Virus record (IMG/VR): IMGVR_UViG_2645727700_000001
Span: 1 to 64,000 of that record
Reading direction: 5' to 3' (one strand)
Length of the DNA stretch: 64,000 bases
Source: a virus
Taxonomy: Duplodnaviria > Heunggongvirae > Uroviricota > Caudoviricetes > Schitoviridae
A program made the position numbers and the translations under genes. Below the pieces are notes generated by a model. It worked only from the letters and a program-made list of their open reading frames with translations, searched no databases and was not told where the DNA came from. Position 1 is the first letter of the stretch. The number at the start of each line of letters is the position of its first letter. Below, piece by piece: positions 1-64,000 of the stretch.

Positions 1-154
1 ACCATTTGACCACACAAGCATTGGAAGCTATTGCGATCTCGGCACGTAATGTAACCATTACAGCGCCCGATGGTTCTAAGACAGTACAGACAGGTGGAAT
101 GACTCAGATCTTCTATCCTAACGGACAACTTGGTATCAGATTAGGGATTAGCTA

Positions 155-499
155 ATGCCAGCAATTTTGGAGATTTTTAACCCTGACGGTTCACTGCGCT
201 TTAGCAGTGAACGGTTCAAGGTTCTTAAATATGATGGAAACTATAATGCACTCGAAAGTATGCATATTGTCACTAAAAGCGATTGGACGACTCGTTGGCA
301 AGTAGACCTCGCCATTAAGATTCCCGCAGCCAAAGGAAAAAGAGGCCTAGCCTACATTCCTTGGCTGTTCTTGGTTCAGCCTCAACGAGACCATGACTTC
401 ATTCGCACTATGACGCGAATTATCCGGTTTCCTCATAACATCAATCAAGCACAGCTTTGGGCGCATGTGAGTCAACCTGCTTTTACGGTGAGTATGTAA
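155..499 (+). CDS. hypothetical protein; N-terminus (MPxx..I.NPDGSL) is paralogous to the next ORF
   Basis: ORF track; shared N-terminal motif with ORF 501..1271. Confidence 0.4.
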   Translation: MPAILEIFNPDGSLRFSSERFKVLKYDGNYNALESMHIVTKSDWTTRWQVDLAIKIPAAKGKRGLAYIPWLFLVQPQRDHDFIRTMTRIIRFPHNINQAQLWAHVSQPAFTVSM

Positions 500-500
500 G

Positions 501-1271
501 ATGCCTGTACATTTTGATATTTATGCACCTGACGGCTCCTTGCAGCTCAGTACCGAGACAAAACCTATTGGACGGCATAAAGAGTACATAGAATGGTTTG
601 ACGGTTCTAATGGTGCCCAATACGGCACTTATATTATTGACCCTGAAAATAAGCAGCTTATTGATCAAAGGCATAATAGAGCTTTCGGTTATCCAAGGGT
701 AACTATGAAAGATGGCTACATGTACTTTATGCAACTAGCTGATGGTGCAGTGGTTAGTTTTAGCCCCGATTATGGTACGTGTATGGGTATTAGGCAGCAT
801 TCTGGGCGAGTTCTTATGGCTGATGTAAGGGAGTATAACCCGATACCTCAGCCTAACGAGCACCTGCAGGTATTTAACCAACAAGGGCAAATGGTTTGGG
901 GTTCTGAATCACTTGCCCAATCAATCCAGTTAATTGATTGGCATACTATTTGGTTCGGAGATCACACCTATCATGGAGTACCTCAGCTATTCTTTGATGT
1001 ACCCCATGATTTAGATATGAATAAAGTATTCTTCTATGTAAGCATGAATAATGCCATGTTTGGTCCGCAAGCAACTGATTCCGTTGGTGTTACTCAGTTT
1101 CCGCTACTCTACCTTCGTAGAAGGGGGCATAGGATTTTCCTACTCCCTGATTTCTATACCTACTTTAATACAATGACCCGTTACTTAACTCAGAATTTTA
1201 ATGCCAAGCTTTCATCTGCAGCAGGTGGGGATTCATTTCAAGTTCTGGTTATGTATGTACCTAACCCTTAA
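501..1271 (+). CDS. hypothetical protein, member of a small paralog family; could be tail-associated
   Basis: 256-aa ORF; N-terminus MPVHFDIYAPDGSL resembles ORF 155..499; tightly packed same-strand block. Confidence 0.45.
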   Translation: MPVHFDIYAPDGSLQLSTETKPIGRHKEYIEWFDGSNGAQYGTYIIDPENKQLIDQRHNRAFGYPRVTMKDGYMYFMQLADGAVVSFSPDYGTCMGIRQHSGRVLMADVREYNPIPQPNEHLQVFNQQGQMVWGSESLAQSIQLIDWHTIWFGDHTYHGVPQLFFDVPHDLDMNKVFFYVSMNNAMFGPQATDSVGVTQFPLLYLRRRGHRIFLLPDFYTYFNTMTRYLTQNFNAKLSSAAGGDSFQVLVMYVPNP

Positions 1272-1334
1272 TACCCAATTAACAGTGTAACGATGGAACT
1301 CGTTACACTATCTTTTTCAGTCAAGGAATGACTT

Positions 1335-1892
1335 ATGCAACTCTACTTAATTAAACCTAATGGACAATTTGGTGGTCGTATTGAAGGCACAAAACTGGAA
1401 GTGCTTGAGCAAGTCCCGCCAGATTACACATCAACGCTCTTACCGCCGCCACGAGAAACAGATTACTGGAATGGCTCAAACTGGGTGAACATCGGCCCTG
1501 CGCCTTCTGTGTATATGGTTTATGACTATGACAAGAAAGCTTGGGTTGATACACGTGTACTTGAAGATGTTCAACGTTCACATTGGGATTCGATCAAGTT
1601 TCAGCGCAACATGGCTGAATACGGTGGTTTTACCCATGATGGTATTAAATATGACTCAGACCTTAATTCACAGTGCCGTATTAACTCAGCTTTAATTTTA
1701 GGCGAACCTGTTCAATGGACTACAGCAGATGAAGGGGTAGTGGACTTCACTGTTGAGGAGTTCCGTGACTTGGCTAAATCTATGGCCGATCACATCCAAC
1801 GTGTACATGCTGCAGGTCGTGTAGCTCGCGCTGCAATCTACGATGCAACTACTGTTGCTGAGGTTGAAGCTGTTAAATTCTTTGTGGGGTAA
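1335..1892 (+). CDS. hypothetical protein
   Basis: 185-aa ORF; SD-like AAGGAAT upstream; N-terminal IKPNGQFGG loosely resembles the upstream paralogs. Confidence 0.45.
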   Translation: MQLYLIKPNGQFGGRIEGTKLEVLEQVPPDYTSTLLPPPRETDYWNGSNWVNIGPAPSVYMVYDYDKKAWVDTRVLEDVQRSHWDSIKFQRNMAEYGGFTHDGIKYDSDLNSQCRINSALILGEPVQWTTADEGVVDFTVEEFRDLAKSMADHIQRVHAAGRVARAAIYDATTVAEVEAVKFFVG

Positions 1893-1894
1893 TT

Positions 1895-2728
1895 ATGCGG
1901 CAAGTCATTGGGGTTGGTGTACAACCCAACGATAAGAAAGGAGATCCTGCAAGAACCGGTATTCAGAAAGCCAATATGAACTTTCTGGAACTGTGGTCGT
2001 TTTTGGCAGGGTATTTGGGAGCAGATAAGCTTCCAGATGCAATTCCAGTACTCCGAGGGGGTACAGGAGCAACTACTGCGGAAGGTGCACGTAAAGCCTT
2101 AGGTATTGGAGATGCTGCAACTAAAGCAGTGGGTAATGAGGAAGGTAATTTGTTTGTGGTGGGAACAGTTGGTATTGGTACTGACTTGGCACCGACCACT
2201 CTACAATCTAAGCAGTCTAAACCAAACCAGTTTAAATCAGGTGAATTCACTTGGCTTAACTCAGATCGTATGACGGCTTTGACTCTCGGTACACGTGATG
2301 CAGGTATCAAGGCTCAGTTTGGTATTCGTGACGTTACCACTGTACCTACTTGCTCTTACCGTGGCTCTCGTGCAGGGACAGGTGAATTTAGTCCATGGTT
2401 TGATCTGTATGGTGGTTCTAATGCAATCACTACCGTAAATGGCAACATCAAGGCAGCGAACAACTCACTGCGTTTGTACCATGATGAAGCGGTGACTCAG
2501 TACGGGGAGAAAGTCTTTTCTTCGTTCAGAGATGGTGTGTATACGTTACTCGCTACAAACCTTGACACATCAAATTGGACTTTAGAAGTTCCAATGGATT
2601 ATAAAGGTGTCGTTGAATTTGAAGCGGCAGTAGCACAGGCAGGAAGCTCGGTTACTGTTACCGTCACTAAAGGCGGTAAACCGTTTCAGATTCCTAAAGG
2701 TAAATGGATTGACCTTCATATTAAGTAA
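1895..2728 (+). CDS. hypothetical protein, possibly a virion/tail component
   Basis: 277-aa ORF directly abutting the previous gene; Gly/Thr-rich segments. Confidence 0.4.
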   Translation: MRQVIGVGVQPNDKKGDPARTGIQKANMNFLELWSFLAGYLGADKLPDAIPVLRGGTGATTAEGARKALGIGDAATKAVGNEEGNLFVVGTVGIGTDLAPTTLQSKQSKPNQFKSGEFTWLNSDRMTALTLGTRDAGIKAQFGIRDVTTVPTCSYRGSRAGTGEFSPWFDLYGGSNAITTVNGNIKAANNSLRLYHDEAVTQYGEKVFSSFRDGVYTLLATNLDTSNWTLEVPMDYKGVVEFEAAVAQAGSSVTVTVTKGGKPFQIPKGKWIDLHIK

Positions 2729-2731
2729 ATC

Positions 2732-2749
2732 TACTTACTTAAGTAAGTA
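2732..2749. promoter_or_regulatory. palindrome element TACTTACTTAAGTAAGTA, 9 bp upstream of the endolysin start
   Basis: 18-bp perfect palindrome. Confidence 0.5.
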
Positions 2750-2757
2750 AACAAGGA

Positions 2758-3291
2758 GTGTTTATGAAGATTATTACAATTACTGCCGGGCACAGTAATA
2801 CTGACCCTGGTGCAGTAAATGGAAAGCGTACAGAGGCGGAGATTGCTGCTGATATGCGTAACATGGTTGCTCACTACTTAAAGGCTGCAGGTGTGACTAT
2901 CCGTACTGATGGTACTGGTCAAACCAACTTGCCTTTACGTACTGCAATCACATTGGCCAAAGGTGCACATGCTGCAGTTGAGTTCCACTGTAATGCAGGG
3001 CCAGCCTCGGCTCGCGGTGTTGAAGCACTGTCACAAGCAAAGGACAAGGTACTGTCACAGAAGCTTTGTGGTGCAATCAATTCAGTATTGGGCATCCCGC
3101 TTCGTGGGGACAAAGGTTGGAAACCTGAGAACTCTGGCCAGCATACTCGCTTAGGTTATGTTCAGGCTGGTGGAATTGTTCTGGAACTATTCTTCATCTC
3201 AAACAACGCTGAATTGGCTTTGTGGGATGCTAAAAAATGGTTAGTAGCGAAAGCTGTAGCGGAGGTGTTAATTGCCGAAGCTCGTAGTTAA
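2758..3291 (+). CDS. N-acetylmuramoyl-L-alanine amidase (Amidase_3 family) endolysin
   Basis: N-terminal ITAGHSNTDPGAV matches the Amidase_3 motif xDxGHGGxDxGA; RBS AAGGAG 8 nt upstream; followed by spanin genes. Confidence 0.75.
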   Translation: MFMKIITITAGHSNTDPGAVNGKRTEAEIAADMRNMVAHYLKAAGVTIRTDGTGQTNLPLRTAITLAKGAHAAVEFHCNAGPASARGVEALSQAKDKVLSQKLCGAINSVLGIPLRGDKGWKPENSGQHTRLGYVQAGGIVLELFFISNNAELALWDAKKWLVAKAVAEVLIAEARS

Positions 3292-3745
3292 CGCTATTTG
3301 CTTTGTATTCAAGCACTTTTGGGCCTTCCTGAGTGCTTGGTTCTTTATCCTGTTATTGGTCAATGACTATCGACTGACTCAGGTAAAGCAAGAGTACAAA
3401 GATCATATCGAAACAACCGAATTTGCCATTAAGGATATGAACATCAAGTGGCAAACCAAAATGAACACTGCAGAGAAGGAATTTAATGAAAAAGTCGCTC
3501 AGCTTAATGCTGATAACGCTGTCCTCATTGATCGTGCTAACGGGTTGTCAGAGCAACTCAGTAAAGCTCAATCCAAATGGGTTACAGCTTCCAGCGAGTC
3601 CAAAACTGAGTACACCAATACCCTCAGTAACGTATTCAAACAGTGCGTCGCAGAATATAAAGACCTGGCAGTCAAAGCTGATGGACACGCACTTGATGCG
3701 ATAAGGTTAAAGCAAGCTTGGCCAACAACCGATGAACCTCCTTAA
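3272..3745 (+). CDS. i-spanin (Rz-like): N-terminal TM helix plus coiled-coil
   Basis: N-terminal hydrophobic segment FWAFLSAWFFILLLV followed by a charged coiled-coil region; overlaps the endolysin 3' end; contains an embedded lipoprotein ORF. Confidence 0.55.
   Translation: MPKLVVNAICFVFKHFWAFLSAWFFILLLVNDYRLTQVKQEYKDHIETTEFAIKDMNIKWQTKMNTAEKEFNEKVAQLNADNAVLIDRANGLSEQLSKAQSKWVTASSESKTEYTNTLSNVFKQCVAEYKDLAVKADGHALDAIRLKQAWPTTDEPP
3486..3704 (+). CDS. o-spanin (Rz1-like outer-membrane lipoprotein) embedded in another frame of the i-spanin gene
   Basis: Signal peptide with lipobox LTGC, proline-rich mature region (PASPKLSTPIP); wholly embedded in 3272..3745 in a different frame, the classic Rz/Rz1 arrangement. 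Confidence 0.55.
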   Translation: MKKSLSLMLITLSSLIVLTGCQSNSVKLNPNGLQLPASPKLSTPIPSVTYSNSASQNIKTWQSKLMDTHLMR

Positions 3746-4002
3746 AGGAGGTTCTGTTGTTCTGGGAGGCTATAAAAGGCTTCAAATGATTTAGGTTTGG
3801 TGGATGGTCCACCTTGTATAACAATAAGTAAATTCAGGATTGTATGTACTCTGACATACTCGTCATGTACAGAGATACGTCTTAGCCCATCTACCTTAGG
3901 GGCACTTTCAATTAATGAGTACAGCTTGGTTGTGTACTCATTAACAGTCTTATGAAGCCCTTTGGCTTCAATTTCTTTTGTTAGATCTTCAAATGATCGC
4001 AT
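3742..4002 (-). CDS. hypothetical protein
   Basis: 86-aa ORF convergent with the lysis cassette. Confidence 0.35.
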   Translation of the reverse strand: MRSFEDLTKEIEAKGLHKTVNEYTTKLYSLIESAPKVDGLRRISVHDEYVRVHTILNLLIVIQGGPSTKPKSFEAFYSLPEQQNLL

Positions 4003-4303
4003 GATGCACCAGATAGAATAAAAGCCCCATATAGGAGCTTTTATTGTGGTACATTACGAGTGCCTTAGCAATAAGGCTCAAGGCGACCCGTAATGGTTAG
4101 ACATTACCATAGACCTTGGAGTGTCTACGATGAACCGTGTACTCATCGTTGTCGTTACGTTGGTATTACTACTGATCAGTCAGGCAGTTTACTAACATAA
4201 CGGGGTGGGGTAGTTACAGCTACCTCACCTTCTCCAAGTAAATATAGAACAATATACCGCACAAATCAATATAACTATTTATTCTAATCTGTGTGGGTGG
4301 GGG

Positions 4304-4549
4304 TTACTTTGCAAGCTGGGTATCGTCAGCTAACCATTCTTCTTCTGTCATTTCCCCAAGATAGTTAATACTATCTAAAGTGATCGTAGTTGCATTAGGG
4401 TTTACACGCTTAGCATCTTGTAAAAATACATCAGAAATCATATTAATTGCTGCAGCACTTACATAGGGAAACTTGCGCTCAAGAACTAATGTATGGTGTG
4501 TACCGGCATCAGATGATGCTACACAAAAGTAACGATGTGATTTTGCCAT
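4304..4549 (-). CDS. hypothetical protein
   Basis: 81-aa ORF; start ATG overlaps the upstream gene's stop. Confidence 0.35.
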   Translation of the reverse strand: MAKSHRYFCVASSDAGTHHTLVLERKFPYVSAAAINMISDVFLQDAKRVNPNATTITLDSINYLGEMTEEEWLADDTQLAK

Positions 4550-5196
4550 TAGGCAGCTCCTTTAAGGGGTAGACCGAGCTGTTTATTAAGGTGGTTTTTG
4601 TCTAACAATGCAATAGGCATAGGTTGCGTTTTAACCACTGGTTCCAAATGTTCGATCAATGGCTTAACTTCTGGCCACTGTTCATATAATTTGAAGAAGT
4701 TGCCCGCAGTACGGATGATGTTGGTCATCTCCTCAGTGAACGCTTCATACTCTACGTCCAGGTCTACAAGATCTGATTGGATCTCAAGAATTTCATTGAT
4801 CTCTTTGTGGTCTACATGAAACTCAATCCATTTGTCAGACATGAAGTACGGGAATAGTTCAGCCTTTTCTAAGTAGATAACAAGATCTGACACCATATCA
4901 GTGCGTGTACGCTGTTCTGAGCCATAATAATAAGTGGTACGTTTAGCAACTTTAACCTTCTCGCCTTTGTCATCGACAATGCGTAGGTTGATTGAGCGTG
5001 TCTTTGGGAGCCAGCCGTTAGGGAGTTTCTCCATATCGCGCTTACGGTTTCCAAGAAGGATGTCATATACACGCTGAACTACAGCGTATTTCTTTTTGTT
5101 GAGTTCTGCTTTAAGTCCAGAGAACTTACGTTGTGCAAGTACGTTTACGATGTCGGTGATGTCACCTTGTTTGAATTTACGTTTTAATGGATTCAT
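4549..5196 (-). CDS. hypothetical protein
   Basis: 215-aa ORF with good coding texture. Confidence 0.45.
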   Translation of the reverse strand: MNPLKRKFKQGDITDIVNVLAQRKFSGLKAELNKKKYAVVQRVYDILLGNRKRDMEKLPNGWLPKTRSINLRIVDDKGEKVKVAKRTTYYYGSEQRTRTDMVSDLVIYLEKAELFPYFMSDKWIEFHVDHKEINEILEIQSDLVDLDVEYEAFTEEMTNIIRTAGNFFKLYEQWPEVKPLIEHLEPVVKTQPMPIALLDKNHLNKQLGLPLKGAA

Positions 5197-5208
5197 GTTT
5201 ATATCCTA

Positions 5209-5403
5209 TTACTTTGAATTTCTATAAGTTTTCTTGGCTTCTAAAAACCAATCAAGGGTTACGCAAATAGCTAGAAGCAGCACTAATGCGCTTCCAAAGA
5301 ACTCGGCACTAAAGCCCTGGGTAAAGTAAAAATAGCCTAAGCAAATTAGAGCCATTAACGTTATTAACAGTCCAAAAATGAACGAGATGTAAGGTAAGCG
5401 CAT
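5209..5403 (-). CDS. small membrane protein
   Basis: 64-aa ORF, two hydrophobic helices. Confidence 0.35.
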   Translation of the reverse strand: MRLPYISFIFGLLITLMALICLGYFYFTQGFSAEFFGSALVLLLAICVTLDWFLEAKKTYRNSK

Positions 5404-5413
5404 AGGTAAATTA

Positions 5414-5431
5414 AAAGCCCCGAAGGGCTTT
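5414..5431 (-). terminator. hairpin AAAGCCC-CGAA-GGGCTTT downstream of the SPFH gene
   Basis: 7-bp GC-rich stem, T-rich tail on the minus strand. Confidence 0.5.
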
Positions 5432-5513
5432 GTATAAAAGGTAAATGGGAAGCGTTAGTGCTTGGCCAACGGCCATGAGCACTAACGTTGATATGAAACA
5501 GATTAAGTACACA

Positions 5514-6335
5514 TTACTTAACGTTCAGAAGGGGAGTAGCGGAGCCGTTGCCCATAAGAACTGTATGCGTACCTTTACCTGCAAAGGCTTGTTGTGCATC
5601 AATTTCCATCTTGCGGATCAGCATTGGTGATAGAGATGCAGCAATCACACGGTTTGCATCAGCTTCGGCTTTTGCAGTGGTAAGGCGTACTTCTGCCTGT
5701 GCCAACGCTAAAGCTTTCTGACCTTCTGCACGGTTGATTTCAAATTGAACCTGAGCTGCCTGACGGATCGCTTCTTCTAAGCGTGGGTCAGTAGTTAATG
5801 AACGTACTGTCGCACCTGGAATATGGAATACGCCCGGCATTTCTTTATTCAAAGATTTCTGCAGTTCAGTCACTACATCTGCAGCAATTTCATCACGATG
5901 TTTATGGATCTCACCTGAATCAAACTTCGCTACAGCTTTGAAGATGGCTTCCTGAGCGTGACGCTTAACGTAACGTTCACCTACTACTTGGTCGCCGTCA
6001 GCGTTAAAAGATAAGTCACCTGCAAGTTTTGCAAGGGTCTCAGCCACACGGTTTGGGGCGATTGTGTAGCGCACATCAATGGCTACTTGTTGCATCGTTA
6101 CGTTGTCTTTGGTCTTTGGCTTAAGGTTTGCCAAAGGCACAGTCGTTTCACGTACACTGATTACTTTGATTGACTGGGTAAAAGTCTGATGAATACCAGG
6201 GGAAAGCTCCTCTGTTTTCATTTTGCCCAATGCCCAAGCTACGCCTACATGACCGGTTTCAACCTTTTCGTAGAAACAGCCTGTTAAGCCTAAAGTTGCG
6301 ATGCTGAGTGTGAGGATTCCAAGTAACTTTTTCAC
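5514..6335 (-). CDS. SPFH/band-7 (stomatin/prohibitin/HflKC-like) domain lipoprotein
   Basis: Signal peptide with lipobox LTGC; long Ala/Glu/Gln-rich coiled-coil typical of the SPFH C-terminal region (EINRAEGQKALALAQAEVRLTTAKAEADANRVIA). Confidence 0.65.
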   Translation of the reverse strand: MKKLLGILTLSIATLGLTGCFYEKVETGHVGVAWALGKMKTEELSPGIHQTFTQSIKVISVRETTVPLANLKPKTKDNVTMQQVAIDVRYTIAPNRVAETLAKLAGDLSFNADGDQVVGERYVKRHAQEAIFKAVAKFDSGEIHKHRDEIAADVVTELQKSLNKEMPGVFHIPGATVRSLTTDPRLEEAIRQAAQVQFEINRAEGQKALALAQAEVRLTTAKAEADANRVIAASLSPMLIRKMEIDAQQAFAGKGTHTVLMGNGSATPLLNVK

Positions 6336-6338
6336 TGT

Positions 6339-6521
6339 TTAAGTCCCTATAAGTGAGATTTGAATAATTAAGATGAACGCGATAATAGTTAGGCAGATTT
6401 GCCAACTGTATTTGTTGAGGATTTTCAATACAGTGCCACGTATGGCCTTGTTAGAAATTCCGAAGATAAGTGAAGCTAAAAGTGCGAGCACGAATAACCA
6501 TTTAATTGCCAATCCGAGCAT
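6339..6521 (-). CDS. small two-TM membrane protein immediately upstream of the SPFH gene (NfeD-like partner?)
   Basis: 60-aa ORF with two hydrophobic helices; 3-bp gap to the SPFH gene. Confidence 0.4.
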   Translation of the reverse strand: MLGLAIKWLFVLALLASLIFGISNKAIRGTVLKILNKYSWQICLTIIAFILIIQISLIGT

Positions 6522-6560
6522 TAATAACCCTCGCCCATGAGCAAACTCCTTTTAATTATC

Positions 6561-6578
6561 TACTTACTTAAGTAAGTA
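6561..6578. promoter_or_regulatory. palindrome element TACTTACTTAAGTAAGTA upstream of minus-strand gene 6339..6521
   Basis: 18-bp perfect palindrome. Confidence 0.5.
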
Positions 6579-6626
6579 AATAGGGTTAATAAAAAATGCT
6601 AGTGTGGTGCACTAACATTGGTGAGA

Positions 6627-6929
6627 TTAAGGAAGCAACTCTTTAAGTGCATCCACGTTATCTAAAGCCTTGAGAACTACATTAGCGGGTAGATAGTTCG
6701 CACGGAACTCCGTATCTGTATATGACTTAAAGCCACCATCTCGTTGCACGAGCCAGTCCCCTACATTCAAACGCATATTACCTTCTGGTAATGGCAGGAT
6801 CATGTATTCTAGTTTGCCTTCTCCTAAGACATTACTAGGGTATATGTACGTGCCATCAATAATCCATGATGTGAGGGCGTATGATGAATTAAGTGTTCCG
6901 GTAAATTGATGTGCTTTGATCATTTCCAA
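6627..6929 (-). CDS. hypothetical protein
   Basis: 100-aa ORF. Confidence 0.4.
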   Translation of the reverse strand: MEMIKAHQFTGTLNSSYALTSWIIDGTYIYPSNVLGEGKLEYMILPLPEGNMRLNVGDWLVQRDGGFKSYTDTEFRANYLPANVVLKALDNVDALKELLP

Positions 6930-6975
6930 GACCTAAGATATAAAACAGCCACGGACTGTCTCTGGGTGTTTACAT

Positions 6976-7623
6976 TTACTTTTGTGTATTGAGTTGCTTA
7001 ATAATCATTTGAGACCATGGTTCGTACGCAGAGATCTCATTTAGTAAGTCCTCTGGTGCAGACCATTTTTGATCTTGTGTTTCATCTGTTTCTGCAATTA
7101 GTTTGGTATCAACTACAACGTTAACCCACAAACCAATATGTACAGCAGATACAGGGTCATTTAGTACAGCTAAAGCTAACTGAACGCCTGAAAGATCTGG
7201 TGTAAGGAAGTAGCCAATTTCTTCGCTCAATTCACGTGTAATTGAAGCTTCGAGAGTTGCTACGGCATTAATATTGCCTTCGTCATCCAGCACCACATCC
7301 GCAATGTCAGTATGACCGCCAACGCCAATGCTACGAAGGGCTGCAAGGCCTTTCTCACCGCCGTTTGTACCGCGAGAGTATGAAAGGTACTTACCATCTT
7401 CATTCTGAATGGTTACATACCCCAAGATTTGCGGGAAAGCATGGGCGATGTCATAGTTCAAGAGGCTCTTGTCAGAGGCATCCACAACACTGCGGTTGAG
7501 AAAGTGGTAATTGTTAGCAAAAATCTTCGCTAAGTTAACTGGATAAATACCAGGTGTTTCCGGGTCAATGTGCGAGCACTTAAGTAATGCATCTAATGCT
7601 ACGCATAAAACTGCAGGTTTCAT
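6976..7623 (-). CDS. hypothetical protein
   Basis: 215-aa ORF; palindrome element about 50 bp upstream. Confidence 0.45.
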   Translation of the reverse strand: MKPAVLCVALDALLKCSHIDPETPGIYPVNLAKIFANNYHFLNRSVVDASDKSLLNYDIAHAFPQILGYVTIQNEDGKYLSYSRGTNGGEKGLAALRSIGVGGHTDIADVVLDDEGNINAVATLEASITRELSEEIGYFLTPDLSGVQLALAVLNDPVSAVHIGLWVNVVVDTKLIAETDETQDQKWSAPEDLLNEISAYEPWSQMIIKQLNTQK

Positions 7624-7665
7624 TGGTTTCTCCTATGCGGAAAGAATTGTATGTCTAAAGTATCT

Positions 7666-7688
7666 ATTTACTCAAGTAAGTAAGTAAA
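7666..7688. promoter_or_regulatory. degenerate palindrome element (TTACTCAAGTAAGTAAGTAA) upstream of minus gene 6976..7623
   Basis: imperfect copy of the family. Confidence 0.4.
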
Positions 7689-7695
7689 CAAAGGT

Positions 7696-7953
7696 TCAGA
7701 CGTTGATTTGAATGGTTTGGTTTTCGATCAAACGGATGATTAGAAAAAACGCTAAAGCGAAGGGAATAATCCAAAAAGGGAATAACAGTATCATACCTGC
7801 TTTTGCAAATAGCCTAAGCAAATCTACAACTGTATAAAATGTTTTAACCATTTGATTTAAAACTTCTTTCCCTATATCACTACATACTGTAGGATAGTTT
7901 TTCACGGCACGTTTGACTAAGTTTGATGTTTGAAAGAGTGTTGTAGGTCTCAT
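7696..7953 (-). CDS. small membrane protein
   Basis: 85-aa ORF with a hydrophobic segment ILLFPFWIIPFALAFFLII. Confidence 0.35.
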   Translation of the reverse strand: MRPTTLFQTSNLVKRAVKNYPTVCSDIGKEVLNQMVKTFYTVVDLLRLFAKAGMILLFPFWIIPFALAFFLIIRLIENQTIQINV

Positions 7954-8020
7954 ATATACCTCATACCTGCTTAGGCTATTTCAATTTAAGAAATGTTTTG
8001 TTACATTTACGATTTGTAGT

Positions 8021-8050
8021 CTTACTTGCTTACTTAATTACTTACTTGAT
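8021..8050. repeat. direct array of CTTACTT half-sites (cttacttgcttacttaattacttacttga) upstream of parA
   Basis: three direct half-site copies. Confidence 0.4.
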
Positions 8051-8062
8051 TAAATAGGTCTC

Positions 8063-8080
8063 ACAGAGAGACCGTAAAAA
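8063..8080. promoter_or_regulatory. dyad element GGTCTCAcagAGAGACC upstream of parA (putative operator), related to the downstream tandem array
   Basis: Imperfect inverted repeat 8 bp upstream of the parA start; same half-site as the 9596-9805 repeats. Confidence 0.5.
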
Positions 8081-8087
8081 TATAAAT

Positions 8088-8702
8088 ATGAAAACAGTGG
8101 TAATTGCATCCCGAAAGGGTGGGTCTGGAAAGACCACAAATGCGCGTAACTTTGCTGTTGCTTTGATAAAGCGTGGCAAGCGTGTTCTACTAATTGATAC
8201 TGACCTTCAAGGTACTCTATCAAAATGGTGGAATCGCCGTACTGTTGAAGACTTAGACTTATTAGTAGTGCCCTACAGCCAAATTAAAGAGGCTCAAGCT
8301 AGTGCACTACGTGCGGGGTATGACTATCTAATTATTGATACACCGCCGGACTCTAATGAGGCAATCGAAGGTACTGTCAGTATTGCTGACTTTATCTTGG
8401 TTCCTTGCAAAGCCAGTCCGGATGACATCGAAGCTGTTGTGGAAACGCATAAGCTGATTCAGAACGCTGGCAAAGACTTTACGTTTATTGTGAATGAGGC
8501 TAAGCCAAATACAAGCTTACTGACATTGGCATTAGAAACACTGTCACAGCTTGGGCCAATAGCACCAACACAATACAACTACATCTCACATCCTACATCT
8601 GCAGTGTCAGGCTCAACTGTAATTGATACAGAGCCAAGCTCTAAAGCTGCAGAAGATGTAGTCAAACTCACTAATTATGTACTCAGTCGCGTCGGAGAGT
8701 AA
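8088..8702 (+). CDS. parA: ParA/Soj-family partition ATPase (small, type Ib-like)
   Basis: Deviant Walker A KGGSGKTT and the LLIDTDLQGT motif (ParA D-x-D-P-Q-G signature); 204 aa without an N-terminal HTH. Confidence 0.8.
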   Translation: MKTVVIASRKGGSGKTTNARNFAVALIKRGKRVLLIDTDLQGTLSKWWNRRTVEDLDLLVVPYSQIKEAQASALRAGYDYLIIDTPPDSNEAIEGTVSIADFILVPCKASPDDIEAVVETHKLIQNAGKDFTFIVNEAKPNTSLLTLALETLSQLGPIAPTQYNYISHPTSAVSGSTVIDTEPSSKAAEDVVKLTNYVLSRVGE

Positions 8703-8704
8703 CA

Positions 8705-8950
8705 ATGGGCAAAGCACCTTTATCATTAGACAGTCTTAAACAGGTTGCTGAGCAATCTGCGCCTGCTCAAACTTCTGGCCAACCGGATGTGGTAAAATCA
8801 GATGCACCACAGGTTACAAAGCAGTTATCTGTTAAAGTAACCTTACCTGTGTATGAGCGTTTGCGTAAAGCTGCTTATACGCTTGAAATGTCGCATCAGG
8901 ACATTGGTTCGGATGCTGTTGCGGAATGGCTAACGAAAAATGGATTCTAA
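8705..8950 (+). CDS. small protein downstream of parA (candidate ParG/ParB-like centromere-binding partner)
   Basis: 81-aa ORF, 3 bp after parA, overlaps the next gene; position typical for a type Ib partner. Confidence 0.45.
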   Translation: MGKAPLSLDSLKQVAEQSAPAQTSGQPDVVKSDAPQVTKQLSVKVTLPVYERLRKAAYTLEMSHQDIGSDAVAEWLTKNGF

Positions 8951-9596
8951 TTTAGACGAACTTAAAGCACAGACTCAGTTCTTTCACCTATTTAAAGCCA
9001 TGTACGATTCAGGTGACGTGGCTCAAATGGGTTCACACGCGTTTAACGTGTATTGCTATATAAAGTCATGTGTTAATTACGAACGTCCAGATGCATTTCC
9101 GTCAATCGAGACGATCTGTAAAGCAACTGGCGTTTCTAGGGCTAATGTATTCAGATGTATTCCTGTCTTAGTAGAGATGGGCTACCTCACAAAGAATACA
9201 TCGGGTAGACATACAATCTACAGAGTGTGTGAGAGGATACCCATGTTAGATGAAAACGGCGATGTACAGGCTACAGCATCTTGGGAATACATCCCTAAAT
9301 ACGCTGTAAAAGCTGTATCAGAACTTAAAGAATTGATTCAATCATCAGGTGATGTTAATGCAGCTCGCTACATTCACATCGAACACTTACAAGTTATCGT
9401 ATCCAATATTGAATCTGGCGGCGTACAAAACATTGTAGCCGGGGACAATATTGATAATAGTACTACCAATGCTATTCATGTCACGCGTGAAAGCCAGACA
9501 CTTGAAGATCATTTAAATGACCTGGCACAGCAGGGCGATGGTTCTACTGCAGCTAAAATAAAGCGCGGTATTAAGAAGAAAACTTCAACTGGATAG
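8940..9596 (+). CDS. winged-helix/HTH DNA-binding protein (candidate Rep initiator or centromere-binding protein)
   Basis: HTH-like segment ICKATGVSRANVFRCIPVLVEMGYL; stop codon abuts the first of seven dyad repeats. Confidence 0.5.
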   Translation: MDSNLDELKAQTQFFHLFKAMYDSGDVAQMGSHAFNVYCYIKSCVNYERPDAFPSIETICKATGVSRANVFRCIPVLVEMGYLTKNTSGRHTIYRVCERIPMLDENGDVQATASWEYIPKYAVKAVSELKELIQSSGDVNAARYIHIEHLQVIVSNIESGGVQNIVAGDNIDNSTTNAIHVTRESQTLEDHLNDLAQQGDGSTAAKIKRGIKKKTSTG

Positions 9597-9805
9597 GTCT
9601 CATGGTGAGACCTTTTCTTTTTCTATTAGTCTCACAGTGAGACTGATGCATTTTTGATTGGTCTCACTGTGATACCTATTGATTTATAAAAATAGGTCTC
9701 AGTATGATACCTATAAGTAGAGTCTAGTCTCAGTGTGAGACTGAGTACCCTTAAAAGGGTCTCTATGTGAGACTAATTAAGCCTTAATAGGTCTCACTGT
9801 GATAC
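9596..9805. repeat. array of seven about 17-bp dyad repeats RGTCTCA-N3-TGAKACY spaced about 30-33 bp apart (putative iterons or partition centromere)
   Basis: Copies near 9596, 9628, 9659, 9696, 9726, 9762, 9789; 6-7 bp stems with 3-nt spacers; the first copy is followed by TTTTCTTTTTC. Confidence 0.7.
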
Positions 9806-9918
9806 CCTAAAAAGAACTCTTTAGATTCTAAATTTAAAAAGATCTTTTTATGGTCTAGAACGGTTAAAATCTGTGGATAAAAATACCTACTTATCCACAA
9901 AATGCAGGAAATCTTAAA

Positions 9919-10104
9919 ATGGCTAAATTCCACGAACCAATTGCTTACTTGAACGAAGAAGAATTAGAACGAGCAATTCAATGGGGTACAATCCAACGTG
10001 AAGAAGCTCAGAAATCAGAAGATCAAATTTGGGATGAGTACGATGATCGTATTCTCCATACTTTGAATTCAAAACTTAAACAAATGCGAGGCTCTGTAGC
10101 TTGA
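9919..10104 (+). CDS. small hypothetical protein flanked by DnaA boxes
   Basis: 61-aa ORF with SD-like AGGAAAT upstream; may be non-coding origin DNA. Confidence 0.3.
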   Translation: MAKFHEPIAYLNEEELERAIQWGTIQREEAQKSEDQIWDEYDDRILHTLNSKLKQMRGSVA

Positions 10105-10150
10105 CTTAATCTTTGATTACAGTAGACTTGTTTTAAAGGTTAAATCCTTT

Positions 10151-10192
10151 AATTGGTCTGAAAAACCCTAGGAGCGAAGGCTTTTAGGGTTT
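10151..10192 (+). terminator. hairpin AAACCCTA...TAGGGTTT followed by TTTTCTTT
   Basis: stem-loop plus T-run after ORF 9919..10104. Confidence 0.5.
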
Positions 10193-10488
10193 TTCTTTAT
10201 GTATCGCAGTTAACATAATGTGCGTTATGCGAAATGTAATTACACAATTATCCACAATACTTTTTGAAAACAACAAGTTATGAATTCAAAAACTTTTTTA
10301 TGAAAACTATACTTATCCACAGTTGGAACATTTTGCCAATCAACGTGAATACCAAGCTTTAATTTGGCACTCACTATGCGTTGTAAACAGATTTTTATAG
10401 TACGAAGCTGAATGGCCACTGGTACACTTACGAGCACGTTCAGCAGCCGAAGGACTTAATACAATTGGTTTACCGCAGAGTTTACAGC

Positions 10489-10665
10489 TCATTGCCTTAC
10501 CCCACATTTGATACAGTCAAACTCACGGATGTCGTAAGATTCTGACCAGTTAATACGGCGATTGAAGATATGGACTATCCTTCCAAAATCACCACAGGCT
10601 TTACATGGTTTCTGTGTCATCACTTCAACCGATCTGACGAAGCGTTTTCTTGCTTTGGTGAACAT
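10489..10665 (-). CDS. small zinc-ribbon protein (CxxC...CxxC), missed by the 60-aa ORF cutoff
   Basis: Manual translation from the ATG at 10665: MFTKARKRFVRSVEVMTQKPCKACGDFGRIVHIFNRRINWSESYDIREFDCIKCGVRQ; strong SD AAGGAG 8 nt upstream; stop overlaps another small Cys-rich ORF (about 10340-10492). Confidence 0.4.
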   Translation of the reverse strand: MFTKARKRFVRSVEVMTQKPCKACGDFGRIVHIFNRRINWSESYDIREFDCIKCGVRQ

Positions 10666-10677
10666 GGAAGGTCTCCT

Positions 10678-11055
10678 TTAAACCGTTTGATCGGGCAACG
10701 CCCGATTCTTAATTACATTATGCTTCACTAGAACGCCGTACAGCTCCTCTTGGAGAGCTTCTGGCGTGTTCCATACATTCATACCCCTTAAAGCATTAAA
10801 CGTTACTGAGGCCCGTTTAGCGCGATCTTTGGCTAAGTTGTAGAGGGTTGCTGTGGCATAGGCATAATGCGCATCTGGGTGTCCGTACTTACGTGGTTTC
10901 ATTCGAGCTGTTTCAATACTGATTGGACGTTCTAAACCATGTAAGTAAATCCACTTATGTCCTGCAGACTTGACGACATAATAAGTACCTTCGATACATA
11001 CAGAATCGCCACGCTTGAGCTTCTTAAGCTCCTCGCTGTGCATGTGGTAAGTCAT
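10678..11055 (-). CDS. hypothetical protein
   Basis: 125-aa ORF. Confidence 0.45.
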   Translation of the reverse strand: MTYHMHSEELKKLKRGDSVCIEGTYYVVKSAGHKWIYLHGLERPISIETARMKPRKYGHPDAHYAYATATLYNLAKDRAKRASVTFNALRGMNVWNTPEALQEELYGVLVKHNVIKNRALPDQTV

Positions 11056-11336
11056 TAACCTGGTATCTCCTCTGCACGGATCTCCCAGATAAAGTCACGG
11101 ATACCACGATCAAAGGCACGGCCTTCCTGCGTATCACCATCAAAACCTACAGAACGACGTTCCAGAAAATCTAAGGTGCATGTGGTTGGATTTCCTACAT
11201 AAACGGTCTTAGCAAACTCATAACCACGCTTACGAGCCTTCTCAAGTTTGGATTCAGGCACAGGCTGAGCCATGAGCCAGCCAAGGAATATCAATGCCCC
11301 TAGAATTACCAGAGGCGTAAAGTGAGCTATGTTCAT
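11055..11336 (-). CDS. hypothetical secreted or membrane-anchored protein
   Basis: 93-aa ORF, N-terminal hydrophobic helix; stop-start overlaps both neighbours. Confidence 0.4.
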   Translation of the reverse strand: MNIAHFTPLVILGALIFLGWLMAQPVPESKLEKARKRGYEFAKTVYVGNPTTCTLDFLERRSVGFDGDTQEGRAFDRGIRDFIWEIRAEEIPG

Positions 11337-11605
11337 CAGTCGACAACCACTGTAGGACGTTTACGTGGACTGCATTTTTGGTAATGTTTAACCAGTTCTA
11401 TAAGCATCTGAAATCTAAACATGATGTTGTGATTAAGAATGAACTCATTACGAATCCAAAAAGCAGTTTCATTGATGCTACGGCCATCTTGAGGGTTAAC
11501 AAGGTGTACCATTTCCTTGATTTTTATCTTATGGTGCCGGTTAGCAATGCTCAGGAATTGCTTTACAGAAGTTGCATCATCTAAACGTTCACGGTACTTC
11601 ATCAA
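11336..11605 (-). CDS. hypothetical protein (paralog of 11732..11995)
   Basis: N-terminal MKYRERL shared with the next upstream ORF. Confidence 0.4.
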   Translation of the reverse strand: MMKYRERLDDATSVKQFLSIANRHHKIKIKEMVHLVNPQDGRSINETAFWIRNEFILNHNIMFRFQMLIELVKHYQKCSPRKRPTVVVD

Positions 11606-11731
11606 TCGTTCTCCATGTTTATGAATGCACCTTCGATAACGCTATCAATGTCGCTAATTAAGTTCTCTTTAAAGATCTCCTGTTCGCCTGGCGATAGCTC
11701 AAACCATTGGTCGTTGTGATACTTACTTAGG

Positions 11732-11995
11732 TCAATTGTCAGGATGTTCCCGACTTGAGTGATAATGCTCATATAGTTCCTTAATTAGTTGTTCCCGAAG
11801 GAATATTCCTTCACATTCAATGAACATCTCGCGGATGTAACGATAAGTTCTCACACCCCAAGCATGGTCTTTACCTAGTTGGGACATGAGCTGTTTTGCG
11901 AGTGCTTTATGTTTGGTATTGGCTGTCCGAAAGAACACAGCTTTTGAATCGATTTGCCCTAGCTTTTCTCGGTACTTCATAGCACCTGTGACCAA
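11732..11995 (-). CDS. hypothetical protein (paralog of 11336..11605)
   Basis: 87-aa ORF; MKYREKL N-terminus. Confidence 0.4.
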   Translation of the reverse strand: MVTGAMKYREKLGQIDSKAVFFRTANTKHKALAKQLMSQLGKDHAWGVRTYRYIREMFIECEGIFLREQLIKELYEHYHSSREHPDN

Positions 11996-12396
11996 TCCAG
12001 TTTCTCGCCAGATGCGACACGTCTGCGGTCAGGGGGTAGATACATGTGCTTCAAAGCATTTTCTGAGTGGTACATGTAATTACCGATGTCAGTAAGAATT
12101 TTGAATAGCGGGGGCAAGTCCTTGTCTGCGTAAGGCAGTACCTCTACGATGGTTGCGTTTGTCCATTCTCGGGGATGTGCGGTATGTAGTACGGTCCCAC
12201 GTTCATAGGTATTACACTTGTACATCACTGCAGCGTCAAAGCATTGATCGAGATGAAGCCATACAGGTACACCATGTAACTTTGTTGGGTGACGTTTCTC
12301 CTCGTCAGATACCCAATCCACTACAGGCTCAGGGTCAATTGTTCCATCTGGATTAGTACTGCCAGTTGGTGTGCCTAAATCATTGGTTTGTTTCAT
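11977..12396 (-). CDS. hypothetical protein
   Basis: 139-aa ORF. Confidence 0.45.
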   Translation of the reverse strand: MKQTNDLGTPTGSTNPDGTIDPEPVVDWVSDEEKRHPTKLHGVPVWLHLDQCFDAAVMYKCNTYERGTVLHTAHPREWTNATIVEVLPYADKDLPPLFKILTDIGNYMYHSENALKHMYLPPDRRRVASGEKLDWSQVL

Positions 12397-12743
12397 TACA
12401 CACCTCGGATAACGATGTTGCTTATGCTGCCTGTGTAGCTGTAATGAATATCCACTTGTAAGCCTGCGACCTCAGGGTGGATGTCTAACTGCTTCCGGAA
12501 CTCTTTCTCGCAACGTTCACGTGATTCACGTGTCATGTTGTCAATCAGTACTTTCCGTACATCGTCGTTGTAGGCTGAAAGGAAGTTTAAGAAGCCCCCT
12601 TGGTAGTCATTACCACTGGCCACAAAGTCTGCGATTGCCTGACCTACGAGGTCTGTAGGCGTAAGAAACTTACTTCGATCTGCCAGGTTGCAAGTCACGT
12701 AATCGTGCTCAGGGCTTTGATGTGTGCGTACGATTGCTCCCAT
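12396..12743 (-). CDS. hypothetical protein
   Basis: 115-aa ORF; TAATG coupling with the upstream small ORF. Confidence 0.45.
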   Translation of the reverse strand: MGAIVRTHQSPEHDYVTCNLADRSKFLTPTDLVGQAIADFVASGNDYQGGFLNFLSAYNDDVRKVLIDNMTRESRERCEKEFRKQLDIHPEVAGLQVDIHYSYTGSISNIVIRGV

Positions 12744-12903
12744 TAACCAAGCTCCGTTACAGTAATTGCAGCAATGATCGAGTTCCCATTGTTTACTGCG
12801 ATGCTGCAGCCTAGAACGACATGCGTGTCATTAATAGATTCGGTGTATTCGTTAATACGTGCCTGTAGTACTACAGGGTCAGGTGCTCGGATGATTTTGA
12901 TCA

Positions 12904-13239
12904 TTAGATGATTCCTTCTAATTGCTTAAGTGCGATTTGATGTACTTGATCGAGACGGGTATAGCCGTAATGCCATTTTCCACTGTGATAAATATCAAAG
13001 GTGTACGTCTGGTCGTCATCGTTGTAGTTGATGTCTACGATCACATTTGGGTGATATTCAATGCGTTCGCCGTTGAATTTGGTGAGAACTTCTCCGGAGC
13101 CGAGACCGCAAAGTTCTCGGAAAGATTGGGCGAAGGGTCTTTCGTTTGTTTCCATGGGGAAATTCACGTCCTGTTTTATATCGGTAATTGCGTATGACTC
13201 GGTACACGGTGGCAATGCCAACATCGTGTTTCCGTGCAA
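12904..13239 (-). CDS. hypothetical protein; possibly the C-terminal part of a frameshifted gene with 13058..13330
   Basis: 111-aa ORF overlapping an HTH-like ORF in another frame. Confidence 0.4.
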   Translation of the reverse strand: MHGNTMLALPPCTESYAITDIKQDVNFPMETNERPFAQSFRELCGLGSGEVLTKFNGERIEYHPNVIVDINYNDDDQTYTFDIYHSGKWHYGYTRLDQVHQIALKQLEGII

Positions 13240-13330
13240 TCACTGCTTTATGTGTGGTTATGTCAGATAGGAATGTATTTAGAATTGCTTCGGCAATTTC
13301 CGGAGCTAATGGTTTAAAAGCTGGTTGCAT
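13058..13330 (-). CDS. HTH-like N-terminal segment; C-terminal half looks out-of-frame
   Basis: Residues 30-50 (IARKHDVGIATVYRVIRNY) look like an HTH; after about residue 55 the sequence becomes low-complexity basic junk while the overlapping frame becomes protein-like. Confidence 0.3.
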   Translation of the reverse strand: MQPAFKPLAPEIAEAILNTFLSDITTHKAVIARKHDVGIATVYRVIRNYRYKTGREFPHGNKRKTLRPIFPRTLRSRLRRSSHQIQRRTH

Positions 13331-13332
13331 AA

Positions 13333-13356
13333 AAAATGGGGCTAAATAGCCCCACT
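13333..13356 (-). terminator. hairpin GGGGCT-AAAT-AGCCCC with TTTTTT tail on the minus strand
   Basis: downstream of minus gene 13369..13704. Confidence 0.55.
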
Positions 13357-13368
13357 CCCTTGTGTTAA

Positions 13369-13704
13369 TTAATACCTCCCATTCAATGAATCGAACCTAG
13401 CCCGTAAGGCATCTTCAAGGTAATGGAACATGCGGCTACCAATGTGGGCTGCAGTCACTACGAAGATTGGTTCAGTGATCCATGCATAGAGAGAACCTTT
13501 GATTACCGGGTACAAGTCATAAGCCAAGTACCCAACAAGCAAGGCAGAAGCGTACTCAGTAACTATCCATAGTTTTGAGACTCGCTCTTGCTTTAGGATC
13601 TGCCTTCCAATGGAAATCAGACCTGAAACGGAACTGATAATTAAGGCCCCCAAGAGGGCCACATAGTCAGTCTGGTGTTGTAGCGGCATCCTTGCTGCTC
13701 CCAT
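13369..13704 (-). CDS. membrane protein with three predicted TM helices
   Basis: 111-aa ORF with three hydrophobic segments. Confidence 0.45.
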   Translation of the reverse strand: MGAARMPLQHQTDYVALLGALIISSVSGLISIGRQILKQERVSKLWIVTEYASALLVGYLAYDLYPVIKGSLYAWITEPIFVVTAAHIGSRMFHYLEDALRARFDSLNGRY

Positions 13705-13755
13705 TTGACAATAGTGAGCAGCATTCTAATTGCATTAAAGAATCGATACTAAATT

Positions 13756-13980
13756 TCATCCACGGTAGTTGCGCTGGGCATACTGGCGTAGGACGTTGTG
13801 TTTAATAATCTGGTTTAGTTTGGTGGCGTATTTGATAGCGTCTTGCTTATCATAAATTACACCCCCACCTAGTTTGGCCCATCCCTTACGGCCTTTGATT
13901 TCAACAACATGCAGTTCGGCATTACCTACAATGATGTTGTCGGTTGTGTACTTGTATTTACTCGGATCTCGGAAGTACAT
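13756..13980 (-). CDS. hypothetical protein
   Basis: 74-aa ORF; palindrome element about 50 bp upstream. Confidence 0.4.
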   Translation of the reverse strand: MYFRDPSKYKYTTDNIIVGNAELHVVEIKGRKGWAKLGGGVIYDKQDAIKYATKLNQIIKHNVLRQYAQRNYRG

Positions 13981-14013
13981 AATTAATTTCCCTATTAATT
14001 AAGAACGAGACCA

Positions 14014-14044
14014 TCATAGTTTTACTTATTTACTTACTCAAGTA
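14014..14044. promoter_or_regulatory. palindrome-family element (TTACTTATTTACTTACTCAAGTAAGTAAGTAA) upstream of minus gene 13756..13980
   Basis: extended imperfect palindrome. Confidence 0.45.
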
Positions 14045-14077
14045 AGTAAGTAAATAAAGTTTTTAAATGTTCAAAGA

Positions 14078-14392
14078 TTAAGCATAGTTAATCTGTTGGA
14101 GAGCCTCGATTTGCTCTTTGAAGATCATTACGCCGTGATCGTCCATTAAGTAGATCTTAATGAAGCGAGGTAATGTACGAATCATACGGCTCTTGGGTTT
14201 GATCTGCAGATAGATTGAGCCATCTTCTTCGATATTGATAGGTTGATCATAAATAAAAAATGTTGAGTTGAGGTAGTTGAATACCAACTCATTGCCTGAG
14301 TTCGATACGTGCAAGCGTACGTTATGTGTCTGTTTAATTAAGTGAATTAAACCATTCCAATTAGGTAGGTTCATTAAATGTGAGAGTTGCAT
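14078..14392 (-). CDS. hypothetical protein
   Basis: 104-aa ORF. Confidence 0.4.
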   Translation of the reverse strand: MQLSHLMNLPNWNGLIHLIKQTHNVRLHVSNSGNELVFNYLNSTFFIYDQPINIEEDGSIYLQIKPKSRMIRTLPRFIKIYLMDDHGVMIFKEQIEALQQINYA

Positions 14393-14423
14393 AGGTATCC
14401 TATTATTGGTTTTTGATAAGAAA

Positions 14424-14456
14424 AAAGCCCCTAGTTTCCTAGAGGCCCTTCCCTTT
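14424..14456 (-). terminator. hairpin GCCCCTAG-TTTC-CTAGAGGC with TTTTTTC tail (minus strand) downstream of the DNAP gene
   Basis: 8-bp stem with one mismatch. Confidence 0.5.
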
Positions 14457-14543
14457 ATTCCGAGTGATATTGCTACGTTAGGGATGTTGCGTCACGACAA
14501 CCTAACGAAGCCGATATTAAGCTAAATTAAACAGTTATGCAAT

Positions 14544-14567
14544 ACTTACTTGCTTAAGTAAGTATTT
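14544..14567. promoter_or_regulatory. palindrome-family element with 10-bp arms ATACTTACTT/AAGTAAGTAT and 4-nt spacer; overlaps the DNAP stop codon
   Basis: perfect 10-bp inverted repeat. Confidence 0.45.
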
Positions 14568-17202
14568 AACTGTAATAAGCTCTGTGCCCTTCAATGCATG
14601 TCTTCTTAATGGTTTGAGCGTCAGCATTGTTTGGCAATGTGATCTCATTGGCCCATGAAGGATGGAAGATGTCGAGAGCAGCTCCAAGTTTTACCTTGTC
14701 ATGCTGGATCTCTGGCAATTCTTGCCATGACATACACTCGATAAGGTTCTTGTTTGCCCAAGTTACAATCTCTAAATCATCACGGATGATGAGATAGATT
14801 GCATCATGGATAAGTGCTACAGGGAAAATGTCCTGACGATATGGAGAGTTCCATACGCGGTTCATAAACTCTACAGCAGCTCGGTTGTTCAGCATTCCGT
14901 ATGACTGACCTAATGCATTACCTGCAGTACGTCCCTCTGCCTCAGCCTCTTTCAAAGTCTTAGAGTTACCCAAGATTGATTGCTTAAGCAGTGGTGTACG
15001 TACACGTAATCCGAAGGCTACCTCAACATAACCAGTCTTACAGGCTTTCTTAAGCTTTTCAGCTACCCAAGCATCTGAAACTTTGTACATGTCGTGGTAT
15101 GACTTCTCAATCTGTTTAGCCACTCCCGGAGCGAAACCACAGTTCTTAACAAGAGTTGTCCACGTTCCCTGGTACGTCAATGCGAAGGTTGGTGCCTTAG
15201 ATTTTTGACGCAATTCAGGGTACTTCTTCTTAATCGAGTTAACGATAAATACTCGCTCTTTTGTGTCAGTCGTACTTGCGTACGCTTCCACAATGTCAGG
15301 CATCTGTTCAGGGAAGTAATAGAATGCACGTAGACAGTGACCGTCATATCCCTCAAGGTAAACCTTAAGTTTGTTCGGGTCTTTTGTGGTTAATGCAGAG
15401 ATGTAGTCTTCAAGCGAGTTGAAGTCGGCACCCCCGAATAGGAAGCCCTTAGGTGGTCTGAAACATGTCTTAACTGGTTTACCAAACTTAGAACCAGAAG
15501 GTAAATTCTGAAGGTTTGGACCAGATGAAGACAATCGACCGGAGACTGTTCCGCCTAAGTTGAAGTTCCCATGTAGCCAAGCAGTTCCATCAGCTTTAAG
15601 TACTGCCCCTTCAAAGGCCGGTACGAACGAACTGATGATCTTGTCTACCTTAGCCAAGTCATGCAAAGCATTGAGGAGTTCAATTTTAGTTGGATCATCT
15701 GTATGGTTTAGCAGCTTCTCTAATACGTCTGCACCCGTAGCAGGTTCTTTGGTTTTGGTACGGTCTAGTACAGGTAATGTCATTACATTGTAAAGCAGTA
15801 TGCCCAACTGTTTTGGACTGCCCGGGTTGAACTTCATGTCACAGAAATCCTCAACGGTCTTCTGTTTAATGTGCTCACCGTTGTACTTAACCACAGCATC
15901 CAATTGCATACGTTTAAGAGTCAAATCTACCCATTGAGACTTCTCAATTACAGCAAGGCATTCCTCCTGTTCTGCAACAAGGGTTCGCTTAAGATTCTGT
16001 ACCTCATCAGCGTCCATAGGCATCCCAATAAGCTCCATCTGGATGATGACCTTAAGGGTTGGTAGGAACTGCTCTTTATACAGCTTCTCTTGCTGATCTC
16101 GAACCATGATTGGGTAATACTTTTCGTATACATACCAAGTGGATAAGCAGTCGACTAGGTTGTAACGAAGCAGGTCGTCATAAGGAATTTTACGAATGTC
16201 AGCAATATCAGACTGTGCCCAATTCCCTGCAAATTCATGTGCATTATCCTTTAAAGATAGGAAATTGCCTGCTGCAGAGTTGGTGGCCAGATAAATGATG
16301 AGCTTCGTATCGTCCATGTTGCGCGTGAGGACATCTAAACCATGAAGTAGACCTTCACGATCTAGCGGATCTCGCATCCATAAACTGTAAATGAGTACCT
16401 TGATGTCATAGGCTGCATTATGGAAAACCAACTTACCTTTGTACGATTCAAGGAAGCGTCTCAGTAGCTTTTTAACTTCTGGATTGAGCTTTCTTGAGCA
16501 GTGGTCTGGGTTCATTGGATTTGCGTTCTTGGTGATTTCCACGGGGAATGCCATCCCTTCGTGTTTACTCCAAGCGAATGCACATGTACCTAATCCAGCT
16601 TCATAGAACTTCAAGCTAAAGGTCTCTGTATCACAGGTCAGGACAGGGTATTGGTGTAATCGATTCAAAGCCCATTCAATTTTTTGAAGATTGTCTGGGT
16701 AGTCCTCGTACTCAATAATCCCTTGTCCAAGTGCTGCGTATGTGCCATTTACAATGTCAGCCAGTGTTTGTACAGATAGATCTAACTTCTCGACTAGATT
16801 AGGGTTGTAGGTTAATGCAGACCAGTTAGTACCTAACGTCACTTGGAGGTATTCAAAGTCCTTAATCCCCACATTTAGGCGATAACCATAATGCGGTTCG
16901 GCCTTTGTCTGTTTAGCCAACACTTTGAAATAAGGCGCGTCAGCACAGTACAGGTACTTAATGCCCTGTTCAGCCAATACAGGTAACAGCTTCTCAAGGT
17001 ATTGCTTACACTGAGTTGCTGTGACTTTGTTGTTTGGGCCATATTCCAATGTGAAGGCAATGACACGTTCCCTAGAAATCCCTTGAACTTCTAACGGTTT
17101 AACGTAGTTGTTTAAGATTTCCTGCTCATTGAATGAGGATGGTTTGATTAGGATAGCTACATCGTAACTATCTTGCGGTTCTGCAAATAATAAATGGCGC
17201 AT
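14566..17202 (-). CDS. DNA polymerase, family A (PolI-like) with 3'-5' exonuclease domain
   Basis: Exo I motif LTCDTETFSL; Pol motif A GGADFNSLEDY; motif B RQKSKAPTFALTYQG (R-x3-K-x7-YG); motif C ALIHDAIYL; 878 aa, close to the roughly 876-aa N4 DNAP (gp39) as recalled. Confidence 0.9.
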   Translation of the reverse strand: MRHLLFAEPQDSYDVAILIKPSSFNEQEILNNYVKPLEVQGISRERVIAFTLEYGPNNKVTATQCKQYLEKLLPVLAEQGIKYLYCADAPYFKVLAKQTKAEPHYGYRLNVGIKDFEYLQVTLGTNWSALTYNPNLVEKLDLSVQTLADIVNGTYAALGQGIIEYEDYPDNLQKIEWALNRLHQYPVLTCDTETFSLKFYEAGLGTCAFAWSKHEGMAFPVEITKNANPMNPDHCSRKLNPEVKKLLRRFLESYKGKLVFHNAAYDIKVLIYSLWMRDPLDREGLLHGLDVLTRNMDDTKLIIYLATNSAAGNFLSLKDNAHEFAGNWAQSDIADIRKIPYDDLLRYNLVDCLSTWYVYEKYYPIMVRDQQEKLYKEQFLPTLKVIIQMELIGMPMDADEVQNLKRTLVAEQEECLAVIEKSQWVDLTLKRMQLDAVVKYNGEHIKQKTVEDFCDMKFNPGSPKQLGILLYNVMTLPVLDRTKTKEPATGADVLEKLLNHTDDPTKIELLNALHDLAKVDKIISSFVPAFEGAVLKADGTAWLHGNFNLGGTVSGRLSSSGPNLQNLPSGSKFGKPVKTCFRPPKGFLFGGADFNSLEDYISALTTKDPNKLKVYLEGYDGHCLRAFYYFPEQMPDIVEAYASTTDTKERVFIVNSIKKKYPELRQKSKAPTFALTYQGTWTTLVKNCGFAPGVAKQIEKSYHDMYKVSDAWVAEKLKKACKTGYVEVAFGLRVRTPLLKQSILGNSKTLKEAEAEGRTAGNALGQSYGMLNNRAAVEFMNRVWNSPYRQDIFPVALIHDAIYLIIRDDLEIVTWANKNLIECMSWQELPEIQHDKVKLGAALDIFHPSWANEITLPNNADAQTIKKTCIEGHRAYYS

Positions 17203-17209
17203 GGTATCC

Positions 17210-17713
17210 CTACAGTACTAAATTACCCATTAAACGGGTACGGAGCATCTCGTATCCTTGTGCATTGAACTCAAGCACTTCTTGATGCATTTCAGGTGGT
17301 AAATCGCTTGGTGCCGGACAGCCTTGCCCTATGAACTTGATAATGGGTGGGTGAATACCCTCAGGTAGTAACCCTAAAACTTCCTCAACTTTGTTGGTCA
17401 TTGAGAAAACTTTAGACATCAGAGACATGACATAATCAGACTCAGAAATGATGTTGGTTCGGTGGGCTAATATCTTGTCCATCTCCGGGCGTAAACTTTC
17501 ATCCAATGGCTTAGGAATGATGTAACGTCCCTTCGATACAACGCGCTGTGCAAACGTCTCGCTGCGATATACGAAAGCTAGTGTGATACTGCCTGTAATC
17601 TCCTGATTACGTGTGGCAAGCTCTAGGATGCGTTTCTCGATATGGTTAAAGACTTTCCGGTAAAGGAACTCACGAATCTCACCTTGTAGGCGATACTTAT
17701 GTAGAGGGGACAT
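17210..17713 (-). CDS. hypothetical protein
   Basis: 167-aa ORF between helicase and polymerase. Confidence 0.45.
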   Translation of the reverse strand: MSPLHKYRLQGEIREFLYRKVFNHIEKRILELATRNQEITGSITLAFVYRSETFAQRVVSKGRYIIPKPLDESLRPEMDKILAHRTNIISESDYVMSLMSKVFSMTNKVEEVLGLLPEGIHPPIIKFIGQGCPAPSDLPPEMHQEVLEFNAQGYEMLRTRLMGNLVL

Positions 17714-18951
17714 TACATATCCCCTGTGAGAATTACCGTAGATTTAGCCCGAGAGATTGCAACATAGAGCATTCGAGCCAGTTGATTCATGTCTCGACAT
17801 CTGCAGATGTCATCCAGATCAATGAAGACTTTTTGGAAGGTAGATCCTTGTGACTTGTTGACCGTACAGCAATAAGCCGCACGTAAGTCACACCACGTCT
17901 CCTTGATCTCTTTAACCTTTGATGCATTCTTTTCTTCAACGGCTTCACTCAAGGCTTTGTCGTAGTCAGCCCAGTTATCCAACTGGAATAGACCTCTACA
18001 TTTGTCAGTATCAATGTTCTTGCCTGAGTAACCGTAACGGACTGCAGGTTCGATAGCTGTGATCAATACAGTGGCATCTGTCTTGATAGCTTCCTTGTTT
18101 ACCTGAACGTGATGATTGTTAACGGCATAATCGCCCTTAGCCAATTCAGGACGGCCAGTGGCTTTCTTACGCAACGCTTTGTTGTACTTGTTGACTCGGG
18201 CATTCGTCCAAGCAAGCATCTTAGAGTCCTTCATCTTCCAATCAGGATTTGTGAACTCAGCCATTACCAGGGAATCAAAGGTTTCCCGGTCTACACGTTG
18301 AATGTGTTTACCGTCTACCTTAAAGCGAGGGAAGGTCTCTACTTCACCTAAAATGAATTGGCGTAGTCGATGACTGATCTCTTTGATTGGATTGCCATCA
18401 TCTTGACGAACGACCTTTGTGAGTACAGCTTCTGGGAAGCCACGTTCAAATACCGGCGTATGATCAAGTCCTACCGGTGTTAACTGTGTTGGATCGCCCA
18501 TGAAAACAATCTTGCTGCTCTTAGTGGCAAACAGGATCATTTTGAGGAGCTTCTCATCAATGTAAGACGCTTCATCAATAAAGATGATCTGGTCTTCAAT
18601 GTCTGCAGCTCCATATTTACGCTTAAGGGTGTTCTCCCCTGTTGAGTAATCTGTGTGTACACGGATCTCTAAATGCGAGTGAATGGTATTAACGTCTTGA
18701 TCTGCAGCAACACTCAAAGCCTCTGCAGCTTTATGCGTAGTTGCAGTAAGGAATACCTCACGTGGACGATGTTTAGGGTTAATGATCTTGGCCAACTCAT
18801 CCGCTTTAGGGATGTGCTCCAATACCTGTTTAACCAGTGTGGTTTTACCTGTACCAGCAAAGCCCTTCAACACAAATACATGGGAGTCACGCGCTGAAAG
18901 AAATTTGATAATTGCGTCTTTAGCCGCTTGTTGGTCTGCTGTAAGTTCCAT
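17713..18951 (-). CDS. SF1 DNA helicase (Dda/RecD-like)
   Basis: Walker A GFAGTGKTT; Walker B IFIDEASYID; motif V-like TVNKSQGSTF. Confidence 0.8.
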   Translation of the reverse strand: MELTADQQAAKDAIIKFLSARDSHVFVLKGFAGTGKTTLVKQVLEHIPKADELAKIINPKHRPREVFLTATTHKAAEALSVAADQDVNTIHSHLEIRVHTDYSTGENTLKRKYGAADIEDQIIFIDEASYIDEKLLKMILFATKSSKIVFMGDPTQLTPVGLDHTPVFERGFPEAVLTKVVRQDDGNPIKEISHRLRQFILGEVETFPRFKVDGKHIQRVDRETFDSLVMAEFTNPDWKMKDSKMLAWTNARVNKYNKALRKKATGRPELAKGDYAVNNHHVQVNKEAIKTDATVLITAIEPAVRYGYSGKNIDTDKCRGLFQLDNWADYDKALSEAVEEKNASKVKEIKETWCDLRAAYCCTVNKSQGSTFQKVFIDLDDICRCRDMNQLARMLYVAISRAKSTVILTGDM

Positions 18952-18964
18952 ACATGTGTAGTCC

Positions 18965-20107
18965 TTATTTAAGTGTGAAATGAATCACTTTTCCAAAAGG
19001 GGCACGGAATTTAGGGTTGTCGTAGATGCACCAGAACACAGGTCTGTTGTCCACCTTCTTCAAGTACTGCATATCCCTGTGCCAAATGTGACCATCAGTA
19101 AGGATGATCAAAGCTTTAGATTTAGATTCTTTAAAGGTTTGGAATACTGGACGGATTAACGTTCCTCCTCCCCCCACAAAAGACAATTTAGTAAGGTCTC
19201 GGAATCCCTTAACGACTGAGACTTTCTGCACTTCATGGTCGAACTGAATGACCTCAATTAGCTCAGGTGAGTATTGTTTGAGAACCGAATACATCTCAGA
19301 GCAAAACTGTGTGCATACTTTGTCTGTGACTGAACCTGAAACGTCCACTGCAAAAGAGACTTGTGACAAGTTCCCTTCACTGACTAACGTAGGAAAATAA
19401 AGGCCATGCTGTAGGTACTTACGATTGAACTTTTTAGTGCTGTAATCACTTTTACTCATGGATTTCAGCAGGCGTGCCAATACCTTTCTCCAATCCACTT
19501 TCGGATTGAGCATGTCTTCCAGGTAACGTTTAATTTCACCCGGAATGTGTTTGTCACCCTTCTCCCCTTTCATCTCAGCGTAGAGCTGTGCACGGACTAC
19601 AATGTCAGTGATCTCTTTTGCTTTCTGTTTGTCTGCGGGAGATGCATCGCCGTCAATTGGCTCCATGTCGCATTCAAAGTCGTCATTTGGTGGATCATCT
19701 GGGAGACGGTCGTACACTTGCTCAGATGACAGACCATCGAACTTTTTGTTGTACAGCACCCAATTTGGGACTTTAAAACCGGCCTCGGCTAAGAATCCGT
19801 TAATGACGTAATCACATGCTTTATTCCACTTTTTGAAGTTACGATCACCAACACGAATCATGTGCATATAGGCAACGTGTAGTGCTTCATGTGCCAGTAC
19901 AAATACACGTTCATCAATGGGTAAAGCTGCAAAGAACTTAGGGTTAATGATCAACTGTTTACCATTTGTGGCTGCAGTCTTTGTGTGCGCCTCTGATACG
20001 ATCAGCTCTAATGAGAAACAGATCGTACTGATAAACGTGGTTTCAGGTTTCTGGATTAATCCAATCTTTGCTCGGCTAATTGCCTTAGCTAATTCATCTT
20101 CGGTCAT
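18965..20107 (-). CDS. HExxH metallopeptidase-like / von Willebrand factor A (vWA) domain protein
   Basis: N-terminal LAHEALHVAYMH (HExxH); C-terminal MIDAS motif AVDVSGSVTD (DxSxS). Confidence 0.7.
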   Translation of the reverse strand: MTEDELAKAISRAKIGLIQKPETTFISTICFSLELIVSEAHTKTAATNGKQLIINPKFFAALPIDERVFVLAHEALHVAYMHMIRVGDRNFKKWNKACDYVINGFLAEAGFKVPNWVLYNKKFDGLSSEQVYDRLPDDPPNDDFECDMEPIDGDASPADKQKAKEITDIVVRAQLYAEMKGEKGDKHIPGEIKRYLEDMLNPKVDWRKVLARLLKSMSKSDYSTKKFNRKYLQHGLYFPTLVSEGNLSQVSFAVDVSGSVTDKVCTQFCSEMYSVLKQYSPELIEVIQFDHEVQKVSVVKGFRDLTKLSFVGGGGTLIRPVFQTFKESKSKALIILTDGHIWHRDMQYLKKVDNRPVFWCIYDNPKFRAPFGKVIHFTLK

Positions 20108-20120
20108 TTTGTTGGTTTCC

Positions 20121-20163
20121 TACTTACTCACTTAAGTAAGTAAATTAATACTTAAGTAATTAA
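20121..20163. promoter_or_regulatory. palindrome-family elements upstream of the vWA gene
   Basis: TACTTACTCACTTAAGTAAGTAA followed by TTAATACTTAAGTAATTAA. Confidence 0.45.
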
Positions 20164-20564
20164 TCATCTAAAAATACGTTACGATAGTTATCGTATGCGT
20201 GAGCTACCAGATCCGATGAGAACTGGTGGAACTTAAGCCCTTCCAGTAATTCAAAGTAACTGGCGTTCTCTGCTGTGGCTGAGTTCAGGTTGTCTAAGAC
20301 AGTCGCTTTGTTGCGTGCAACTTCGCTGGCATTAATGTACTTCCAGTCCCCTTCTTCACCCCAAAGCCAGATAAAAGGCACCGCATTACGGCGTAGGTCA
20401 AGTAACCAGATAGGTTCTTGCTCTACTTTATCCAAAGTAAGGATTGCACGTGTACCGTTGGTTGTTACCCCTACACGCTCATGGCCATAACGAGTGGTCT
20501 TGAGCAATACAGGATTTACATAAGCTTTGAGGATTAGGAGTTTTGCTCCTGATTTCTTAATCAT
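20160..20564 (-). CDS. hypothetical protein
   Basis: 134-aa ORF. Confidence 0.4.
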   Translation of the reverse strand: MIKKSGAKLLILKAYVNPVLLKTTRYGHERVGVTTNGTRAILTLDKVEQEPIWLLDLRRNAVPFIWLWGEEGDWKYINASEVARNKATVLDNLNSATAENASYFELLEGLKFHQFSSDLVAHAYDNYRNVFLDD

Positions 20565-21190
20565 TTAAACATGTCCAAAAGATCTCGGGGATTGCCCCAA
20601 ATTGATTTGTTTATTACATCTGTTGCAAGGCTTGGACGAACAACACGGGCCATACTTTCACGTCTATACGCTGCCAATTGGTCAGCATCTAACGGTGGAT
20701 CAATGTAGTCACGGAGTTTGTCGTCAATCAGGTTTAGAACTTGGATTGCATGATCTGGTGTTGCCACTGAGTAGCGAACCATTTCTTTAACCTGTTCTGG
20801 CTGAAATTGAGCACTGTCGTAATCTAAGCTTTTATGGCGATAAGAATGGCCATTAACGAAACGTGCTATGTGAAAGTGCTCACGAGTCCGTTGGCTGGAA
20901 TTAACCATCGTGAAAGGTATAACTTTATGGTGGAGGTCTTTAATTATTGGATAAGTATCCACTCGACCTACCGTTGTAGGGTGGCTGCGTCTTGCTACGA
21001 TTGAGCGTACTTGTGGCTTACCCGCTTGCATACATTGCCATTTAAACTCGCTATGCATTTGTGCAATATTCATAATTTCAGCGGCATGTTCTACAAGGCA
21101 GTAGATTACAAGAGGGGTGTCACGTGTTAAGGAACGGAATACTGCCCGTAAATCCTCAGAGTACTCAAAAGTTTGATCAGGGCCGAACAT
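20561..21190 (-). CDS. hypothetical protein
   Basis: 209-aa ORF. Confidence 0.45.
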   Translation of the reverse strand: MFGPDQTFEYSEDLRAVFRSLTRDTPLVIYCLVEHAAEIMNIAQMHSEFKWQCMQAGKPQVRSIVARRSHPTTVGRVDTYPIIKDLHHKVIPFTMVNSSQRTREHFHIARFVNGHSYRHKSLDYDSAQFQPEQVKEMVRYSVATPDHAIQVLNLIDDKLRDYIDPPLDADQLAAYRRESMARVVRPSLATDVINKSIWGNPRDLLDMFK

Positions 21191-21624
21191 TACAGTTTTC
21201 CTAATACTGGATTAATGGTTTCGCGCATGATTGCAGTTTTGGTCATTTGAATATCCTCCTCAGTAAACCGGTAAGGGTCGTCTATGTAAGGATCTAAAAC
21301 ATTTGTTTGACCATTTGGTAAAAAACGAAAGGGCTGCATTGTCCAATGTCCGTCGTTTACATGAAATGGTGATTCTGTAACAGTTGTACTATCGTAATAC
21401 CGTTGACGTAATGTAAAAGGAACCTTGAGTTGTAAAAGTGCATTGATAGGCGCACGCCCTTCACTGTTGTAATAAGGTCTAAGCGCCATGCAAACAACAT
21501 CGGGATGTGGGGCATGCATACCCACATGCACATGCACTAAGAACTTTTCAATTAAAGGTAAGCCATCTAAAAGGGTCTTATGGAAGTACAGAACGTACTT
21601 AATACCACGGGGAATCTCCTTCAT
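21190..21624 (-). CDS. hypothetical protein with His-rich segment (HVHVGMHAPHPD), possible metal-binding
   Basis: 144-aa ORF. Confidence 0.4.
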   Translation of the reverse strand: MKEIPRGIKYVLYFHKTLLDGLPLIEKFLVHVHVGMHAPHPDVVCMALRPYYNSEGRAPINALLQLKVPFTLRQRYYDSTTVTESPFHVNDGHWTMQPFRFLPNGQTNVLDPYIDDPYRFTEEDIQMTKTAIMRETINPVLGKL

Positions 21625-22091
21625 TTAGGTTTCACCATCTGCGCCATCAAATAGCGTTTAGCATTGAGACCGGTCATGTCATATCCTGGTGTAGTGGTAT
21701 AACGGATATGCTCCGCTAATTTCTCCTCTACATAATCCAAGTTGCCCGTGTTAAGCCATACTTTTAGAGTGTCAGGGTCGATGAACTCACCTTTATCTGT
21801 GTACTCAGCTTTGTATAGCTCGCCCTTTTCAGTAAAACGGTAATGTGTATAACCTTCCCCATATTCACCGCCCTCACCGTTCCATATGGAGTGCTCAATG
21901 CCGGCTTCAAGAAGGGTCTGTGACTCAGCATCTAAATCACCGTAATTCACCTCACAAACCTCAAAGGTCATTGTCCCTTCATTATTTGCATTGAAGCAGT
22001 ACGTGCCCCACCCATAGTTTTGAAAGATTTTCACCGCTCTGACTTGATCGGAAGCCTTAACGGTAATGTGACAAGTGCAACGATCACCCAT
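21621..22091 (-). CDS. hypothetical protein
   Basis: 156-aa ORF. Confidence 0.4.
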   Translation of the reverse strand: MGDRCTCHITVKASDQVRAVKIFQNYGWGTYCFNANNEGTMTFEVCEVNYGDLDAESQTLLEAGIEHSIWNGEGGEYGEGYTHYRFTEKGELYKAEYTDKGEFIDPDTLKVWLNTGNLDYVEEKLAEHIRYTTTPGYDMTGLNAKRYLMAQMVKPK

Positions 22092-22599
22092 GAGCTGCCC
22101 CCGGTCTTACCATGAACTTGAGTGCTATGACTTTAGCCTTTTCAACATCAATTTGGGTAAAACTCCATGGACGGCAACGCTCTGCCAGCTCCTCTAACTT
22201 CTCGCTGAGGATACCTTCGGTTTGCCAATACATAAGGGTTGATATACCAGTAAATTGGTTGTCGTACTCAACTCCCTTATGGGCATAATTACCATCCGAG
22301 GTGTAACCTGCATAAAGATAGGCTTCATCACGATCATCACGACCCTCAATTTCAAATTTGAAAGGGAATTGGTTTTTAAGCAATTCCTTCTGTAAATCGA
22401 GATCACTAATATCAATGTCGATTTCAGCTCTAAATAATGAAATACCATTCAGAGGTACAACAGTTGAGTAATTAACTCGGTAATGGCTAAGCAATTGTTT
22501 TAAGGCTTCGGCCAATGGTAAAGGAACGTCAATTGTGATTGAGTGTGGGTCATGCACTGCAACTAAACTAAAATCATAAGGGTTTATGTTTAACATCAA
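22084..22599 (-). CDS. hypothetical protein
   Basis: 171-aa ORF. Confidence 0.4.
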   Translation of the reverse strand: MMLNINPYDFSLVAVHDPHSITIDVPLPLAEALKQLLSHYRVNYSTVVPLNGISLFRAEIDIDISDLDLQKELLKNQFPFKFEIEGRDDRDEAYLYAGYTSDGNYAHKGVEYDNQFTGISTLMYWQTEGILSEKLEELAERCRPWSFTQIDVEKAKVIALKFMVRPGAAHG

Positions 22600-22739
22600 T
22601 AACTCACATGGCTTGGTACACGGCCAAATTTGCGAACAAACTTAACCTGTGCACCGTATAGCGTATCTGATTCAATGGTTTCATAACGGGTACGGAAATA
22701 GCCCCCTACCCGTTCTGTGTAATGGAAATCGAAGCGCAC

Positions 22740-23759
22740 TTAGAACACTCGCGCTGCTGCAGTGTTAAGCCAGTTCTGAGATTCCTCTAAGTCATACAAG
22801 TGAGGTTGACGGGCAAACATGTCACGCATGGCCACTACTACCAACTCATCCGGGAAGCGATCTAAATAGTCGATCACATCCTGTAGGTTGTCCTCAGTGG
22901 TTTGCTGACATAAGCTACCCATCAATGCCCATTGAATATCTAGGCGTTTTGGCACAGGGTAATTCTTAGGGTCTTGGCGGATCTGTTTGAGCGTAGGTAG
23001 TTCTTTGTAGATGTCTGCGTATTGGATAAATACACTTGCCACACCTTCACCAATAAGTGATGCAAGAAGTGCGGTATCGCCCTCCCCTACAGGTTGGCCT
23101 ACGATACAATCACTTGATTTGTGCCACGTACGAGCACATGCATACGGTTCTTCTGGTGTATCTGGATTGAGTGTATGAATCAGATCTGGTTTGAAACGAA
23201 GGAATGATGTGATGCGGTGATCAATACCGGCATTGTTAGCCCATTCACACCAGTCAGGTGCACTTTCAACAACTTCAAAGTTCGCCGTACGAGATGTAAT
23301 AGCGGATGATTGAGGTTCTACGATTGCACCATCAGTAGACAAGTTACCTGCAGCAACCATCAGAACATTTGGGTGCAACTTGCGTTGCCCTACCATGCGA
23401 TCAAGTACAAGTTTATATGCAGCTACCTGAACTGCCTTAGGCGCAGATGAGAACTCATCAAGGCCAATTAACCAACCACGTTTACCTTTTGGAAGTGGCC
23501 AAGATTCAGTCGGGAACAAGTTTAATGGGACATACTCCGCATAGCCCTTCTCATCGTTAATACGTGGGAAGCCTGCGAACTCAGTTGGGTCCATATCCGC
23601 TAAGCGAACATCAATGTATTGTAGTTCCAGCTTTTCAGCGAGAGCCATGAATAGGGCTGATTTGCCGATACCCGGTTTTCCGTGTAAGAACGGTACAATC
23701 CCTGCCTTTAACTGGCGTAAGAGAATAGGTTCCAATTGCTTCAACGTTACTTTAATCAT
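22740..23759 (-). CDS. MoxR-like AAA+ ATPase
   Basis: Walker A GKPGIGKS; Walker B LIGLDEFSSAP; partner of the vWA protein, as in N4-like phages. Confidence 0.75.
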   Translation of the reverse strand: MIKVTLKQLEPILLRQLKAGIVPFLHGKPGIGKSALFMALAEKLELQYIDVRLADMDPTEFAGFPRINDEKGYAEYVPLNLFPTESWPLPKGKRGWLIGLDEFSSAPKAVQVAAYKLVLDRMVGQRKLHPNVLMVAAGNLSTDGAIVEPQSSAITSRTANFEVVESAPDWCEWANNAGIDHRITSFLRFKPDLIHTLNPDTPEEPYACARTWHKSSDCIVGQPVGEGDTALLASLIGEGVASVFIQYADIYKELPTLKQIRQDPKNYPVPKRLDIQWALMGSLCQQTTEDNLQDVIDYLDRFPDELVVVAMRDMFARQPHLYDLEESQNWLNTAAARVF

Positions 23760-23788
23760 TTTAAGTTTACCTTTAATTACTTAATTGC

Positions 23789-23808
23789 TTACTTACTTAA
23801 GTAAGTAA
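23789..23808. promoter_or_regulatory. 20-bp perfect palindrome TTACTTACTTAAGTAAGTAA upstream of the AAA+ ATPase gene
   Basis: perfect palindrome 30 bp upstream of the start. Confidence 0.5.
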
Positions 23809-23954
23809 ATTAGATAGATAGTTCACGAACAAGAGTGTTGTGATAGATCATCAGATGTGCGAAGAACTCATTTGCTGCGCCTTTAGGTGCATGAGACTTC
23901 ATGTTGTGCCAAGCCTCATCAAGAGAGTTAGCAGTGTTGTACAGAGTGTTGGTT

Positions 23955-24377
23955 TTAGCTTGAATGCCTTGCGCCGTTAACATTTGGTGAATCCTGAGAA
24001 TTTGTTGTTGTAAAGTCAGTTAGTTCCGGTGGTGGTGACTTCATTCCAGTAAAAGACTGTGTGAAGCACGCCACACGTTGTTCTATGGTGAGCTGGTTAA
24101 ACAGTTCTTGATAAGACTGTGTGCTCATTAGTTGCTTTCGCAACTGTTGGACATTTGTGATGCCCAAGGTCTTGAGTTGCTCTAACATGGCATCCTGATC
24201 TGGGGTCTTTCGACTGCTGATCTTAACGAGTCCTACATCTGCTAGAACGTTTTTAACCGTAGTTACTGAGACGTTGTAGTAGCTGGCAAGATCGTTAGGG
24301 TGCGTATTTCCATGTTTGAATGCCGCAATAATCTCCTGCCTTTGGGCAAAAGATAGCTTACGAAAGGTCATAATCAA
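23955..24377 (-). CDS. HTH DNA-binding protein (putative transcriptional regulator)
   Basis: HTH-like LASYYNVSVTTVKNVLADVGL. Confidence 0.5.
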   Translation of the reverse strand: MIMTFRKLSFAQRQEIIAAFKHGNTHPNDLASYYNVSVTTVKNVLADVGLVKISSRKTPDQDAMLEQLKTLGITNVQQLRKQLMSTQSYQELFNQLTIEQRVACFTQSFTGMKSPPPELTDFTTTNSQDSPNVNGARHSS

Positions 24378-24576
24378 GTCCTTATGGATGAAGTTAGGCT
24401 ATAGGGCTGCTTCGTCAAAAAGGACTCTTTTAGTACTTTTAGTATATCGGTTTAGTAGTTTCGTCAGACTGTGTGCGAGACCATTAAAGTACGCAAGAGT
24501 CCTGTGACTTTGCATCTCATTTTAGTGAGCGAAGCTCACCTAGTAAATGCATAGTGGGCGAAACTTACACACTTAA

Positions 24577-24588
24577 TTACTTAAGTAA
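24577..24588. promoter_or_regulatory. short palindrome TTACTTAAGTAA between the RNAPII catalytic gene and the HTH gene
   Basis: 12-bp palindrome with flanking GTAAGTAG. Confidence 0.35.
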
Positions 24589-24616
24589 GTAGTAACGCCC
24601 ACAGGTTGTACTTTAA

Positions 24617-25873
24617 TTAGCAGATTGCATAGTTTGACTTGCGAATCTTACTAGACAGATTGGTTGAATGTTTATGGAACTTGTAATCCTTATTATGGGT
24701 TACTTGCTTGATGATGTACTCAAGAACATCAGAGTCAGCGAGTTCCGCTAAGATCTCACGATACCAGTGGCGTAAGACGTTGCAGTTGTTTGGCAATGCA
24801 CAGAATGCATCATGCACAGTTGTCACCATGAATGGTTCGTAGCTGAGCATTACTTCAAGCAGTGCCAACAGGTCTGCAAGGTAGCCACGATGCAGTTGAT
24901 CTACGTTTTCAGAGGTAATGTGCGGGATAACTACCACAGACACAATGCCATGTTGATTGGCAAGGTTGAAGTAGTATTTAAGCTCCTCATCAGTCAATGG
25001 TTGTGGCTTCTCATTGCTGAGTAAGTAATCCTTGATGATGTGGTACACCTTACGAGTCATGTTCTTGTTGTAGTTACAACGGCGAATCAATTCACGTAAT
25101 AGGAACGCATCAATAGAGTGGATAACGTTGGCCACGTTCGATACACCACGATCTGAACCTTGGTTTACCTTAGATTCAATGGTCATGTTGTAGTTGAACA
25201 TCTCTGCAATATGCACACGTGTTTCCACTTTCTGCATTACTTTGACTTGTGCTACAAAGCCGTCAGGTAGTTGCCAAGTGTGTGCCAAAGCGCCTCGTTG
25301 CCATGTATTACGCAAGATCTGAAGTAATTCAAACGTACCTTTTGCCTCTTTGTGACAGGCCATATAGAACGCTTCAAGCACTTGACCTTCACCAAAGTAT
25401 TCCTTTGGTTTAGCCTGTGAGCCGTATGTACACGGCATAATGGCATCTTTTGCGTCTTTACGAGCAACGTTAATATCCTGAATGCCTTTCTGTTTAAGGA
25501 TGACATTCAAAGTGTCCGTAATGAACTTGTATGCATCCATACGTTGATCTGGGTCAATTAGACCGGTGATGTATGCACCTTTCTGACAGCCTGTAATAGC
25601 TGACATGATCTGGATGCCTGAACATACCGCATCTAACGAAGGCATGTGACCTACTTCCTCACCATTCAATGCACGGCGAAATGCCATTACTGCTTTGGCG
25701 TACAGGATAGGGTCTTCATCAACTTGGTCTTGTAAATCTTCCAATTGATGTAGGTTGTCTTTCACCCACTGGATGCGATACTCGAAGGGCTTCTTATCTA
25801 AACCGAAATGGTTTGCGATGTCGATTGCCATGTACTCGATGCCAGTGAAAGTTTTCATGTTATTGAATTGCAT
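24617..25873 (-). CDS. phage RNA polymerase II catalytic subunit (T7-like single-subunit RNAP fold; N4 gp16-like)
   Basis: Motif A PSLDAVCSGIQIMSA (T7 DGSCSGIQHFSA); motif B ARKDAKDAIMPCTYGSQ (R-x3-K-x7-YGS); motif C TVHDAFCAL (HDS/A). Confidence 0.85.
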   Translation of the reverse strand: MQFNNMKTFTGIEYMAIDIANHFGLDKKPFEYRIQWVKDNLHQLEDLQDQVDEDPILYAKAVMAFRRALNGEEVGHMPSLDAVCSGIQIMSAITGCQKGAYITGLIDPDQRMDAYKFITDTLNVILKQKGIQDINVARKDAKDAIMPCTYGSQAKPKEYFGEGQVLEAFYMACHKEAKGTFELLQILRNTWQRGALAHTWQLPDGFVAQVKVMQKVETRVHIAEMFNYNMTIESKVNQGSDRGVSNVANVIHSIDAFLLRELIRRCNYNKNMTRKVYHIIKDYLLSNEKPQPLTDEELKYYFNLANQHGIVSVVVIPHITSENVDQLHRGYLADLLALLEVMLSYEPFMVTTVHDAFCALPNNCNVLRHWYREILAELADSDVLEYIIKQVTHNKDYKFHKHSTNLSSKIRKSNYAIC

Positions 25874-25892
25874 AATGTTTCCTTTAATTGGT

Positions 25893-25919
25893 TTAAGTGT
25901 CTACTTACTCAATTACTTA
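25893..25919. promoter_or_regulatory. palindrome-family element upstream of the RNAPII catalytic subunit gene
   Basis: TACTTACTCAATTACTTAAGTAAGTAT; core 12-bp palindrome 25904-25915. Confidence 0.45.
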
Positions 25920-26037
25920 AGTAAGTATTAAGGTACAATGTAGTTATAGCAGATGGTGCATTGATCACAGAGCACCTCTACGAGCGTGTCACACTCAAAG
26001 CAATACTCGTATTGAACTGGTTGAATTGAACGGATAA

Positions 26038-26235
26038 TCATAATCTTCCCCATGTTTGGTGATCGGCTTCGGTCATGTGTGATTCACGGCGCATTTCCTC
26101 AAGTTCTTTTTCAATGGCTTGAGGTAGGCATTCATCACACGAATAGAACGTATAATACTTAGAGCGTTTCACTGCTCGGTTCTTGGTACATAGGCTGCAC
26201 CAGTGGCCACGTTGATTGGATCTCAAAGCGTACAT
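26038..26235 (-). CDS. small C4 zinc-ribbon protein
   Basis: CSLCTKN ... CDEC cysteine pairs in 65 aa. Confidence 0.4.
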   Translation of the reverse strand: MYALRSNQRGHWCSLCTKNRAVKRSKYYTFYSCDECLPQAIEKELEEMRRESHMTEADHQTWGRL

Positions 26236-26510
26236 TAACTTGCTACCATTACTTTAAGTGCCATGACTTTGAGTTCAGCTAAAGTACTGATCTTAGTGGA
26301 TTTCATTTCTAATGTATGAAAGCCGCCACGTTCAGAGACGTGGATGTTGTACTTACCTAAGATACGGTACACCAATAGATAGAGCGTGTTATTAACCCCA
26401 TACTCTATCCAGTTCAAACCCTTGTCAGTAATACCTACAAGAATGGCTTGCCATTCAGGGTACTCATCAAGGGGTACATCGTTAGGGTCAATTAAGAACA
26501 CTTCACTCAC
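26235..26510 (-). CDS. hypothetical protein
   Basis: 91-aa ORF. Confidence 0.4.
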   Translation of the reverse strand: MSEVFLIDPNDVPLDEYPEWQAILVGITDKGLNWIEYGVNNTLYLLVYRILGKYNIHVSERGGFHTLEMKSTKISTLAELKVMALKVMVAS

Positions 26511-26513
26511 TGT

Positions 26514-27497
26514 TTAAGCTCCTAAGAATGCTTCAATGCCTGTAGGCACTTCCTTCTTCTTGGAATTGAGCATTCCTTTCTTGAAAGAGTTACCTTGAGG
26601 TGATAAGTGATAACCGCATGCATAGATACGGCCACGCTTATCAACTTTGTGCGTGAAGAATACAGAATTACCTTTACTATTCAAGTACATGTACAGGAAG
26701 TAACATTGTTTCTTGTACTTCTCAAAGTTCTCGATAGCGAATGCTTCCATTGCCCGTTGATCTTTGCTCATGTACGTTACGCCGTCTTGTTTAGTTGGCT
26801 TAGGTTCAGGTTCTTCAACAGTACTGAGGAACTCAATATCTAGCTCGAACTCATTAGAGTTCATAATGTTCAAGACATCGAGGCAAATGTCCCAATCGTG
26901 ATGGTTCTGAAAACCTCCAAGAATTAAGCTATCACCTTGCTGTGTTAAGTATCCACTGCTGCGGTTATGACGTAACTTCTTAGGTCTGTGGATCATCGGT
27001 GGCAAGTAAGTTGCCTGATACATGAATGCTTCTGTCTCTGGATCAAGAGTGATCTTAGACATGATCATGTACGATGCATCCTTACTGTTTGAGATCTTTC
27101 CAGCATCAAATAGGTCTATATCAGCCAATACAGAGATAACCTCTGCCATAGTCTGAATAGCCTTGACGTTATCAGCCATTTTAAGCAATGCAGCACACTT
27201 AGCACTGATTGACACCAATGGGATTGGCTTCTGTGCAGACAGTGCAATCTCTGTGATGATCTTATAGACCAGCTCCTTAATATCTAAGGCACAGAGCTGT
27301 GCTACACGTTCAGCTTTCATATCAAAGTGATCGTCTAATATCCAATCTGTAAGGATGTCTGCACCTTCATCCATGATGGCCACAAGTTCAGGTGATGCCA
27401 TGATTTCAGCGTACGCTTTCTTAAAGATCAAACGTTTATCGAAGGCAACTTCAATACGTTGTTGTAGGTCATAGCGAGCGCGAGTGATCTTAGTCAT
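26514..27497 (-). CDS. putative RNA polymerase II small subunit (N4 gp15-like)
   Basis: Immediately upstream of, and co-oriented with, the catalytic subunit; the catalytic ORF lacks an N-terminal domain; assignment is by position and analogy with N4, not a motif. Confidence 0.5.
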   Translation of the reverse strand: MTKITRARYDLQQRIEVAFDKRLIFKKAYAEIMASPELVAIMDEGADILTDWILDDHFDMKAERVAQLCALDIKELVYKIITEIALSAQKPIPLVSISAKCAALLKMADNVKAIQTMAEVISVLADIDLFDAGKISNSKDASYMIMSKITLDPETEAFMYQATYLPPMIHRPKKLRHNRSSGYLTQQGDSLILGGFQNHHDWDICLDVLNIMNSNEFELDIEFLSTVEEPEPKPTKQDGVTYMSKDQRAMEAFAIENFEKYKKQCYFLYMYLNSKGNSVFFTHKVDKRGRIYACGYHLSPQGNSFKKGMLNSKKKEVPTGIEAFLGA

Positions 27498-27521
27498 ATC
27501 AGTATCCTTTAATTGGTTTAG

Positions 27522-27556
27522 TTAAATAAAAAAGCCTAACCACATGGGCTAGGCTT
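27522..27556 (-). terminator. hairpin AGCCTAACC-ACAT-GGGCTAGGCT with TTTTTATTT tail on the minus strand
   Basis: between minus genes 27564..27881 and 26514..27497. Confidence 0.6.
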
Positions 27557-27563
27557 AATTTGA

Positions 27564-27881
27564 TTAGATGTTCAGTTCACCTACAGCGTTCTCATCACGC
27601 TCTGCAACGATGCGATAAGAGATGTCGCCACTTGTAATAGCCTTTGTGAGTACTTGTGCAATGATGCTGTCACGTTCTTCGGCTGTAAGGTTTTCATCCG
27701 ATAGGTGACGCATAATCGAACGTTGAACATAATCAGATTCCATTAAAGGGATACCGATGTTTGTGCTTGCGCCGTCTTTTAAACGGAGTGTTAAGTTAAC
27801 CCAAGCTTTGGCTTTCTCACGAGAGTTACCAGAAGCAGTGTTAGAGTTGTTCATTGAAACAGTGTTGTCATACTTAGCCAT
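27564..27881 (-). CDS. hypothetical protein
   Basis: 105-aa ORF. Confidence 0.4.
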   Translation of the reverse strand: MAKYDNTVSMNNSNTASGNSREKAKAWVNLTLRLKDGASTNIGIPLMESDYVQRSIMRHLSDENLTAEERDSIIAQVLTKAITSGDISYRIVAERDENAVGELNI

Positions 27882-28050
27882 GAGGACTTTCCTTTAGTTG
27901 GTTTAGGCACTATTGCCATAATTAAGGCTATGCCTTAACGCACGGTACAAACCTTTTCACAGGTGAACGCTACAGATGACGTAGTGCTTGTACCTATCGC
28001 TTTAGTGGGCAACGCCCACACCAACTAAAGAGTCCTTACTATCTAAGGGT

Positions 28051-28536
28051 TTAAGCGGCCTTCATTACAAAGCCTTGCTCTAACTTACCTGCAAGTTTGT
28101 GACAGAGTGCTATGTTACCTACGAAGTATGTCCCTATGAAGGCAAGATCTTCACCTAATATAAATAGGGTACCCACACAGGCAATGCCAATGACGAAAGC
28201 AACAGATCTGACAATACTGTTATCTTGTAGACCTGCCCGTTTGAATAAGTAATGTGGAGATCTACTGAACTGTCTTAGGCATATCCACACACCGTATACG
28301 CCAACAGTCATAGAGATTAACAAACCTGAGATGCCAAAAAAGCCTACGAACTCATACCCTGCAATGGTCCATAGAAAGTAATTGATAATAGGTAAGATTG
28401 GTAATAGAACAATGAAGAAAAATATAAACTTATAAGGAATGCGAGTCATAGTTAGGGCAGTAGTATTCATGTGTATCTCGGAGTATGTAAGTGTACTAAA
28501 AAAGAACTGTACCCACAGTCCAAGATGTGAACACAT
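28051..28536 (-). CDS. multi-pass membrane protein
   Basis: 161-aa ORF with 3-4 hydrophobic helices. Confidence 0.45.
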   Translation of the reverse strand: MCSHLGLWVQFFFSTLTYSEIHMNTTALTMTRIPYKFIFFFIVLLPILPIINYFLWTIAGYEFVGFFGISGLLISMTVGVYGVWICLRQFSRSPHYLFKRAGLQDNSIVRSVAFVIGIACVGTLFILGEDLAFIGTYFVGNIALCHKLAGKLEQGFVMKAA

Positions 28537-29001
28537 AGACTATCGGTAATGTATCGGACAAGGGAAAAGGAATATTGAGATATAGGTAGCCCAGACTATA
28601 TGGTAACAACTAAGTGTTCTGTGTCAGAACTCCCTAGCTCTCTCCCTAACCCTTCCAGTGTGAACAAAGTTTGCACAGTACTAAGAGTGCTATCCCAAAG
28701 GAATGAGAGTGCTGAGCTTGAGTGAGGATGCATACCGTTTATTCTAAACGGGACTGTCCCTCTCTACGCTCTACTGTGTATGGCCTGACCGATGTGTATA
28801 TGTGTACGTTGTGTATTGTCTAAAAAAGAGATCCCCATACCCGAAGGTATGAGGACATTGGTTAAGCTGCTTGAGCTTTGAGTCGAGCTTGTTTGAATAG
28901 CTCTGAGTTACGTGCTCGGTTCATGAGAGTTCTATCCATATCTGGAAGTCTTCCCATTACTGCGAGTTTACGAATGAGTACTGATAGGCATAGTGCTTGC
29001 T

Positions 29002-29202
29002 TTAGTTGGTTTGACATGTCTTTGCTCCGAATGCGTTGTCTAATGCGAAAATGAATAAGAGTGCTGTTACTGACCAGCTCGTCAGCTTGATTGTATTCAT
29101 TACAAGTGCAGCATCTGCAGTTCTATATCCGTATAGAGCAGCTAACAGCATGACCATGATGAATATCGCTAAGGTCATGTATACGTTATGGATTGGTCGC
29201 AT
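29002..29202 (-). CDS. small membrane protein
   Basis: 66-aa ORF with two hydrophobic helices; palindrome element 45 bp upstream. Confidence 0.35.
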   Translation of the reverse strand: MRPIHNVYMTLAIFIMVMLLAALYGYRTADAALVMNTIKLTSWSVTALLFIFALDNAFGAKTCQTN

Positions 29203-29232
29203 TGTATTTCCTTTAATTGGTCTAAGTAAATA

Positions 29233-29261
29233 CTTACCTACTCAATTGAGCAAGTAAGTAA
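29233..29261. promoter_or_regulatory. extended imperfect palindrome centred on CAATTG with TACTTAC / GTAAGTA arms
   Basis: tacttacctactcaattgagcaagtaagta. Confidence 0.4.
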
Positions 29262-29267
29262 GTAGAA

Positions 29268-29630
29268 TTACACTAATGCTTCGGTTGCTGCTTTCGCTGC
29301 TGCTGATTGTTCACGTTCTGCTTTGGCTTGAACTGATTCAATCTGCTTAACCTCTAAGCCTGCAGCCTTACGCTTAGCATTGATCTCTGCAAGACGTTCG
29401 TTGTACTTCTCCTCATCATTGAGCATGACAAGGTTGGTATAGTTAGTTGCCTTGGCTTCACCTGCTTTAGCAAGTTGATCAAGTGAGTTAGCTCCACGCT
29501 CTGCTGCTGAACAGAGTTTGATTACTACATTGAAGATGCCAGCGATTGCAGTACCGATAGTTGTTAAGATGTTCATAGGATGTTCCTTTAATTGATCTAC
29601 GGCGTTATTGCCATGACAAGTGCTATGCAC
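29268..29630 (-). CDS. hypothetical protein, Ala/Glu-rich coiled coil
   Basis: 120-aa ORF. Confidence 0.4.
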   Translation of the reverse strand: MHSTCHGNNAVDQLKEHPMNILTTIGTAIAGIFNVVIKLCSAAERGANSLDQLAKAGEAKATNYTNLVMLNDEEKYNERLAEINAKRKAAGLEVKQIESVQAKAEREQSAAAKAATEALV

Positions 29631-29764
29631 TTACAAAAGTAAGAATCCTTTTTCTGAGCTGGACTCCCCGGGGGGGTACTTCCATTTGCTTGAGCTGAAT
29701 CGTATGAACCCTACATCCGTACTAAATTATGAAATTTGCCATAACCCGACTGACTGGAATTTGT

Positions 29765-29788
29765 ACTTACGCAATTAAGTAAGTAAGG
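29765..29788. promoter_or_regulatory. palindrome-family element TACTTACgcaattaaGTAAGTA upstream of the first rightward morphogenesis gene
   Basis: 7-bp arms. Confidence 0.4.
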
Positions 29789-29818
29789 TATCCTTATGTG
29801 CCTACAGGAGAGTTAGCA

Positions 29819-30040
29819 ATGAAGAACTTTAAACAGCAATGGTTATTAGAACTGAGTGTGGATGAACTGGACTCATGGATGCAGCGTATCGAGGATGATT
29901 GTCTTGAGACAGTTCGATTAAATACGCCTAAGGTAATCGACTACTCTGAACCTTACCCATACTTAGAACGAGAGGTGATGGAATATACATACGAGGACTT
30001 CCTTGAAGCTCGTAACATACTGGTTTCCCAAGCTGCATAA
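29819..30040 (+). CDS. hypothetical protein; first gene of the rightward morphogenesis block
   Basis: Likely true start MKNFKQQ with SD CAGGAGAG upstream; the track ORF starts at 29798. Confidence 0.4.
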   Translation: MKNFKQQWLLELSVDELDSWMQRIEDDCLETVRLNTPKVIDYSEPYPYLEREVMEYTYEDFLEARNILVSQAA

Positions 30041-30047
30041 AATCAAA

Positions 30048-30075
30048 TTACTTACTTACCTACTTACTTAAGTAC
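30048..30075. promoter_or_regulatory. palindrome-family element (TTACTTACTTACCTACTTACTTAAGTA) upstream of 30105 gene
   Basis: direct plus inverted half-sites. Confidence 0.4.
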
Positions 30076-30104
30076 AATTGCTCCCAATCAAAAGGAGTTT
30101 GATT

Positions 30105-30800
30105 ATGAGTAACATGGTAGTAACTGCAGACCAGATTAAGGAAAGTCTCCCTGATAAGTTCCGAAAGTCGGTCAATCAAGATCTAGTAGATCAAATCAAC
30201 ACAATGCTTAGTGATCCCGATATGTATGAATCGTATCGGGACAACTTAGTCTCATACACTTCCGTTTTACAGAATGGAAAGTTCCGCTTAAGCGATTACG
30301 TCAATGCTGTGAAGTATGTGAGTTGTCGTCTGATGAACATGACTCAGATTGATGCTTACAAGAAGACGTTCCCTCAGAAGTACCAAAACTTTGTTGCCCG
30401 TGGTGTCCAGCCTAAGGACATTGCTTCCTATGTCACGGCGTACAACAAGTCTAAGTTGGTCAACGAGATCATGGCTCAAACGTTGGTGCCGTTCCATGTC
30501 CTAAACCAAGACTTAAGACAGAAGGCATTGAACACGGCCGTTGAGTTAATGATGACTGCCAGCTCTGAGAAGGTACGAGCTGACGCAACGAACATTGTAC
30601 TTACCCACACTAAACCGCCTGAGACCCAGAAGGTTGAACTTGATCTTGGTATCAAAGATTCAGGTGTCATTGAGGAGATCCGTAAAGCGACCTTTGATAT
30701 GGCTGTTCAACAACAGCAAATGATCAAGGCTGGTTTACTGACTGCTGAGGATAGTGCTCAGGTTCGTACAGTAGGGAAGGTTTATACGCATGAAGGATAA
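30105..30800 (+). CDS. hypothetical protein upstream of the large terminase (possible small terminase subunit)
   Basis: Likely start MSNMVV with SD AAAGGAG 6 nt upstream; position before TerL. Confidence 0.4.
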   Translation: MSNMVVTADQIKESLPDKFRKSVNQDLVDQINTMLSDPDMYESYRDNLVSYTSVLQNGKFRLSDYVNAVKYVSCRLMNMTQIDAYKKTFPQKYQNFVARGVQPKDIASYVTAYNKSKLVNEIMAQTLVPFHVLNQDLRQKALNTAVELMMTASSEKVRADATNIVLTHTKPPETQKVELDLGIKDSGVIEEIRKATFDMAVQQQQMIKAGLLTAEDSAQVRTVGKVYTHEG

Positions 30801-32457
30801 TGCATTCTTAGAGAGTGCATTATCGTTTGGCGTTCGCCAGAGCATTGAAAAAGATGCAGGCTTAGATACAGAAGGGAAGAAGCAACACCCTACTGTAGAA
30901 GACTGGCTTAACGCGGTTTCGTACTCTCCTGACCCTAATTATGTACCCAGCGTCTTTGCAATCCATTTTGTAGAGTTCATTAAGCTGGCATCTGCAGGTC
31001 AAGCAGATCAGAACAAGTCACCTGTACTTCACTACAAGATGCTTGATCAAGTGGCAGGCCCGACAGAGCGTATTGCCAACATGGTACATCGTGGTGCCGC
31101 CAAGACAACCGTACTTGGTGAGTACCTGTTCCTGTACCTGGCAATGTACGGGGAGATTCCTGGATTCGGTAAAGTACCTTTCGCTATCTACGTTTCTGAC
31201 TCGATTGATAATGGCGTGAAGAACATGCGGAAGAACTTAGAGTTCCGCCGTGAAGAATCACCATTCCTTATGGAGCACATTCCAGAAGCCAAGTTCACTG
31301 ACATCCACTGGGAGTTCAAGAACAAGGACGGCAATGTATTCATTGTCAAAGGGTACGGTGCTAAGACGGGCGTGCGTGGGGCGAAAGCCCGAGGCAAACG
31401 TCCAGTCTTAGCCGTACTGGATGACTTGGTATCGGATGAGGATGCACGTTCCCAAACGGTGATTGAGTCTATTGAAGCCACTGTCTATAAGGCAGTCGAT
31501 TATGCGTTAGACCCGCAACGTTCAAAGATCATTTGGTCAGGTACACCCTTTAATGCAGGCGACCCTTTGTACAAGGCTGTAGAGTCTGGTCAGTGGCGAG
31601 TCAATGTCTACCCAGTCTGTGAGAGATTCCCTTGCACTGCAGAGGAGTTCCGAGGTTCTTGGCCTGACCGATTCGGCTACAAGTATGTCCTTCGTAAATA
31701 TACGGAAGCATTAGGTGCAGGGAAGATCGACACGTTCAACCAAGAGTTGATGCTCCGTATTATGTCTGAGGAAGACCGACTCATTGCAGACTCAGAGTTG
31801 CAGTGGTATCGCATCCGGAACGTGGCCCAAAACAGAAGTAACTTTAACTTTTACATCACCACTGACTTTGCAACCAGTGAGAAGCAGAGTGCCGATTACA
31901 GCTTCATTTCAGTGTGGGCTTACAACAATGCGGGGCATTGGTTCTGGGTAGATGGTATCTGTGCTCGGCAGACGATGGACAAGAACATCAATGACTTGTT
32001 CCGATTGGCTCAGAAGTACCGCCCTGAATCGGTGGGTATCGAGGTGACAGGACAACAAGGGGGATTCATTCCATGGATTAGAGAGGAACAGTTCAGACGT
32101 AATATCTACTTCCAGTTTGCATCTGACAACAATGGTAAAGAGCCTGGCATTCGTCCAAGCACTGACAAGCTACGCCGTTTCAACGTAGTAGTCCCATGGT
32201 TTAAGTTAGGCATGATGCACTTCCCATTAGAGCTTCGTAATCACCCAGCATTAAAGGAATTAATCTTGGAGATTCGACAAGCGGCAGTGGGCGGGTTCAA
32301 GTCTAAACATGACGATGGTTTGGATACCGTATCTATGCTTGCCCTAATGAGTCCGTGGAAACCTTCGGAAGAAGTATACGAAAGTGATGAGGTCGACATC
32401 TGGGATGACCATTCCCAACCAGATCAAGGCACATCTTATGACAACTACATTGTGTAA
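30790..32457 (+). CDS. terminase large subunit
   Basis: ATPase Walker A-like HRGAAKTT and Walker B VLAVLDDLVSDED; C-terminal nuclease-like region; 555 aa, close to the roughly 535-aa N4 TerL (gp68) as recalled. Confidence 0.8.
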   Translation: MKDNAFLESALSFGVRQSIEKDAGLDTEGKKQHPTVEDWLNAVSYSPDPNYVPSVFAIHFVEFIKLASAGQADQNKSPVLHYKMLDQVAGPTERIANMVHRGAAKTTVLGEYLFLYLAMYGEIPGFGKVPFAIYVSDSIDNGVKNMRKNLEFRREESPFLMEHIPEAKFTDIHWEFKNKDGNVFIVKGYGAKTGVRGAKARGKRPVLAVLDDLVSDEDARSQTVIESIEATVYKAVDYALDPQRSKIIWSGTPFNAGDPLYKAVESGQWRVNVYPVCERFPCTAEEFRGSWPDRFGYKYVLRKYTEALGAGKIDTFNQELMLRIMSEEDRLIADSELQWYRIRNVAQNRSNFNFYITTDFATSEKQSADYSFISVWAYNNAGHWFWVDGICARQTMDKNINDLFRLAQKYRPESVGIEVTGQQGGFIPWIREEQFRRNIYFQFASDNNGKEPGIRPSTDKLRRFNVVVPWFKLGMMHFPLELRNHPALKELILEIRQAAVGGFKSKHDDGLDTVSMLALMSPWKPSEEVYESDEVDIWDDHSQPDQGTSYDNYIV

Positions 32458-32466
32458 GGACACACT

Positions 32467-33183
32467 ATGAAACTATCAGACATCTTCGATCAGCTTGCCT
32501 ACGGTGAGCTATCAGCCTTAGCCATTGCAGCCGGTGATGAGATTGACACGCGCCAAGCGAACAAGATTATCGCTCATGTGAACCTTGGCCTCACAGAGCT
32601 TCATAAACGCTTCCTATTGAAGCGAAAGACTTTAGTGCTACAAACACTAGCAGATCAATCTCGATACGTGCTGACGCGCAAATACGGCGCATCTGCGGGG
32701 GGAGAGAACCCCTATATCATGGACGAGGAAGATCCATTCCAAGATGACATCATTGAAGTACTCCGGGTAACTACACCTGAGGGTATTGAGGTGAACCTGG
32801 GGCGTAACCGTAACCCGGTAAGTGGCACTCAGATTATTCAACCTGCTTATAACATCCTTCGCTTTGATACGCCTGTACCTGCAGGTTCACGCTTCATTGT
32901 GGAGTACCAAGCAAACCATGTGAAGATTCCAAAGGTGGTTGATTTTGAATCATTCGATGCGAGTAAGGTAGACATAGATTTGCCTATGACCCACCTAGAG
33001 GCATTACTATACTTCATCGCATCACGGGTGATTACTCCTATCGCGAACAATCTGGGCAACCCTCAAGAGGGTGTAAGTTACTCAGCATTGTTTGAGAAGG
33101 AATGCCAAGAGCTTGCAGTTCAAGGATTGGACGTTGATCTTGCAGTGAGTAATGACCGTTTCTATCAACATGGATTTGTATGA
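32467..33183 (+). CDS. hypothetical virion-assembly protein
   Basis: 238-aa ORF between terminase and portal. Confidence 0.45.
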   Translation: MKLSDIFDQLAYGELSALAIAAGDEIDTRQANKIIAHVNLGLTELHKRFLLKRKTLVLQTLADQSRYVLTRKYGASAGGENPYIMDEEDPFQDDIIEVLRVTTPEGIEVNLGRNRNPVSGTQIIQPAYNILRFDTPVPAGSRFIVEYQANHVKIPKVVDFESFDASKVDIDLPMTHLEALLYFIASRVITPIANNLGNPQEGVSYSALFEKECQELAVQGLDVDLAVSNDRFYQHGFV

Positions 33184-33184
33184 A

Positions 33185-33211
33185 TACTTACTTAAGTGAG
33201 TAAGTAAATAC
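33185..33211. promoter_or_regulatory. palindrome-family element TACTTACTTAAGTGAGTAAGTA upstream of the portal gene
   Basis: imperfect palindrome 20 bp upstream of the start. Confidence 0.45.
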
Positions 33212-33225
33212 TTAATGGACTAAGT

Positions 33226-35439
33226 ATGGAACATCAAGAACCAAAACCAACCACTGAGGTTGACAGAGGACTGACGGATTGGGCGAAGGAGCCACGGCTA
33301 CAAGATTTAAAATTAGATCTTCAAGAAGCTCAGGCAAACCATACCAATCACATCGGTCGTGTTGACACATGGTTAGATAACCTGTTTGTGCGTGGCGCGG
33401 CTAAGGTTTCGGGTGGCAAGGGGAGATCGCAGATCGTACCGAAGCTAATCCGAAAGCAAGCCGAGTGGCGTTATCCTGCATTGTCTGAACCTTTCTTATC
33501 AACATCAGATCTATTCAAAGTAGATCCCGTGTCGCACGAAGATAAGAAGGCAGCTTTGCAAAATGAACTTGTACTGAATAACCAATTCCAAACCAAGCTC
33601 AATAAGACAGCTTTCATTGACTGGTACGTCCGCAAGGCGGTCAATGAAGGTACTGTCATTGTACGTGTAGGTTGGGACTTTGAGGAAAAGGAAGTTATAG
33701 AACCTGTACCTCAGTTCGGTTATGTGATTGACCCTACCGTAATGGAGGAATACGAACAGCTTGCCCAGATGCAACAGCAAGAACCTGATTCGTATGCCAA
33801 CGCTGACCCTGCGCTTAAAGCCGGTTTTGAAATGACCCAGCAAACAGGTCAGCCTATCCGTGCCCAAGTAATCGGGTATACACCTCAGAAGCAGATGAAG
33901 ACCGTACGCAATCATCCTACGGTTGAAGTTTGTGACATCCGCAATGTCTATATCGACCCTACATGTGAAGGGGTATTAGATAAAGCACAATTCATCATCC
34001 ATAGTTTTGAGTCGTCTATGTCAGAACTTAAACGAGATGGACGATACAAGAACTTGGAGAAAATCAATGTCTCAAATGCATCAACCTTTTCAGACCCAGA
34101 CCACAATTACGGAGACGGTACATCGACTTTTGGTTTTAATGACGACCCCCGTAAAAAGATTACCGTTTATGAGTATTGGGGATATTGGGATATTGATGGC
34201 TCTGGGATTGTTAGCCCTATTGTTGCAACATGGGTAGGTAATGTCTTAATCCGTTTAGAGAAGAACCCTTTCCCTGACGGTAAACCGCCGTTCGTGGTTG
34301 TACCTTACTTGCCTATCACCGGTTCAGTGTACGGCGAACCAGATGGTGAATTGCTTGAGGACAATCAAAAGATTCTTGGTGCCGTTACCCGTGGGATGGT
34401 GGACTTGCTTGGTAAGTCCGCAAACTCTCAGACAGGTATGGCCAAGAACATGCTTGATGCAACGAACAAGATTCGTTATGAGCGCGGTCAAGACTATGAG
34501 TTCAATCCTCACGCTGATCCACGTACCGGTATTCACATGCACACCTATCCGGAGTTCCCGAACTCTGCGATGGCTATGTTGCAGTTACAGAATGGTGAAG
34601 CTGAATCGTTAACGGGCGTGCGTGCCTTCGCAGGTCAGAATGGTATTACTGGTGCTGGTTTGGGTGACACGGCTGCTGCTGTTCGTGGTGCGCTCGATGC
34701 TGCATCTAAACGGGAGATGGCAATCCTACGCCGTCTGTCCACTGGTATTCTGCAGATCGGTCGTAAGATCATCTCAATGAATGCGGAGTTTCTATCTGAG
34801 GAGGAGATCGTCCGTATTACCAATACAGAGTTTGTCGCTATTCGCCGTGATGACCTGGCAGGGGAGTTTGACCTACGCCTATCAATCAGTACTGCAGAGT
34901 CCGATCAGGCGAAAGCTCAGGAACTTGCATTTATGCTGCAGACAATGGGGAACACGATGGACCCTGAAATGTCTCGCATGTTACTGGCTGACATTGCACG
35001 TCTTCATAAACTTCCAGATGTGGCGTTTAAGATTGAGACATATCAACCTCAACCAGATCCGTTCCAACAACAGATGCAAGCACTTGAGATGCAGAAGGCG
35101 CAAGCTGAAATTGCATTGCTTGAAGCACAGGCTATGGAAGCTCACGCTAAGGCCGGTCTTGCAGGGGCTAAAGTACCTGTGGAAGCTGCACGTGCGAATA
35201 ACATTCAAAGCGATGCTGACAAGAAAGACTTGGAGTATGTGAATAACCAAACCGGTGTCACTCATTCACGTGAGATCGACAAGGAAGTGGTTAAGCAACA
35301 AGGTCAGATTCGAGACAAGATGCTCCAACATGAGCATGAAGATCGTATGGCTAAATTGCGTCATAAATCAGATCTTTTGAAGCAACATGCACAAAACTCA
35401 CTCGCATCGAGCAAAAAAGCAACGGTTAAACTTACTTAA
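33226..35439 (+). CDS. portal protein
   Basis: 737 aa; downstream of terminase and upstream of scaffold/MCP; C-terminal Gln/Ala-rich coiled coil; size close to the roughly 764-aa N4 portal (gp59) as recalled. Confidence 0.65.
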   Translation: MEHQEPKPTTEVDRGLTDWAKEPRLQDLKLDLQEAQANHTNHIGRVDTWLDNLFVRGAAKVSGGKGRSQIVPKLIRKQAEWRYPALSEPFLSTSDLFKVDPVSHEDKKAALQNELVLNNQFQTKLNKTAFIDWYVRKAVNEGTVIVRVGWDFEEKEVIEPVPQFGYVIDPTVMEEYEQLAQMQQQEPDSYANADPALKAGFEMTQQTGQPIRAQVIGYTPQKQMKTVRNHPTVEVCDIRNVYIDPTCEGVLDKAQFIIHSFESSMSELKRDGRYKNLEKINVSNASTFSDPDHNYGDGTSTFGFNDDPRKKITVYEYWGYWDIDGSGIVSPIVATWVGNVLIRLEKNPFPDGKPPFVVVPYLPITGSVYGEPDGELLEDNQKILGAVTRGMVDLLGKSANSQTGMAKNMLDATNKIRYERGQDYEFNPHADPRTGIHMHTYPEFPNSAMAMLQLQNGEAESLTGVRAFAGQNGITGAGLGDTAAAVRGALDAASKREMAILRRLSTGILQIGRKIISMNAEFLSEEEIVRITNTEFVAIRRDDLAGEFDLRLSISTAESDQAKAQELAFMLQTMGNTMDPEMSRMLLADIARLHKLPDVAFKIETYQPQPDPFQQQMQALEMQKAQAEIALLEAQAMEAHAKAGLAGAKVPVEAARANNIQSDADKKDLEYVNNQTGVTHSREIDKEVVKQQGQIRDKMLQHEHEDRMAKLRHKSDLLKQHAQNSLASSKKATVKLT

Positions 35440-35453
35440 GTACTTAAGTAAGT
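35430..35453. promoter_or_regulatory. 24-bp perfect palindrome ACTTACTTAAGTACTTAAGTAAGT overlapping the portal stop codon
   Basis: perfect palindrome centred on GTAC. Confidence 0.5.
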
Positions 35454-35539
35454 AAATTAAATTTGGTATGGCAGTTCAAAACGTATTATTGTTCTGCCAG
35501 TCCCCTAAGGATGGGGGACGATTTACACGGATGTAGATC

Positions 35540-35860
35540 ATGAGCAAGCACAGTGAATTAACGGATTTAATTCGCAAGGGTGAATCCCAAGTAGCACTAG
35601 GGGAAGCCCTTGAGCGTTTACAACGTAATCAAGACTTCAAATTAGTTATGAGTCATTTGACTCAAACTCGTTTAGTCGAGTTGCATTCCAACCTAGCTAA
35701 ACTACAAGTGGATTCAGGTGAGTACCGTTCAACGGTGCGTAACTTAGATGCGTTAAGCATCTTCCAATGTGAGTTAAGTTCTATCCATGAAGCTGCTGCC
35801 AATGCACGTGCCTCCGTCCGTGAAGCTCGTCTTATGCAAGACGAATTACACGAGGACTAA
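35540..35860 (+). CDS. hypothetical protein
   Basis: 106-aa ORF. Confidence 0.4.
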   Translation: MSKHSELTDLIRKGESQVALGEALERLQRNQDFKLVMSHLTQTRLVELHSNLAKLQVDSGEYRSTVRNLDALSIFQCELSSIHEAAANARASVREARLMQDELHED

Positions 35861-35863
35861 CCC

Positions 35864-37063
35864 ATGTCATTTGAGCAAGCGCAACTAGAGTACGATCAGC
35901 CTGATGCTGACGTTACTGCATTAAGCCAAGACTACAGTGATGAAGAACTTCTTGCCCTTGAAGCGGCAGGTACGCACTTAGAACCACAACCAGAAGCACA
36001 GCCAATCGAGCAATTACAGGAAGGCCAAGCACCTGAGCCGGAAGCTGAGATCGACCCAGAGCAACTCCCAGAGAGCAATGCAGACGTTGAAGATCCAGAA
36101 CCGGATGTAGGGCAGCCTACTCCTGCAGTTGAACCCGAAGCTGCGCCAGTCGTGGAAGGTGCGACACCTACTGCACCAGAGGCAACTCCAACAGACGAGA
36201 TTGACTACAAAGCTTTCTATGAGCAAGTTACTCGTCCATTCAAAGCTAATGGCCGTGAGTTACAGGTACGTGACCACAAAGACATTATCACTTTGATGCA
36301 ACAAGGCGCGAACTACGATAAGAAGATGGCCGGGTTAAAACCTGCCATGCAAGTACATCGTACTTTGGAGAAGGCAGGCTTACTTGATGCTGAAACCATT
36401 GGCTACATGATCGACCTCCACGCGGGTAAACCGGAAGCCATTGCTCGTTTAGCTAAAGAACGCAACATCGACTTATTCAACCTTGCGCCTGAAACTGCTG
36501 AGAACTATGTCCCTCAATCACCATTGGTATCTGAACAAGAGTTAGAGATCACATCGGTATTGCAGGAACTTAACTCACAGCCTTCATTCCAAGAGACCTT
36601 TGACACCTTAGGTACTTGGGATGCTAAAAGCCAAGAGCAGATCTTACAAGCACCACGCATGATGCATTACTTCCAAGAACATAAAGAGCTTGGGATTTTT
36701 GACAACATCGTGAATGCAGTAGCTCAGGAACGTATGTTCGGTCGCCTACATGGAGTTAGCGATATTGATGCATACCGAATGATGGGTGATCGTTTATACG
36801 CTGAACCTCAGACTGCTCCGGCTCCTACACCTCAGGTTGTTGCCCCTGCAGTAGTTCCTACGCCTCAACCCGTAGCTGCTCCTGTACCTCAACCTGCTCC
36901 GGTTGCTGTAGCCCCTCAAACGGTTGCAACTAACCAGAAACGCGCTGCTGCGGCTGCTCCACGTAAGGCTACTGGAACACCTACTGCACCTGCGTATAAC
37001 CCATTGACAGTAAGCGATGATGAACTTATGGAAATCGCTGCTCGTCACCACAACATCATGTAA
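35864..37063 (+). CDS. putative scaffolding protein (acidic, Pro/Ala/Glu-rich)
   Basis: Immediately upstream of the major capsid gene; highly acidic N-terminal low-complexity region and Pro/Ala-rich C-terminus. Confidence 0.45.
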   Translation: MSFEQAQLEYDQPDADVTALSQDYSDEELLALEAAGTHLEPQPEAQPIEQLQEGQAPEPEAEIDPEQLPESNADVEDPEPDVGQPTPAVEPEAAPVVEGATPTAPEATPTDEIDYKAFYEQVTRPFKANGRELQVRDHKDIITLMQQGANYDKKMAGLKPAMQVHRTLEKAGLLDAETIGYMIDLHAGKPEAIARLAKERNIDLFNLAPETAENYVPQSPLVSEQELEITSVLQELNSQPSFQETFDTLGTWDAKSQEQILQAPRMMHYFQEHKELGIFDNIVNAVAQERMFGRLHGVSDIDAYRMMGDRLYAEPQTAPAPTPQVVAPAVVPTPQPVAAPVPQPAPVAVAPQTVATNQKRAAAAAPRKATGTPTAPAYNPLTVSDDELMEIAARHHNIM

Positions 37064-37078
37064 CAAGGAAGTTAAGAC

Positions 37079-38266
37079 ATGACTGAACAAGTTAAAGGCC
37101 ATTTGTACGCGGACGGGAAATCTATTGGTGCTGATCAGCTCAATCCCCACTTGTATGAACGCAAAGCATTAATCGAAGCGCGTAAAGAGCAGTACTTCGG
37201 TCAGTTGGCATCTGTTAAAGCAATGCCTAAAAACCATGGTAAAGAGATTCGCTTGTACCACTACATCCCATTACTTGATGACGAAAACATCAATGACCAG
37301 GGTATTGATGCATCAGGTGCGAAGATCAAAAATGGTAACTTGTACGGTAGCTCTAAAGACATTGGTTCTATCCCAAGCAAAATGCCAGTACTCGGCGAAA
37401 CTGGTGGCCGTGTAAACCGTGTCGGTGTATCGCGTAAAGAATTAAAAGGTACGTTTGAGAAATTCGGTTTCTTCGCTGAATACTCTGCAGACCTCTTAAA
37501 CTTCGACTCTGACGCTGAATTGCTTATGCACATCAACCGTGAGTTGTTGAATGGTGCGATGGAAATCACCGAAGATGCATTGCAAATTGACTTGATCAAC
37601 AACGCAGGTACATTGCGTTACTGTGGTCCAGCTCTTGAAGATGGCGACATGGGTGCATCTCCGCACGCTGCAGCTAAGTACGAATTGACGTACAAAGACT
37701 TGATGGGCTTATCTATTGATTTAGATAACAACCGTACCCCTAAGAAGACGACTATCATCAAAGGTACTCGTTTGATTGATACGGTAACGTTGCCATCTGC
37801 TCGTGTTGCTTACTGTGGTTCTGAAATGATTCCTACTTTGGAAATGATGAAAGACCTTCACGGCAATCCAGCTTGGGTGCCAACCCACAAGTACGCTGCA
37901 GGTACAACTTTACTTAACGGTGAACGTGGCCAGATCGGTGAGTTCCGTTTCGTAATCGTTCCTGAAATGATGAAGTTTGCTGGTGCTGGTGCTGCCGCTA
38001 CTGATGCTGACTACCATGAAACTGACGGTAAATATGACGTATTCCCAGTCTTAGTCGTTGGCGATGAATCATTCACAACTATCGGTTTCCAAACTGACGG
38101 TAAGACAGTGAAGTTCCAGATCACTCACAAGAAGCCTGGTAAAGAGACGGCCGACAAAACCGATCCATACGGTGAAATGGGCTTCATCTCAATCAAGTGG
38201 TGGTATGGCTTCATGGTTCTCCGTGGTGAGCGTTTAGCATTACTTAAATCATTAGCTCGTATGTAA
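37079..38266 (+). CDS. major capsid protein
   Basis: 395 aa; strong SD AAGGAAG upstream; position after scaffold; size close to the roughly 401-aa N4 MCP (gp56) as recalled. Confidence 0.7.
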   Translation: MTEQVKGHLYADGKSIGADQLNPHLYERKALIEARKEQYFGQLASVKAMPKNHGKEIRLYHYIPLLDDENINDQGIDASGAKIKNGNLYGSSKDIGSIPSKMPVLGETGGRVNRVGVSRKELKGTFEKFGFFAEYSADLLNFDSDAELLMHINRELLNGAMEITEDALQIDLINNAGTLRYCGPALEDGDMGASPHAAAKYELTYKDLMGLSIDLDNNRTPKKTTIIKGTRLIDTVTLPSARVAYCGSEMIPTLEMMKDLHGNPAWVPTHKYAAGTTLLNGERGQIGEFRFVIVPEMMKFAGAGAAATDADYHETDGKYDVFPVLVVGDESFTTIGFQTDGKTVKFQITHKKPGKETADKTDPYGEMGFISIKWWYGFMVLRGERLALLKSLARM

Positions 38267-38298
38267 TTACTTACTTAAGTAAGTATGTAAGCAAGTAA
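38267..38298. promoter_or_regulatory. palindrome TACTTACTTAAGTAAGTA plus downstream GTAAG repeats, immediately after the MCP stop
   Basis: 18-bp perfect palindrome. Confidence 0.5.
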
Positions 38299-38356
38299 GT
38301 ACAAGGTGACTTACTTGCCTCTACAACCTCCCTCATTATTCAAAAGGAATTGAATC

Positions 38357-38938
38357 ATGTCTCAAGGACAAACACCTGAAAACGGTGAAGAAATCGTATA
38401 CACCCAAGACGAACGCGCAACCCTCATTCAACAAGCAACGATGTTAGGTATTCAGTTTCACCCAAACATCGGTACGGATACTTTGCGTGAACGTGTACAA
38501 GCCAAGTTGAAAGAACACACTGCTGACTTAGCTGATGGTCACTTTGAAACTTCACAACCTGTAAAGACTTCCGATGAGCACGCTGCTCGTATGGCTTTAC
38601 GTGATGAAGCAAACAAACTGATCCGTGTACGTGTCACTTGTATGGACCCAATGAAAAAGGAATTTCAGGGCGAGTACTACACCGTAGCGAACAGTGAAGT
38701 AGGTACTATCCGTAAGTATGTATTGTTCAATGAAGAATATCACTTACCAAACTTCATCGTTAAACAGTTACAGGCAAAGACATGTCAGATCTTCGTTACG
38801 AAGAAAAATGATCGTGGCGTTCCTGTTCGTACTGGTAAATCGATCAAAGCGTACAGCGTAGAGATCTTGCCTCAATTGACGAAGGATGAGCTTGCTGAAT
38901 TGGCTGCTGATCAACGTGCACGTAAGGCGATTGACTAA
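38357..38938 (+). CDS. hypothetical structural protein
   Basis: 193-aa ORF after the MCP. Confidence 0.45.
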   Translation: MSQGQTPENGEEIVYTQDERATLIQQATMLGIQFHPNIGTDTLRERVQAKLKEHTADLADGHFETSQPVKTSDEHAARMALRDEANKLIRVRVTCMDPMKKEFQGEYYTVANSEVGTIRKYVLFNEEYHLPNFIVKQLQAKTCQIFVTKKNDRGVPVRTGKSIKAYSVEILPQLTKDELAELAADQRARKAID

Positions 38939-39381
38939 TGAATAAAGTTACTCCGGAACAAATCGAATCGGTCATTGCCAAAGAGGAATACTTCACGTTG
39001 CCGGACTCAACGGTAACTTTGTGCTCACTTACTCTGGTGAATGGCATTGTGATGGTGGGCAAGTCGGCTTGCGTTGACCCTGCAAACTATGATGCAGCTC
39101 TCGGTGAGAAGTATGCACGTGAAGATGCTATCCGTCAGATCTGGCCATTAGAAGGTTACTTACTTGCTGAGAAGTTATCTAAGCAACCTCGCACACCTAA
39201 GGGCCGCGTGGAGCTGGAACTTGAAGAAGTACGCGAACGCTTTGCAGGTTTACACACCTTCATCAGTAATGGCCAACCTACAGGTATGTCAGACATCCAG
39301 TGGGACTTATTACATGAACAACGCCAACACATGCGTGCTTATGTTCAGGTTCTCGAAACTCGCTTAGAGAATTGGGAGTAA
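38938..39381 (+). CDS. hypothetical structural protein
   Basis: 147-aa ORF, ATGA overlap with the previous gene. Confidence 0.45.
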   Translation: MNKVTPEQIESVIAKEEYFTLPDSTVTLCSLTLVNGIVMVGKSACVDPANYDAALGEKYAREDAIRQIWPLEGYLLAEKLSKQPRTPKGRVELELEEVRERFAGLHTFISNGQPTGMSDIQWDLLHEQRQHMRAYVQVLETRLENWE

Positions 39382-39385
39382 GGCC

Positions 39386-40963
39386 GTGGAAGATGTGACC
39401 AAATCTCAGGAGTTGATGAAGCTCGACATTAAGGAACTGACAGAAGGTAAGGTAGGCGGTTCAGGTGTATTTGATGAGTTACTCACGGCGGTTCGGGAAC
39501 ATCTTACCGATGAGTTCAACAAGAACCGCATTCGTGGTGCTGACTACGCCAATGTATATCTTGGTGGCTTAAATGCAACACTTGCTCAAGCAACACTTTA
39601 TGCGACAGCTCGTTACCGACTTCCATGGGAATTACGTCTCCTGGAAGCGCAGGTAAAACAGGTTGAAGCTGAAATCCGTAACTCTGCTTTACAGGGTGGT
39701 TTGATTAAGGCCCAGACAGATCAGATCTTGTTAGAGATGACAAAAACACCTCACGAGATTGAGATCCTGAAAGGTCAGATTAAGCAGCAAGAAGCTCAGA
39801 CACTATTAGTCTCTAAGCAAACAGCCATTGCTGAATTTGAGTTAAGTCAGAAGCTCCCTAAAGAGTTGCTTATGCTGGATGCTCAAATGGAGCAGGTTAA
39901 AGCACAGACTGACAAAGTAGCATCTGAGAAAGATAACCTTACTGCTCAAACCAACCAAGTTGAAGCCAAGACTAAACAGGTCGCAGTTGAATCTAAACAG
40001 ATTGAAGCTCAGACCAAATTAGTTGGTGCTCAGACTGATCAGCTTACAGCTAAGTTACCGCATGAACTTGTAATTCTACAGGGGCAAGGTAAACAGGCAG
40101 AGGCTCAAACTAAGTTGACGCTTAAGCAAGTGGAGCAAGCTACTGAGGAACTTAAAAAGATTCCAGTAGAGGTGACATTACTTGAAAACCAAGTTACGCA
40201 TACAAAGTCACAAACGTCTTTGGTTGATGCTCAAAAAGAACAAGTCGAGTTAGCAAACAAGCAGGCACCTAAGCAGCTTGAATTACTATCTCAACAACTT
40301 CTACAGGCAGAAGCTCAGACACAAGTTACTGTGGCTGAAAAAGATCGTGTAGTGGCTGAGACTCGTAAATCTGGCCAAGAGGTTAAGAACCTTGAGAAAC
40401 AGGGTAATCGCATTGAATCGGAAACTAAACAGACTGACGCTCAAACCAAGTTAATTGATTTGAATGCCACGAAGGTTCCACATGAGATTCAAGGGATCAT
40501 TGCCCAAAACTCATTGATCGATGCTCAGGTAATCAAGCTTGGTAAAGACATTGCATTGCAAACACTTCAATTAGAAGTGAAACAGCAAGAGCTTGAGTTA
40601 TCTCGTAAAGAATTATTACTCAAAGGTCAGCAGCTTGAATTGCTCAAGGCTCAGGTGGCAGGTCAACAGCATCAAACTGAGTTATATGCTCAGAAGGTAA
40701 TTACTGAACAAGCCCAAACGCAAGGGAATGTGATTGGTAAAGGTTCAGTGTTGTTCTTCCAAAACGAGTTACTCAGTGCCCAGACTCAAGGTTTCTACCG
40801 AGATGCTGAGCAGAAAGTAGCGAAAATCTTAGTCGATACATGGTCGGTTCGCCGTAGTAACGATGATGGTGTCAAAGCAGATTCTACGAATCAGCTCTAT
40901 GACCCAACAATTGGTGCAGTAATCAAGTCGTTACTCGCAGGTATCAAGATCACACCAGTTTAA
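39386..40963 (+). CDS. coiled-coil virion protein with internal Q/E/K-rich repeats
   Basis: 525 aa dominated by repeated (K/E)QxEAQT(K/D) heptad-like units. Confidence 0.5.
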   Translation: MEDVTKSQELMKLDIKELTEGKVGGSGVFDELLTAVREHLTDEFNKNRIRGADYANVYLGGLNATLAQATLYATARYRLPWELRLLEAQVKQVEAEIRNSALQGGLIKAQTDQILLEMTKTPHEIEILKGQIKQQEAQTLLVSKQTAIAEFELSQKLPKELLMLDAQMEQVKAQTDKVASEKDNLTAQTNQVEAKTKQVAVESKQIEAQTKLVGAQTDQLTAKLPHELVILQGQGKQAEAQTKLTLKQVEQATEELKKIPVEVTLLENQVTHTKSQTSLVDAQKEQVELANKQAPKQLELLSQQLLQAEAQTQVTVAEKDRVVAETRKSGQEVKNLEKQGNRIESETKQTDAQTKLIDLNATKVPHEIQGIIAQNSLIDAQVIKLGKDIALQTLQLEVKQQELELSRKELLLKGQQLELLKAQVAGQQHQTELYAQKVITEQAQTQGNVIGKGSVLFFQNELLSAQTQGFYRDAEQKVAKILVDTWSVRRSNDDGVKADSTNQLYDPTIGAVIKSLLAGIKITPV

Positions 40964-40976
40964 ACACTGGTTCACA

Positions 40977-41001
40977 CAGAGGGCCGAAAGGCTCTCTTTT
41001 T
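40977..41001 (+). terminator. hairpin AGAGGGCC-GAAA-GGCTCTCT followed by TTTTT
   Basis: after the coiled-coil virion protein gene. Confidence 0.65.
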
Positions 41002-41018
41002 ATAAGTAGGTATGAGAG

Positions 41019-41213
41019 ATGGAACTCCAACTGCAATTATTTAAATTAGCTCAAGGCGAGCTTTACCGTTTACGTGAACAAATCAAAGCCGGCCGTCCAG
41101 AGGGTATGAGTGATGACCTTTGGGTAACATTGAAGATGGAACGTCTACAACTCACTGTATATGTACGCACATTGAAACGCCGTTTAGATCTTATCGAGCT
41201 TGAAGCGGAGTAA
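41019..41213 (+). CDS. small hypothetical protein
   Basis: 64-aa ORF after a terminator. Confidence 0.35.
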   Translation: MELQLQLFKLAQGELYRLREQIKAGRPEGMSDDLWVTLKMERLQLTVYVRTLKRRLDLIELEAE

Positions 41214-41216
41214 GCC

Positions 41217-43544
41217 ATGGGACTTTTTGGCTCAAGCAAGAAAACACATGTTTATACATCGGTTGCCCGGATGGTTGAGGACAAAGATATTCGTGTCTCA
41301 TCACAGACTGCAGTAGTTGAACATGTTCTTAATTCAACGCTACAGATTGAATCTGATGTGGTGCAGATGTCCTTGACTGACCATATCCGTGCTGCAGCTA
41401 TGAACTCTTTGCCTGCCAAAATGGACAAGTTCTACCGTTGGGCCAAGAGTGGTCAGTATCACTATGGCTTACCAAAATCCTCAGTTGTTCATGCTAATTC
41501 AAAGTTACTGACTACTGAGGTTCAGGCAATTTTGGAAGGGGAGTTAGGTACTACTGTAGTAATGGATTACGTGCAGTTAGGGGAACCCAACTACTACCAT
41601 TTCGCCTGGAAGATTTTAATTGATAAGTTCCAGTACAGCCCGGAAACCAATGAGTTGAGATCTATCTCGCCGTGGCACAAATCATCTTGTTTCTTGAAGG
41701 ATCTGCAGATCTTCTATACCGAAGATACGATCTCTCGCGTGACGGATACCCGCTACTTTGAACAATGGGGTATTGCTGCTACTGCCGGAGCGACTCCAAG
41801 CCGTTTGGCTAATCCTGAGGCCGAGCATACAACGTATGCGGTGGATGCGAAAGCCGATAAGGATTACGCCAAAGTAACGTATGAGTACAAGGATTCAAAA
41901 GGGAACATCACTACTGACACTCAAATCATCACCTTTGAACAGTACATCAATTCAGGTGATGAAAATGCTATGGAGGGCATGGAGAGTGAAACTACAGCTT
42001 ATGCACCTGATCCAGTTATTAACGAATCAGATTATGTTATGGGATGCGGGGTATACACCAAAGCAGGCAAAGAGACTCGCTATTACTTTACTTATGTTTT
42101 TGGTAGCGGTGGTTATCTTAGTTTGGACCGCATCCTTGAATCTCACGAAGACACTGGCCAGTTCTACCCAAGGCTTTATGCTCGGTTAAATAATCAAAAC
42201 TTGGCTGATTCTCGGCTTAAGGAAACTGATGCATTTAAATCAAGTAAGTCTGCTGGCCGTAAGATGGACTTGGAATGGCAGGGGTGGGTTGATCAAATCC
42301 ATGAAGCAGTAGAGAACACGAAGAATATTCGGCAGTGTTTCTTAATGCTGGGATTACCTGCTAATACCAAAGATCAGTTAACACTTAAGTATTTGTTTAA
42401 GTACTTTCACCGTCTCTATTCAGGTTCGGAACAACCTCGTATCTCGCGGGGTAGTGACTCTTTTAAACAGGAGTTTGCCACTTATGCCGTGAAAGGTGGT
42501 TCATCTATCGTTATCGAAGATGAGGCGTTTAGACAGGTACTTAGTTACAGCTCAATTGGTCTCAGAGACATTCGAGGCTCTATTGGTGCAGTTGGTACAT
42601 ACAAACTCGAAAGAGGGCGTGTGCGCGATAACAGGGGCATCATGCGCCTATTGTCAGTGGATTACCATGCCTATCAGTTCCAGATTACTGAGACTACATA
42701 CCGAGAAGTTAGGGTATATGGCTTGTCATTTACAGAGCAGGTATCCGGTGGCCACTCGACAGTTTCTAAAGGTGATAGTGAGAATCTCCTAATTCCCTTA
42801 GACCGGTCTATGCGTAATGAGTTTAGTACCCGAGAACGTGAATCCATTTATGCCAAGAGTCTGCATATCGTATTTAACACACTGCAAGTTGTTAAGAAGA
42901 AATGGTATGCGACCGGATTATTTAAGGTAGTGATGTTCATTGTCGCCGTGGTCTTGTCAGTGTTTACAGGGGGGCAATCAATCACTCTCTACACTGTAGC
43001 TATGGCTGCAGTGCAAGCAGTTGTTATCGGAATTGCCTTATCCGCCTTGGCCAAACTTGCCGTGAAGATTGGTATTAACGTGAAGATTGTCGCTGTAGTG
43101 GCGGTCATTGCAATGGCATACGGCGGATACTTGAATTTAAGCAATACCACGGGGATGTTCAATGTCACAGCGAGTACGATGCTTCAAGCCAGTAATGCCG
43201 CATTTAACTTCTCCGCTAAGGTAGGGCAATACGAGATTAAAGAGATTGCCAAAGATCAGCTTGAGTTTGAGAACTCAGTTAAAGACAAGGAAGAAGCACT
43301 CAAACAGGCACAGGAACTTTTAGGTAAAGGGCCGATGGTTGATGGCACTTTCTTTCTGGATCAGGCACCTCCGAGCAGTATGCCTTATCTAAATTTATAT
43401 CAGACACCCAATGAGTACTATACTCGCACCGTCCACTCTGGAAATGCGGCTGTAATCTCTTTGGATATGATCGCTTCCTATGTGGAGCAAGCTCTCACTC
43501 CTCCGAGTGCGAGTAAGACATTGGAATTTTTACAAGGAATGTAG
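41217..43544 (+). CDS. large virion protein with C-terminal transmembrane helices (candidate ejection/channel protein)
   Basis: 775 aa; hydrophobic helices VVMFIVAVVLSVFTGG and IGIALSALAKLAVKIGINVKIVAVVAVIAMAYGG. Confidence 0.5.
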   Translation: MGLFGSSKKTHVYTSVARMVEDKDIRVSSQTAVVEHVLNSTLQIESDVVQMSLTDHIRAAAMNSLPAKMDKFYRWAKSGQYHYGLPKSSVVHANSKLLTTEVQAILEGELGTTVVMDYVQLGEPNYYHFAWKILIDKFQYSPETNELRSISPWHKSSCFLKDLQIFYTEDTISRVTDTRYFEQWGIAATAGATPSRLANPEAEHTTYAVDAKADKDYAKVTYEYKDSKGNITTDTQIITFEQYINSGDENAMEGMESETTAYAPDPVINESDYVMGCGVYTKAGKETRYYFTYVFGSGGYLSLDRILESHEDTGQFYPRLYARLNNQNLADSRLKETDAFKSSKSAGRKMDLEWQGWVDQIHEAVENTKNIRQCFLMLGLPANTKDQLTLKYLFKYFHRLYSGSEQPRISRGSDSFKQEFATYAVKGGSSIVIEDEAFRQVLSYSSIGLRDIRGSIGAVGTYKLERGRVRDNRGIMRLLSVDYHAYQFQITETTYREVRVYGLSFTEQVSGGHSTVSKGDSENLLIPLDRSMRNEFSTRERESIYAKSLHIVFNTLQVVKKKWYATGLFKVVMFIVAVVLSVFTGGQSITLYTVAMAAVQAVVIGIALSALAKLAVKIGINVKIVAVVAVIAMAYGGYLNLSNTTGMFNVTASTMLQASNAAFNFSAKVGQYEIKEIAKDQLEFENSVKDKEEALKQAQELLGKGPMVDGTFFLDQAPPSSMPYLNLYQTPNEYYTRTVHSGNAAVISLDMIASYVEQALTPPSASKTLEFLQGM

Positions 43545-43546
43545 AA

Positions 43547-44068
43547 ATGAATTTACGAGACAAATGGAACGAGTTTAACGGCACAAACGATATGTGGCGT
43601 TCTCAAAATGGTTTCATGAATCAGAACCAATGGATGCCTCAATTAACCCCTCAGTACACGGAAGGTTACTCACCTTTCGGTACAAGTGTTATGGGCAATC
43701 AATTGTTTGGTGATGGAACTGCAATGCCTGCAGCTAATCAGGTCTATGGTTCACAGTTTATGCCAGGTGCAGGCGAACCTACAGGCTTAGCAAGTGCTTG
43801 GAGTAAATTCCAAGACTCAAGCCTTAAAGATCAAGCCAGTGCAATTGGTGCAACGGTTGGTGCTTTGGCCAATGGCTATCAGGCTTACAACTCTGTGAAG
43901 ACTGCAAAAGGTCAATTGGCGTTTGCTAAAGATTCTTGGAACAAGAACTTTGAAGCACAGCGCAAGACAACTAATGCATCTCTTGCAGACCGTCAGGCGG
44001 CACGTGTCGCAAGTAACCCAAATGGTTATCAGTCAGTAGATAGCTACATGAAGAAGTATGGAATTTAA
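43547..44068 (+). CDS. hypothetical virion protein
   Basis: 173-aa ORF. Confidence 0.4.
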   Translation: MNLRDKWNEFNGTNDMWRSQNGFMNQNQWMPQLTPQYTEGYSPFGTSVMGNQLFGDGTAMPAANQVYGSQFMPGAGEPTGLASAWSKFQDSSLKDQASAIGATVGALANGYQAYNSVKTAKGQLAFAKDSWNKNFEAQRKTTNASLADRQAARVASNPNGYQSVDSYMKKYGI

Positions 44069-44070
44069 TT

Positions 44071-45618
44071 ATGTCAGTTCGTTGGAATCAGCTTCAAGGC
44101 CCAGATTTCCGGTCTGGTAATGCCTTACTTCAACAGGGTCAACATCTCATGAATCAAGCGATTCAGGGGGCAACTCAGGGCGCAGTGAACTTCGCTGCAG
44201 CCCAAGAGAAGCAAAATACGGGGAAGCTCTTGGATTACATCCATTCAGCCCGTGACCCACAACAATTCCAGTCTGCAGAGTTTCAGGGTGGTTTAGCCAA
44301 TCTACGTGAACAATTTGGGAGAAACTACGATGCAGATACTATTCGCAGTTCTATGGATGGTCGTCTCGGGAAATTACAAGCCGATGCGTTAGGGGCACAG
44401 AAATACTCGGACACGATGAGTTCTGTAGCGGATCGGCCTTTACTTGCCCAATACATCACAGCAATGCAGAACGGGGACGTTGCCGGAGCACAGGCATTAC
44501 AAAGCCAGTTCCAGAACTTCACACCTGAGGCCATGCAGCAAGGTATGCAGATGCGTAAGATGCAGCATGGTATGGACTTACAGAATGCGGAGCTTAGTCT
44601 TAACCAAGATCGTAACAATTTAGGTTGGGCTAAGTTTGATTATCAAAAGGAACAGGATGCAGTTGATAATCGTCTTAAAGCTTATAAGGTCTATGGTGAA
44701 GGTTCTGGGGATCGCTATGAACTTGGTGCTGATGGTTCAGTGTTACAAACACATAACCAGTTAGGCAAGTTTGCCCCATTGATCGCTGAGGCTGCAGATA
44801 AGCACGGCGTTCCAACAAACCTTTTGGCAGGTCTGGTAATGCAGGAGTCTGCAGGCAATCCTAATGCACGTTCTAAAGCCGGCGCACAAGGGCTAACTCA
44901 GCTCATGCCTGGTACTGCAGGTGATTTAGGTGTGACTAACCCATGGGACCCGCAGCAGAACATTAACGGCGGTGCACGTTACTTAGGGCAAATGATCAAG
45001 AAGTACGGCAACCTTGAGCAAGCATTAATGGCTTACAACTGGGGGCCTGGCAACATGGACTCATACCTTAAAACCGGTAAGGGTGCTAAAGGTCAGGCAA
45101 TGCCTAAGGAAACTCGTGAATATGCTTCATCATTACTCAAGAAGGCTGCGGGATTTAATCAGGGCAATCCGGGTGCTTTAAAAACCAAAGCTGACCGTGA
45201 CTATATGGTGGCAACTAACACCGATAAGTGGAAAAGTGATCTTAAAAGCTGGGAAGCTGATGTGAAAGCTTTGCCTCATAATCGTGGCTCGAAGCTCCAC
45301 AGCCTGAACGAGTTCAAAGCAACGCACAAAAAGGGGAATGATCTCCTTAAAGGTTTGTCAGATGTACCTGAGTTTAAGAACCTTACACATGCTCAACAAG
45401 TGAGCCTAGCTGACAATGTTGGTAAATACTACGATAGTGTCCAAAAGGGTAATAAGTGGTATGAGCGTAAGGATAATCCAATCACCTTTGCACGCGACTA
45501 TGCTCAAAATGTGATGAAGACTCAAAAGACCTATGATCTGGCAATTCCACACACCCAAAACAAGATTCTTGAACTAAAGCGTAATAATGCTTTGGTAACT
45601 GAAAAGAATCGTAAATAG
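44071..45618 (+). CDS. virion-associated soluble lytic transglycosylase (SLT domain) protein
   Basis: SLT catalytic motif LVMQESAGNPNARSKAGAQGLTQLMPGTA. Confidence 0.7.
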   Translation: MSVRWNQLQGPDFRSGNALLQQGQHLMNQAIQGATQGAVNFAAAQEKQNTGKLLDYIHSARDPQQFQSAEFQGGLANLREQFGRNYDADTIRSSMDGRLGKLQADALGAQKYSDTMSSVADRPLLAQYITAMQNGDVAGAQALQSQFQNFTPEAMQQGMQMRKMQHGMDLQNAELSLNQDRNNLGWAKFDYQKEQDAVDNRLKAYKVYGEGSGDRYELGADGSVLQTHNQLGKFAPLIAEAADKHGVPTNLLAGLVMQESAGNPNARSKAGAQGLTQLMPGTAGDLGVTNPWDPQQNINGGARYLGQMIKKYGNLEQALMAYNWGPGNMDSYLKTGKGAKGQAMPKETREYASSLLKKAAGFNQGNPGALKTKADRDYMVATNTDKWKSDLKSWEADVKALPHNRGSKLHSLNEFKATHKKGNDLLKGLSDVPEFKNLTHAQQVSLADNVGKYYDSVQKGNKWYERKDNPITFARDYAQNVMKTQKTYDLAIPHTQNKILELKRNNALVTEKNRK

Positions 45619-45626
45619 ATTTACTT

Positions 45627-45644
45627 ACTTACTTAAGTAAGTAT
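45627..45644. promoter_or_regulatory. palindrome TACTTACTTAAGTAAGTA between the SLT gene and the vRNAP gene
   Basis: 18-bp perfect palindrome. Confidence 0.5.
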
Positions 45645-45712
45645 AATTAAACCCAAGAAAGGCAATGCGTAGCAGTACCATTGCCTTTTTCCATTTTAGA
45701 GGAGACATAGAC

Positions 45713-48700
45713 ATGGAACGTCTAGTAGCTAACCCTTTCATGGAGAAAGAGGAAAAAGTAGCGGCAGCTACAGCATCAAAAGTGGTACGTCAGGGTAACT
45801 TCGGTATCACTGGCAACCCACTACATAACCGTATTGATTCAGCCCGACAATCACTACAACGCTTCGATTCATTCCTTGAAGCAGACCGCAAGAAGCGCGA
45901 ACAAGAAGCCAATTACACCACTCCAAGCGATAACCTACGCAGATCCAGCCTTACTGAGCGTGCCCCTTCGATTGCACGTGTGTACGGCTCTCAGGCATGG
46001 GCAACAGTTAAGAAGGGTGTAGCGCAAGCTGCTGGTGGTCTAAGTGCAGGGTGGGCCGATCAGGAACGCATGAACATCCCGCGTGATGTGCAGGATGCCT
46101 ACAATCGTTATAAGCAAACTGGTTTAGCAACTAACCCAGAGGATGTGAAGTTACTTCATAGTCCGGCTTATCGTCAGTTCCAGATGGGTAATATTCAAGG
46201 TGAGAAGAAACCAATTGAAGGTAAGACTTTCCTTGAACAGCTTGAAGGTGCTGCAGCTTATGACAAAGAGGCTCAACGCCGTGTAGGTGATATGCGTAAT
46301 GGCATTCCTGACATGTTTGATTCTCATAAGCGCGTCAATCCGTTACTACAGGATGAGCGTGCTCAGGCTATGCAGCGTAACCGTGACAAGTACAACATCG
46401 GTGAACAACGTGCAAAGGCAGACGCATTAGAAGCTCAAGGCGAAACAGGCAAAGCTAAGGTTGTACGTGCGCTGGCAAACTTCCAGCAATTAGCACAGGA
46501 TACTATTGTTGCGGCACAACATCCGACAGCTTTAGGTCAAGACTTGGCAGCTATCGCACCATACGCAGTAACGGGTATGGCTGGTGCTACTGCAGGTGCA
46601 GGGTTACAAACTCAGGAAGATCATATCAACTCGAAGAAGCAGTACACGGAACGTACTGGTATTGCTATTCCTTCTGAGCTAGATGCAGCCAAAATGAAGG
46701 GTATGGCCGGTCTCAATTTTGCAGCAAACTTTGCTGAAAACATGGTAGTAGGTAATGCCCTCAAAGGTGGCGTTACTAACATGGGTAAAGCCTATGCTGC
46801 CAATGCTGCTGCAGGGTACACGCAGTCTAAGATTCAGACCGGTGCAGGTGCTTTACACTTTACCAATGAGACCGATCAAGAAGCGATTGAAGCTGCAGCA
46901 CTTGGCGGTGCTTTGGCGGGTGGTATTGCTGCACCTCATGCGACTTTACAGGCTGCAGGTAAAGCGGCTGATGTTGTAAAGGAAAAAGCATTTAAGGATG
47001 TTCGTGAGCAGTCAGCTCAACAACGTGCAACTTTTGAGGAGAATATTGACCCTACATCTACAAACTTCAACCCAAGTGAAGCCATTAACAAACAGACCCA
47101 GATTTTTGGCAATAAGGACGCATCTAAAGATGATTTAGATTTGGCACGTACAAATGCTAAGGATGCATTGCAAGCGGCTCATGACCGCTATGATGCGTTA
47201 GAGCGTAATCAACAATCTATCTCTGAGCGTTTAGAGGATGTTAACCAGTATCGACAAGAACTGGCTGACACCGAAGCAGCTTTACAAGCTGACCCAAATA
47301 ACGCTGCACTGTCAGAGTTCTACGATGGCTTGCAGGACTATATCAAAGAAGCAGAAGCCCAGCTCACTCCTGAATACCTTCAAAGTGCGTCAGACGCGCT
47401 GAAAGCAGCGTCTAAGCATAAGGACGATGCAATTGCAGCGTATGAGGCATTCAATGGCTTAAACGAAGTTAAGACCGACACTAAACAGTCTGCAGATGTG
47501 ACAACTAAGCATACTGAAACCTTGACCAACGAGAAGGCATCTGACGCTGAAAAAGCCAAAGCTGCTGAGCATGTCACCAACTATCCAATGATGTATAAGC
47601 CTGAGGATCTCCTACAGATTGCCGATGACTTATCTAATCATTTAACAGATGCTCAACGTACAACATTGCGTGAACTTTCAGATCTTCGTGTACAAGAGCA
47701 CATGACTAAAGGGCTTGATGGTGTATCTGCAGACATCAAGAAAGGAAGTCAAAACTATAAGAGTCTTGAGAGTTACTTTGTTGATCGTGATCGTGCAATC
47801 CGTTTAAAGGATGATTCACGCTTACGCCAGTTAAGTGATCAGTTCGACCGCTTACAGGCAAGCTTTGAGGTTAAGGATCGCCTTGCAAGCAAATTGTTCG
47901 ACCGTTCAAAGGAGACGGGGGGCAAGTACCAGGTAATCCGTACCGAAGCCGGGACATGGAAAATCAATACTGGTAAGTTGATGTCTGAGGCAGCAATCAC
48001 TAAAAACGGTGGTTTCACAATCCATAAAGGTTCTGAGAAACTGGTTAACAGCATTAAGACTGATGCGGCGAATGTAAGTAAGGCACATGGCTTATTCCAG
48101 AAGCTAGACTCTGCAGACTTCCGTTCAGTTGTCAAATCTGAGATTAAAGCTGAGACCGGTTCAACTTTACCTAAACAACCTGAACCGGTCTCAGTTCCTA
48201 CGCCGTTGGCAGTGCCAAAAGGGGAAGCTGTGGTCCCGAACTTGAAGGATGTAACTCCGGAAGTTCGTAAGGCGGAACGTGGTAAAGCATTTGAATCTCG
48301 TGATCTGGTTAAAGCTCACCTTAAGCAAAAAGTATCTCAAGATGGAACGAATCCTTTAATTGATATTCCTGACTTCCGTAGTGCCTATGACAAGGCTGAG
48401 GACAAACGTGCGTTCATTGATAGTCAAGTTAAGAAGCCTTTGAGTGATAAACAACACACTCAGGTACAACACTTTAATGAGTTCACCAAAGGTTACGATT
48501 CAGCCCTAACCAAGTTGTTCACGCCTAAGACCGGTGATAAGGCAAAGTACAACTATCAGGATATGGCTCAGTTCTTGGCAGCAGACGGTAAGTTACCTGA
48601 AAACACACGCACTGCTTTGGCTGTAGGCGCGTATCAGTGGCTTATTGAGAATGGCGCAACCACTCGTACCACTGATGCTGATATTGCCCGTTTACTGCAT

Positions 48701-51700
48701 GTAGACGCTGAGGATGCTATCCCTACTCAAGTGCGTAAGATGCTCGATGGTGTAGGTACGCCATACCGTACGGTTATTCAATCTCTTGGCCAACGTGCAG
48801 CACAGGCTTTACAGCTTAAAAGCGATAAAGATTCTGACCCTAATTATTTAGGCAAGATGGAAGCCTCGTTAGGTGCATTGGCCTTACATACACTGGTTGA
48901 TATGGGTTTAGTAAAAGAGACAGCTATCAAGTCTACTGACTTTGAACGTGCTAAATCTCAGGTGACTGGTAAAGCTCCGGAAGCCGTTGAAAATGCTCTT
49001 GAGACACACACTTTCATTGCCCCAAACCATGAGTCAAAAGGCGGGGAGATTGTACGCAATGCCCACATCGAGCAGATCTTGGAGCACAACAAAGGCACTC
49101 AGGGCATCCTAAGTGACATCTTTAGTACTGATAATGGTTTAGTGGCTCCGGCACTTGAGAAGCCGACAGCATTCACACAAACCACTATTAAGAATAGTAA
49201 GACTGAAATCCCTGAGTACACACGTCAGGCGTTGGAGAAAGCTCAACAACACCCGTATCGAGTACGTCCAGAGATGGTTCGTTTGTATCAAGGGCTTTAC
49301 AACCATGCACCGGAATCCCTTAAAAAGATTCTGGGTATTGATGACTCTAAGGCCAATATCGACAAGTTCCATATTACCCAACGTGAGAACATGAAAGCCA
49401 AGTTCGCTAATGAGTGGACAAGCTTGGAGCGTGGTCTTGATTTCATTAATGGTTTAGAGGTTAAAGATGGCGAGTTCCAACCGATCTACTTTGAACCGGT
49501 AGTATGGGCAAACCAACGTGTAGGCTTCAAATCAAACTTATTCAACATCCAGACTTCTCAGATTCATCGTTCATTGGCTGGTATGGCTGCTCACGAAACC
49601 AAGTTCACAAAAGGTATGTCTGCACTTGAAGATGGGAAGGCTACAGTTTATGGCCAGTTCCTTCGTGCGGTCGCTGCAGGTGCGGAAGATGTGAAAGGTA
49701 CACTTGTATTCCCTGAGGGCTACAAAGGTGGCAAGACCGTAGATAAAGCCCCAAGTGAAGTATTCCTTCCAGTATTCCAAGCATATTTAAATACTGCTCC
49801 GGTACGTGAAAGCATTGCAGCAATGCAACGTGTTCAGGCTGATGTAGATGTGCTTAAGATTCCAAACCCTAAGGATGTTGACTTGGTTGCAAAGCAAGTA
49901 GCTGAGATGGGAATGGGTCCGCATTCTGCATTGGCATTAAGTGAGTTGGCTCGCTTCATGGGTACAAAAGATGGTGCCGAGTTCTCTACTCATCTGGGTA
50001 TGGAAAGTGATGGTGTAACCAATGGCCCGGCAATCTCTAACTTGTTGTCAGGTACTTTGACTGCTGAATTGGCTATGCAGTTCGGTATGATTCCGAAGTC
50101 TGAAAACCAAGACATTAAGAACTACTTTGATGTTAAGACATCAGGCAAGGCTGACTATTACGAAGGCATTGGCCAGCTTCAAAAAGAGTTCATTGATCAG
50201 CTTAACCAGAATGAGTTCAGCAAGCATCGTGACGTTACTGCAGCAATGGATACCCTTGCAGGTCAGTTTGGTACACGTAATTCAGCCAAGAAGATTGCAA
50301 CGCCGTTCAACTACTCTGCAGGTTTCCCGTCTCTCAAAGCAGCAATTGCACGTGAGATGATTAAGGACATGTACAGTAACTTTGCCAAGACCGCAGAGGA
50401 AGCAAACTCTACTGACTCTGTTAAGGCTGCAAGTGCACAGCTCCGTGCCAACACTATGATTGATGCGATCAATACAGCGATTCGCTATAACAATACAATG
50501 AAGGGCACCAAAAAGGTCAGTGAGATTCGTACAAAGGTTGGTAATGCAGACGGTATCGTAGATGCTAAGCGCATGGCTGAATATGTACTGACTGCAGACC
50601 AAGTACGTGCACTGACAAAGGTGAGTGAAGTAACACACGGCGAAGCTTCCGAGCGTGCAATTAAGAAAGCTGCAGATGCATACATCAAGACCCGTGACTT
50701 GAACATTAAGATGCATAATGCAGCTTATGGTCTGTACAAGATCACACATGATGCATTGGTTCGTCAGGCTGAGAGTGCAGGTGCTAAAGACGGTACTTTG
50801 GCTTCAACTAAGTCTAAAACTCAGGATGGTAATGCCTATACCTTGTTGGAAGGTGTATCGCAGAATACCTTGGATAAAATCCAAAAATCACTTAAGCCGT
50901 ATGCACCGGTGATCGTTTCTGCCATGGGCAACAAGTCTTCTAACAAGATTGAGTCTGGCCTATTCCTTTCTGATATGAACACTCAGTTCTCACGGGACAG
51001 TAAGAATCAGGTTAAGTCACTTGTGTCCCCTCAAAATGGTAAGACTAAAACCAAGACCTATAACACAGGCGTATTGGAACGTGTTGAGACAAATCCGGGT
51101 GTACGTGGCAGTGCTATGTATGTGCAAGGCTCTGATAGTTACAACTCGGTAGGTACGGTTTCTAAGATCCCTACAACCAACTTGCATGATGCAAACATCG
51201 GTGCTGCAGATAAGATGCATGAGGTTGGTAAGATTCAAAACCAAGAGTTCTTTGATCTGGCAGTAGGTTATCGCTCCCAAGTTGAAAACTTCATGGCTTT
51301 GGTTCGCCCACTACAAGGCATGGTAGCTCTTAAAGATAAGACTCAATTCACGAAGGCTGAGTGGAATGATGTGAAGGCCACTTTTAATGGATTACGTCAG
51401 GCACTCGTTGATTCCGACATCATCAGTGAAGGTGATGTAAATCGTATGGATGCAGGCCAAGTACTCGCAGCAATGGCCAACGCCGTGTTTGCAAGTGAAG
51501 TTCGTAAAATTGAATCATTGCAGGGCATGTACAGTATTCACCAGTACGGTGCCGAAGGCGGTGAAGTAGTTCTCACAGACAAACACCATGCACAGTTAAA
51601 GGCTGAGCTTAAATCACTTGAACATGATCGGGCTGCTATGGCTGCAGACATGCATAAGCTTGCTGCAAAGTTACGTGAGGCAATGACAACTGAGTCTCGT

Positions 51701-54700
51701 AAAGACGTAGCTGAATCGATTAAAGATAAGTCTGCAGATGGCTCGGCCAATTTTGAGGATTTGGTTTCTATCAAGGATAACCGTACAGATCTTCAAAAGG
51801 GATTGGATGAGTACCAGGGCAAAGAAGTTCCATTGGATAAAGTGCTTGATCTGGTACGTGCAGAGGTTAAAGGCAACCATGTTCAAGAGCTATTATTCAA
51901 GACACTTGAAAAGGTTATCCCTAAAGACCTGAAAGTTGAGTATTCAACTGATTCATGGAAAGGGGAGAAAGGTGCAGCAGGCTGGTACAACCCAAAAGCT
52001 CACAAAATCACTGTACGCGCATTGGGTGATAAATATGCCAATGTTACTCCGGAGCTTTTCCTCCATGAGTTCATTCATGCCGCAACCGTTGGTGTCACGA
52101 CTAATGCTGCAAAACACGGCGAAGTTGCTGATGCAATCAACCGTATCGAGTCTCTCAGAAGTGAAGTGGCCAAACAGTTACCAGATCAATTCAGCGAAGC
52201 TCTTAAGAGTAAAGAGGAGTTCCTTGCTTGGGGCTTAACAAACCCTAAATTCCAAGATGCTTTAAAGACAATCATTGTACCTAAGGGTGATCGTTCACGT
52301 ACTGGTTTAGCGTCAGCGTTTAAAGTGTTCGTAACCAATGTTATGAAAGCACTATTCTCAGGTGAGAAACGTAAGCCAAATGCGCGTGAAATCTCAGCAA
52401 TGGAAGCTCTGATCATTGATGCTGCAGACGTAATGCAGTACACCGAGCAATCGAGCAATGTGAAGAATGAAAACTTAGAACTTCCATTCAACATGATCCC
52501 GAACACCAATGCCACACTTGAGAAAATGCGTACTGCAAAGGCAAGTGATGTAATGGGTGCGTTTGATGGCTCTCAGTTATCTAACGAGTTCAATACCCAC
52601 TTACAGGGTGTGATGGAAAAGTCTATCGACCGTTTATTCGATTCAATTGGTCGTGACCACTTACAAGACACTTTAGCGAAGCCAGTGGACTACAACCCAA
52701 GCGATATTGCTTCATTGTATGGTTTAACTGACCGCGAGGGTTATGTCGCAGAAGTGGTCGCTACAGTGGTTGATAGCATTCAGAACTCAGGACAACATAC
52801 ACCTGTGCTTAAACAGATGCATCAAGCATATCAGGATGCGCGTCAGAAGCTCTCTGCGGAAGATTTCCATGCAGGTGAATGGAACACAGCGACAAAGGCT
52901 GAGAAAGCCTTAGCACAGCGTAAATACGACCGTGTATTTAATCCTAAAGCAGCAGGGGATAAGAGTTCGTATCTGGCGACCTTCTTGGCATTGGCTGTAG
53001 GTAGCGAGAAGTTCAGTGCAAAATTAGACTTCACTACAGAACGTCAGGTGAAGGGTGAGCGTAGTTTGTTTGAACGTGCGGTAGACCTATTCAACTTTGC
53101 AATTGATTGGGTAATGAATCGTCTCGCAGGTGTACACCACACAGATAAGGTAAATGCAAAGACCACAGCTCTTTTAAATAGATTGGTTTCGTTGGACATC
53201 AGTAAGCGTCAACAAGCAGTTTCACGTTTTGACCGTGCATGGGAGACTTCTTTTGATGCTTTGGCAAAGGGTGGAAAACTTGGGGCTAAAGCGGTTGCAA
53301 GCGTTGCCAAAGCAACAGGTATGGAAAAGAGCCGTTACGCACCTATCCGTGTATTAGGCAAACTTGCCAATACTGCAGCACGTGATTCGGTCGATCAGTT
53401 ACCTCAGGTAGCAAAGGACTTCCGAGATCACAACTTCCCTAATCAACGTTTTGGGGAAATGTCTGAGCTTATGAATGAAATGACCAGCCCAAGTCAGTTC
53501 AAGCAGGTTATGGAAGGTATGCTCCGGGAAACAGTATCGATTCAAACAGAGCGTAAAAACTGGATTGATAACACCAAGAAGATGGTACTTAACGGCTTTA
53601 CAGACAACGGGGCAAACTTAACCAAGGAGCAGCATACAGCCGTAACTTATAGCTTACTCCGTACTGATGTTCGGTCGCTTCTTGATGGGCGTAAGTACTC
53701 GGATGTAACTAAGTTGATCACTGACGATAAAGCTCGGAGCTATGAAGCTCGTAAGCTAATCCGTGAGATTGAAAGTCTTGAGCCGAACATGGCCAATGAT
53801 ATGATCAACCGCACAAAAGATCTTGCTTGGTATATGGTCTCAGGTAAGTCTAGTGATGGCCTTGCTAAGAATGCCCAAGCTATTGCATCTGGTTTTGGTG
53901 GTCAGATTACGAAAGCAAGTGTTGAAGCCATTGACTCTAAGATTGTTAAGGCAGTTGACCAGCTCGCTACATTGTTTGCACTGGATTACACCAGTAAAGA
54001 GAATTTGGCTATTACTAAGGAGTTACTACAGTCTGAGTCTGCAGGTATTGAAGGATTGATTAAGATGCATGGTTTTGCTGCAAAAGACTCACAAGGGTTA
54101 TTTGCAGACAACTCTACATCAATGGTCAAAGGGTATTTACCTGAGATTACACATACTTACCGTGAGGCTCGTCAAGCGCATGTCTCAATGACTAAGGAAT
54201 TAGAGAAAGAAGGATGGGTAAGAGTTGGTGAGTTAGAGCGTGACCCATTAGATACTTATGGTACAGATCAAGCACTCTTTGTTTTGAAGGATGGGGGAGA
54301 GCAACGTATCGTGTCAGGGGCAATGACTTTCGATAATACACATCGTAAAGGTTCAGTTGTTTCAGATGGTCGCTCAGGCACTATTACAGCAGAGTATAAG
54401 AATGCCTTGAAAGACCGCGTGAATGCACGTGCTAATACGCCACATCGTTTGTATGACCCGCGTACTGCAAAAGGTGGTCGTATGACTCCGGTTTACGACA
54501 CTAAAGGCCAGATCACAAATTTCACTTATGAAATGAACAATGCAAACCGTGACGAACTACTTGTCCGTAACAACAACTTTGCAGATCTGCTTGGTGCATA
54601 CGTTGGTAACAATGTAAGTACGGCCCCAACTACGAAGCAGAACAAGGACATTGCTAATGCGATGTTTGATGACTATGAAGCTAACTTTGCCAAAAACCCT

Positions 54701-55876
54701 AAATCTTATGTAGCTATCGGGCCTAACGTTCGTGACCCTCATTTGGCTGAGGTATGGCGGATGATGCCTTACGAAATTAAACAAGAGGTTGAGCGTTTGT
54801 GGGGTAAAGATAATCCAATGATGGTTCGCAATGACATTGTGAACATGGCTTTCGGATTCAAGAAGTACAGTATTGGGGAGATCTTCGATAAAGCTTCTGG
54901 GGAACGAAACTTCATGGAGAAGTTCTTTGCAACCACTATGAATGCTGTTTTCAATGATAAAGCTCAATTACGTGCTTATCAGGGGGAACGTGCTGTACAA
55001 GAAACTATCCGGTTAATTAAAGATGCCGTTGTAATTCGTACAATGTCGGTGATGTGGGGCAACATCAAGGCTAATGCTTTGTTGCACTTGGCCTATGGCG
55101 TAAACCCCTTAAATATTGCAAAAGACACGTCAACCGCTTTACGTGCAGGACTGTCCTACCGTAAACAACGTGCTTTACTAATCCAAGCCGAAGTCATGTT
55201 GAGATCTGAAACTAAAGATCGTGCAAAATGGGAAAATCAACTCGTTACTGCACAAGATGCCTTAGCTCGTAACCCACTACGTGAGTTCATTGAAGCAGGC
55301 ATGATGCCAAGTATTGTAGAAGATATTGCCATGAACGAAGCCAATTACAGTTATCAAACTGAGATCGGTGAGAAGTTAGATGGGCACATCAATAAAGTAC
55401 CTAAGTCTGTCCGTACTGCAGGTAAATGGTTGGCCGTATCACCAGATACACCACTCTATAAATTCCTGGCAGGTACTACACAGTACTCAGACTTTACGGC
55501 TAAGTACGTTCTGTATAAGCACAACATCTCTCGTAAGAAAGATCCTATGTCTCATGCAGATGCACTACAGGCAGCATCGGATGCATTCATTAACTACGAC
55601 ATCCCGACTTCTCGTTCGTTGCAGTATATGAATGATGTTGGTTTGCTGATGTTCACAAAGTTCCTGTTACGCTTCCAACGAGTATTGTTCTCGTTGATGC
55701 AGAAACAACCTGCAATGGTGCTTGCACAACACTATGCAACTGAATGGTTGACCAATACGCCTGGCGTACTTGAACCTTCAGTGATGAATCGGATTGGCGG
55801 CAATCCGCTACGTCCGAGTGTGCTGCAAGCTCCGGATGCGGTAACTGACATTGTGACACTTAAAACACTGTTTTAA
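45713..55876 (+). CDS. giant virion RNA polymerase (N4 vRNAP-like), about 3390 aa
   Basis: Central T7-like RNAP motifs: motif A MESDGVTNGPAISNLL (about 50000-50050), motif B TRNSAKKIATPFNYSAGF (about 50275-50330), motif C TNLHDANIGAAD (about 51175-51215). Likely start MERLV with SD AGGAG 8 nt upstream; the track ORF starts at 45665. Confidence 0.85.
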   Translation: MERLVANPFMEKEEKVAAATASKVVRQGNFGITGNPLHNRIDSARQSLQRFDSFLEADRKKREQEANYTTPSDNLRRSSLTERAPSIARVYGSQAWATVKKGVAQAAGGLSAGWADQERMNIPRDVQDAYNRYKQTGLATNPEDVKLLHSPAYRQFQMGNIQGEKKPIEGKTFLEQLEGAAAYDKEAQRRVGDMRNGIPDMFDSHKRVNPLLQDERAQAMQRNRDKYNIGEQRAKADALEAQGETGKAKVVRALANFQQLAQDTIVAAQHPTALGQDLAAIAPYAVTGMAGATAGAGLQTQEDHINSKKQYTERTGIAIPSELDAAKMKGMAGLNFAANFAENMVVGNALKGGVTNMGKAYAANAAAGYTQSKIQTGAGALHFTNETDQEAIEAAALGGALAGGIAAPHATLQAAGKAADVVKEKAFKDVREQSAQQRATFEENIDPTSTNFNPSEAINKQTQIFGNKDASKDDLDLARTNAKDALQAAHDRYDALERNQQSISERLEDVNQYRQELADTEAALQADPNNAALSEFYDGLQDYIKEAEAQLTPEYLQSASDALKAASKHKDDAIAAYEAFNGLNEVKTDTKQSADVTTKHTETLTNEKASDAEKAKAAEHVTNYPMMYKPEDLLQIADDLSNHLTDAQRTTLRELSDLRVQEHMTKGLDGVSADIKKGSQNYKSLESYFVDRDRAIRLKDDSRLRQLSDQFDRLQASFEVKDRLASKLFDRSKETGGKYQVIRTEAGTWKINTGKLMSEAAITKNGGFTIHKGSEKLVNSIKTDAANVSKAHGLFQKLDSADFRSVVKSEIKAETGSTLPKQPEPVSVPTPLAVPKGEAVVPNLKDVTPEVRKAERGKAFESRDLVKAHLKQKVSQDGTNPLIDIPDFRSAYDKAEDKRAFIDSQVKKPLSDKQHTQVQHFNEFTKGYDSALTKLFTPKTGDKAKYNYQDMAQFLAADGKLPENTRTALAVGAYQWLIENGATTRTTDADIARLLHVDAEDAIPTQVRKMLDGVGTPYRTVIQSLGQRAAQALQLKSDKDSDPNYLGKMEASLGALALHTLVDMGLVKETAIKSTDFERAKSQVTGKAPEAVENALETHTFIAPNHESKGGEIVRNAHIEQILEHNKGTQGILSDIFSTDNGLVAPALEKPTAFTQTTIKNSKTEIPEYTRQALEKAQQHPYRVRPEMVRLYQGLYNHAPESLKKILGIDDSKANIDKFHITQRENMKAKFANEWTSLERGLDFINGLEVKDGEFQPIYFEPVVWANQRVGFKSNLFNIQTSQIHRSLAGMAAHETKFTKGMSALEDGKATVYGQFLRAVAAGAEDVKGTLVFPEGYKGGKTVDKAPSEVFLPVFQAYLNTAPVRESIAAMQRVQADVDVLKIPNPKDVDLVAKQVAEMGMGPHSALALSELARFMGTKDGAEFSTHLGMESDGVTNGPAISNLLSGTLTAELAMQFGMIPKSENQDIKNYFDVKTSGKADYYEGIGQLQKEFIDQLNQNEFSKHRDVTAAMDTLAGQFGTRNSAKKIATPFNYSAGFPSLKAAIAREMIKDMYSNFAKTAEEANSTDSVKAASAQLRANTMIDAINTAIRYNNTMKGTKKVSEIRTKVGNADGIVDAKRMAEYVLTADQVRALTKVSEVTHGEASERAIKKAADAYIKTRDLNIKMHNAAYGLYKITHDALVRQAESAGAKDGTLASTKSKTQDGNAYTLLEGVSQNTLDKIQKSLKPYAPVIVSAMGNKSSNKIESGLFLSDMNTQFSRDSKNQVKSLVSPQNGKTKTKTYNTGVLERVETNPGVRGSAMYVQGSDSYNSVGTVSKIPTTNLHDANIGAADKMHEVGKIQNQEFFDLAVGYRSQVENFMALVRPLQGMVALKDKTQFTKAEWNDVKATFNGLRQALVDSDIISEGDVNRMDAGQVLAAMANAVFASEVRKIESLQGMYSIHQYGAEGGEVVLTDKHHAQLKAELKSLEHDRAAMAADMHKLAAKLREAMTTESRKDVAESIKDKSADGSANFEDLVSIKDNRTDLQKGLDEYQGKEVPLDKVLDLVRAEVKGNHVQELLFKTLEKVIPKDLKVEYSTDSWKGEKGAAGWYNPKAHKITVRALGDKYANVTPELFLHEFIHAATVGVTTNAAKHGEVADAINRIESLRSEVAKQLPDQFSEALKSKEEFLAWGLTNPKFQDALKTIIVPKGDRSRTGLASAFKVFVTNVMKALFSGEKRKPNAREISAMEALIIDAADVMQYTEQSSNVKNENLELPFNMIPNTNATLEKMRTAKASDVMGAFDGSQLSNEFNTHLQGVMEKSIDRLFDSIGRDHLQDTLAKPVDYNPSDIASLYGLTDREGYVAEVVATVVDSIQNSGQHTPVLKQMHQAYQDARQKLSAEDFHAGEWNTATKAEKALAQRKYDRVFNPKAAGDKSSYLATFLALAVGSEKFSAKLDFTTERQVKGERSLFERAVDLFNFAIDWVMNRLAGVHHTDKVNAKTTALLNRLVSLDISKRQQAVSRFDRAWETSFDALAKGGKLGAKAVASVAKATGMEKSRYAPIRVLGKLANTAARDSVDQLPQVAKDFRDHNFPNQRFGEMSELMNEMTSPSQFKQVMEGMLRETVSIQTERKNWIDNTKKMVLNGFTDNGANLTKEQHTAVTYSLLRTDVRSLLDGRKYSDVTKLITDDKARSYEARKLIREIESLEPNMANDMINRTKDLAWYMVSGKSSDGLAKNAQAIASGFGGQITKASVEAIDSKIVKAVDQLATLFALDYTSKENLAITKELLQSESAGIEGLIKMHGFAAKDSQGLFADNSTSMVKGYLPEITHTYREARQAHVSMTKELEKEGWVRVGELERDPLDTYGTDQALFVLKDGGEQRIVSGAMTFDNTHRKGSVVSDGRSGTITAEYKNALKDRVNARANTPHRLYDPRTAKGGRMTPVYDTKGQITNFTYEMNNANRDELLVRNNNFADLLGAYVGNNVSTAPTTKQNKDIANAMFDDYEANFAKNPKSYVAIGPNVRDPHLAEVWRMMPYEIKQEVERLWGKDNPMMVRNDIVNMAFGFKKYSIGEIFDKASGERNFMEKFFATTMNAVFNDKAQLRAYQGERAVQETIRLIKDAVVIRTMSVMWGNIKANALLHLAYGVNPLNIAKDTSTALRAGLSYRKQRALLIQAEVMLRSETKDRAKWENQLVTAQDALARNPLREFIEAGMMPSIVEDIAMNEANYSYQTEIGEKLDGHINKVPKSVRTAGKWLAVSPDTPLYKFLAGTTQYSDFTAKYVLYKHNISRKKDPMSHADALQAASDAFINYDIPTSRSLQYMNDVGLLMFTKFLLRFQRVLFSLMQKQPAMVLAQHYATEWLTNTPGVLEPSVMNRIGGNPLRPSVLQAPDAVTDIVTLKTLF

Positions 55877-55881
55877 TAAGC

Positions 55882-55910
55882 AAGGGAGCATTAGCTCCCT
55901 TCTTTTTTCT
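55882..55910. terminator. hairpin AAGGGAGC-ATTA-GCTCCCTT followed by CTTTTTTC; between the convergent vRNAP gene and the acidic-protein block
   Basis: perfect 8-bp stem plus T-run. Confidence 0.7.
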
Positions 55911-56055
55911 TACTTGTAGCCACTATGCATTGCCATAGTAGCCATCCAACAAATAAGAGTATTATTAATACAGCAATAGTCCTAAGTGCAGTCAGTGTGA
56001 CATAGAGTATGCCGAGGACACAGAGGATGAAGAAAATCCAAAGTGTCGTGTGCAT
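55891..56055 (-). CDS. small membrane protein (about 54 aa), TAATG-coupled to the upstream gene
   Basis: Manual translation MHTTLWIFFILCVLGILYVTLTALRTIAVLIILLFVGWLLWQCIVATSKKKEGS; below the ORF-track cutoff. Confidence 0.3.
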   Translation of the reverse strand: MHTTLWIFFILCVLGILYVTLTALRTIAVLIILLFVGWLLWQCIVATSKKKEGS

Positions 56056-56753
56056 TAGTCGTCAAAGATACCTTTAGTCGTTACTTTAGTTTCAGCTTCA
56101 CTTGTTAGTGTAGCAGATGCTTTTTGTGCAGGTACTTCATCAGCAAATAAGGCAGTAGTGTCTATAGCCGGTTTAGGCTTAACTTCTGATTCGGCATCAT
56201 CATCATCTGCAAATACAGATGAAGGGTTCGGTTTCACTTCAACTGGTTTGGCTTTCACAACAGGTTCATCGTCAAAGATTCCTTTTACCGATGTTGGGCC
56301 GTCATCTGGGCTTGGTTCATCTTCCTGTGGGCCTTCATCATCATCTAACTCGTCAGAGTGATGCAGTGCTTCTTCTACCACTTTGTTTGCCGCTTCCTCT
56401 GCACGCTGTTTAGCTGCAGCTTCTTCGGCCATTTTCTTGCGATACGCGGCTACCACTTCATCAGGTACTTGAGTCGATTCCTCGGTAGGAGGTGTTTCAG
56501 CCGACTTTACTTCTTGCTCCTTTGGGGGAGGTGTATCCTTCTTGGCTCGGGATGGGCGAGTCCGTGGGGTACTGGCTTGTACGGCTGGGGCTGTATTGGT
56601 GTCTACCAGAATTTCCAACTCGTCTGGCAGTCCTTTTGTATCGACCAGATCTGCTTCGGTAATAGGGAAGCCATTCTTGGTGACGTACTCAGTAATAGCA
56701 GCCGTGATGTCGGCAAAAGTTAGAGTGATCTTGGCACGTGTTTGAATTTGCAT
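56055..56753 (-). CDS. acidic, Pro/Glu-rich disordered protein with repeated hydrophobic-F-D-D motifs and a C-terminal GIFDD
   Basis: 232 aa, low complexity; motifs GIFDD, VFADDDD, LFADE, GIFDD at the C-terminus. Confidence 0.5.
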   Translation of the reverse strand: MQIQTRAKITLTFADITAAITEYVTKNGFPITEADLVDTKGLPDELEILVDTNTAPAVQASTPRTRPSRAKKDTPPPKEQEVKSAETPPTEESTQVPDEVVAAYRKKMAEEAAAKQRAEEAANKVVEEALHHSDELDDDEGPQEDEPSPDDGPTSVKGIFDDEPVVKAKPVEVKPNPSSVFADDDDAESEVKPKPAIDTTALFADEVPAQKASATLTSEAETKVTTKGIFDD

Positions 56754-56841
56754 TGTTTAATCCTTTAAGAATTTGGTTTGATTTCAGAATTAAGTAAACG
56801 CTTTGCAAAGCCCGGGAAGATTTACTTAAGTTTGAAAACAA

Positions 56842-56859
56842 ATAGCCCCGAAGGGCTAT
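56842..56859 (-). terminator. hairpin ATAGCCC-CGAA-GGGCTAT with T-rich tail on the minus strand
   Basis: downstream of the RuvC-like gene. Confidence 0.55.
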
Positions 56860-56862
56860 CAG

Positions 56863-57426
56863 TTAAAGTACAAGGCGTGACTTGGCTGCATGAAGTGCAA
56901 TGACAGCATCAGCAATATGCTCTGCATCACTCATATTCACTAGCATTTCGCCGTGTCGCTTGTATCGAGGTAGGGGTACATCTGGGTGGTGTTCTTGCAC
57001 CCATTGAATCACTTCTTTTTTCGTGATGTTTAAAGCTGCATTCGACTTGGCATCCTTCTTACCGGTGATCACCGCTTTACCCTCAAGAGGTGTGGTAATA
57101 ACTGTACGAAGACCTGCTACTTGCAGGCAGGCAATTAAGCCAATGACAATGCCGTATGCTTTCATTGCTGCAGCGTTCTGACTACCCACAGGGCACTCAA
57201 TGGCTACAACATCAGCTTTCTTGGCAAAAGGATAAACTGCTTCAAAAAGTGTTTTGGCATCGTGAATGTCTAAGAGGTTTTGCCGTTGCTTAGATTCAGT
57301 ATTCTCGGTTGTGGCTAACAGAGATTCTCCGAGATGAAGCTCACCGGTCTCAGTGTCATAACCGCCACGAACCATGCCCCAATTTCTTAGGGCAGGGTCC
57401 ATGCCAACTACTTTGAGTATGGCCAT
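56863..57426 (-). CDS. RuvC-like Holliday junction resolvase
   Basis: VVGMDPALRNWG (RuvC GIDPGSRVTGYG), VVAIECPVGSQNAAAMKAYGIVIGLIA, and C-terminal HIADAVIALHAA (RuvC ADAADALAIAITHCH). Confidence 0.65.
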   Translation of the reverse strand: MAILKVVGMDPALRNWGMVRGGYDTETGELHLGESLLATTENTESKQRQNLLDIHDAKTLFEAVYPFAKKADVVAIECPVGSQNAAAMKAYGIVIGLIACLQVAGLRTVITTPLEGKAVITGKKDAKSNAALNITKKEVIQWVQEHHPDVPLPRYKRHGEMLVNMSDAEHIADAVIALHAAKSRLVL

Positions 57427-57797
57427 TACTCAGGAGCAGTTTCGTTAGTTGCTTCGTCTGGCACCAGTGTTGGTGCACGTACTACAGGTGGTTCTTGACC
57501 TGGAACGATTGGATTGCCTTCGGCATCAACTGGGAAGAAATCGAACGGGAGCTTATCAAAGAGTGTAGCGGCAACTTTTAAGCCTTCCATAAATGCTGCA
57601 CGTTCTGCACCAACAAGGATTTGTTCCACACCTGTTTTGTTGTCAGTCACCATTAACTGCTCATGTTCTGGGAAGTTAATCAGTTGCTCTAACTGTTGAT
57701 GTTTAGTAAAGAACCAATCACCTGTGATAGCTGCGAAGTGTTCTAAAGAAGTGATCTGTACTACACGTTGTTTAGGTGCTTGAGTTTGTTGTTCCAT
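57426..57797 (-). CDS. hypothetical protein
   Basis: 123-aa ORF, ATGA overlap with the resolvase. Confidence 0.4.
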   Translation of the reverse strand: MEQQTQAPKQRVVQITSLEHFAAITGDWFFTKHQQLEQLINFPEHEQLMVTDNKTGVEQILVGAERAAFMEGLKVAATLFDKLPFDFFPVDAEGNPIVPGQEPPVVRAPTLVPDEATNETAPE

Positions 57798-57827
57798 GGT
57801 TTCTGTCCAAAAATTGAGTAATAGAAA

Positions 57828-57847
57828 AGGGCACTCGTAGGTGCCCT
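57828..57847 (-). terminator. hairpin AGGGCAC-TCGTAG-GTGCCCT with TTTTCTATT tail on the minus strand
   Basis: downstream of the SSB-like gene. Confidence 0.6.
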
Positions 57848-57862
57848 AAATGGTGAAGGGGA

Positions 57863-58591
57863 TTAGTCGTCAAATAAGCCTGAGGTTGCAGCTTTAGGTT
57901 TAGCAGGTGCACCAGCTTTACCAGCAGCAGCGCCTTTAGGTTTTTTACCTTTGGTACGGTCTTTGACTTCGCCGTCCCAACGACCTTTCCACACATCAAT
58001 GAATGCTGCTTCTTCGGCTTTAGCACGAATTTCGGCAGTAGTTTTGTTGTCAGAAGCACGGAACACTTTGTCTACGTTGTTTTCTTCACGAGTTTCCTCT
58101 GTGTCAACGTATTTGCCATCAACCTTCTCTTGTTTGAAGACTTTTTGTTGGATAATTGCCAACTTCACTTCTTTATCAAGCAGGTCTACCAGTACATCTA
58201 CCTTAGTAGGGACTTCTTGTTTGGCATCTTTGTTGTACACTTTCACCATCTTAGATTCAGTGTCCATTTCAGAGAGTGCACGTTTAGCGGCTAAGCAGCA
58301 GATTGCATCCATGTGTAAGAAGCCTGCAAGGTACTTCTTCTCGCCTGAGTTTTTGTCGACGTAGTACGCCTTACCTTCTTTATTTGATACATAGAAAGTT
58401 TCTTTGTATTCGTCTTCGCCAATACCAAAAGTACAGTTGATGCCTACAGCACCAGAGTCAGCGATTTGGATGTACGCCATTTTGATAACTGCGTTATATA
58501 CGCCAGATGCAAAGAGTTTGAATTTACCGCCAACACTGTCGGTTTCGTTTTTAATGTTAGAGTCGTAAGATAAGCCAGCTAAAACACTCAT
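57863..58591 (-). CDS. putative single-stranded DNA-binding protein (N4 gp45-like) with acidic C-terminal tail ...SGLFDD
   Basis: 242 aa; position next to the ATPase and primase-like genes as in N4; Lys/Ala-rich flexible C-terminus ending LFDD. Confidence 0.5.
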   Translation of the reverse strand: MSVLAGLSYDSNIKNETDSVGGKFKLFASGVYNAVIKMAYIQIADSGAVGINCTFGIGEDEYKETFYVSNKEGKAYYVDKNSGEKKYLAGFLHMDAICCLAAKRALSEMDTESKMVKVYNKDAKQEVPTKVDVLVDLLDKEVKLAIIQQKVFKQEKVDGKYVDTEETREENNVDKVFRASDNKTTAEIRAKAEEAAFIDVWKGRWDGEVKDRTKGKKPKGAAAGKAGAPAKPKAATSGLFDD

Positions 58592-58595
58592 GAGG

Positions 58596-58636
58596 ATTTC
58601 CTTGTCTTGAGTTAAGTAAGTAAGTAGATAAGTAAA
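58596..58636. repeat. direct array of AAGTAAGTA half-sites upstream of the SSB-like gene
   Basis: gttaagtaagtaagtagataagtaaataagtaat. Confidence 0.4.
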
Positions 58637-58712
58637 TAAGTAATTGCGTAGCGAGAGACTACAGAGGAACTAATAGAATGTCTATTAGTTCCATGGGTTG
58701 ATTGCGTAGTAT

Positions 58713-59459
58713 TTACGCGGCTGCTTCATCAGTGCCGTAGTACTCATGGCAGCGTTTGATAAGTAAGTTCACATCGTTGTCAATGAATGTCTCATTGTCA
58801 TCGAACATACCCATAGGGCCGCGCATACGTTCTTGCACTGTGTCTGCGGTAATAAGCGTCTGGAATACGTGTTTGTAGCCCACAGCCTGATCACGTGGAG
58901 AGATCTCAAGAAGGTCATTCTTGAAGTTCTCAAGTGTTTTGAGCTTCTCTTTCTTCGTAGAAACAATGAAGGAGAAGAATGATTCGATACCTGTGTTGGC
59001 CAACGCACCTTTAATTGGTACTTTGGTTTCCATAGATAGAGTCTGTTCGTTGTATGTAGTGCGTGTATGCGCCGTAAAGATAACGTTCTTATCTGAGTTG
59101 GCTACATGTAACTGCATGAGGTTACGCACGAACTCAGCGTATTGTTGCCAGCCTGCACGTGAATCTTCTGCACCTACAATGTACTGTGACTCAAACATGT
59201 CCATAAGGTAGTTGAAGCCATCAATAACAATGTTATCAACGTCCTCGCGTCCTTGTGCCCATTCAAAGCCTTGATAGACTTGGTACGGATCAGTGATCAC
59301 AATGGACTTACGGAACTTGTCACGGAAAGGTAGTTTCTTACCTGATTCACAGTTAAGGTATAAGGTCTTACTTGAGAGATTACGCAAACAAGCAGATTTA
59401 CCCGTAGCAGATTCGCCACAAACAAGAATTAAGTTGTCATTTACATTAACGTCAGTCAT
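58713..59459 (-). CDS. P-loop ATPase (RecA-like/Sak4-like; N4 gp44-like)
   Basis: Walker A LILVCGESATGKSACL. Confidence 0.6.
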   Translation of the reverse strand: MTDVNVNDNLILVCGESATGKSACLRNLSSKTLYLNCESGKKLPFRDKFRKSIVITDPYQVYQGFEWAQGREDVDNIVIDGFNYLMDMFESQYIVGAEDSRAGWQQYAEFVRNLMQLHVANSDKNVIFTAHTRTTYNEQTLSMETKVPIKGALANTGIESFFSFIVSTKKEKLKTLENFKNDLLEISPRDQAVGYKHVFQTLITADTVQERMRGPMGMFDDNETFIDNDVNLLIKRCHEYYGTDEAAA

Positions 59460-59471
59460 TTCATATTCCTT

Positions 59472-59493
59472 TTTACTTACTTAAGTAAGTAAA
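59472..59493. promoter_or_regulatory. 22-bp perfect palindrome TTTACTTACTTAAGTAAGTAAA upstream of the ATPase gene
   Basis: perfect palindrome 13 bp upstream of the start. Confidence 0.5.
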
Positions 59494-59533
59494 TCTATTT
59501 ATTTCATCCGTTCCAGTACGCAGCGCGTACCCC

Positions 59534-61690
59534 TTATACATCTTTCTTAAGTAGCTCATTTGCTACAGTTTTAAAGATAGTTGCTGACAGCTCGGCTTCA
59601 CTCAATTTGCCCGGTAACTTGTCATTCAAGGCAGATACGCGGGTAGTAATTGTGTTGAAGTCATGGCCAGCATCACAGAGCACACGTGCAAACTTATGGA
59701 GTTGGACATTACGATTCCCGTCACCTGTGTTGTTAATTACCCAACGTTCAAGGTTGTCGAGAGAAGTTTGATCTTGGAACTTGCGCTCACGCTCCTCATT
59801 CTTGGAGGTCTTTGGAATGAAAGGCAGTACATCAAACAACTGGCCATCAGTTACGATTGCATCAGTTGGATTAGACAGCCATTTCTTACAGCGATGTGCT
59901 GCAGACGCATCCCCCTCAAATGGGAGTGATTCAAGTACGTTCATGTAGAACTCTTTGTAATCAGCAGCATCAAGTTTCAAAACATAATTAGTAGGCAATA
60001 TGATTCGGAAGCGGTTGGTTTCAGGCGTACTACGCTTGGTTGTGTAGTAGATTGCCTTGTAGTCCTTCAACAGCATCATTGCGGTTTTAAGCTGACATGT
60101 GCCATCAATGTCTAAGACAATTGTATTAAATCCTTCCTCAGCATTTTCCTCCTTGCGATAGCCACCCTTTAAGTGATGGTTTACCCAGTGGAACGCTGGT
60201 CCAGTGTATACACGTGGCAATTTGCTGAATGGAACACGAACGTTCTCATAACCCTCAGTCATGTCTGTACTGAAAGCCAAGATCATTTCATCAAGGTTGG
60301 TTTCATCTAGGGATTCCCCACGAAGGAACTGCACGCCGTCAGTAAAGATCTTCTTAATGATCACGTTGTTCTTGTAGCCCCATGCTGCAGCCATAAGGAG
60401 GATTTCCTCTTTAACTGCACGGGAGCCAGCAAATGCCGGACATTCTGTATCAAGGTCTGCTAATGTCAGTTCATTAGGGGAGTGTGCCAGGTGTTTTGCT
60501 ACCTTCACATAATTACGCTCTGGACGTAATAGCTCCTCACATGCCTTACCTGACGCTTCAACAAGCTTGATAGCATTCTCCAAGTGACCCATTGTGATCT
60601 CCGGAGACATATCCATAAATGCGTACGCACCTGCAAGTTTGAGCACTTTGAAGTAACGGTGATCCATTTCACTTTTGCGAATGGCTTCCGCTTCACTCAA
60701 GGTACGAGAGAGCTTTTCACACTGTAGTTTGTACTCTAAGAGCACTAAACATACTGGTTTAGGTAAACGAATGTTTTTACCAATGTTTACCATATCTGCA
60801 AGCTGCTCAAACTTCATAGAAAGATCTTCTAAGAAGTCCTCATTGCTTGTGTTAAAGAGTTGATCGTATAACTGATCTGGACTTAAACCATCTTGCTTAG
60901 TAGCTTGACGGGTAAATCCAAATAGGCAACGGCGGGCATATCCCATTTCCAACAGTTCCATGAGGAGCTGCTCGGTTTTGCCACCATCAAGTAATTTCTG
61001 AGGTGAGCCAAACAGTAATAGGTTAGCCGGGGTTGCACCATCAATCTTCTCAAAGCGCACATTGTCTGCAGTAGACTTGACCAGTTTGTCTTTTACTAAA
61101 CCTTTGTCGTAAAGCTCAAGGTAAGTGGTCAATGGTTCAAGAGTTGCTTGGAGGTTTACACCAATTTCATCGACCTGAAGGTTGCACGCACCCGCATTGG
61201 CCATCAACAATTTTTGACGCATTTGCTTAATGGCTGGGGATGTAGCTTCACTGAATGACATCATCAACGCGCCAAGAGAATTAAATTCCTTTTGGAGTTT
61301 GACAAGTTCATCATCTGGGTCGGTGCCATTACGTGTAGCAAGTTTAGTTGCCAATGTCACAAGGTTCTGATCGGCCAAGATAGGGAAGGTGTGCTCACGG
61401 AATGTTGTAAAGAAGCGATTCAATACTTCGCCTTCAATTACACCCGATGAGTGTCCTTTACCTGCACCTGACGGGGCCAGATTCATGGCGTACACATTAA
61501 TGGGAATGGAACTTTTACCCATGAATCCTGTGACACCTGCTCGCATTTGAGCAGCAACCATGCCCCAATAATACGCAACCAAGATTCGGAAGAATAAAGG
61601 ATCTGTATTTTGAGTTTTGGTTTGTAGCACTTTTACAAGTTTTTCTGAGGTCGGATGAAACTCCATATCCGACACAGCGCGTAAAGCCAT
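59534..61690 (-). CDS. putative DNA primase (N4 gp43-like)
   Basis: 718 aa; glycine-rich loop LAPSGAGKGHSSG; gene order DNAP ... primase-ATPase-SSB as in N4. Confidence 0.45.
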   Translation of the reverse strand: MALRAVSDMEFHPTSEKLVKVLQTKTQNTDPLFFRILVAYYWGMVAAQMRAGVTGFMGKSSIPINVYAMNLAPSGAGKGHSSGVIEGEVLNRFFTTFREHTFPILADQNLVTLATKLATRNGTDPDDELVKLQKEFNSLGALMMSFSEATSPAIKQMRQKLLMANAGACNLQVDEIGVNLQATLEPLTTYLELYDKGLVKDKLVKSTADNVRFEKIDGATPANLLLFGSPQKLLDGGKTEQLLMELLEMGYARRCLFGFTRQATKQDGLSPDQLYDQLFNTSNEDFLEDLSMKFEQLADMVNIGKNIRLPKPVCLVLLEYKLQCEKLSRTLSEAEAIRKSEMDHRYFKVLKLAGAYAFMDMSPEITMGHLENAIKLVEASGKACEELLRPERNYVKVAKHLAHSPNELTLADLDTECPAFAGSRAVKEEILLMAAAWGYKNNVIIKKIFTDGVQFLRGESLDETNLDEMILAFSTDMTEGYENVRVPFSKLPRVYTGPAFHWVNHHLKGGYRKEENAEEGFNTIVLDIDGTCQLKTAMMLLKDYKAIYYTTKRSTPETNRFRIILPTNYVLKLDAADYKEFYMNVLESLPFEGDASAAHRCKKWLSNPTDAIVTDGQLFDVLPFIPKTSKNEERERKFQDQTSLDNLERWVINNTGDGNRNVQLHKFARVLCDAGHDFNTITTRVSALNDKLPGKLSEAELSATIFKTVANELLKKDV

Positions 61691-61714
61691 TATGATTATC
61701 CTAATTTAAGTAAG

Positions 61715-61740
61715 TAATTAAGTAAGTAAAATTAAAGAAC
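61715..61740. repeat. two direct copies of TTAAGTAAGTAA upstream of the primase-like gene
   Basis: ttaagtaagtaattaagtaagtaa. Confidence 0.4.
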
Positions 61741-62715
61741 TAACTCACCAGATTTGATGAGGGCATCTTTTTGTCCACAAATAGAGAAGCACTTGCAGTA
61801 ACGGCAAGCTTTCACTTGTCCTGGTACTGTTTTGATGATGCCTTTACCGCCGTCCTTTGCTTGACGGGCAGCAGCCTCACCAAGATTGTCAAAGTTCTTC
61901 GTAGATTTGGTCATCTTGCTTGGGTCTTTGTAGTACTTATAAACGGGGTCGGTGCGCCATAAGTCCTCTGAGCTACACAATGGGATCTCGTTGTCCGGTG
62001 CATCTGCTAAACGTTCAACTTCACTGAGCTTGCGCTTGATGTAGTTGTCTGTTTGCTCATAAGAAAGCAACTGGAACTTTTGAGACACTGTACGGCTCTG
62101 CGGATACTTAGGGTTTCGCATCGCATCAATCTTTGACCAGTCCGTGAAGATGTAGTGAATCCACATAACGTCACGGGTAATGATGTCGGGGTTTAACCAA
62201 CGATAAATAGAGCCTTGAAGGATGTACTTATCTGCATTGGTTTGATTGATGAATGTAAAGACTCCGGTTGATTTGAAGTCTTGCACCATGCCTTCGCCCA
62301 CAAAGTCGAATTTCCCAGACACCTTGAATGGCCCAACTTGCTTGTAAGAGCGCAATTCCATATAGATAGGAATTGTGTTAGGTTCTGGTTTTTCTGGATT
62401 AACTCGGATGCGGTCAATTACTCGCTGCGGATAACCAAGAGCTTTAAGAGCTGCGGCAGGGGAGACCGTCCAACTACGCTCAATGGCATCATGGATAGCT
62501 GAACCCATGCGTGAAGCGACTAAACCTGAAATGTCTTCCAGCAACGGTTCAGCTTCCTGTTCCTTTAAACGGCGTTCAAGCACCAGTTGGCGCACAGGCT
62601 TAATCAATGAAGTTGCACTTAATACGCCTTCTTCATGGTCATAATTGTCTGTAGCGAGGAATACAGCTAACGCTAATGGGATTTGTTCGTTGTTTAGGTA
62701 CTTCTTTTCTTGCAT
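61732..62715 (-). CDS. PD-(D/E)xK family nuclease with C-terminal Cys cluster (Cas4/RecB-like exonuclease)
   Basis: FDFVGEGMVQDFKST (D...D-x-K) and C-terminal CRYCKCFSICGQ cysteine cluster. Confidence 0.45.
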   Translation of the reverse strand: MQEKKYLNNEQIPLALAVFLATDNYDHEEGVLSATSLIKPVRQLVLERRLKEQEAEPLLEDISGLVASRMGSAIHDAIERSWTVSPAAALKALGYPQRVIDRIRVNPEKPEPNTIPIYMELRSYKQVGPFKVSGKFDFVGEGMVQDFKSTGVFTFINQTNADKYILQGSIYRWLNPDIITRDVMWIHYIFTDWSKIDAMRNPKYPQSRTVSQKFQLLSYEQTDNYIKRKLSEVERLADAPDNEIPLCSSEDLWRTDPVYKYYKDPSKMTKSTKNFDNLGEAAARQAKDGGKGIIKTVPGQVKACRYCKCFSICGQKDALIKSGELVL

Positions 62716-62726
62716 GGGTTCATTCC

Positions 62727-63203
62727 TTAGATGTTCTGTTGGTTTTGCTTTCGGACAGCATCAATACTGGCTTGCTCACCTGCTAAGGCCGCATACGCTA
62801 CAAGGTCTTCAAAGTTGTCAGCTTTAAACTCACCCTGATCAGCGCGTACCATTTTCAAAAGCATCATAAAAGTCCAACCGTCTTGAACAGACAAGTTAGT
62901 CCCTTTAAGTTCATTGAATGCAGCAACCGTACGTTCCATACTGCGTTCACCTTCCGGTGAGTCGTATGTCACAGCACGATCTTTCATGTGTTGATTAGCA
63001 GCCACCAAAAAGCCTGCTGCTGAGAGCACTTTTTGCTTTTTAGGTTGGGTTAGTGGAATACCGGCAATAAAGCCTGCAATGTCTACTTGCACCGAGCTTG
63101 GTTTTTGACTATTACGGCGACGAGCTAGGCAACCTAAACAGTTGCAGTCGTTTGATTGAGATCCTTTCATTGTGAAATCCTCGTTCCAGTGGGCAAAGCC
63201 CAC
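62727..63203 (-). CDS. hypothetical protein
   Basis: 158-aa ORF with N-terminal CNCLGC. Confidence 0.4.
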   Translation of the reverse strand: MGFAHWNEDFTMKGSQSNDCNCLGCLARRRNSQKPSSVQVDIAGFIAGIPLTQPKKQKVLSAAGFLVAANQHMKDRAVTYDSPEGERSMERTVAAFNELKGTNLSVQDGWTFMMLLKMVRADQGEFKADNFEDLVAYAALAGEQASIDAVRKQNQQNI

Positions 63204-63222
63204 CGGACTTAAAAGTTAATGT

Positions 63223-64000
63223 TTATGCTGCACATGCTAAGCATTCATCGTTCACAATTACCCCTGACTTGGAGTAAATGTAATACTGGCTTAGGATGTC
63301 CGGGTCTAATGTCACTCGGGTCATTAAGCTTGCGATCTTCTGTTCAGATCCTTGATCAGCGAAATAGAAGTTCAATGACTGACCTTGACAAAGGTGCTTC
63401 TGACGTTCTTTTGCGTAGCGATAGATGACTTCCTGATCCATCTCAAATGCGGTACGGAATACAGCTTTCTCATGGTCATCTAACCAATCGACATGCTGTA
63501 CTGAACCTGCATGAGCTACGATGTCGTCTAACGTTTCTTGGTTGTAAACGCCACGTTCCTTCATTAATTCGTAAAGCACTGCATTGATACGCGGTAAACC
63601 GCCTACAGATGAAGATGCCTCATAAACCATTGCCGGAGATGGGAATACCGACTCCTCAACACCGCCCATGAGGTTAGATGTTGATTTGGTAGGAGCTACC
63701 GCCGTACGGTGTGTGTTACGCAATCCTGTGCCTTTACACCATTCAGGTTCCCCTAAGACTTCGGCCAACCACTTAGACGCTTCCAAGGACTCGTCATGTA
63801 GATGTTTGAAGATCTGTTTATTGAGGAAATACGCTTCAAGTGATTCATACGGAATACGTTTCTCTTGTAGGTATGTAGCAAAACCAAGTACACCTAAACC
63901 GATTGCACGGCCTTTTTCCGTAAAGGTACGCACTTTGTCCAGACCACGTTTACCCTTAGAGATCTCAATGAACTCGGAGCATAAGCAGTCAAGGAATACG
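63223..64000 (-). CDS. nrdA: ribonucleotide reductase class I alpha subunit, C-terminal part; gene continues beyond the window end
   Basis: VAPTKSTSNLMGGVEESVFP (NrdA PTASTSQILGNNES motif) and C-terminal Cys pair ...ECLACAA. Confidence 0.6.
   Translation of the reverse strand, partial: VFLDCLCSEFIEISKGKRGLDKVRTFTEKGRAIGLGVLGFATYLQEKRIPYESLEAYFLNKQIFKHLHDESLEASKWLAEVLGEPEWCKGTGLRNTHRTAVAPTKSTSNLMGGVEESVFPSPAMVYEASSSVGGLPRINAVLYELMKERGVYNQETLDDIVAHAGSVQHVDWLDDHEKAVFRTAFEMDQEVIYRYAKERQKHLCQGQSLNFYFADQGSEQKIASLMTRVTLDPDILSQYYIYSKSGVIVNDECLACAA

Follow-up and report, generated by a model that had tools for sequence, protein, structure and literature searches.

The origins P1 oriR and F oriS and those of pSC101 and pPS10 share one order of modules: DnaA boxes, an AT-rich region, iterons, and a rep gene. 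In P1, the DnaA boxes occur at two places. N4-like phages, which have three RNA polymerases and a replisome that is self-sufficient, are studied as models of a strictly lytic way of life, and to our knowledge N4 replicates without host DnaA. Because these phages encode their own replisome and N4 is DnaA-independent, a need for DnaA in this group is not obvious. DnaA boxes, iterons, and an AT-rich stretch are textbook plasmid biology, so such an element would be unsurprising on its own; what is unusual in the present case is its setting, an N4-like phage that carries a complete plasmid maintenance cassette. P1, N15, SSU5, and the Acinetobacter AB_1 elements likewise combine a tailed-phage genome with plasmid replication and partition genes and are found as separate replicons in isolates, but the virion and replisome genes of the phage described here are N4-like (Schitoviridae), whereas the AB_1 elements are distantly SSU5-like siphoviruses of 101–122 kb. 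None of the ten well-defined phage-plasmid types catalogued in PMC12977533 is N4-like.

The 64-kb stretch analyzed here (hereafter the window) comes from an Acinetobacter sp. A47 assembly and represents the genome of an N4-like (Schitoviridae) phage; proteins identical to its ParA and PolA are encoded on a 74,273-bp contig of Acinetobacter sp. A47. It has in common with N4 and the Humphriesvirinae phages Pylas and FSL SP-058 a virion RNA polymerase (3403 aa in the window), small RNA polymerase II subunits, a helicase, an SU10-type portal, and a genome of ~70–75 kb, and its PolA is 51–52% identical to those of Pylas and FSL SP-058. In contrast to N4 and Pylas, which lack the ParA/ParG-like/Rep cassette, the window contains both this cassette and perfect copies of the DnaA box TTATCCACA. 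A first-pass annotation had deduced a proteobacterial host from these boxes. That host is now identified as Acinetobacter through the exact protein matches and homology; the box itself is not diagnostic, since most bacteria share TTATCCACA as their DnaA-box consensus.

The window contains exactly four perfect copies of TTATCCACA, all within the 450 bp in which they were originally noticed. Box 1 (9872–9880, minus strand) and box 2 (9891–9899, plus strand) are inverted relative to each other across a 10-bp gap, as first described, with their TTAT ends pointing toward each other, while boxes 3 (10248–10256) and 4 (10313–10321) both lie on the plus strand. The earlier estimate of less than one chance occurrence in 64 kb also holds: 0.61 copies are expected, none of 100 dinucleotide-preserving shuffles reached four, and a Poisson estimate for at least four boxes in any 450-bp stretch is ~4e-9. 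One-mismatch variants of TTATCCACA number 20 in the window against 17.8 expected; as they are not enriched, the cluster is not a compositional artefact, and the concern that the 9-mer might be common throughout the genome is answered in the negative. Phage N4 (70 kb) has no perfect box and two relaxed TTATNCACA boxes, and Klebsiella phage Pylas (70 kb) has no perfect box and one relaxed box. The shuffles, the variant count, the Poisson estimate, and these two control genomes rule out a chance or compositional source of the boxes.

Our analysis indicates that the boxes are probably host-initiator sites of a plasmid-type, iteron-containing (theta) origin that belongs to the parA/parG-like/rep maintenance cassette of this N4-like Acinetobacter phage. 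The first-pass annotation had proposed recruitment of host DnaA, for origin firing or for transcriptional control. An origin role is the best supported of these, although the three elements that give the boxes their context had gone unnoticed: a putative replication initiator gene, rep (8940–9596, plus strand), seven 17-bp palindromic repeats that are putative iterons (9596–9806, consensus GGTCTCAnnnTGAGACC), and an AT-rich element (9808–9870, CTAAAAAGA...AAATTTAAAAAGATCTTTTT) proposed to be the DNA-unwinding element. The initiator-like gene lies beside repeats that are its putative sites, the AT-rich element adjoins the repeats, and the DnaA boxes follow. The window order of rep, seven repeats, AT-rich stretch, and boxes thus mirrors that of iteron plasmids, and the same modules in the same order are found in P1 oriR, F oriS, pSC101, pPS10, R6K gamma, and RK2 oriV. 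As in iteron plasmids, an extra putative initiator site is present at a promoter, where it would serve autoregulation, and a partition cassette is adjacent.

The palindrome array begins at the rep stop codon, and its start-to-start spacings are 32, 32, 35, 31, 32, and 32 bp. The repeats are three helical turns apart and so would all lie on the same face of the helix. An eighth palindrome, GGTCTCACAGAGAGACC, occupies 8057–8073, 15 bp before the parA start codon, and is a putative operator for the initiator-like protein; a related locus, L007, has a copy at the equivalent position before parA. A pattern search for the palindrome returned 12 matches against 2.07 expected, eight of which are the 8057–8073 site and the 9596–9806 array.

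Within the AT-rich element, 9810–9859 contains the least stable 40-mers of the region (dG −41.6 kcal/mol, the lowest 0.23% of the window). The unwinding element had previously been placed at 10260–10310, in the AT-rich spacer between boxes 3 and 4 (10257–10312). That stretch is indeed AT-rich and unstable (10260–10319 is 80% A+T and falls within the least stable 0.6–1.3% of 40-bp windows), but we consider 9808–9870 the likelier site because it is less stable and because relatives preserve both its sequence and its position. Its motif is kept in L006, L002, L008, and L077 and is still recognizable in Paraburkholderia, Pseudomonas, Methylotenera, and Polaromonas loci. The 10260–10310 stretch, which sits between convergent transcription units, shows no conservation in any relative that could be recovered and is probably a secondary unwinding element.

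The 218-aa rep product is a winged-helix (HTH_36) protein whose top fold and profile matches are replication initiators. Its Pfam matches are limited to HTH_36 and generic winged-helix families, with no match to Rep_3, and profile comparison links its N-terminal winged-helix domain weakly to O-like initiators (PHROG 678, 2e-6). RepA_N initiators of staphylococcal multiresistance plasmids (pSK41/pTZ2162 RepA, PDB 4pta) and DnaD/DnaB primosomal proteins are among the closest known systems. The PHROG family of the protein is annotated as ‘unknown function’, and NCBIfam has no family for it, for the 81-aa small protein encoded upstream, or for the 61-aa ORF downstream. The initiator-like winged-helix family comprises at least 343 clusters of ~200-aa proteins and is unnamed. 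This is the second unusual point about the locus: the initiator family has no curated name, yet its origin layout is defined by comparative data and is clear enough for a direct test.

Several features separate the locus from described iteron plasmids. The initiator is not a Rep_3 protein (two winged-helix domains), the repeats are 17-bp palindromes ~32 bp apart rather than 19–22-bp direct repeats, rep is transcribed toward the iterons instead of away from them, the two box pairs are separated by a small gene and a terminator, and the replicon is an N4-like phage. With no Rep_3 match and palindromic repeats, membership in the Rep_3 family is ruled out. The lambda ori/O system offers a second comparison, in that its dyad-symmetric sites suit dimers and its AT-rich region lies directly beside the array. 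However, lambda ori is inside the O gene, whereas the window array is downstream of its gene, and the window has no adjacent P-like helicase-loader gene, the next gene being the 61-aa ORF without a family match; these two differences rule out a lambda-type origin. Nor is lambda known to rely for melting on DnaA boxes next to its AT-rich region.

To place the layout in a wider context, we compared 61 homologous loci with readable downstream sequence (labeled L001, L002, and so on), 44 of which are non-redundant. Every homologous locus has a palindrome array directly 3′ of the gene. The repeats differ between loci in step with the protein (GGTCTCA.., GGTATC.., GGTCTAC.., CAGCTCA.., GGTGACA.., and CCCTTAT..), whereas the AT-rich motif and the boxes are retained. 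We counted boxes in the 355 bp after each homologue gene, taking the expectation from the flanks, and found 44 TTATNCACA boxes across the 44 non-redundant loci where 1.2 are expected. Position 5 is the degenerate one in the accepted DnaA-box consensus, and of the one-mismatch variants, 25 of 38 inside this zone have their mismatch there, against 6 of 46 outside it. The full layout of gene, palindrome array, AT-rich element, and TTATNCACA boxes is present at 28 of the 44 loci, including a Polaromonas plasmid, Pseudomonas integrative elements, and other N4-like contigs. The remaining 16, among them both loci of the type found in phage Ab2712, lack a TTATNCACA box beside the array; the Ab2712-like loci have a single box ~1.2 kb (L001) or 1.0 kb (L078) downstream. 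Box 1 has a counterpart at the same position in L006, L002–L005, L008, and L077, and L006 has TTATTCACA at the equivalent of box 2.

The cassette of ParA, small ORF, and HTH protein is also found on the 104-kb Polaromonas plasmid pA29BJ2, where two perfect boxes and one TTATTCACA box are interspersed among the palindromes. Its record has no other annotated Rep, which is weak evidence because plasmid gene tables are incomplete. Among distant homologues, one on a Sphingobium plasmid adjoins a canonical RepA, which counts against the origin reading, and those in Sphingobium and Bacillus smithii plasmids are uninformative or ambiguous. In phages, megablast of 8500–12500 against a phage collection and a single-protein scan of viral contigs each gave no match, and a profile scan of viral contigs gave one locus.

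These comparisons bear on two other accounts of the boxes and repeats. The boxes could be a datA-like sink, with the amplified phage genome titrating DnaA and thereby stopping chromosome initiation. All four are perfect, high-affinity 9-mers, three with common extended flanks, and a block on host initiation might be expected to benefit a lytic phage. We regard this as very unlikely: low-copy plasmids and integrative elements, which would have little use for titration, carry the same boxes, gene, and array, and a sink needs no fixed position beside an AT-rich element and a repeat array. The IHF consensus site that is present in datA was not found in 9500–10400, and GATC occurs in the region at background frequency. 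The box cluster thus lacks both the IHF site of chromosomal DnaA-only regions (oriC, datA) and the GATC clustering of enterobacterial oriC. The second account takes the 17-bp palindromes as hairpin promoters of the virion RNA polymerase and the boxes as unrelated. N4 early promoters are hairpins upstream of early genes, with a 5–7-bp stem and a 3-nt loop whose bases are conserved, a geometry that the 7-bp stem and 3-nt loop allowed by GGTCTCA-nnn-TGAGACC would match, and the phage does encode the 3403-aa polymerase. Nevertheless, seven copies lie 32 bp apart with no intervening genes, their loop bases are not conserved (TGG, CAG, CTG, GTA, GTG, TAT, and CTG), and changes in the array sequence track those in the winged-helix protein. 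Equivalent arrays, with spacers of 2–5 nt, also occur in plasmids and integrative elements in which no virion RNA polymerase gene was seen (in the annotation of pA29BJ2 and in the flanks of the others). Hairpin promoters therefore strike us as the least credible explanation, with a very low probability.

The two genes upstream of rep resemble a plasmid partition system. parA (8088–8702, plus strand) encodes a small, 204-aa ParA/ParF-type partition ATPase that matches Pfam AAA_31, CbiA, and ParA as well as PHROG 164 (ParA-like partition protein, 7.5e-40); its score against NCBIfam ParA_partition is 147 bits, under the cut-off of 180. The next gene (8705–8950, plus strand) encodes an 81-aa ParG-like protein of the ribbon-helix-helix centromere-binding type. 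For a profile built from eight orthologues of this protein, the top PDB match is TP228 ParG (1p94; E = 1.7e-4), and ribbon-helix-helix proteins of the CopG family come next. The order of a small Walker-type ParA and a small ribbon-helix-helix protein is that of type Ib systems, and the cassette resembles TP228 ParF-ParG-parH in its small ParA, in the small protein that follows, with a disordered N-terminus and a predicted C-terminal ribbon-helix-helix matching ParG, and in its candidate tetramer boxes of 8-bp period upstream of parA. The boxes of TP228 are ACTC, whereas those of the window are ACTT, and the window has a third gene, rep, in the cassette. The ACTT array (8021–8050, with copies at 8024, 8032, 8040, and 8044) is a putative operator/centromere for the ParG-like protein. 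Its boxes are short, AT-rich, and statistically weak alone, but similar 8-bp periodic arrays occur upstream of parA in L006, L002, L007, and L008.

A third gene in the cassette raises the question of whether the palindrome array is itself a partition centromere, with the 218-aa protein as the centromere binder or adaptor of a three-component ParA system and the boxes incidental. AspA-ParB-ParA of pNOB8 and sopABC, with sopC downstream, are systems of this kind. In both the phages and pA29BJ2, parA, the small gene, and this gene stand in that order within one cassette; the downstream palindrome array is like F sopC in position and form, the same palindrome recurs at the parA promoter, and a sequence-profile search of the PDB with the 218-aa protein gave only marginal winged-helix matches, the best of which are the centromere binders TubR and AspA (E ~0.003). 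Set against this, the ParG-like protein and the ACTT boxes upstream of parA already make up a predicted complete type Ib partition set. ParA is also missing from other settings of the gene and its array: integrative elements of Pseudomonas and Stutzerimonas (gene order int, one ORF, alpA, rep) and a Methylotenera contig, in which they lie between virB3 and virB4 and which has an IncC/KorB pair of its own. Since the gene and array occur without ParA, the 218-aa protein is not simply the centromere-binding protein of ParA, and we consider a centromere role for the array improbable, with only a small chance of being correct.

Downstream of the first box pair lies a conserved 61-aa acidic ORF (9919–10104, plus strand), situated between the two pairs. 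Orthologues are found in L006 (40% identity), L001 (26%), and L078, and searches of Pfam, PHROG, and NCBIfam gave no matches. The ORF is followed by a terminator-like hairpin (10160–10195) with a 16-bp stem, which is probably bidirectional, given the A-run ahead of it and the T-run behind; L006 has the same type of hairpin after its small ORF. Boxes 3 and 4 are ~350 bp beyond the first pair, between convergent transcription units, and the stop codon of the last leftward gene (10340–10342) comes 18 bp after box 4. A single perfect box is located at a similar convergent junction in Ab2712 (L001, 5914–5922) and in L078 (5755–5763). Local alignment of 10196–10345 with the lone-box region of Ab2712 scored 45, no better than shuffles (35 ± 5, maximum 59), so homology of the second box pair is unproven. 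A sigma-70 promoter scan was at background level (9 against 9.4 expected), and Rfam searches of 7500–11000, L001, and L078 gave sub-threshold chance matches only.

In E. coli, DnaA is able to act as a promoter repressor and to stop RNA polymerase during elongation, and the arrangement just described could be read as transcriptional control in which DnaA regulates the ORF at 9919 and acts as a roadblock or insulator at 10248/10313. The first pair is 20–47 bp upstream of the ATG of the 61-aa ORF, an arrangement common to L006, and the second pair has the hairpin on one side and, on the other, the 3′ end of the last leftward gene, with its stop codon at 10340, much as the lone boxes of Ab2712 and L078 directly follow a hairpin and T-run at a similar junction. 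The association with the small ORF is not maintained, however: L002–L005, L008, and L077 keep boxes at the array and AT-rich element without the ORF, Ab2712 has the ORF without adjacent boxes, and in plasmids and integrative elements the boxes lie among the palindromes or directly beside them. The orientation of the junction boxes varies as well (plus in the window, minus in L001 and L078), and regulation of transcription leaves the conserved AT-rich element unaccounted for. We judge transcriptional control unlikely as the main explanation, while giving it more weight than the three alternatives above. Transcriptional-control and origin roles are compatible with each other.

For a plasmid-type origin, the elements suggest the following mechanism. 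Dimers of Rep would bind the seven palindromes (9596–9806), and host DnaA would bind the inverted pair (9872–9899) on the opposite side of the AT-rich element, so that Rep and DnaA could jointly melt 9808–9870. Melting would let a replicative helicase load, either host DnaB or the phage’s own helicase together with its primase. The pair at 10248/10313 may be an auxiliary DnaA site that stabilizes a DnaA oligomer or loop, or it may bound a second meltable stretch. Rep bound to the 8057–8073 palindrome would regulate the cassette, and ParA and the ParG-like protein, acting through the ACTT array upstream of parA, would segregate the copies. The sequence elements, their conserved layout across loci, the excess of boxes after the homologous genes, the fold and profile matches of the proteins, and the occurrence of these phage genomes in bacterial assemblies are observed; the binding, melting, and helicase-loading steps, along with use of the origin in the plasmid state rather than the lytic one, are our inference.

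The genomic distribution of related phages is consistent with such a state. Ab2712, deposited as a sewage phage, is also present as the circular “plasmid” pRBH2-3 (75,126 bp), deposited as a plasmid of a clinical isolate. The two are 99.6% identical over the 8.5 kb compared between pRBH2-3 and virion-derived Ab2712, and pRBH2-3 carries an N4 gp56-family capsid gene and a 10.9-kb ORF of virion-RNA-polymerase size. The protein cluster that includes the Rep-like protein of Ab2712 is recorded on ~150 contigs (88+2+20+18+17+4+2+1+1) with the source name A. baumannii, and the longest contig of most members is 72–77 kb. N4-like structural and replication genes thus coexist with ParA, a ParG-like protein, and rep, on separate replicon-sized contigs in isolates. 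Taken together, these observations suggest that phages of a type regarded as strictly lytic are able to persist in plasmid form. A broader proposal, which we advance tentatively and at slightly less than even likelihood, is that this N4-like lineage consists of true phage-plasmids, that is, ~74-kb low-copy Acinetobacter replicons with ParF/ParG partition and a DnaA-assisted palindromic-iteron replicon, and that the same initiator family also drives proteobacterial plasmids and excised integrative elements. Plasmid persistence, if true, bears on the choice of N4-like phages for A. baumannii therapy, on the classing of such contigs as plasmids, and on how lytic phages gain temperate-like lifestyles. 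Presence in isolate assemblies might also be a sign of chronic or carrier infection.

A literature search of limited coverage, which does not prove novelty, found nothing on plasmid carriage of N4-like phages or on ParA cassettes or DnaA boxes in their genomes, nor on the replication of pRBH2-3 or pA29BJ2. In pA29BJ2, the GC skew has an extreme near the locus that is a maximum, not a minimum, and in the window the GC skew tracks gene orientation.

Within the window, the DnaA-box 9-mer TTATCCACA has exactly four matches, all perfect: box 1 at 9872-9880 on the minus strand, and boxes 2, 3, and 4 at 9891-9899, 10248-10256, and 10313-10321 on the plus strand. Dinucleotide-preserving shuffles give an expectation of 0.61 per window and never reached four; at this rate, the probability of at least four boxes falling within any 450-bp stretch is ~4e-9. 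Because one-mismatch variants remain at background (20 versus 17.8 expected), the cluster is not accounted for by composition. The first-pass annotation of four perfect clustered boxes, with boxes 1 and 2 inverted and facing each other across a 10-bp gap, is borne out as written, and the 9-mer is not common everywhere, as a compositional artefact would be. The boxes are real and non-random. They are very probably functional DnaA sites, most likely as components of an iteron origin that is assisted by DnaA and belongs to a par-rep cassette.

This cassette runs rightward between leftward phage genes and comprises parA (8088-8702, +), a gene for an 81-aa protein (8705-8950, +), and rep (8940-9596, +), which encodes a 218-aa HTH_36 winged-helix protein, the putative initiator. 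The 81-aa protein is ParG-like by profile: its top PDB hit is TP228 ParG (E = 1.7e-4), and ribbon-helix-helix proteins of the CopG type come next. Upstream of parA lie putative ACTT boxes with an 8-bp period (8021-8050), which recall the tetramer boxes that serve TP228 ParG as operator and centromere; similar 8-bp periodic arrays precede parA in four relatives. Judged by sequence, ParA, the ParG-like protein, and the short periodic boxes would be all that a type Ib partition set requires, and for this reason Rep would supply a third function.

Seven 17-bp palindromes (GGTCTCAnnnTGAGACC) start at the rep stop codon with spacings of 32, 32, 35, 31, 32, and 32 bp. Beyond them, at 9810-9859, duplex stability reaches its regional minimum (within the lowest 0.23% of window 40-mers), and then comes the inverted pair of boxes 1 and 2 (9872-9899). 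This order of rep, iterons, meltable AT-rich stretch, and DnaA boxes is the mirror image of the module order in the plasmid origins P1 oriR, F oriS, pSC101, and pPS10, while the dyad symmetry of the palindromes recalls lambda ori. On the strength of these two likenesses, 9596-9899 can be read as the core of a theta-type origin. Rep dimers would occupy the palindromes, phased three helical turns apart, and together with DnaA on the inverted pair would flank an unwinding element at 9808-9870 and open it jointly, after which a helicase, host or phage-encoded, would be loaded. An eighth palindrome copy (8057-8073), which follows the ACTT boxes and lies 15 bp before the parA start, would allow Rep to autoregulate the cassette. 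The first-pass annotation, which proposed recruitment of host DnaA and suggested 10260-10310 as a possible unwinding element, is partly supported: it named the right protein and general role, but its anatomy was incomplete and its unwinding element is the less likely one.

The homologues of rep come from phage and plasmid records, species-representative genomes, metagenomes, and SRA assemblies. Wherever a locus includes sequence beyond the gene, a palindrome array lies directly 3′ of that gene; the array sequence varies by lineage and tracks the protein, and the array's end is marked by a recognisable AT-rich motif, CTAAAAAGA...ATTTAAAAAGA. The 355 bp following the gene in 44 non-redundant loci contain 44 TTATNCACA boxes, against 1.2 expected from flanking DNA, with at least one box in 28 of the 44. 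Position 5 is the degenerate position of the accepted DnaA-box consensus, and it is the site of difference in 25 of 38 one-mismatch variants within this zone compared with 6 of 46 outside. In sequence terms, the enrichment and position-5 bias are a signature of selection for DnaA binding. Four other readings fit these comparative data poorly: the array as a centromere, the boxes as a DnaA sink, the palindromes as hairpin promoters for the virion RNA polymerase, and chance as the source of the boxes, which is rejected.

The unit also occurs outside phages. In Polaromonas plasmid pA29BJ2, ParA, a small ORF, and the HTH gene form the same kind of cassette, and the palindromes after it have two perfect boxes and one TTATTCACA box interspersed among them; the gene table of this 104-kb plasmid, which is incomplete, lists no further Rep. 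A rep-like gene with its palindrome array, the AT-rich motif, and TTATNCACA boxes occur in chromosomally integrated elements of Pseudomonas, Stutzerimonas, and Paraburkholderia (L016-L029); in Pseudomonas and Stutzerimonas elements the unit follows int, one ORF, and alpA, without ParA. A Methylotenera contig (Methylotenera loci L019, L022, and L024) has the unit between virB3 and virB4 alongside its own IncC/KorB pair. These contexts suggest a widespread, unnamed replicon module of excised or conjugative elements. Neither the cassette nor any perfect box was found in phages N4 and Pylas.

Between the two box pairs lie a conserved 61-aa acidic ORF (9919-10104, +) and a strong hairpin (10160-10195) with A- and T-runs on its two sides. 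The ORF has no family assignment; orthologues occur in relative L006 (40% identity), Acinetobacter phage vB_IME_Ab2712 (26%), and the Ab2712-like phage L078, and the ORF is missing from three further lineages (L002, L008, L077), in which the origin adjoins polA. Boxes 3 and 4 stand on either side of an 80% A+T spacer. Because the last leftward gene ends at 10340, they sit where two transcription units converge rather than at a promoter. They may serve in transcriptional control by DnaA, which could coexist with origin function, and may act there as an insulator or roadblock. A single perfect box stands at the same kind of junction in both Ab2712 and L078, directly after a hairpin, but alignment of the window's box region with that of Ab2712 scored no better than shuffled sequence. 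Within the DnaA-assisted origin, this pair may instead provide auxiliary DnaA binding; the P1 origin likewise has DnaA boxes at two places.

Beside box 4, the leftward block closes with two short ORFs (55 and 58 aa; 10340-10665, -) that are rich in cysteine and zinc-ribbon-like. PHROG 8738, a family of unknown function, includes one of them, and the equivalent part of Ab2712 contains a zinc-ribbon ORF of 74 aa. The two Ab2712-like phages share a ~500-bp non-coding stretch (5415-5939 in the Ab2712 locus L001, 5285-5779 in L078; 74% identity over 528 bp) that spans from the small-ORF terminator to the downstream DnaA box, ending in a hairpin and T-run followed directly by TGTGGATAA. This candidate non-coding RNA contains no ORF, matches no Rfam family, and is missing from the window.

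One ORF of the window (45665-55876), at 3403 aa, is as long as an N4-type virion RNA polymerase; the window also encodes a T7-like small RNA polymerase subunit, the AAA and vWA pair, an SF1 helicase, PolA, and an SU10-type portal. Its PolA shares 58% identity with that of Ab2712 (Schitoviridae) and 51-52% with the PolA proteins of Humphriesvirinae phages, and proteins on a 74,273-bp contig of Acinetobacter sp. A47 match its ParA and PolA exactly. Gene content, PolA kinship, and these exact matches therefore identify an N4-like phage genome sequenced within a bacterial isolate.

The window comes from a bacterial isolate assembly, and a counterpart of the related phage Ab2712 is likewise recorded from a bacterial isolate. 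Over the 8.5 kb compared, Ab2712, whose deposit describes a phage from sewage, shares 99.6% identity with pRBH2-3 (NZ_CP110465.1), a circular record of 75,126 bp filed as a "plasmid" of a clinical A. baumannii isolate. This record has a capsid gene of the N4 gp56 family and, at 10.9 kb, an ORF of virion-RNA-polymerase size. The cluster containing their Rep-like protein is recorded on ~150 contigs with A. baumannii source names, the longest contig being 72-77 kb for most members. Among 72,556 plasmid records, this PolA occurs in one, pRBH2-3, itself a cassette-bearing phage. A resolvase-family serine recombinase gene a few kb from the cassette in Ab2712/pRBH2-3 (11189-11821 in locus L011) and in L078 (7995-8630) might resolve multimers, as would suit plasmid maintenance. 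The carriage data fit a phage-plasmid or stable carrier lifestyle. No N4-like type is among ten well-defined phage-plasmid types (PMC12977533); the AB_1 type of Acinetobacter is an SSU5-like siphovirus of 101-122 kb (PMC12977533). Our partial coverage of the literature found no description of a plasmid-type origin or carriage in N4-like phages. As an origin type, the locus is a variant of a known plasmid design; the more interesting lead is that it sits in an N4-like phage that turns up in many isolate assemblies. Separately, an ORF at 4549-5196 (-), conserved in position in L078, contains an Nmad5 (nucleotide-modification-associated) domain, which hints at DNA or nucleotide modification in this phage lineage.
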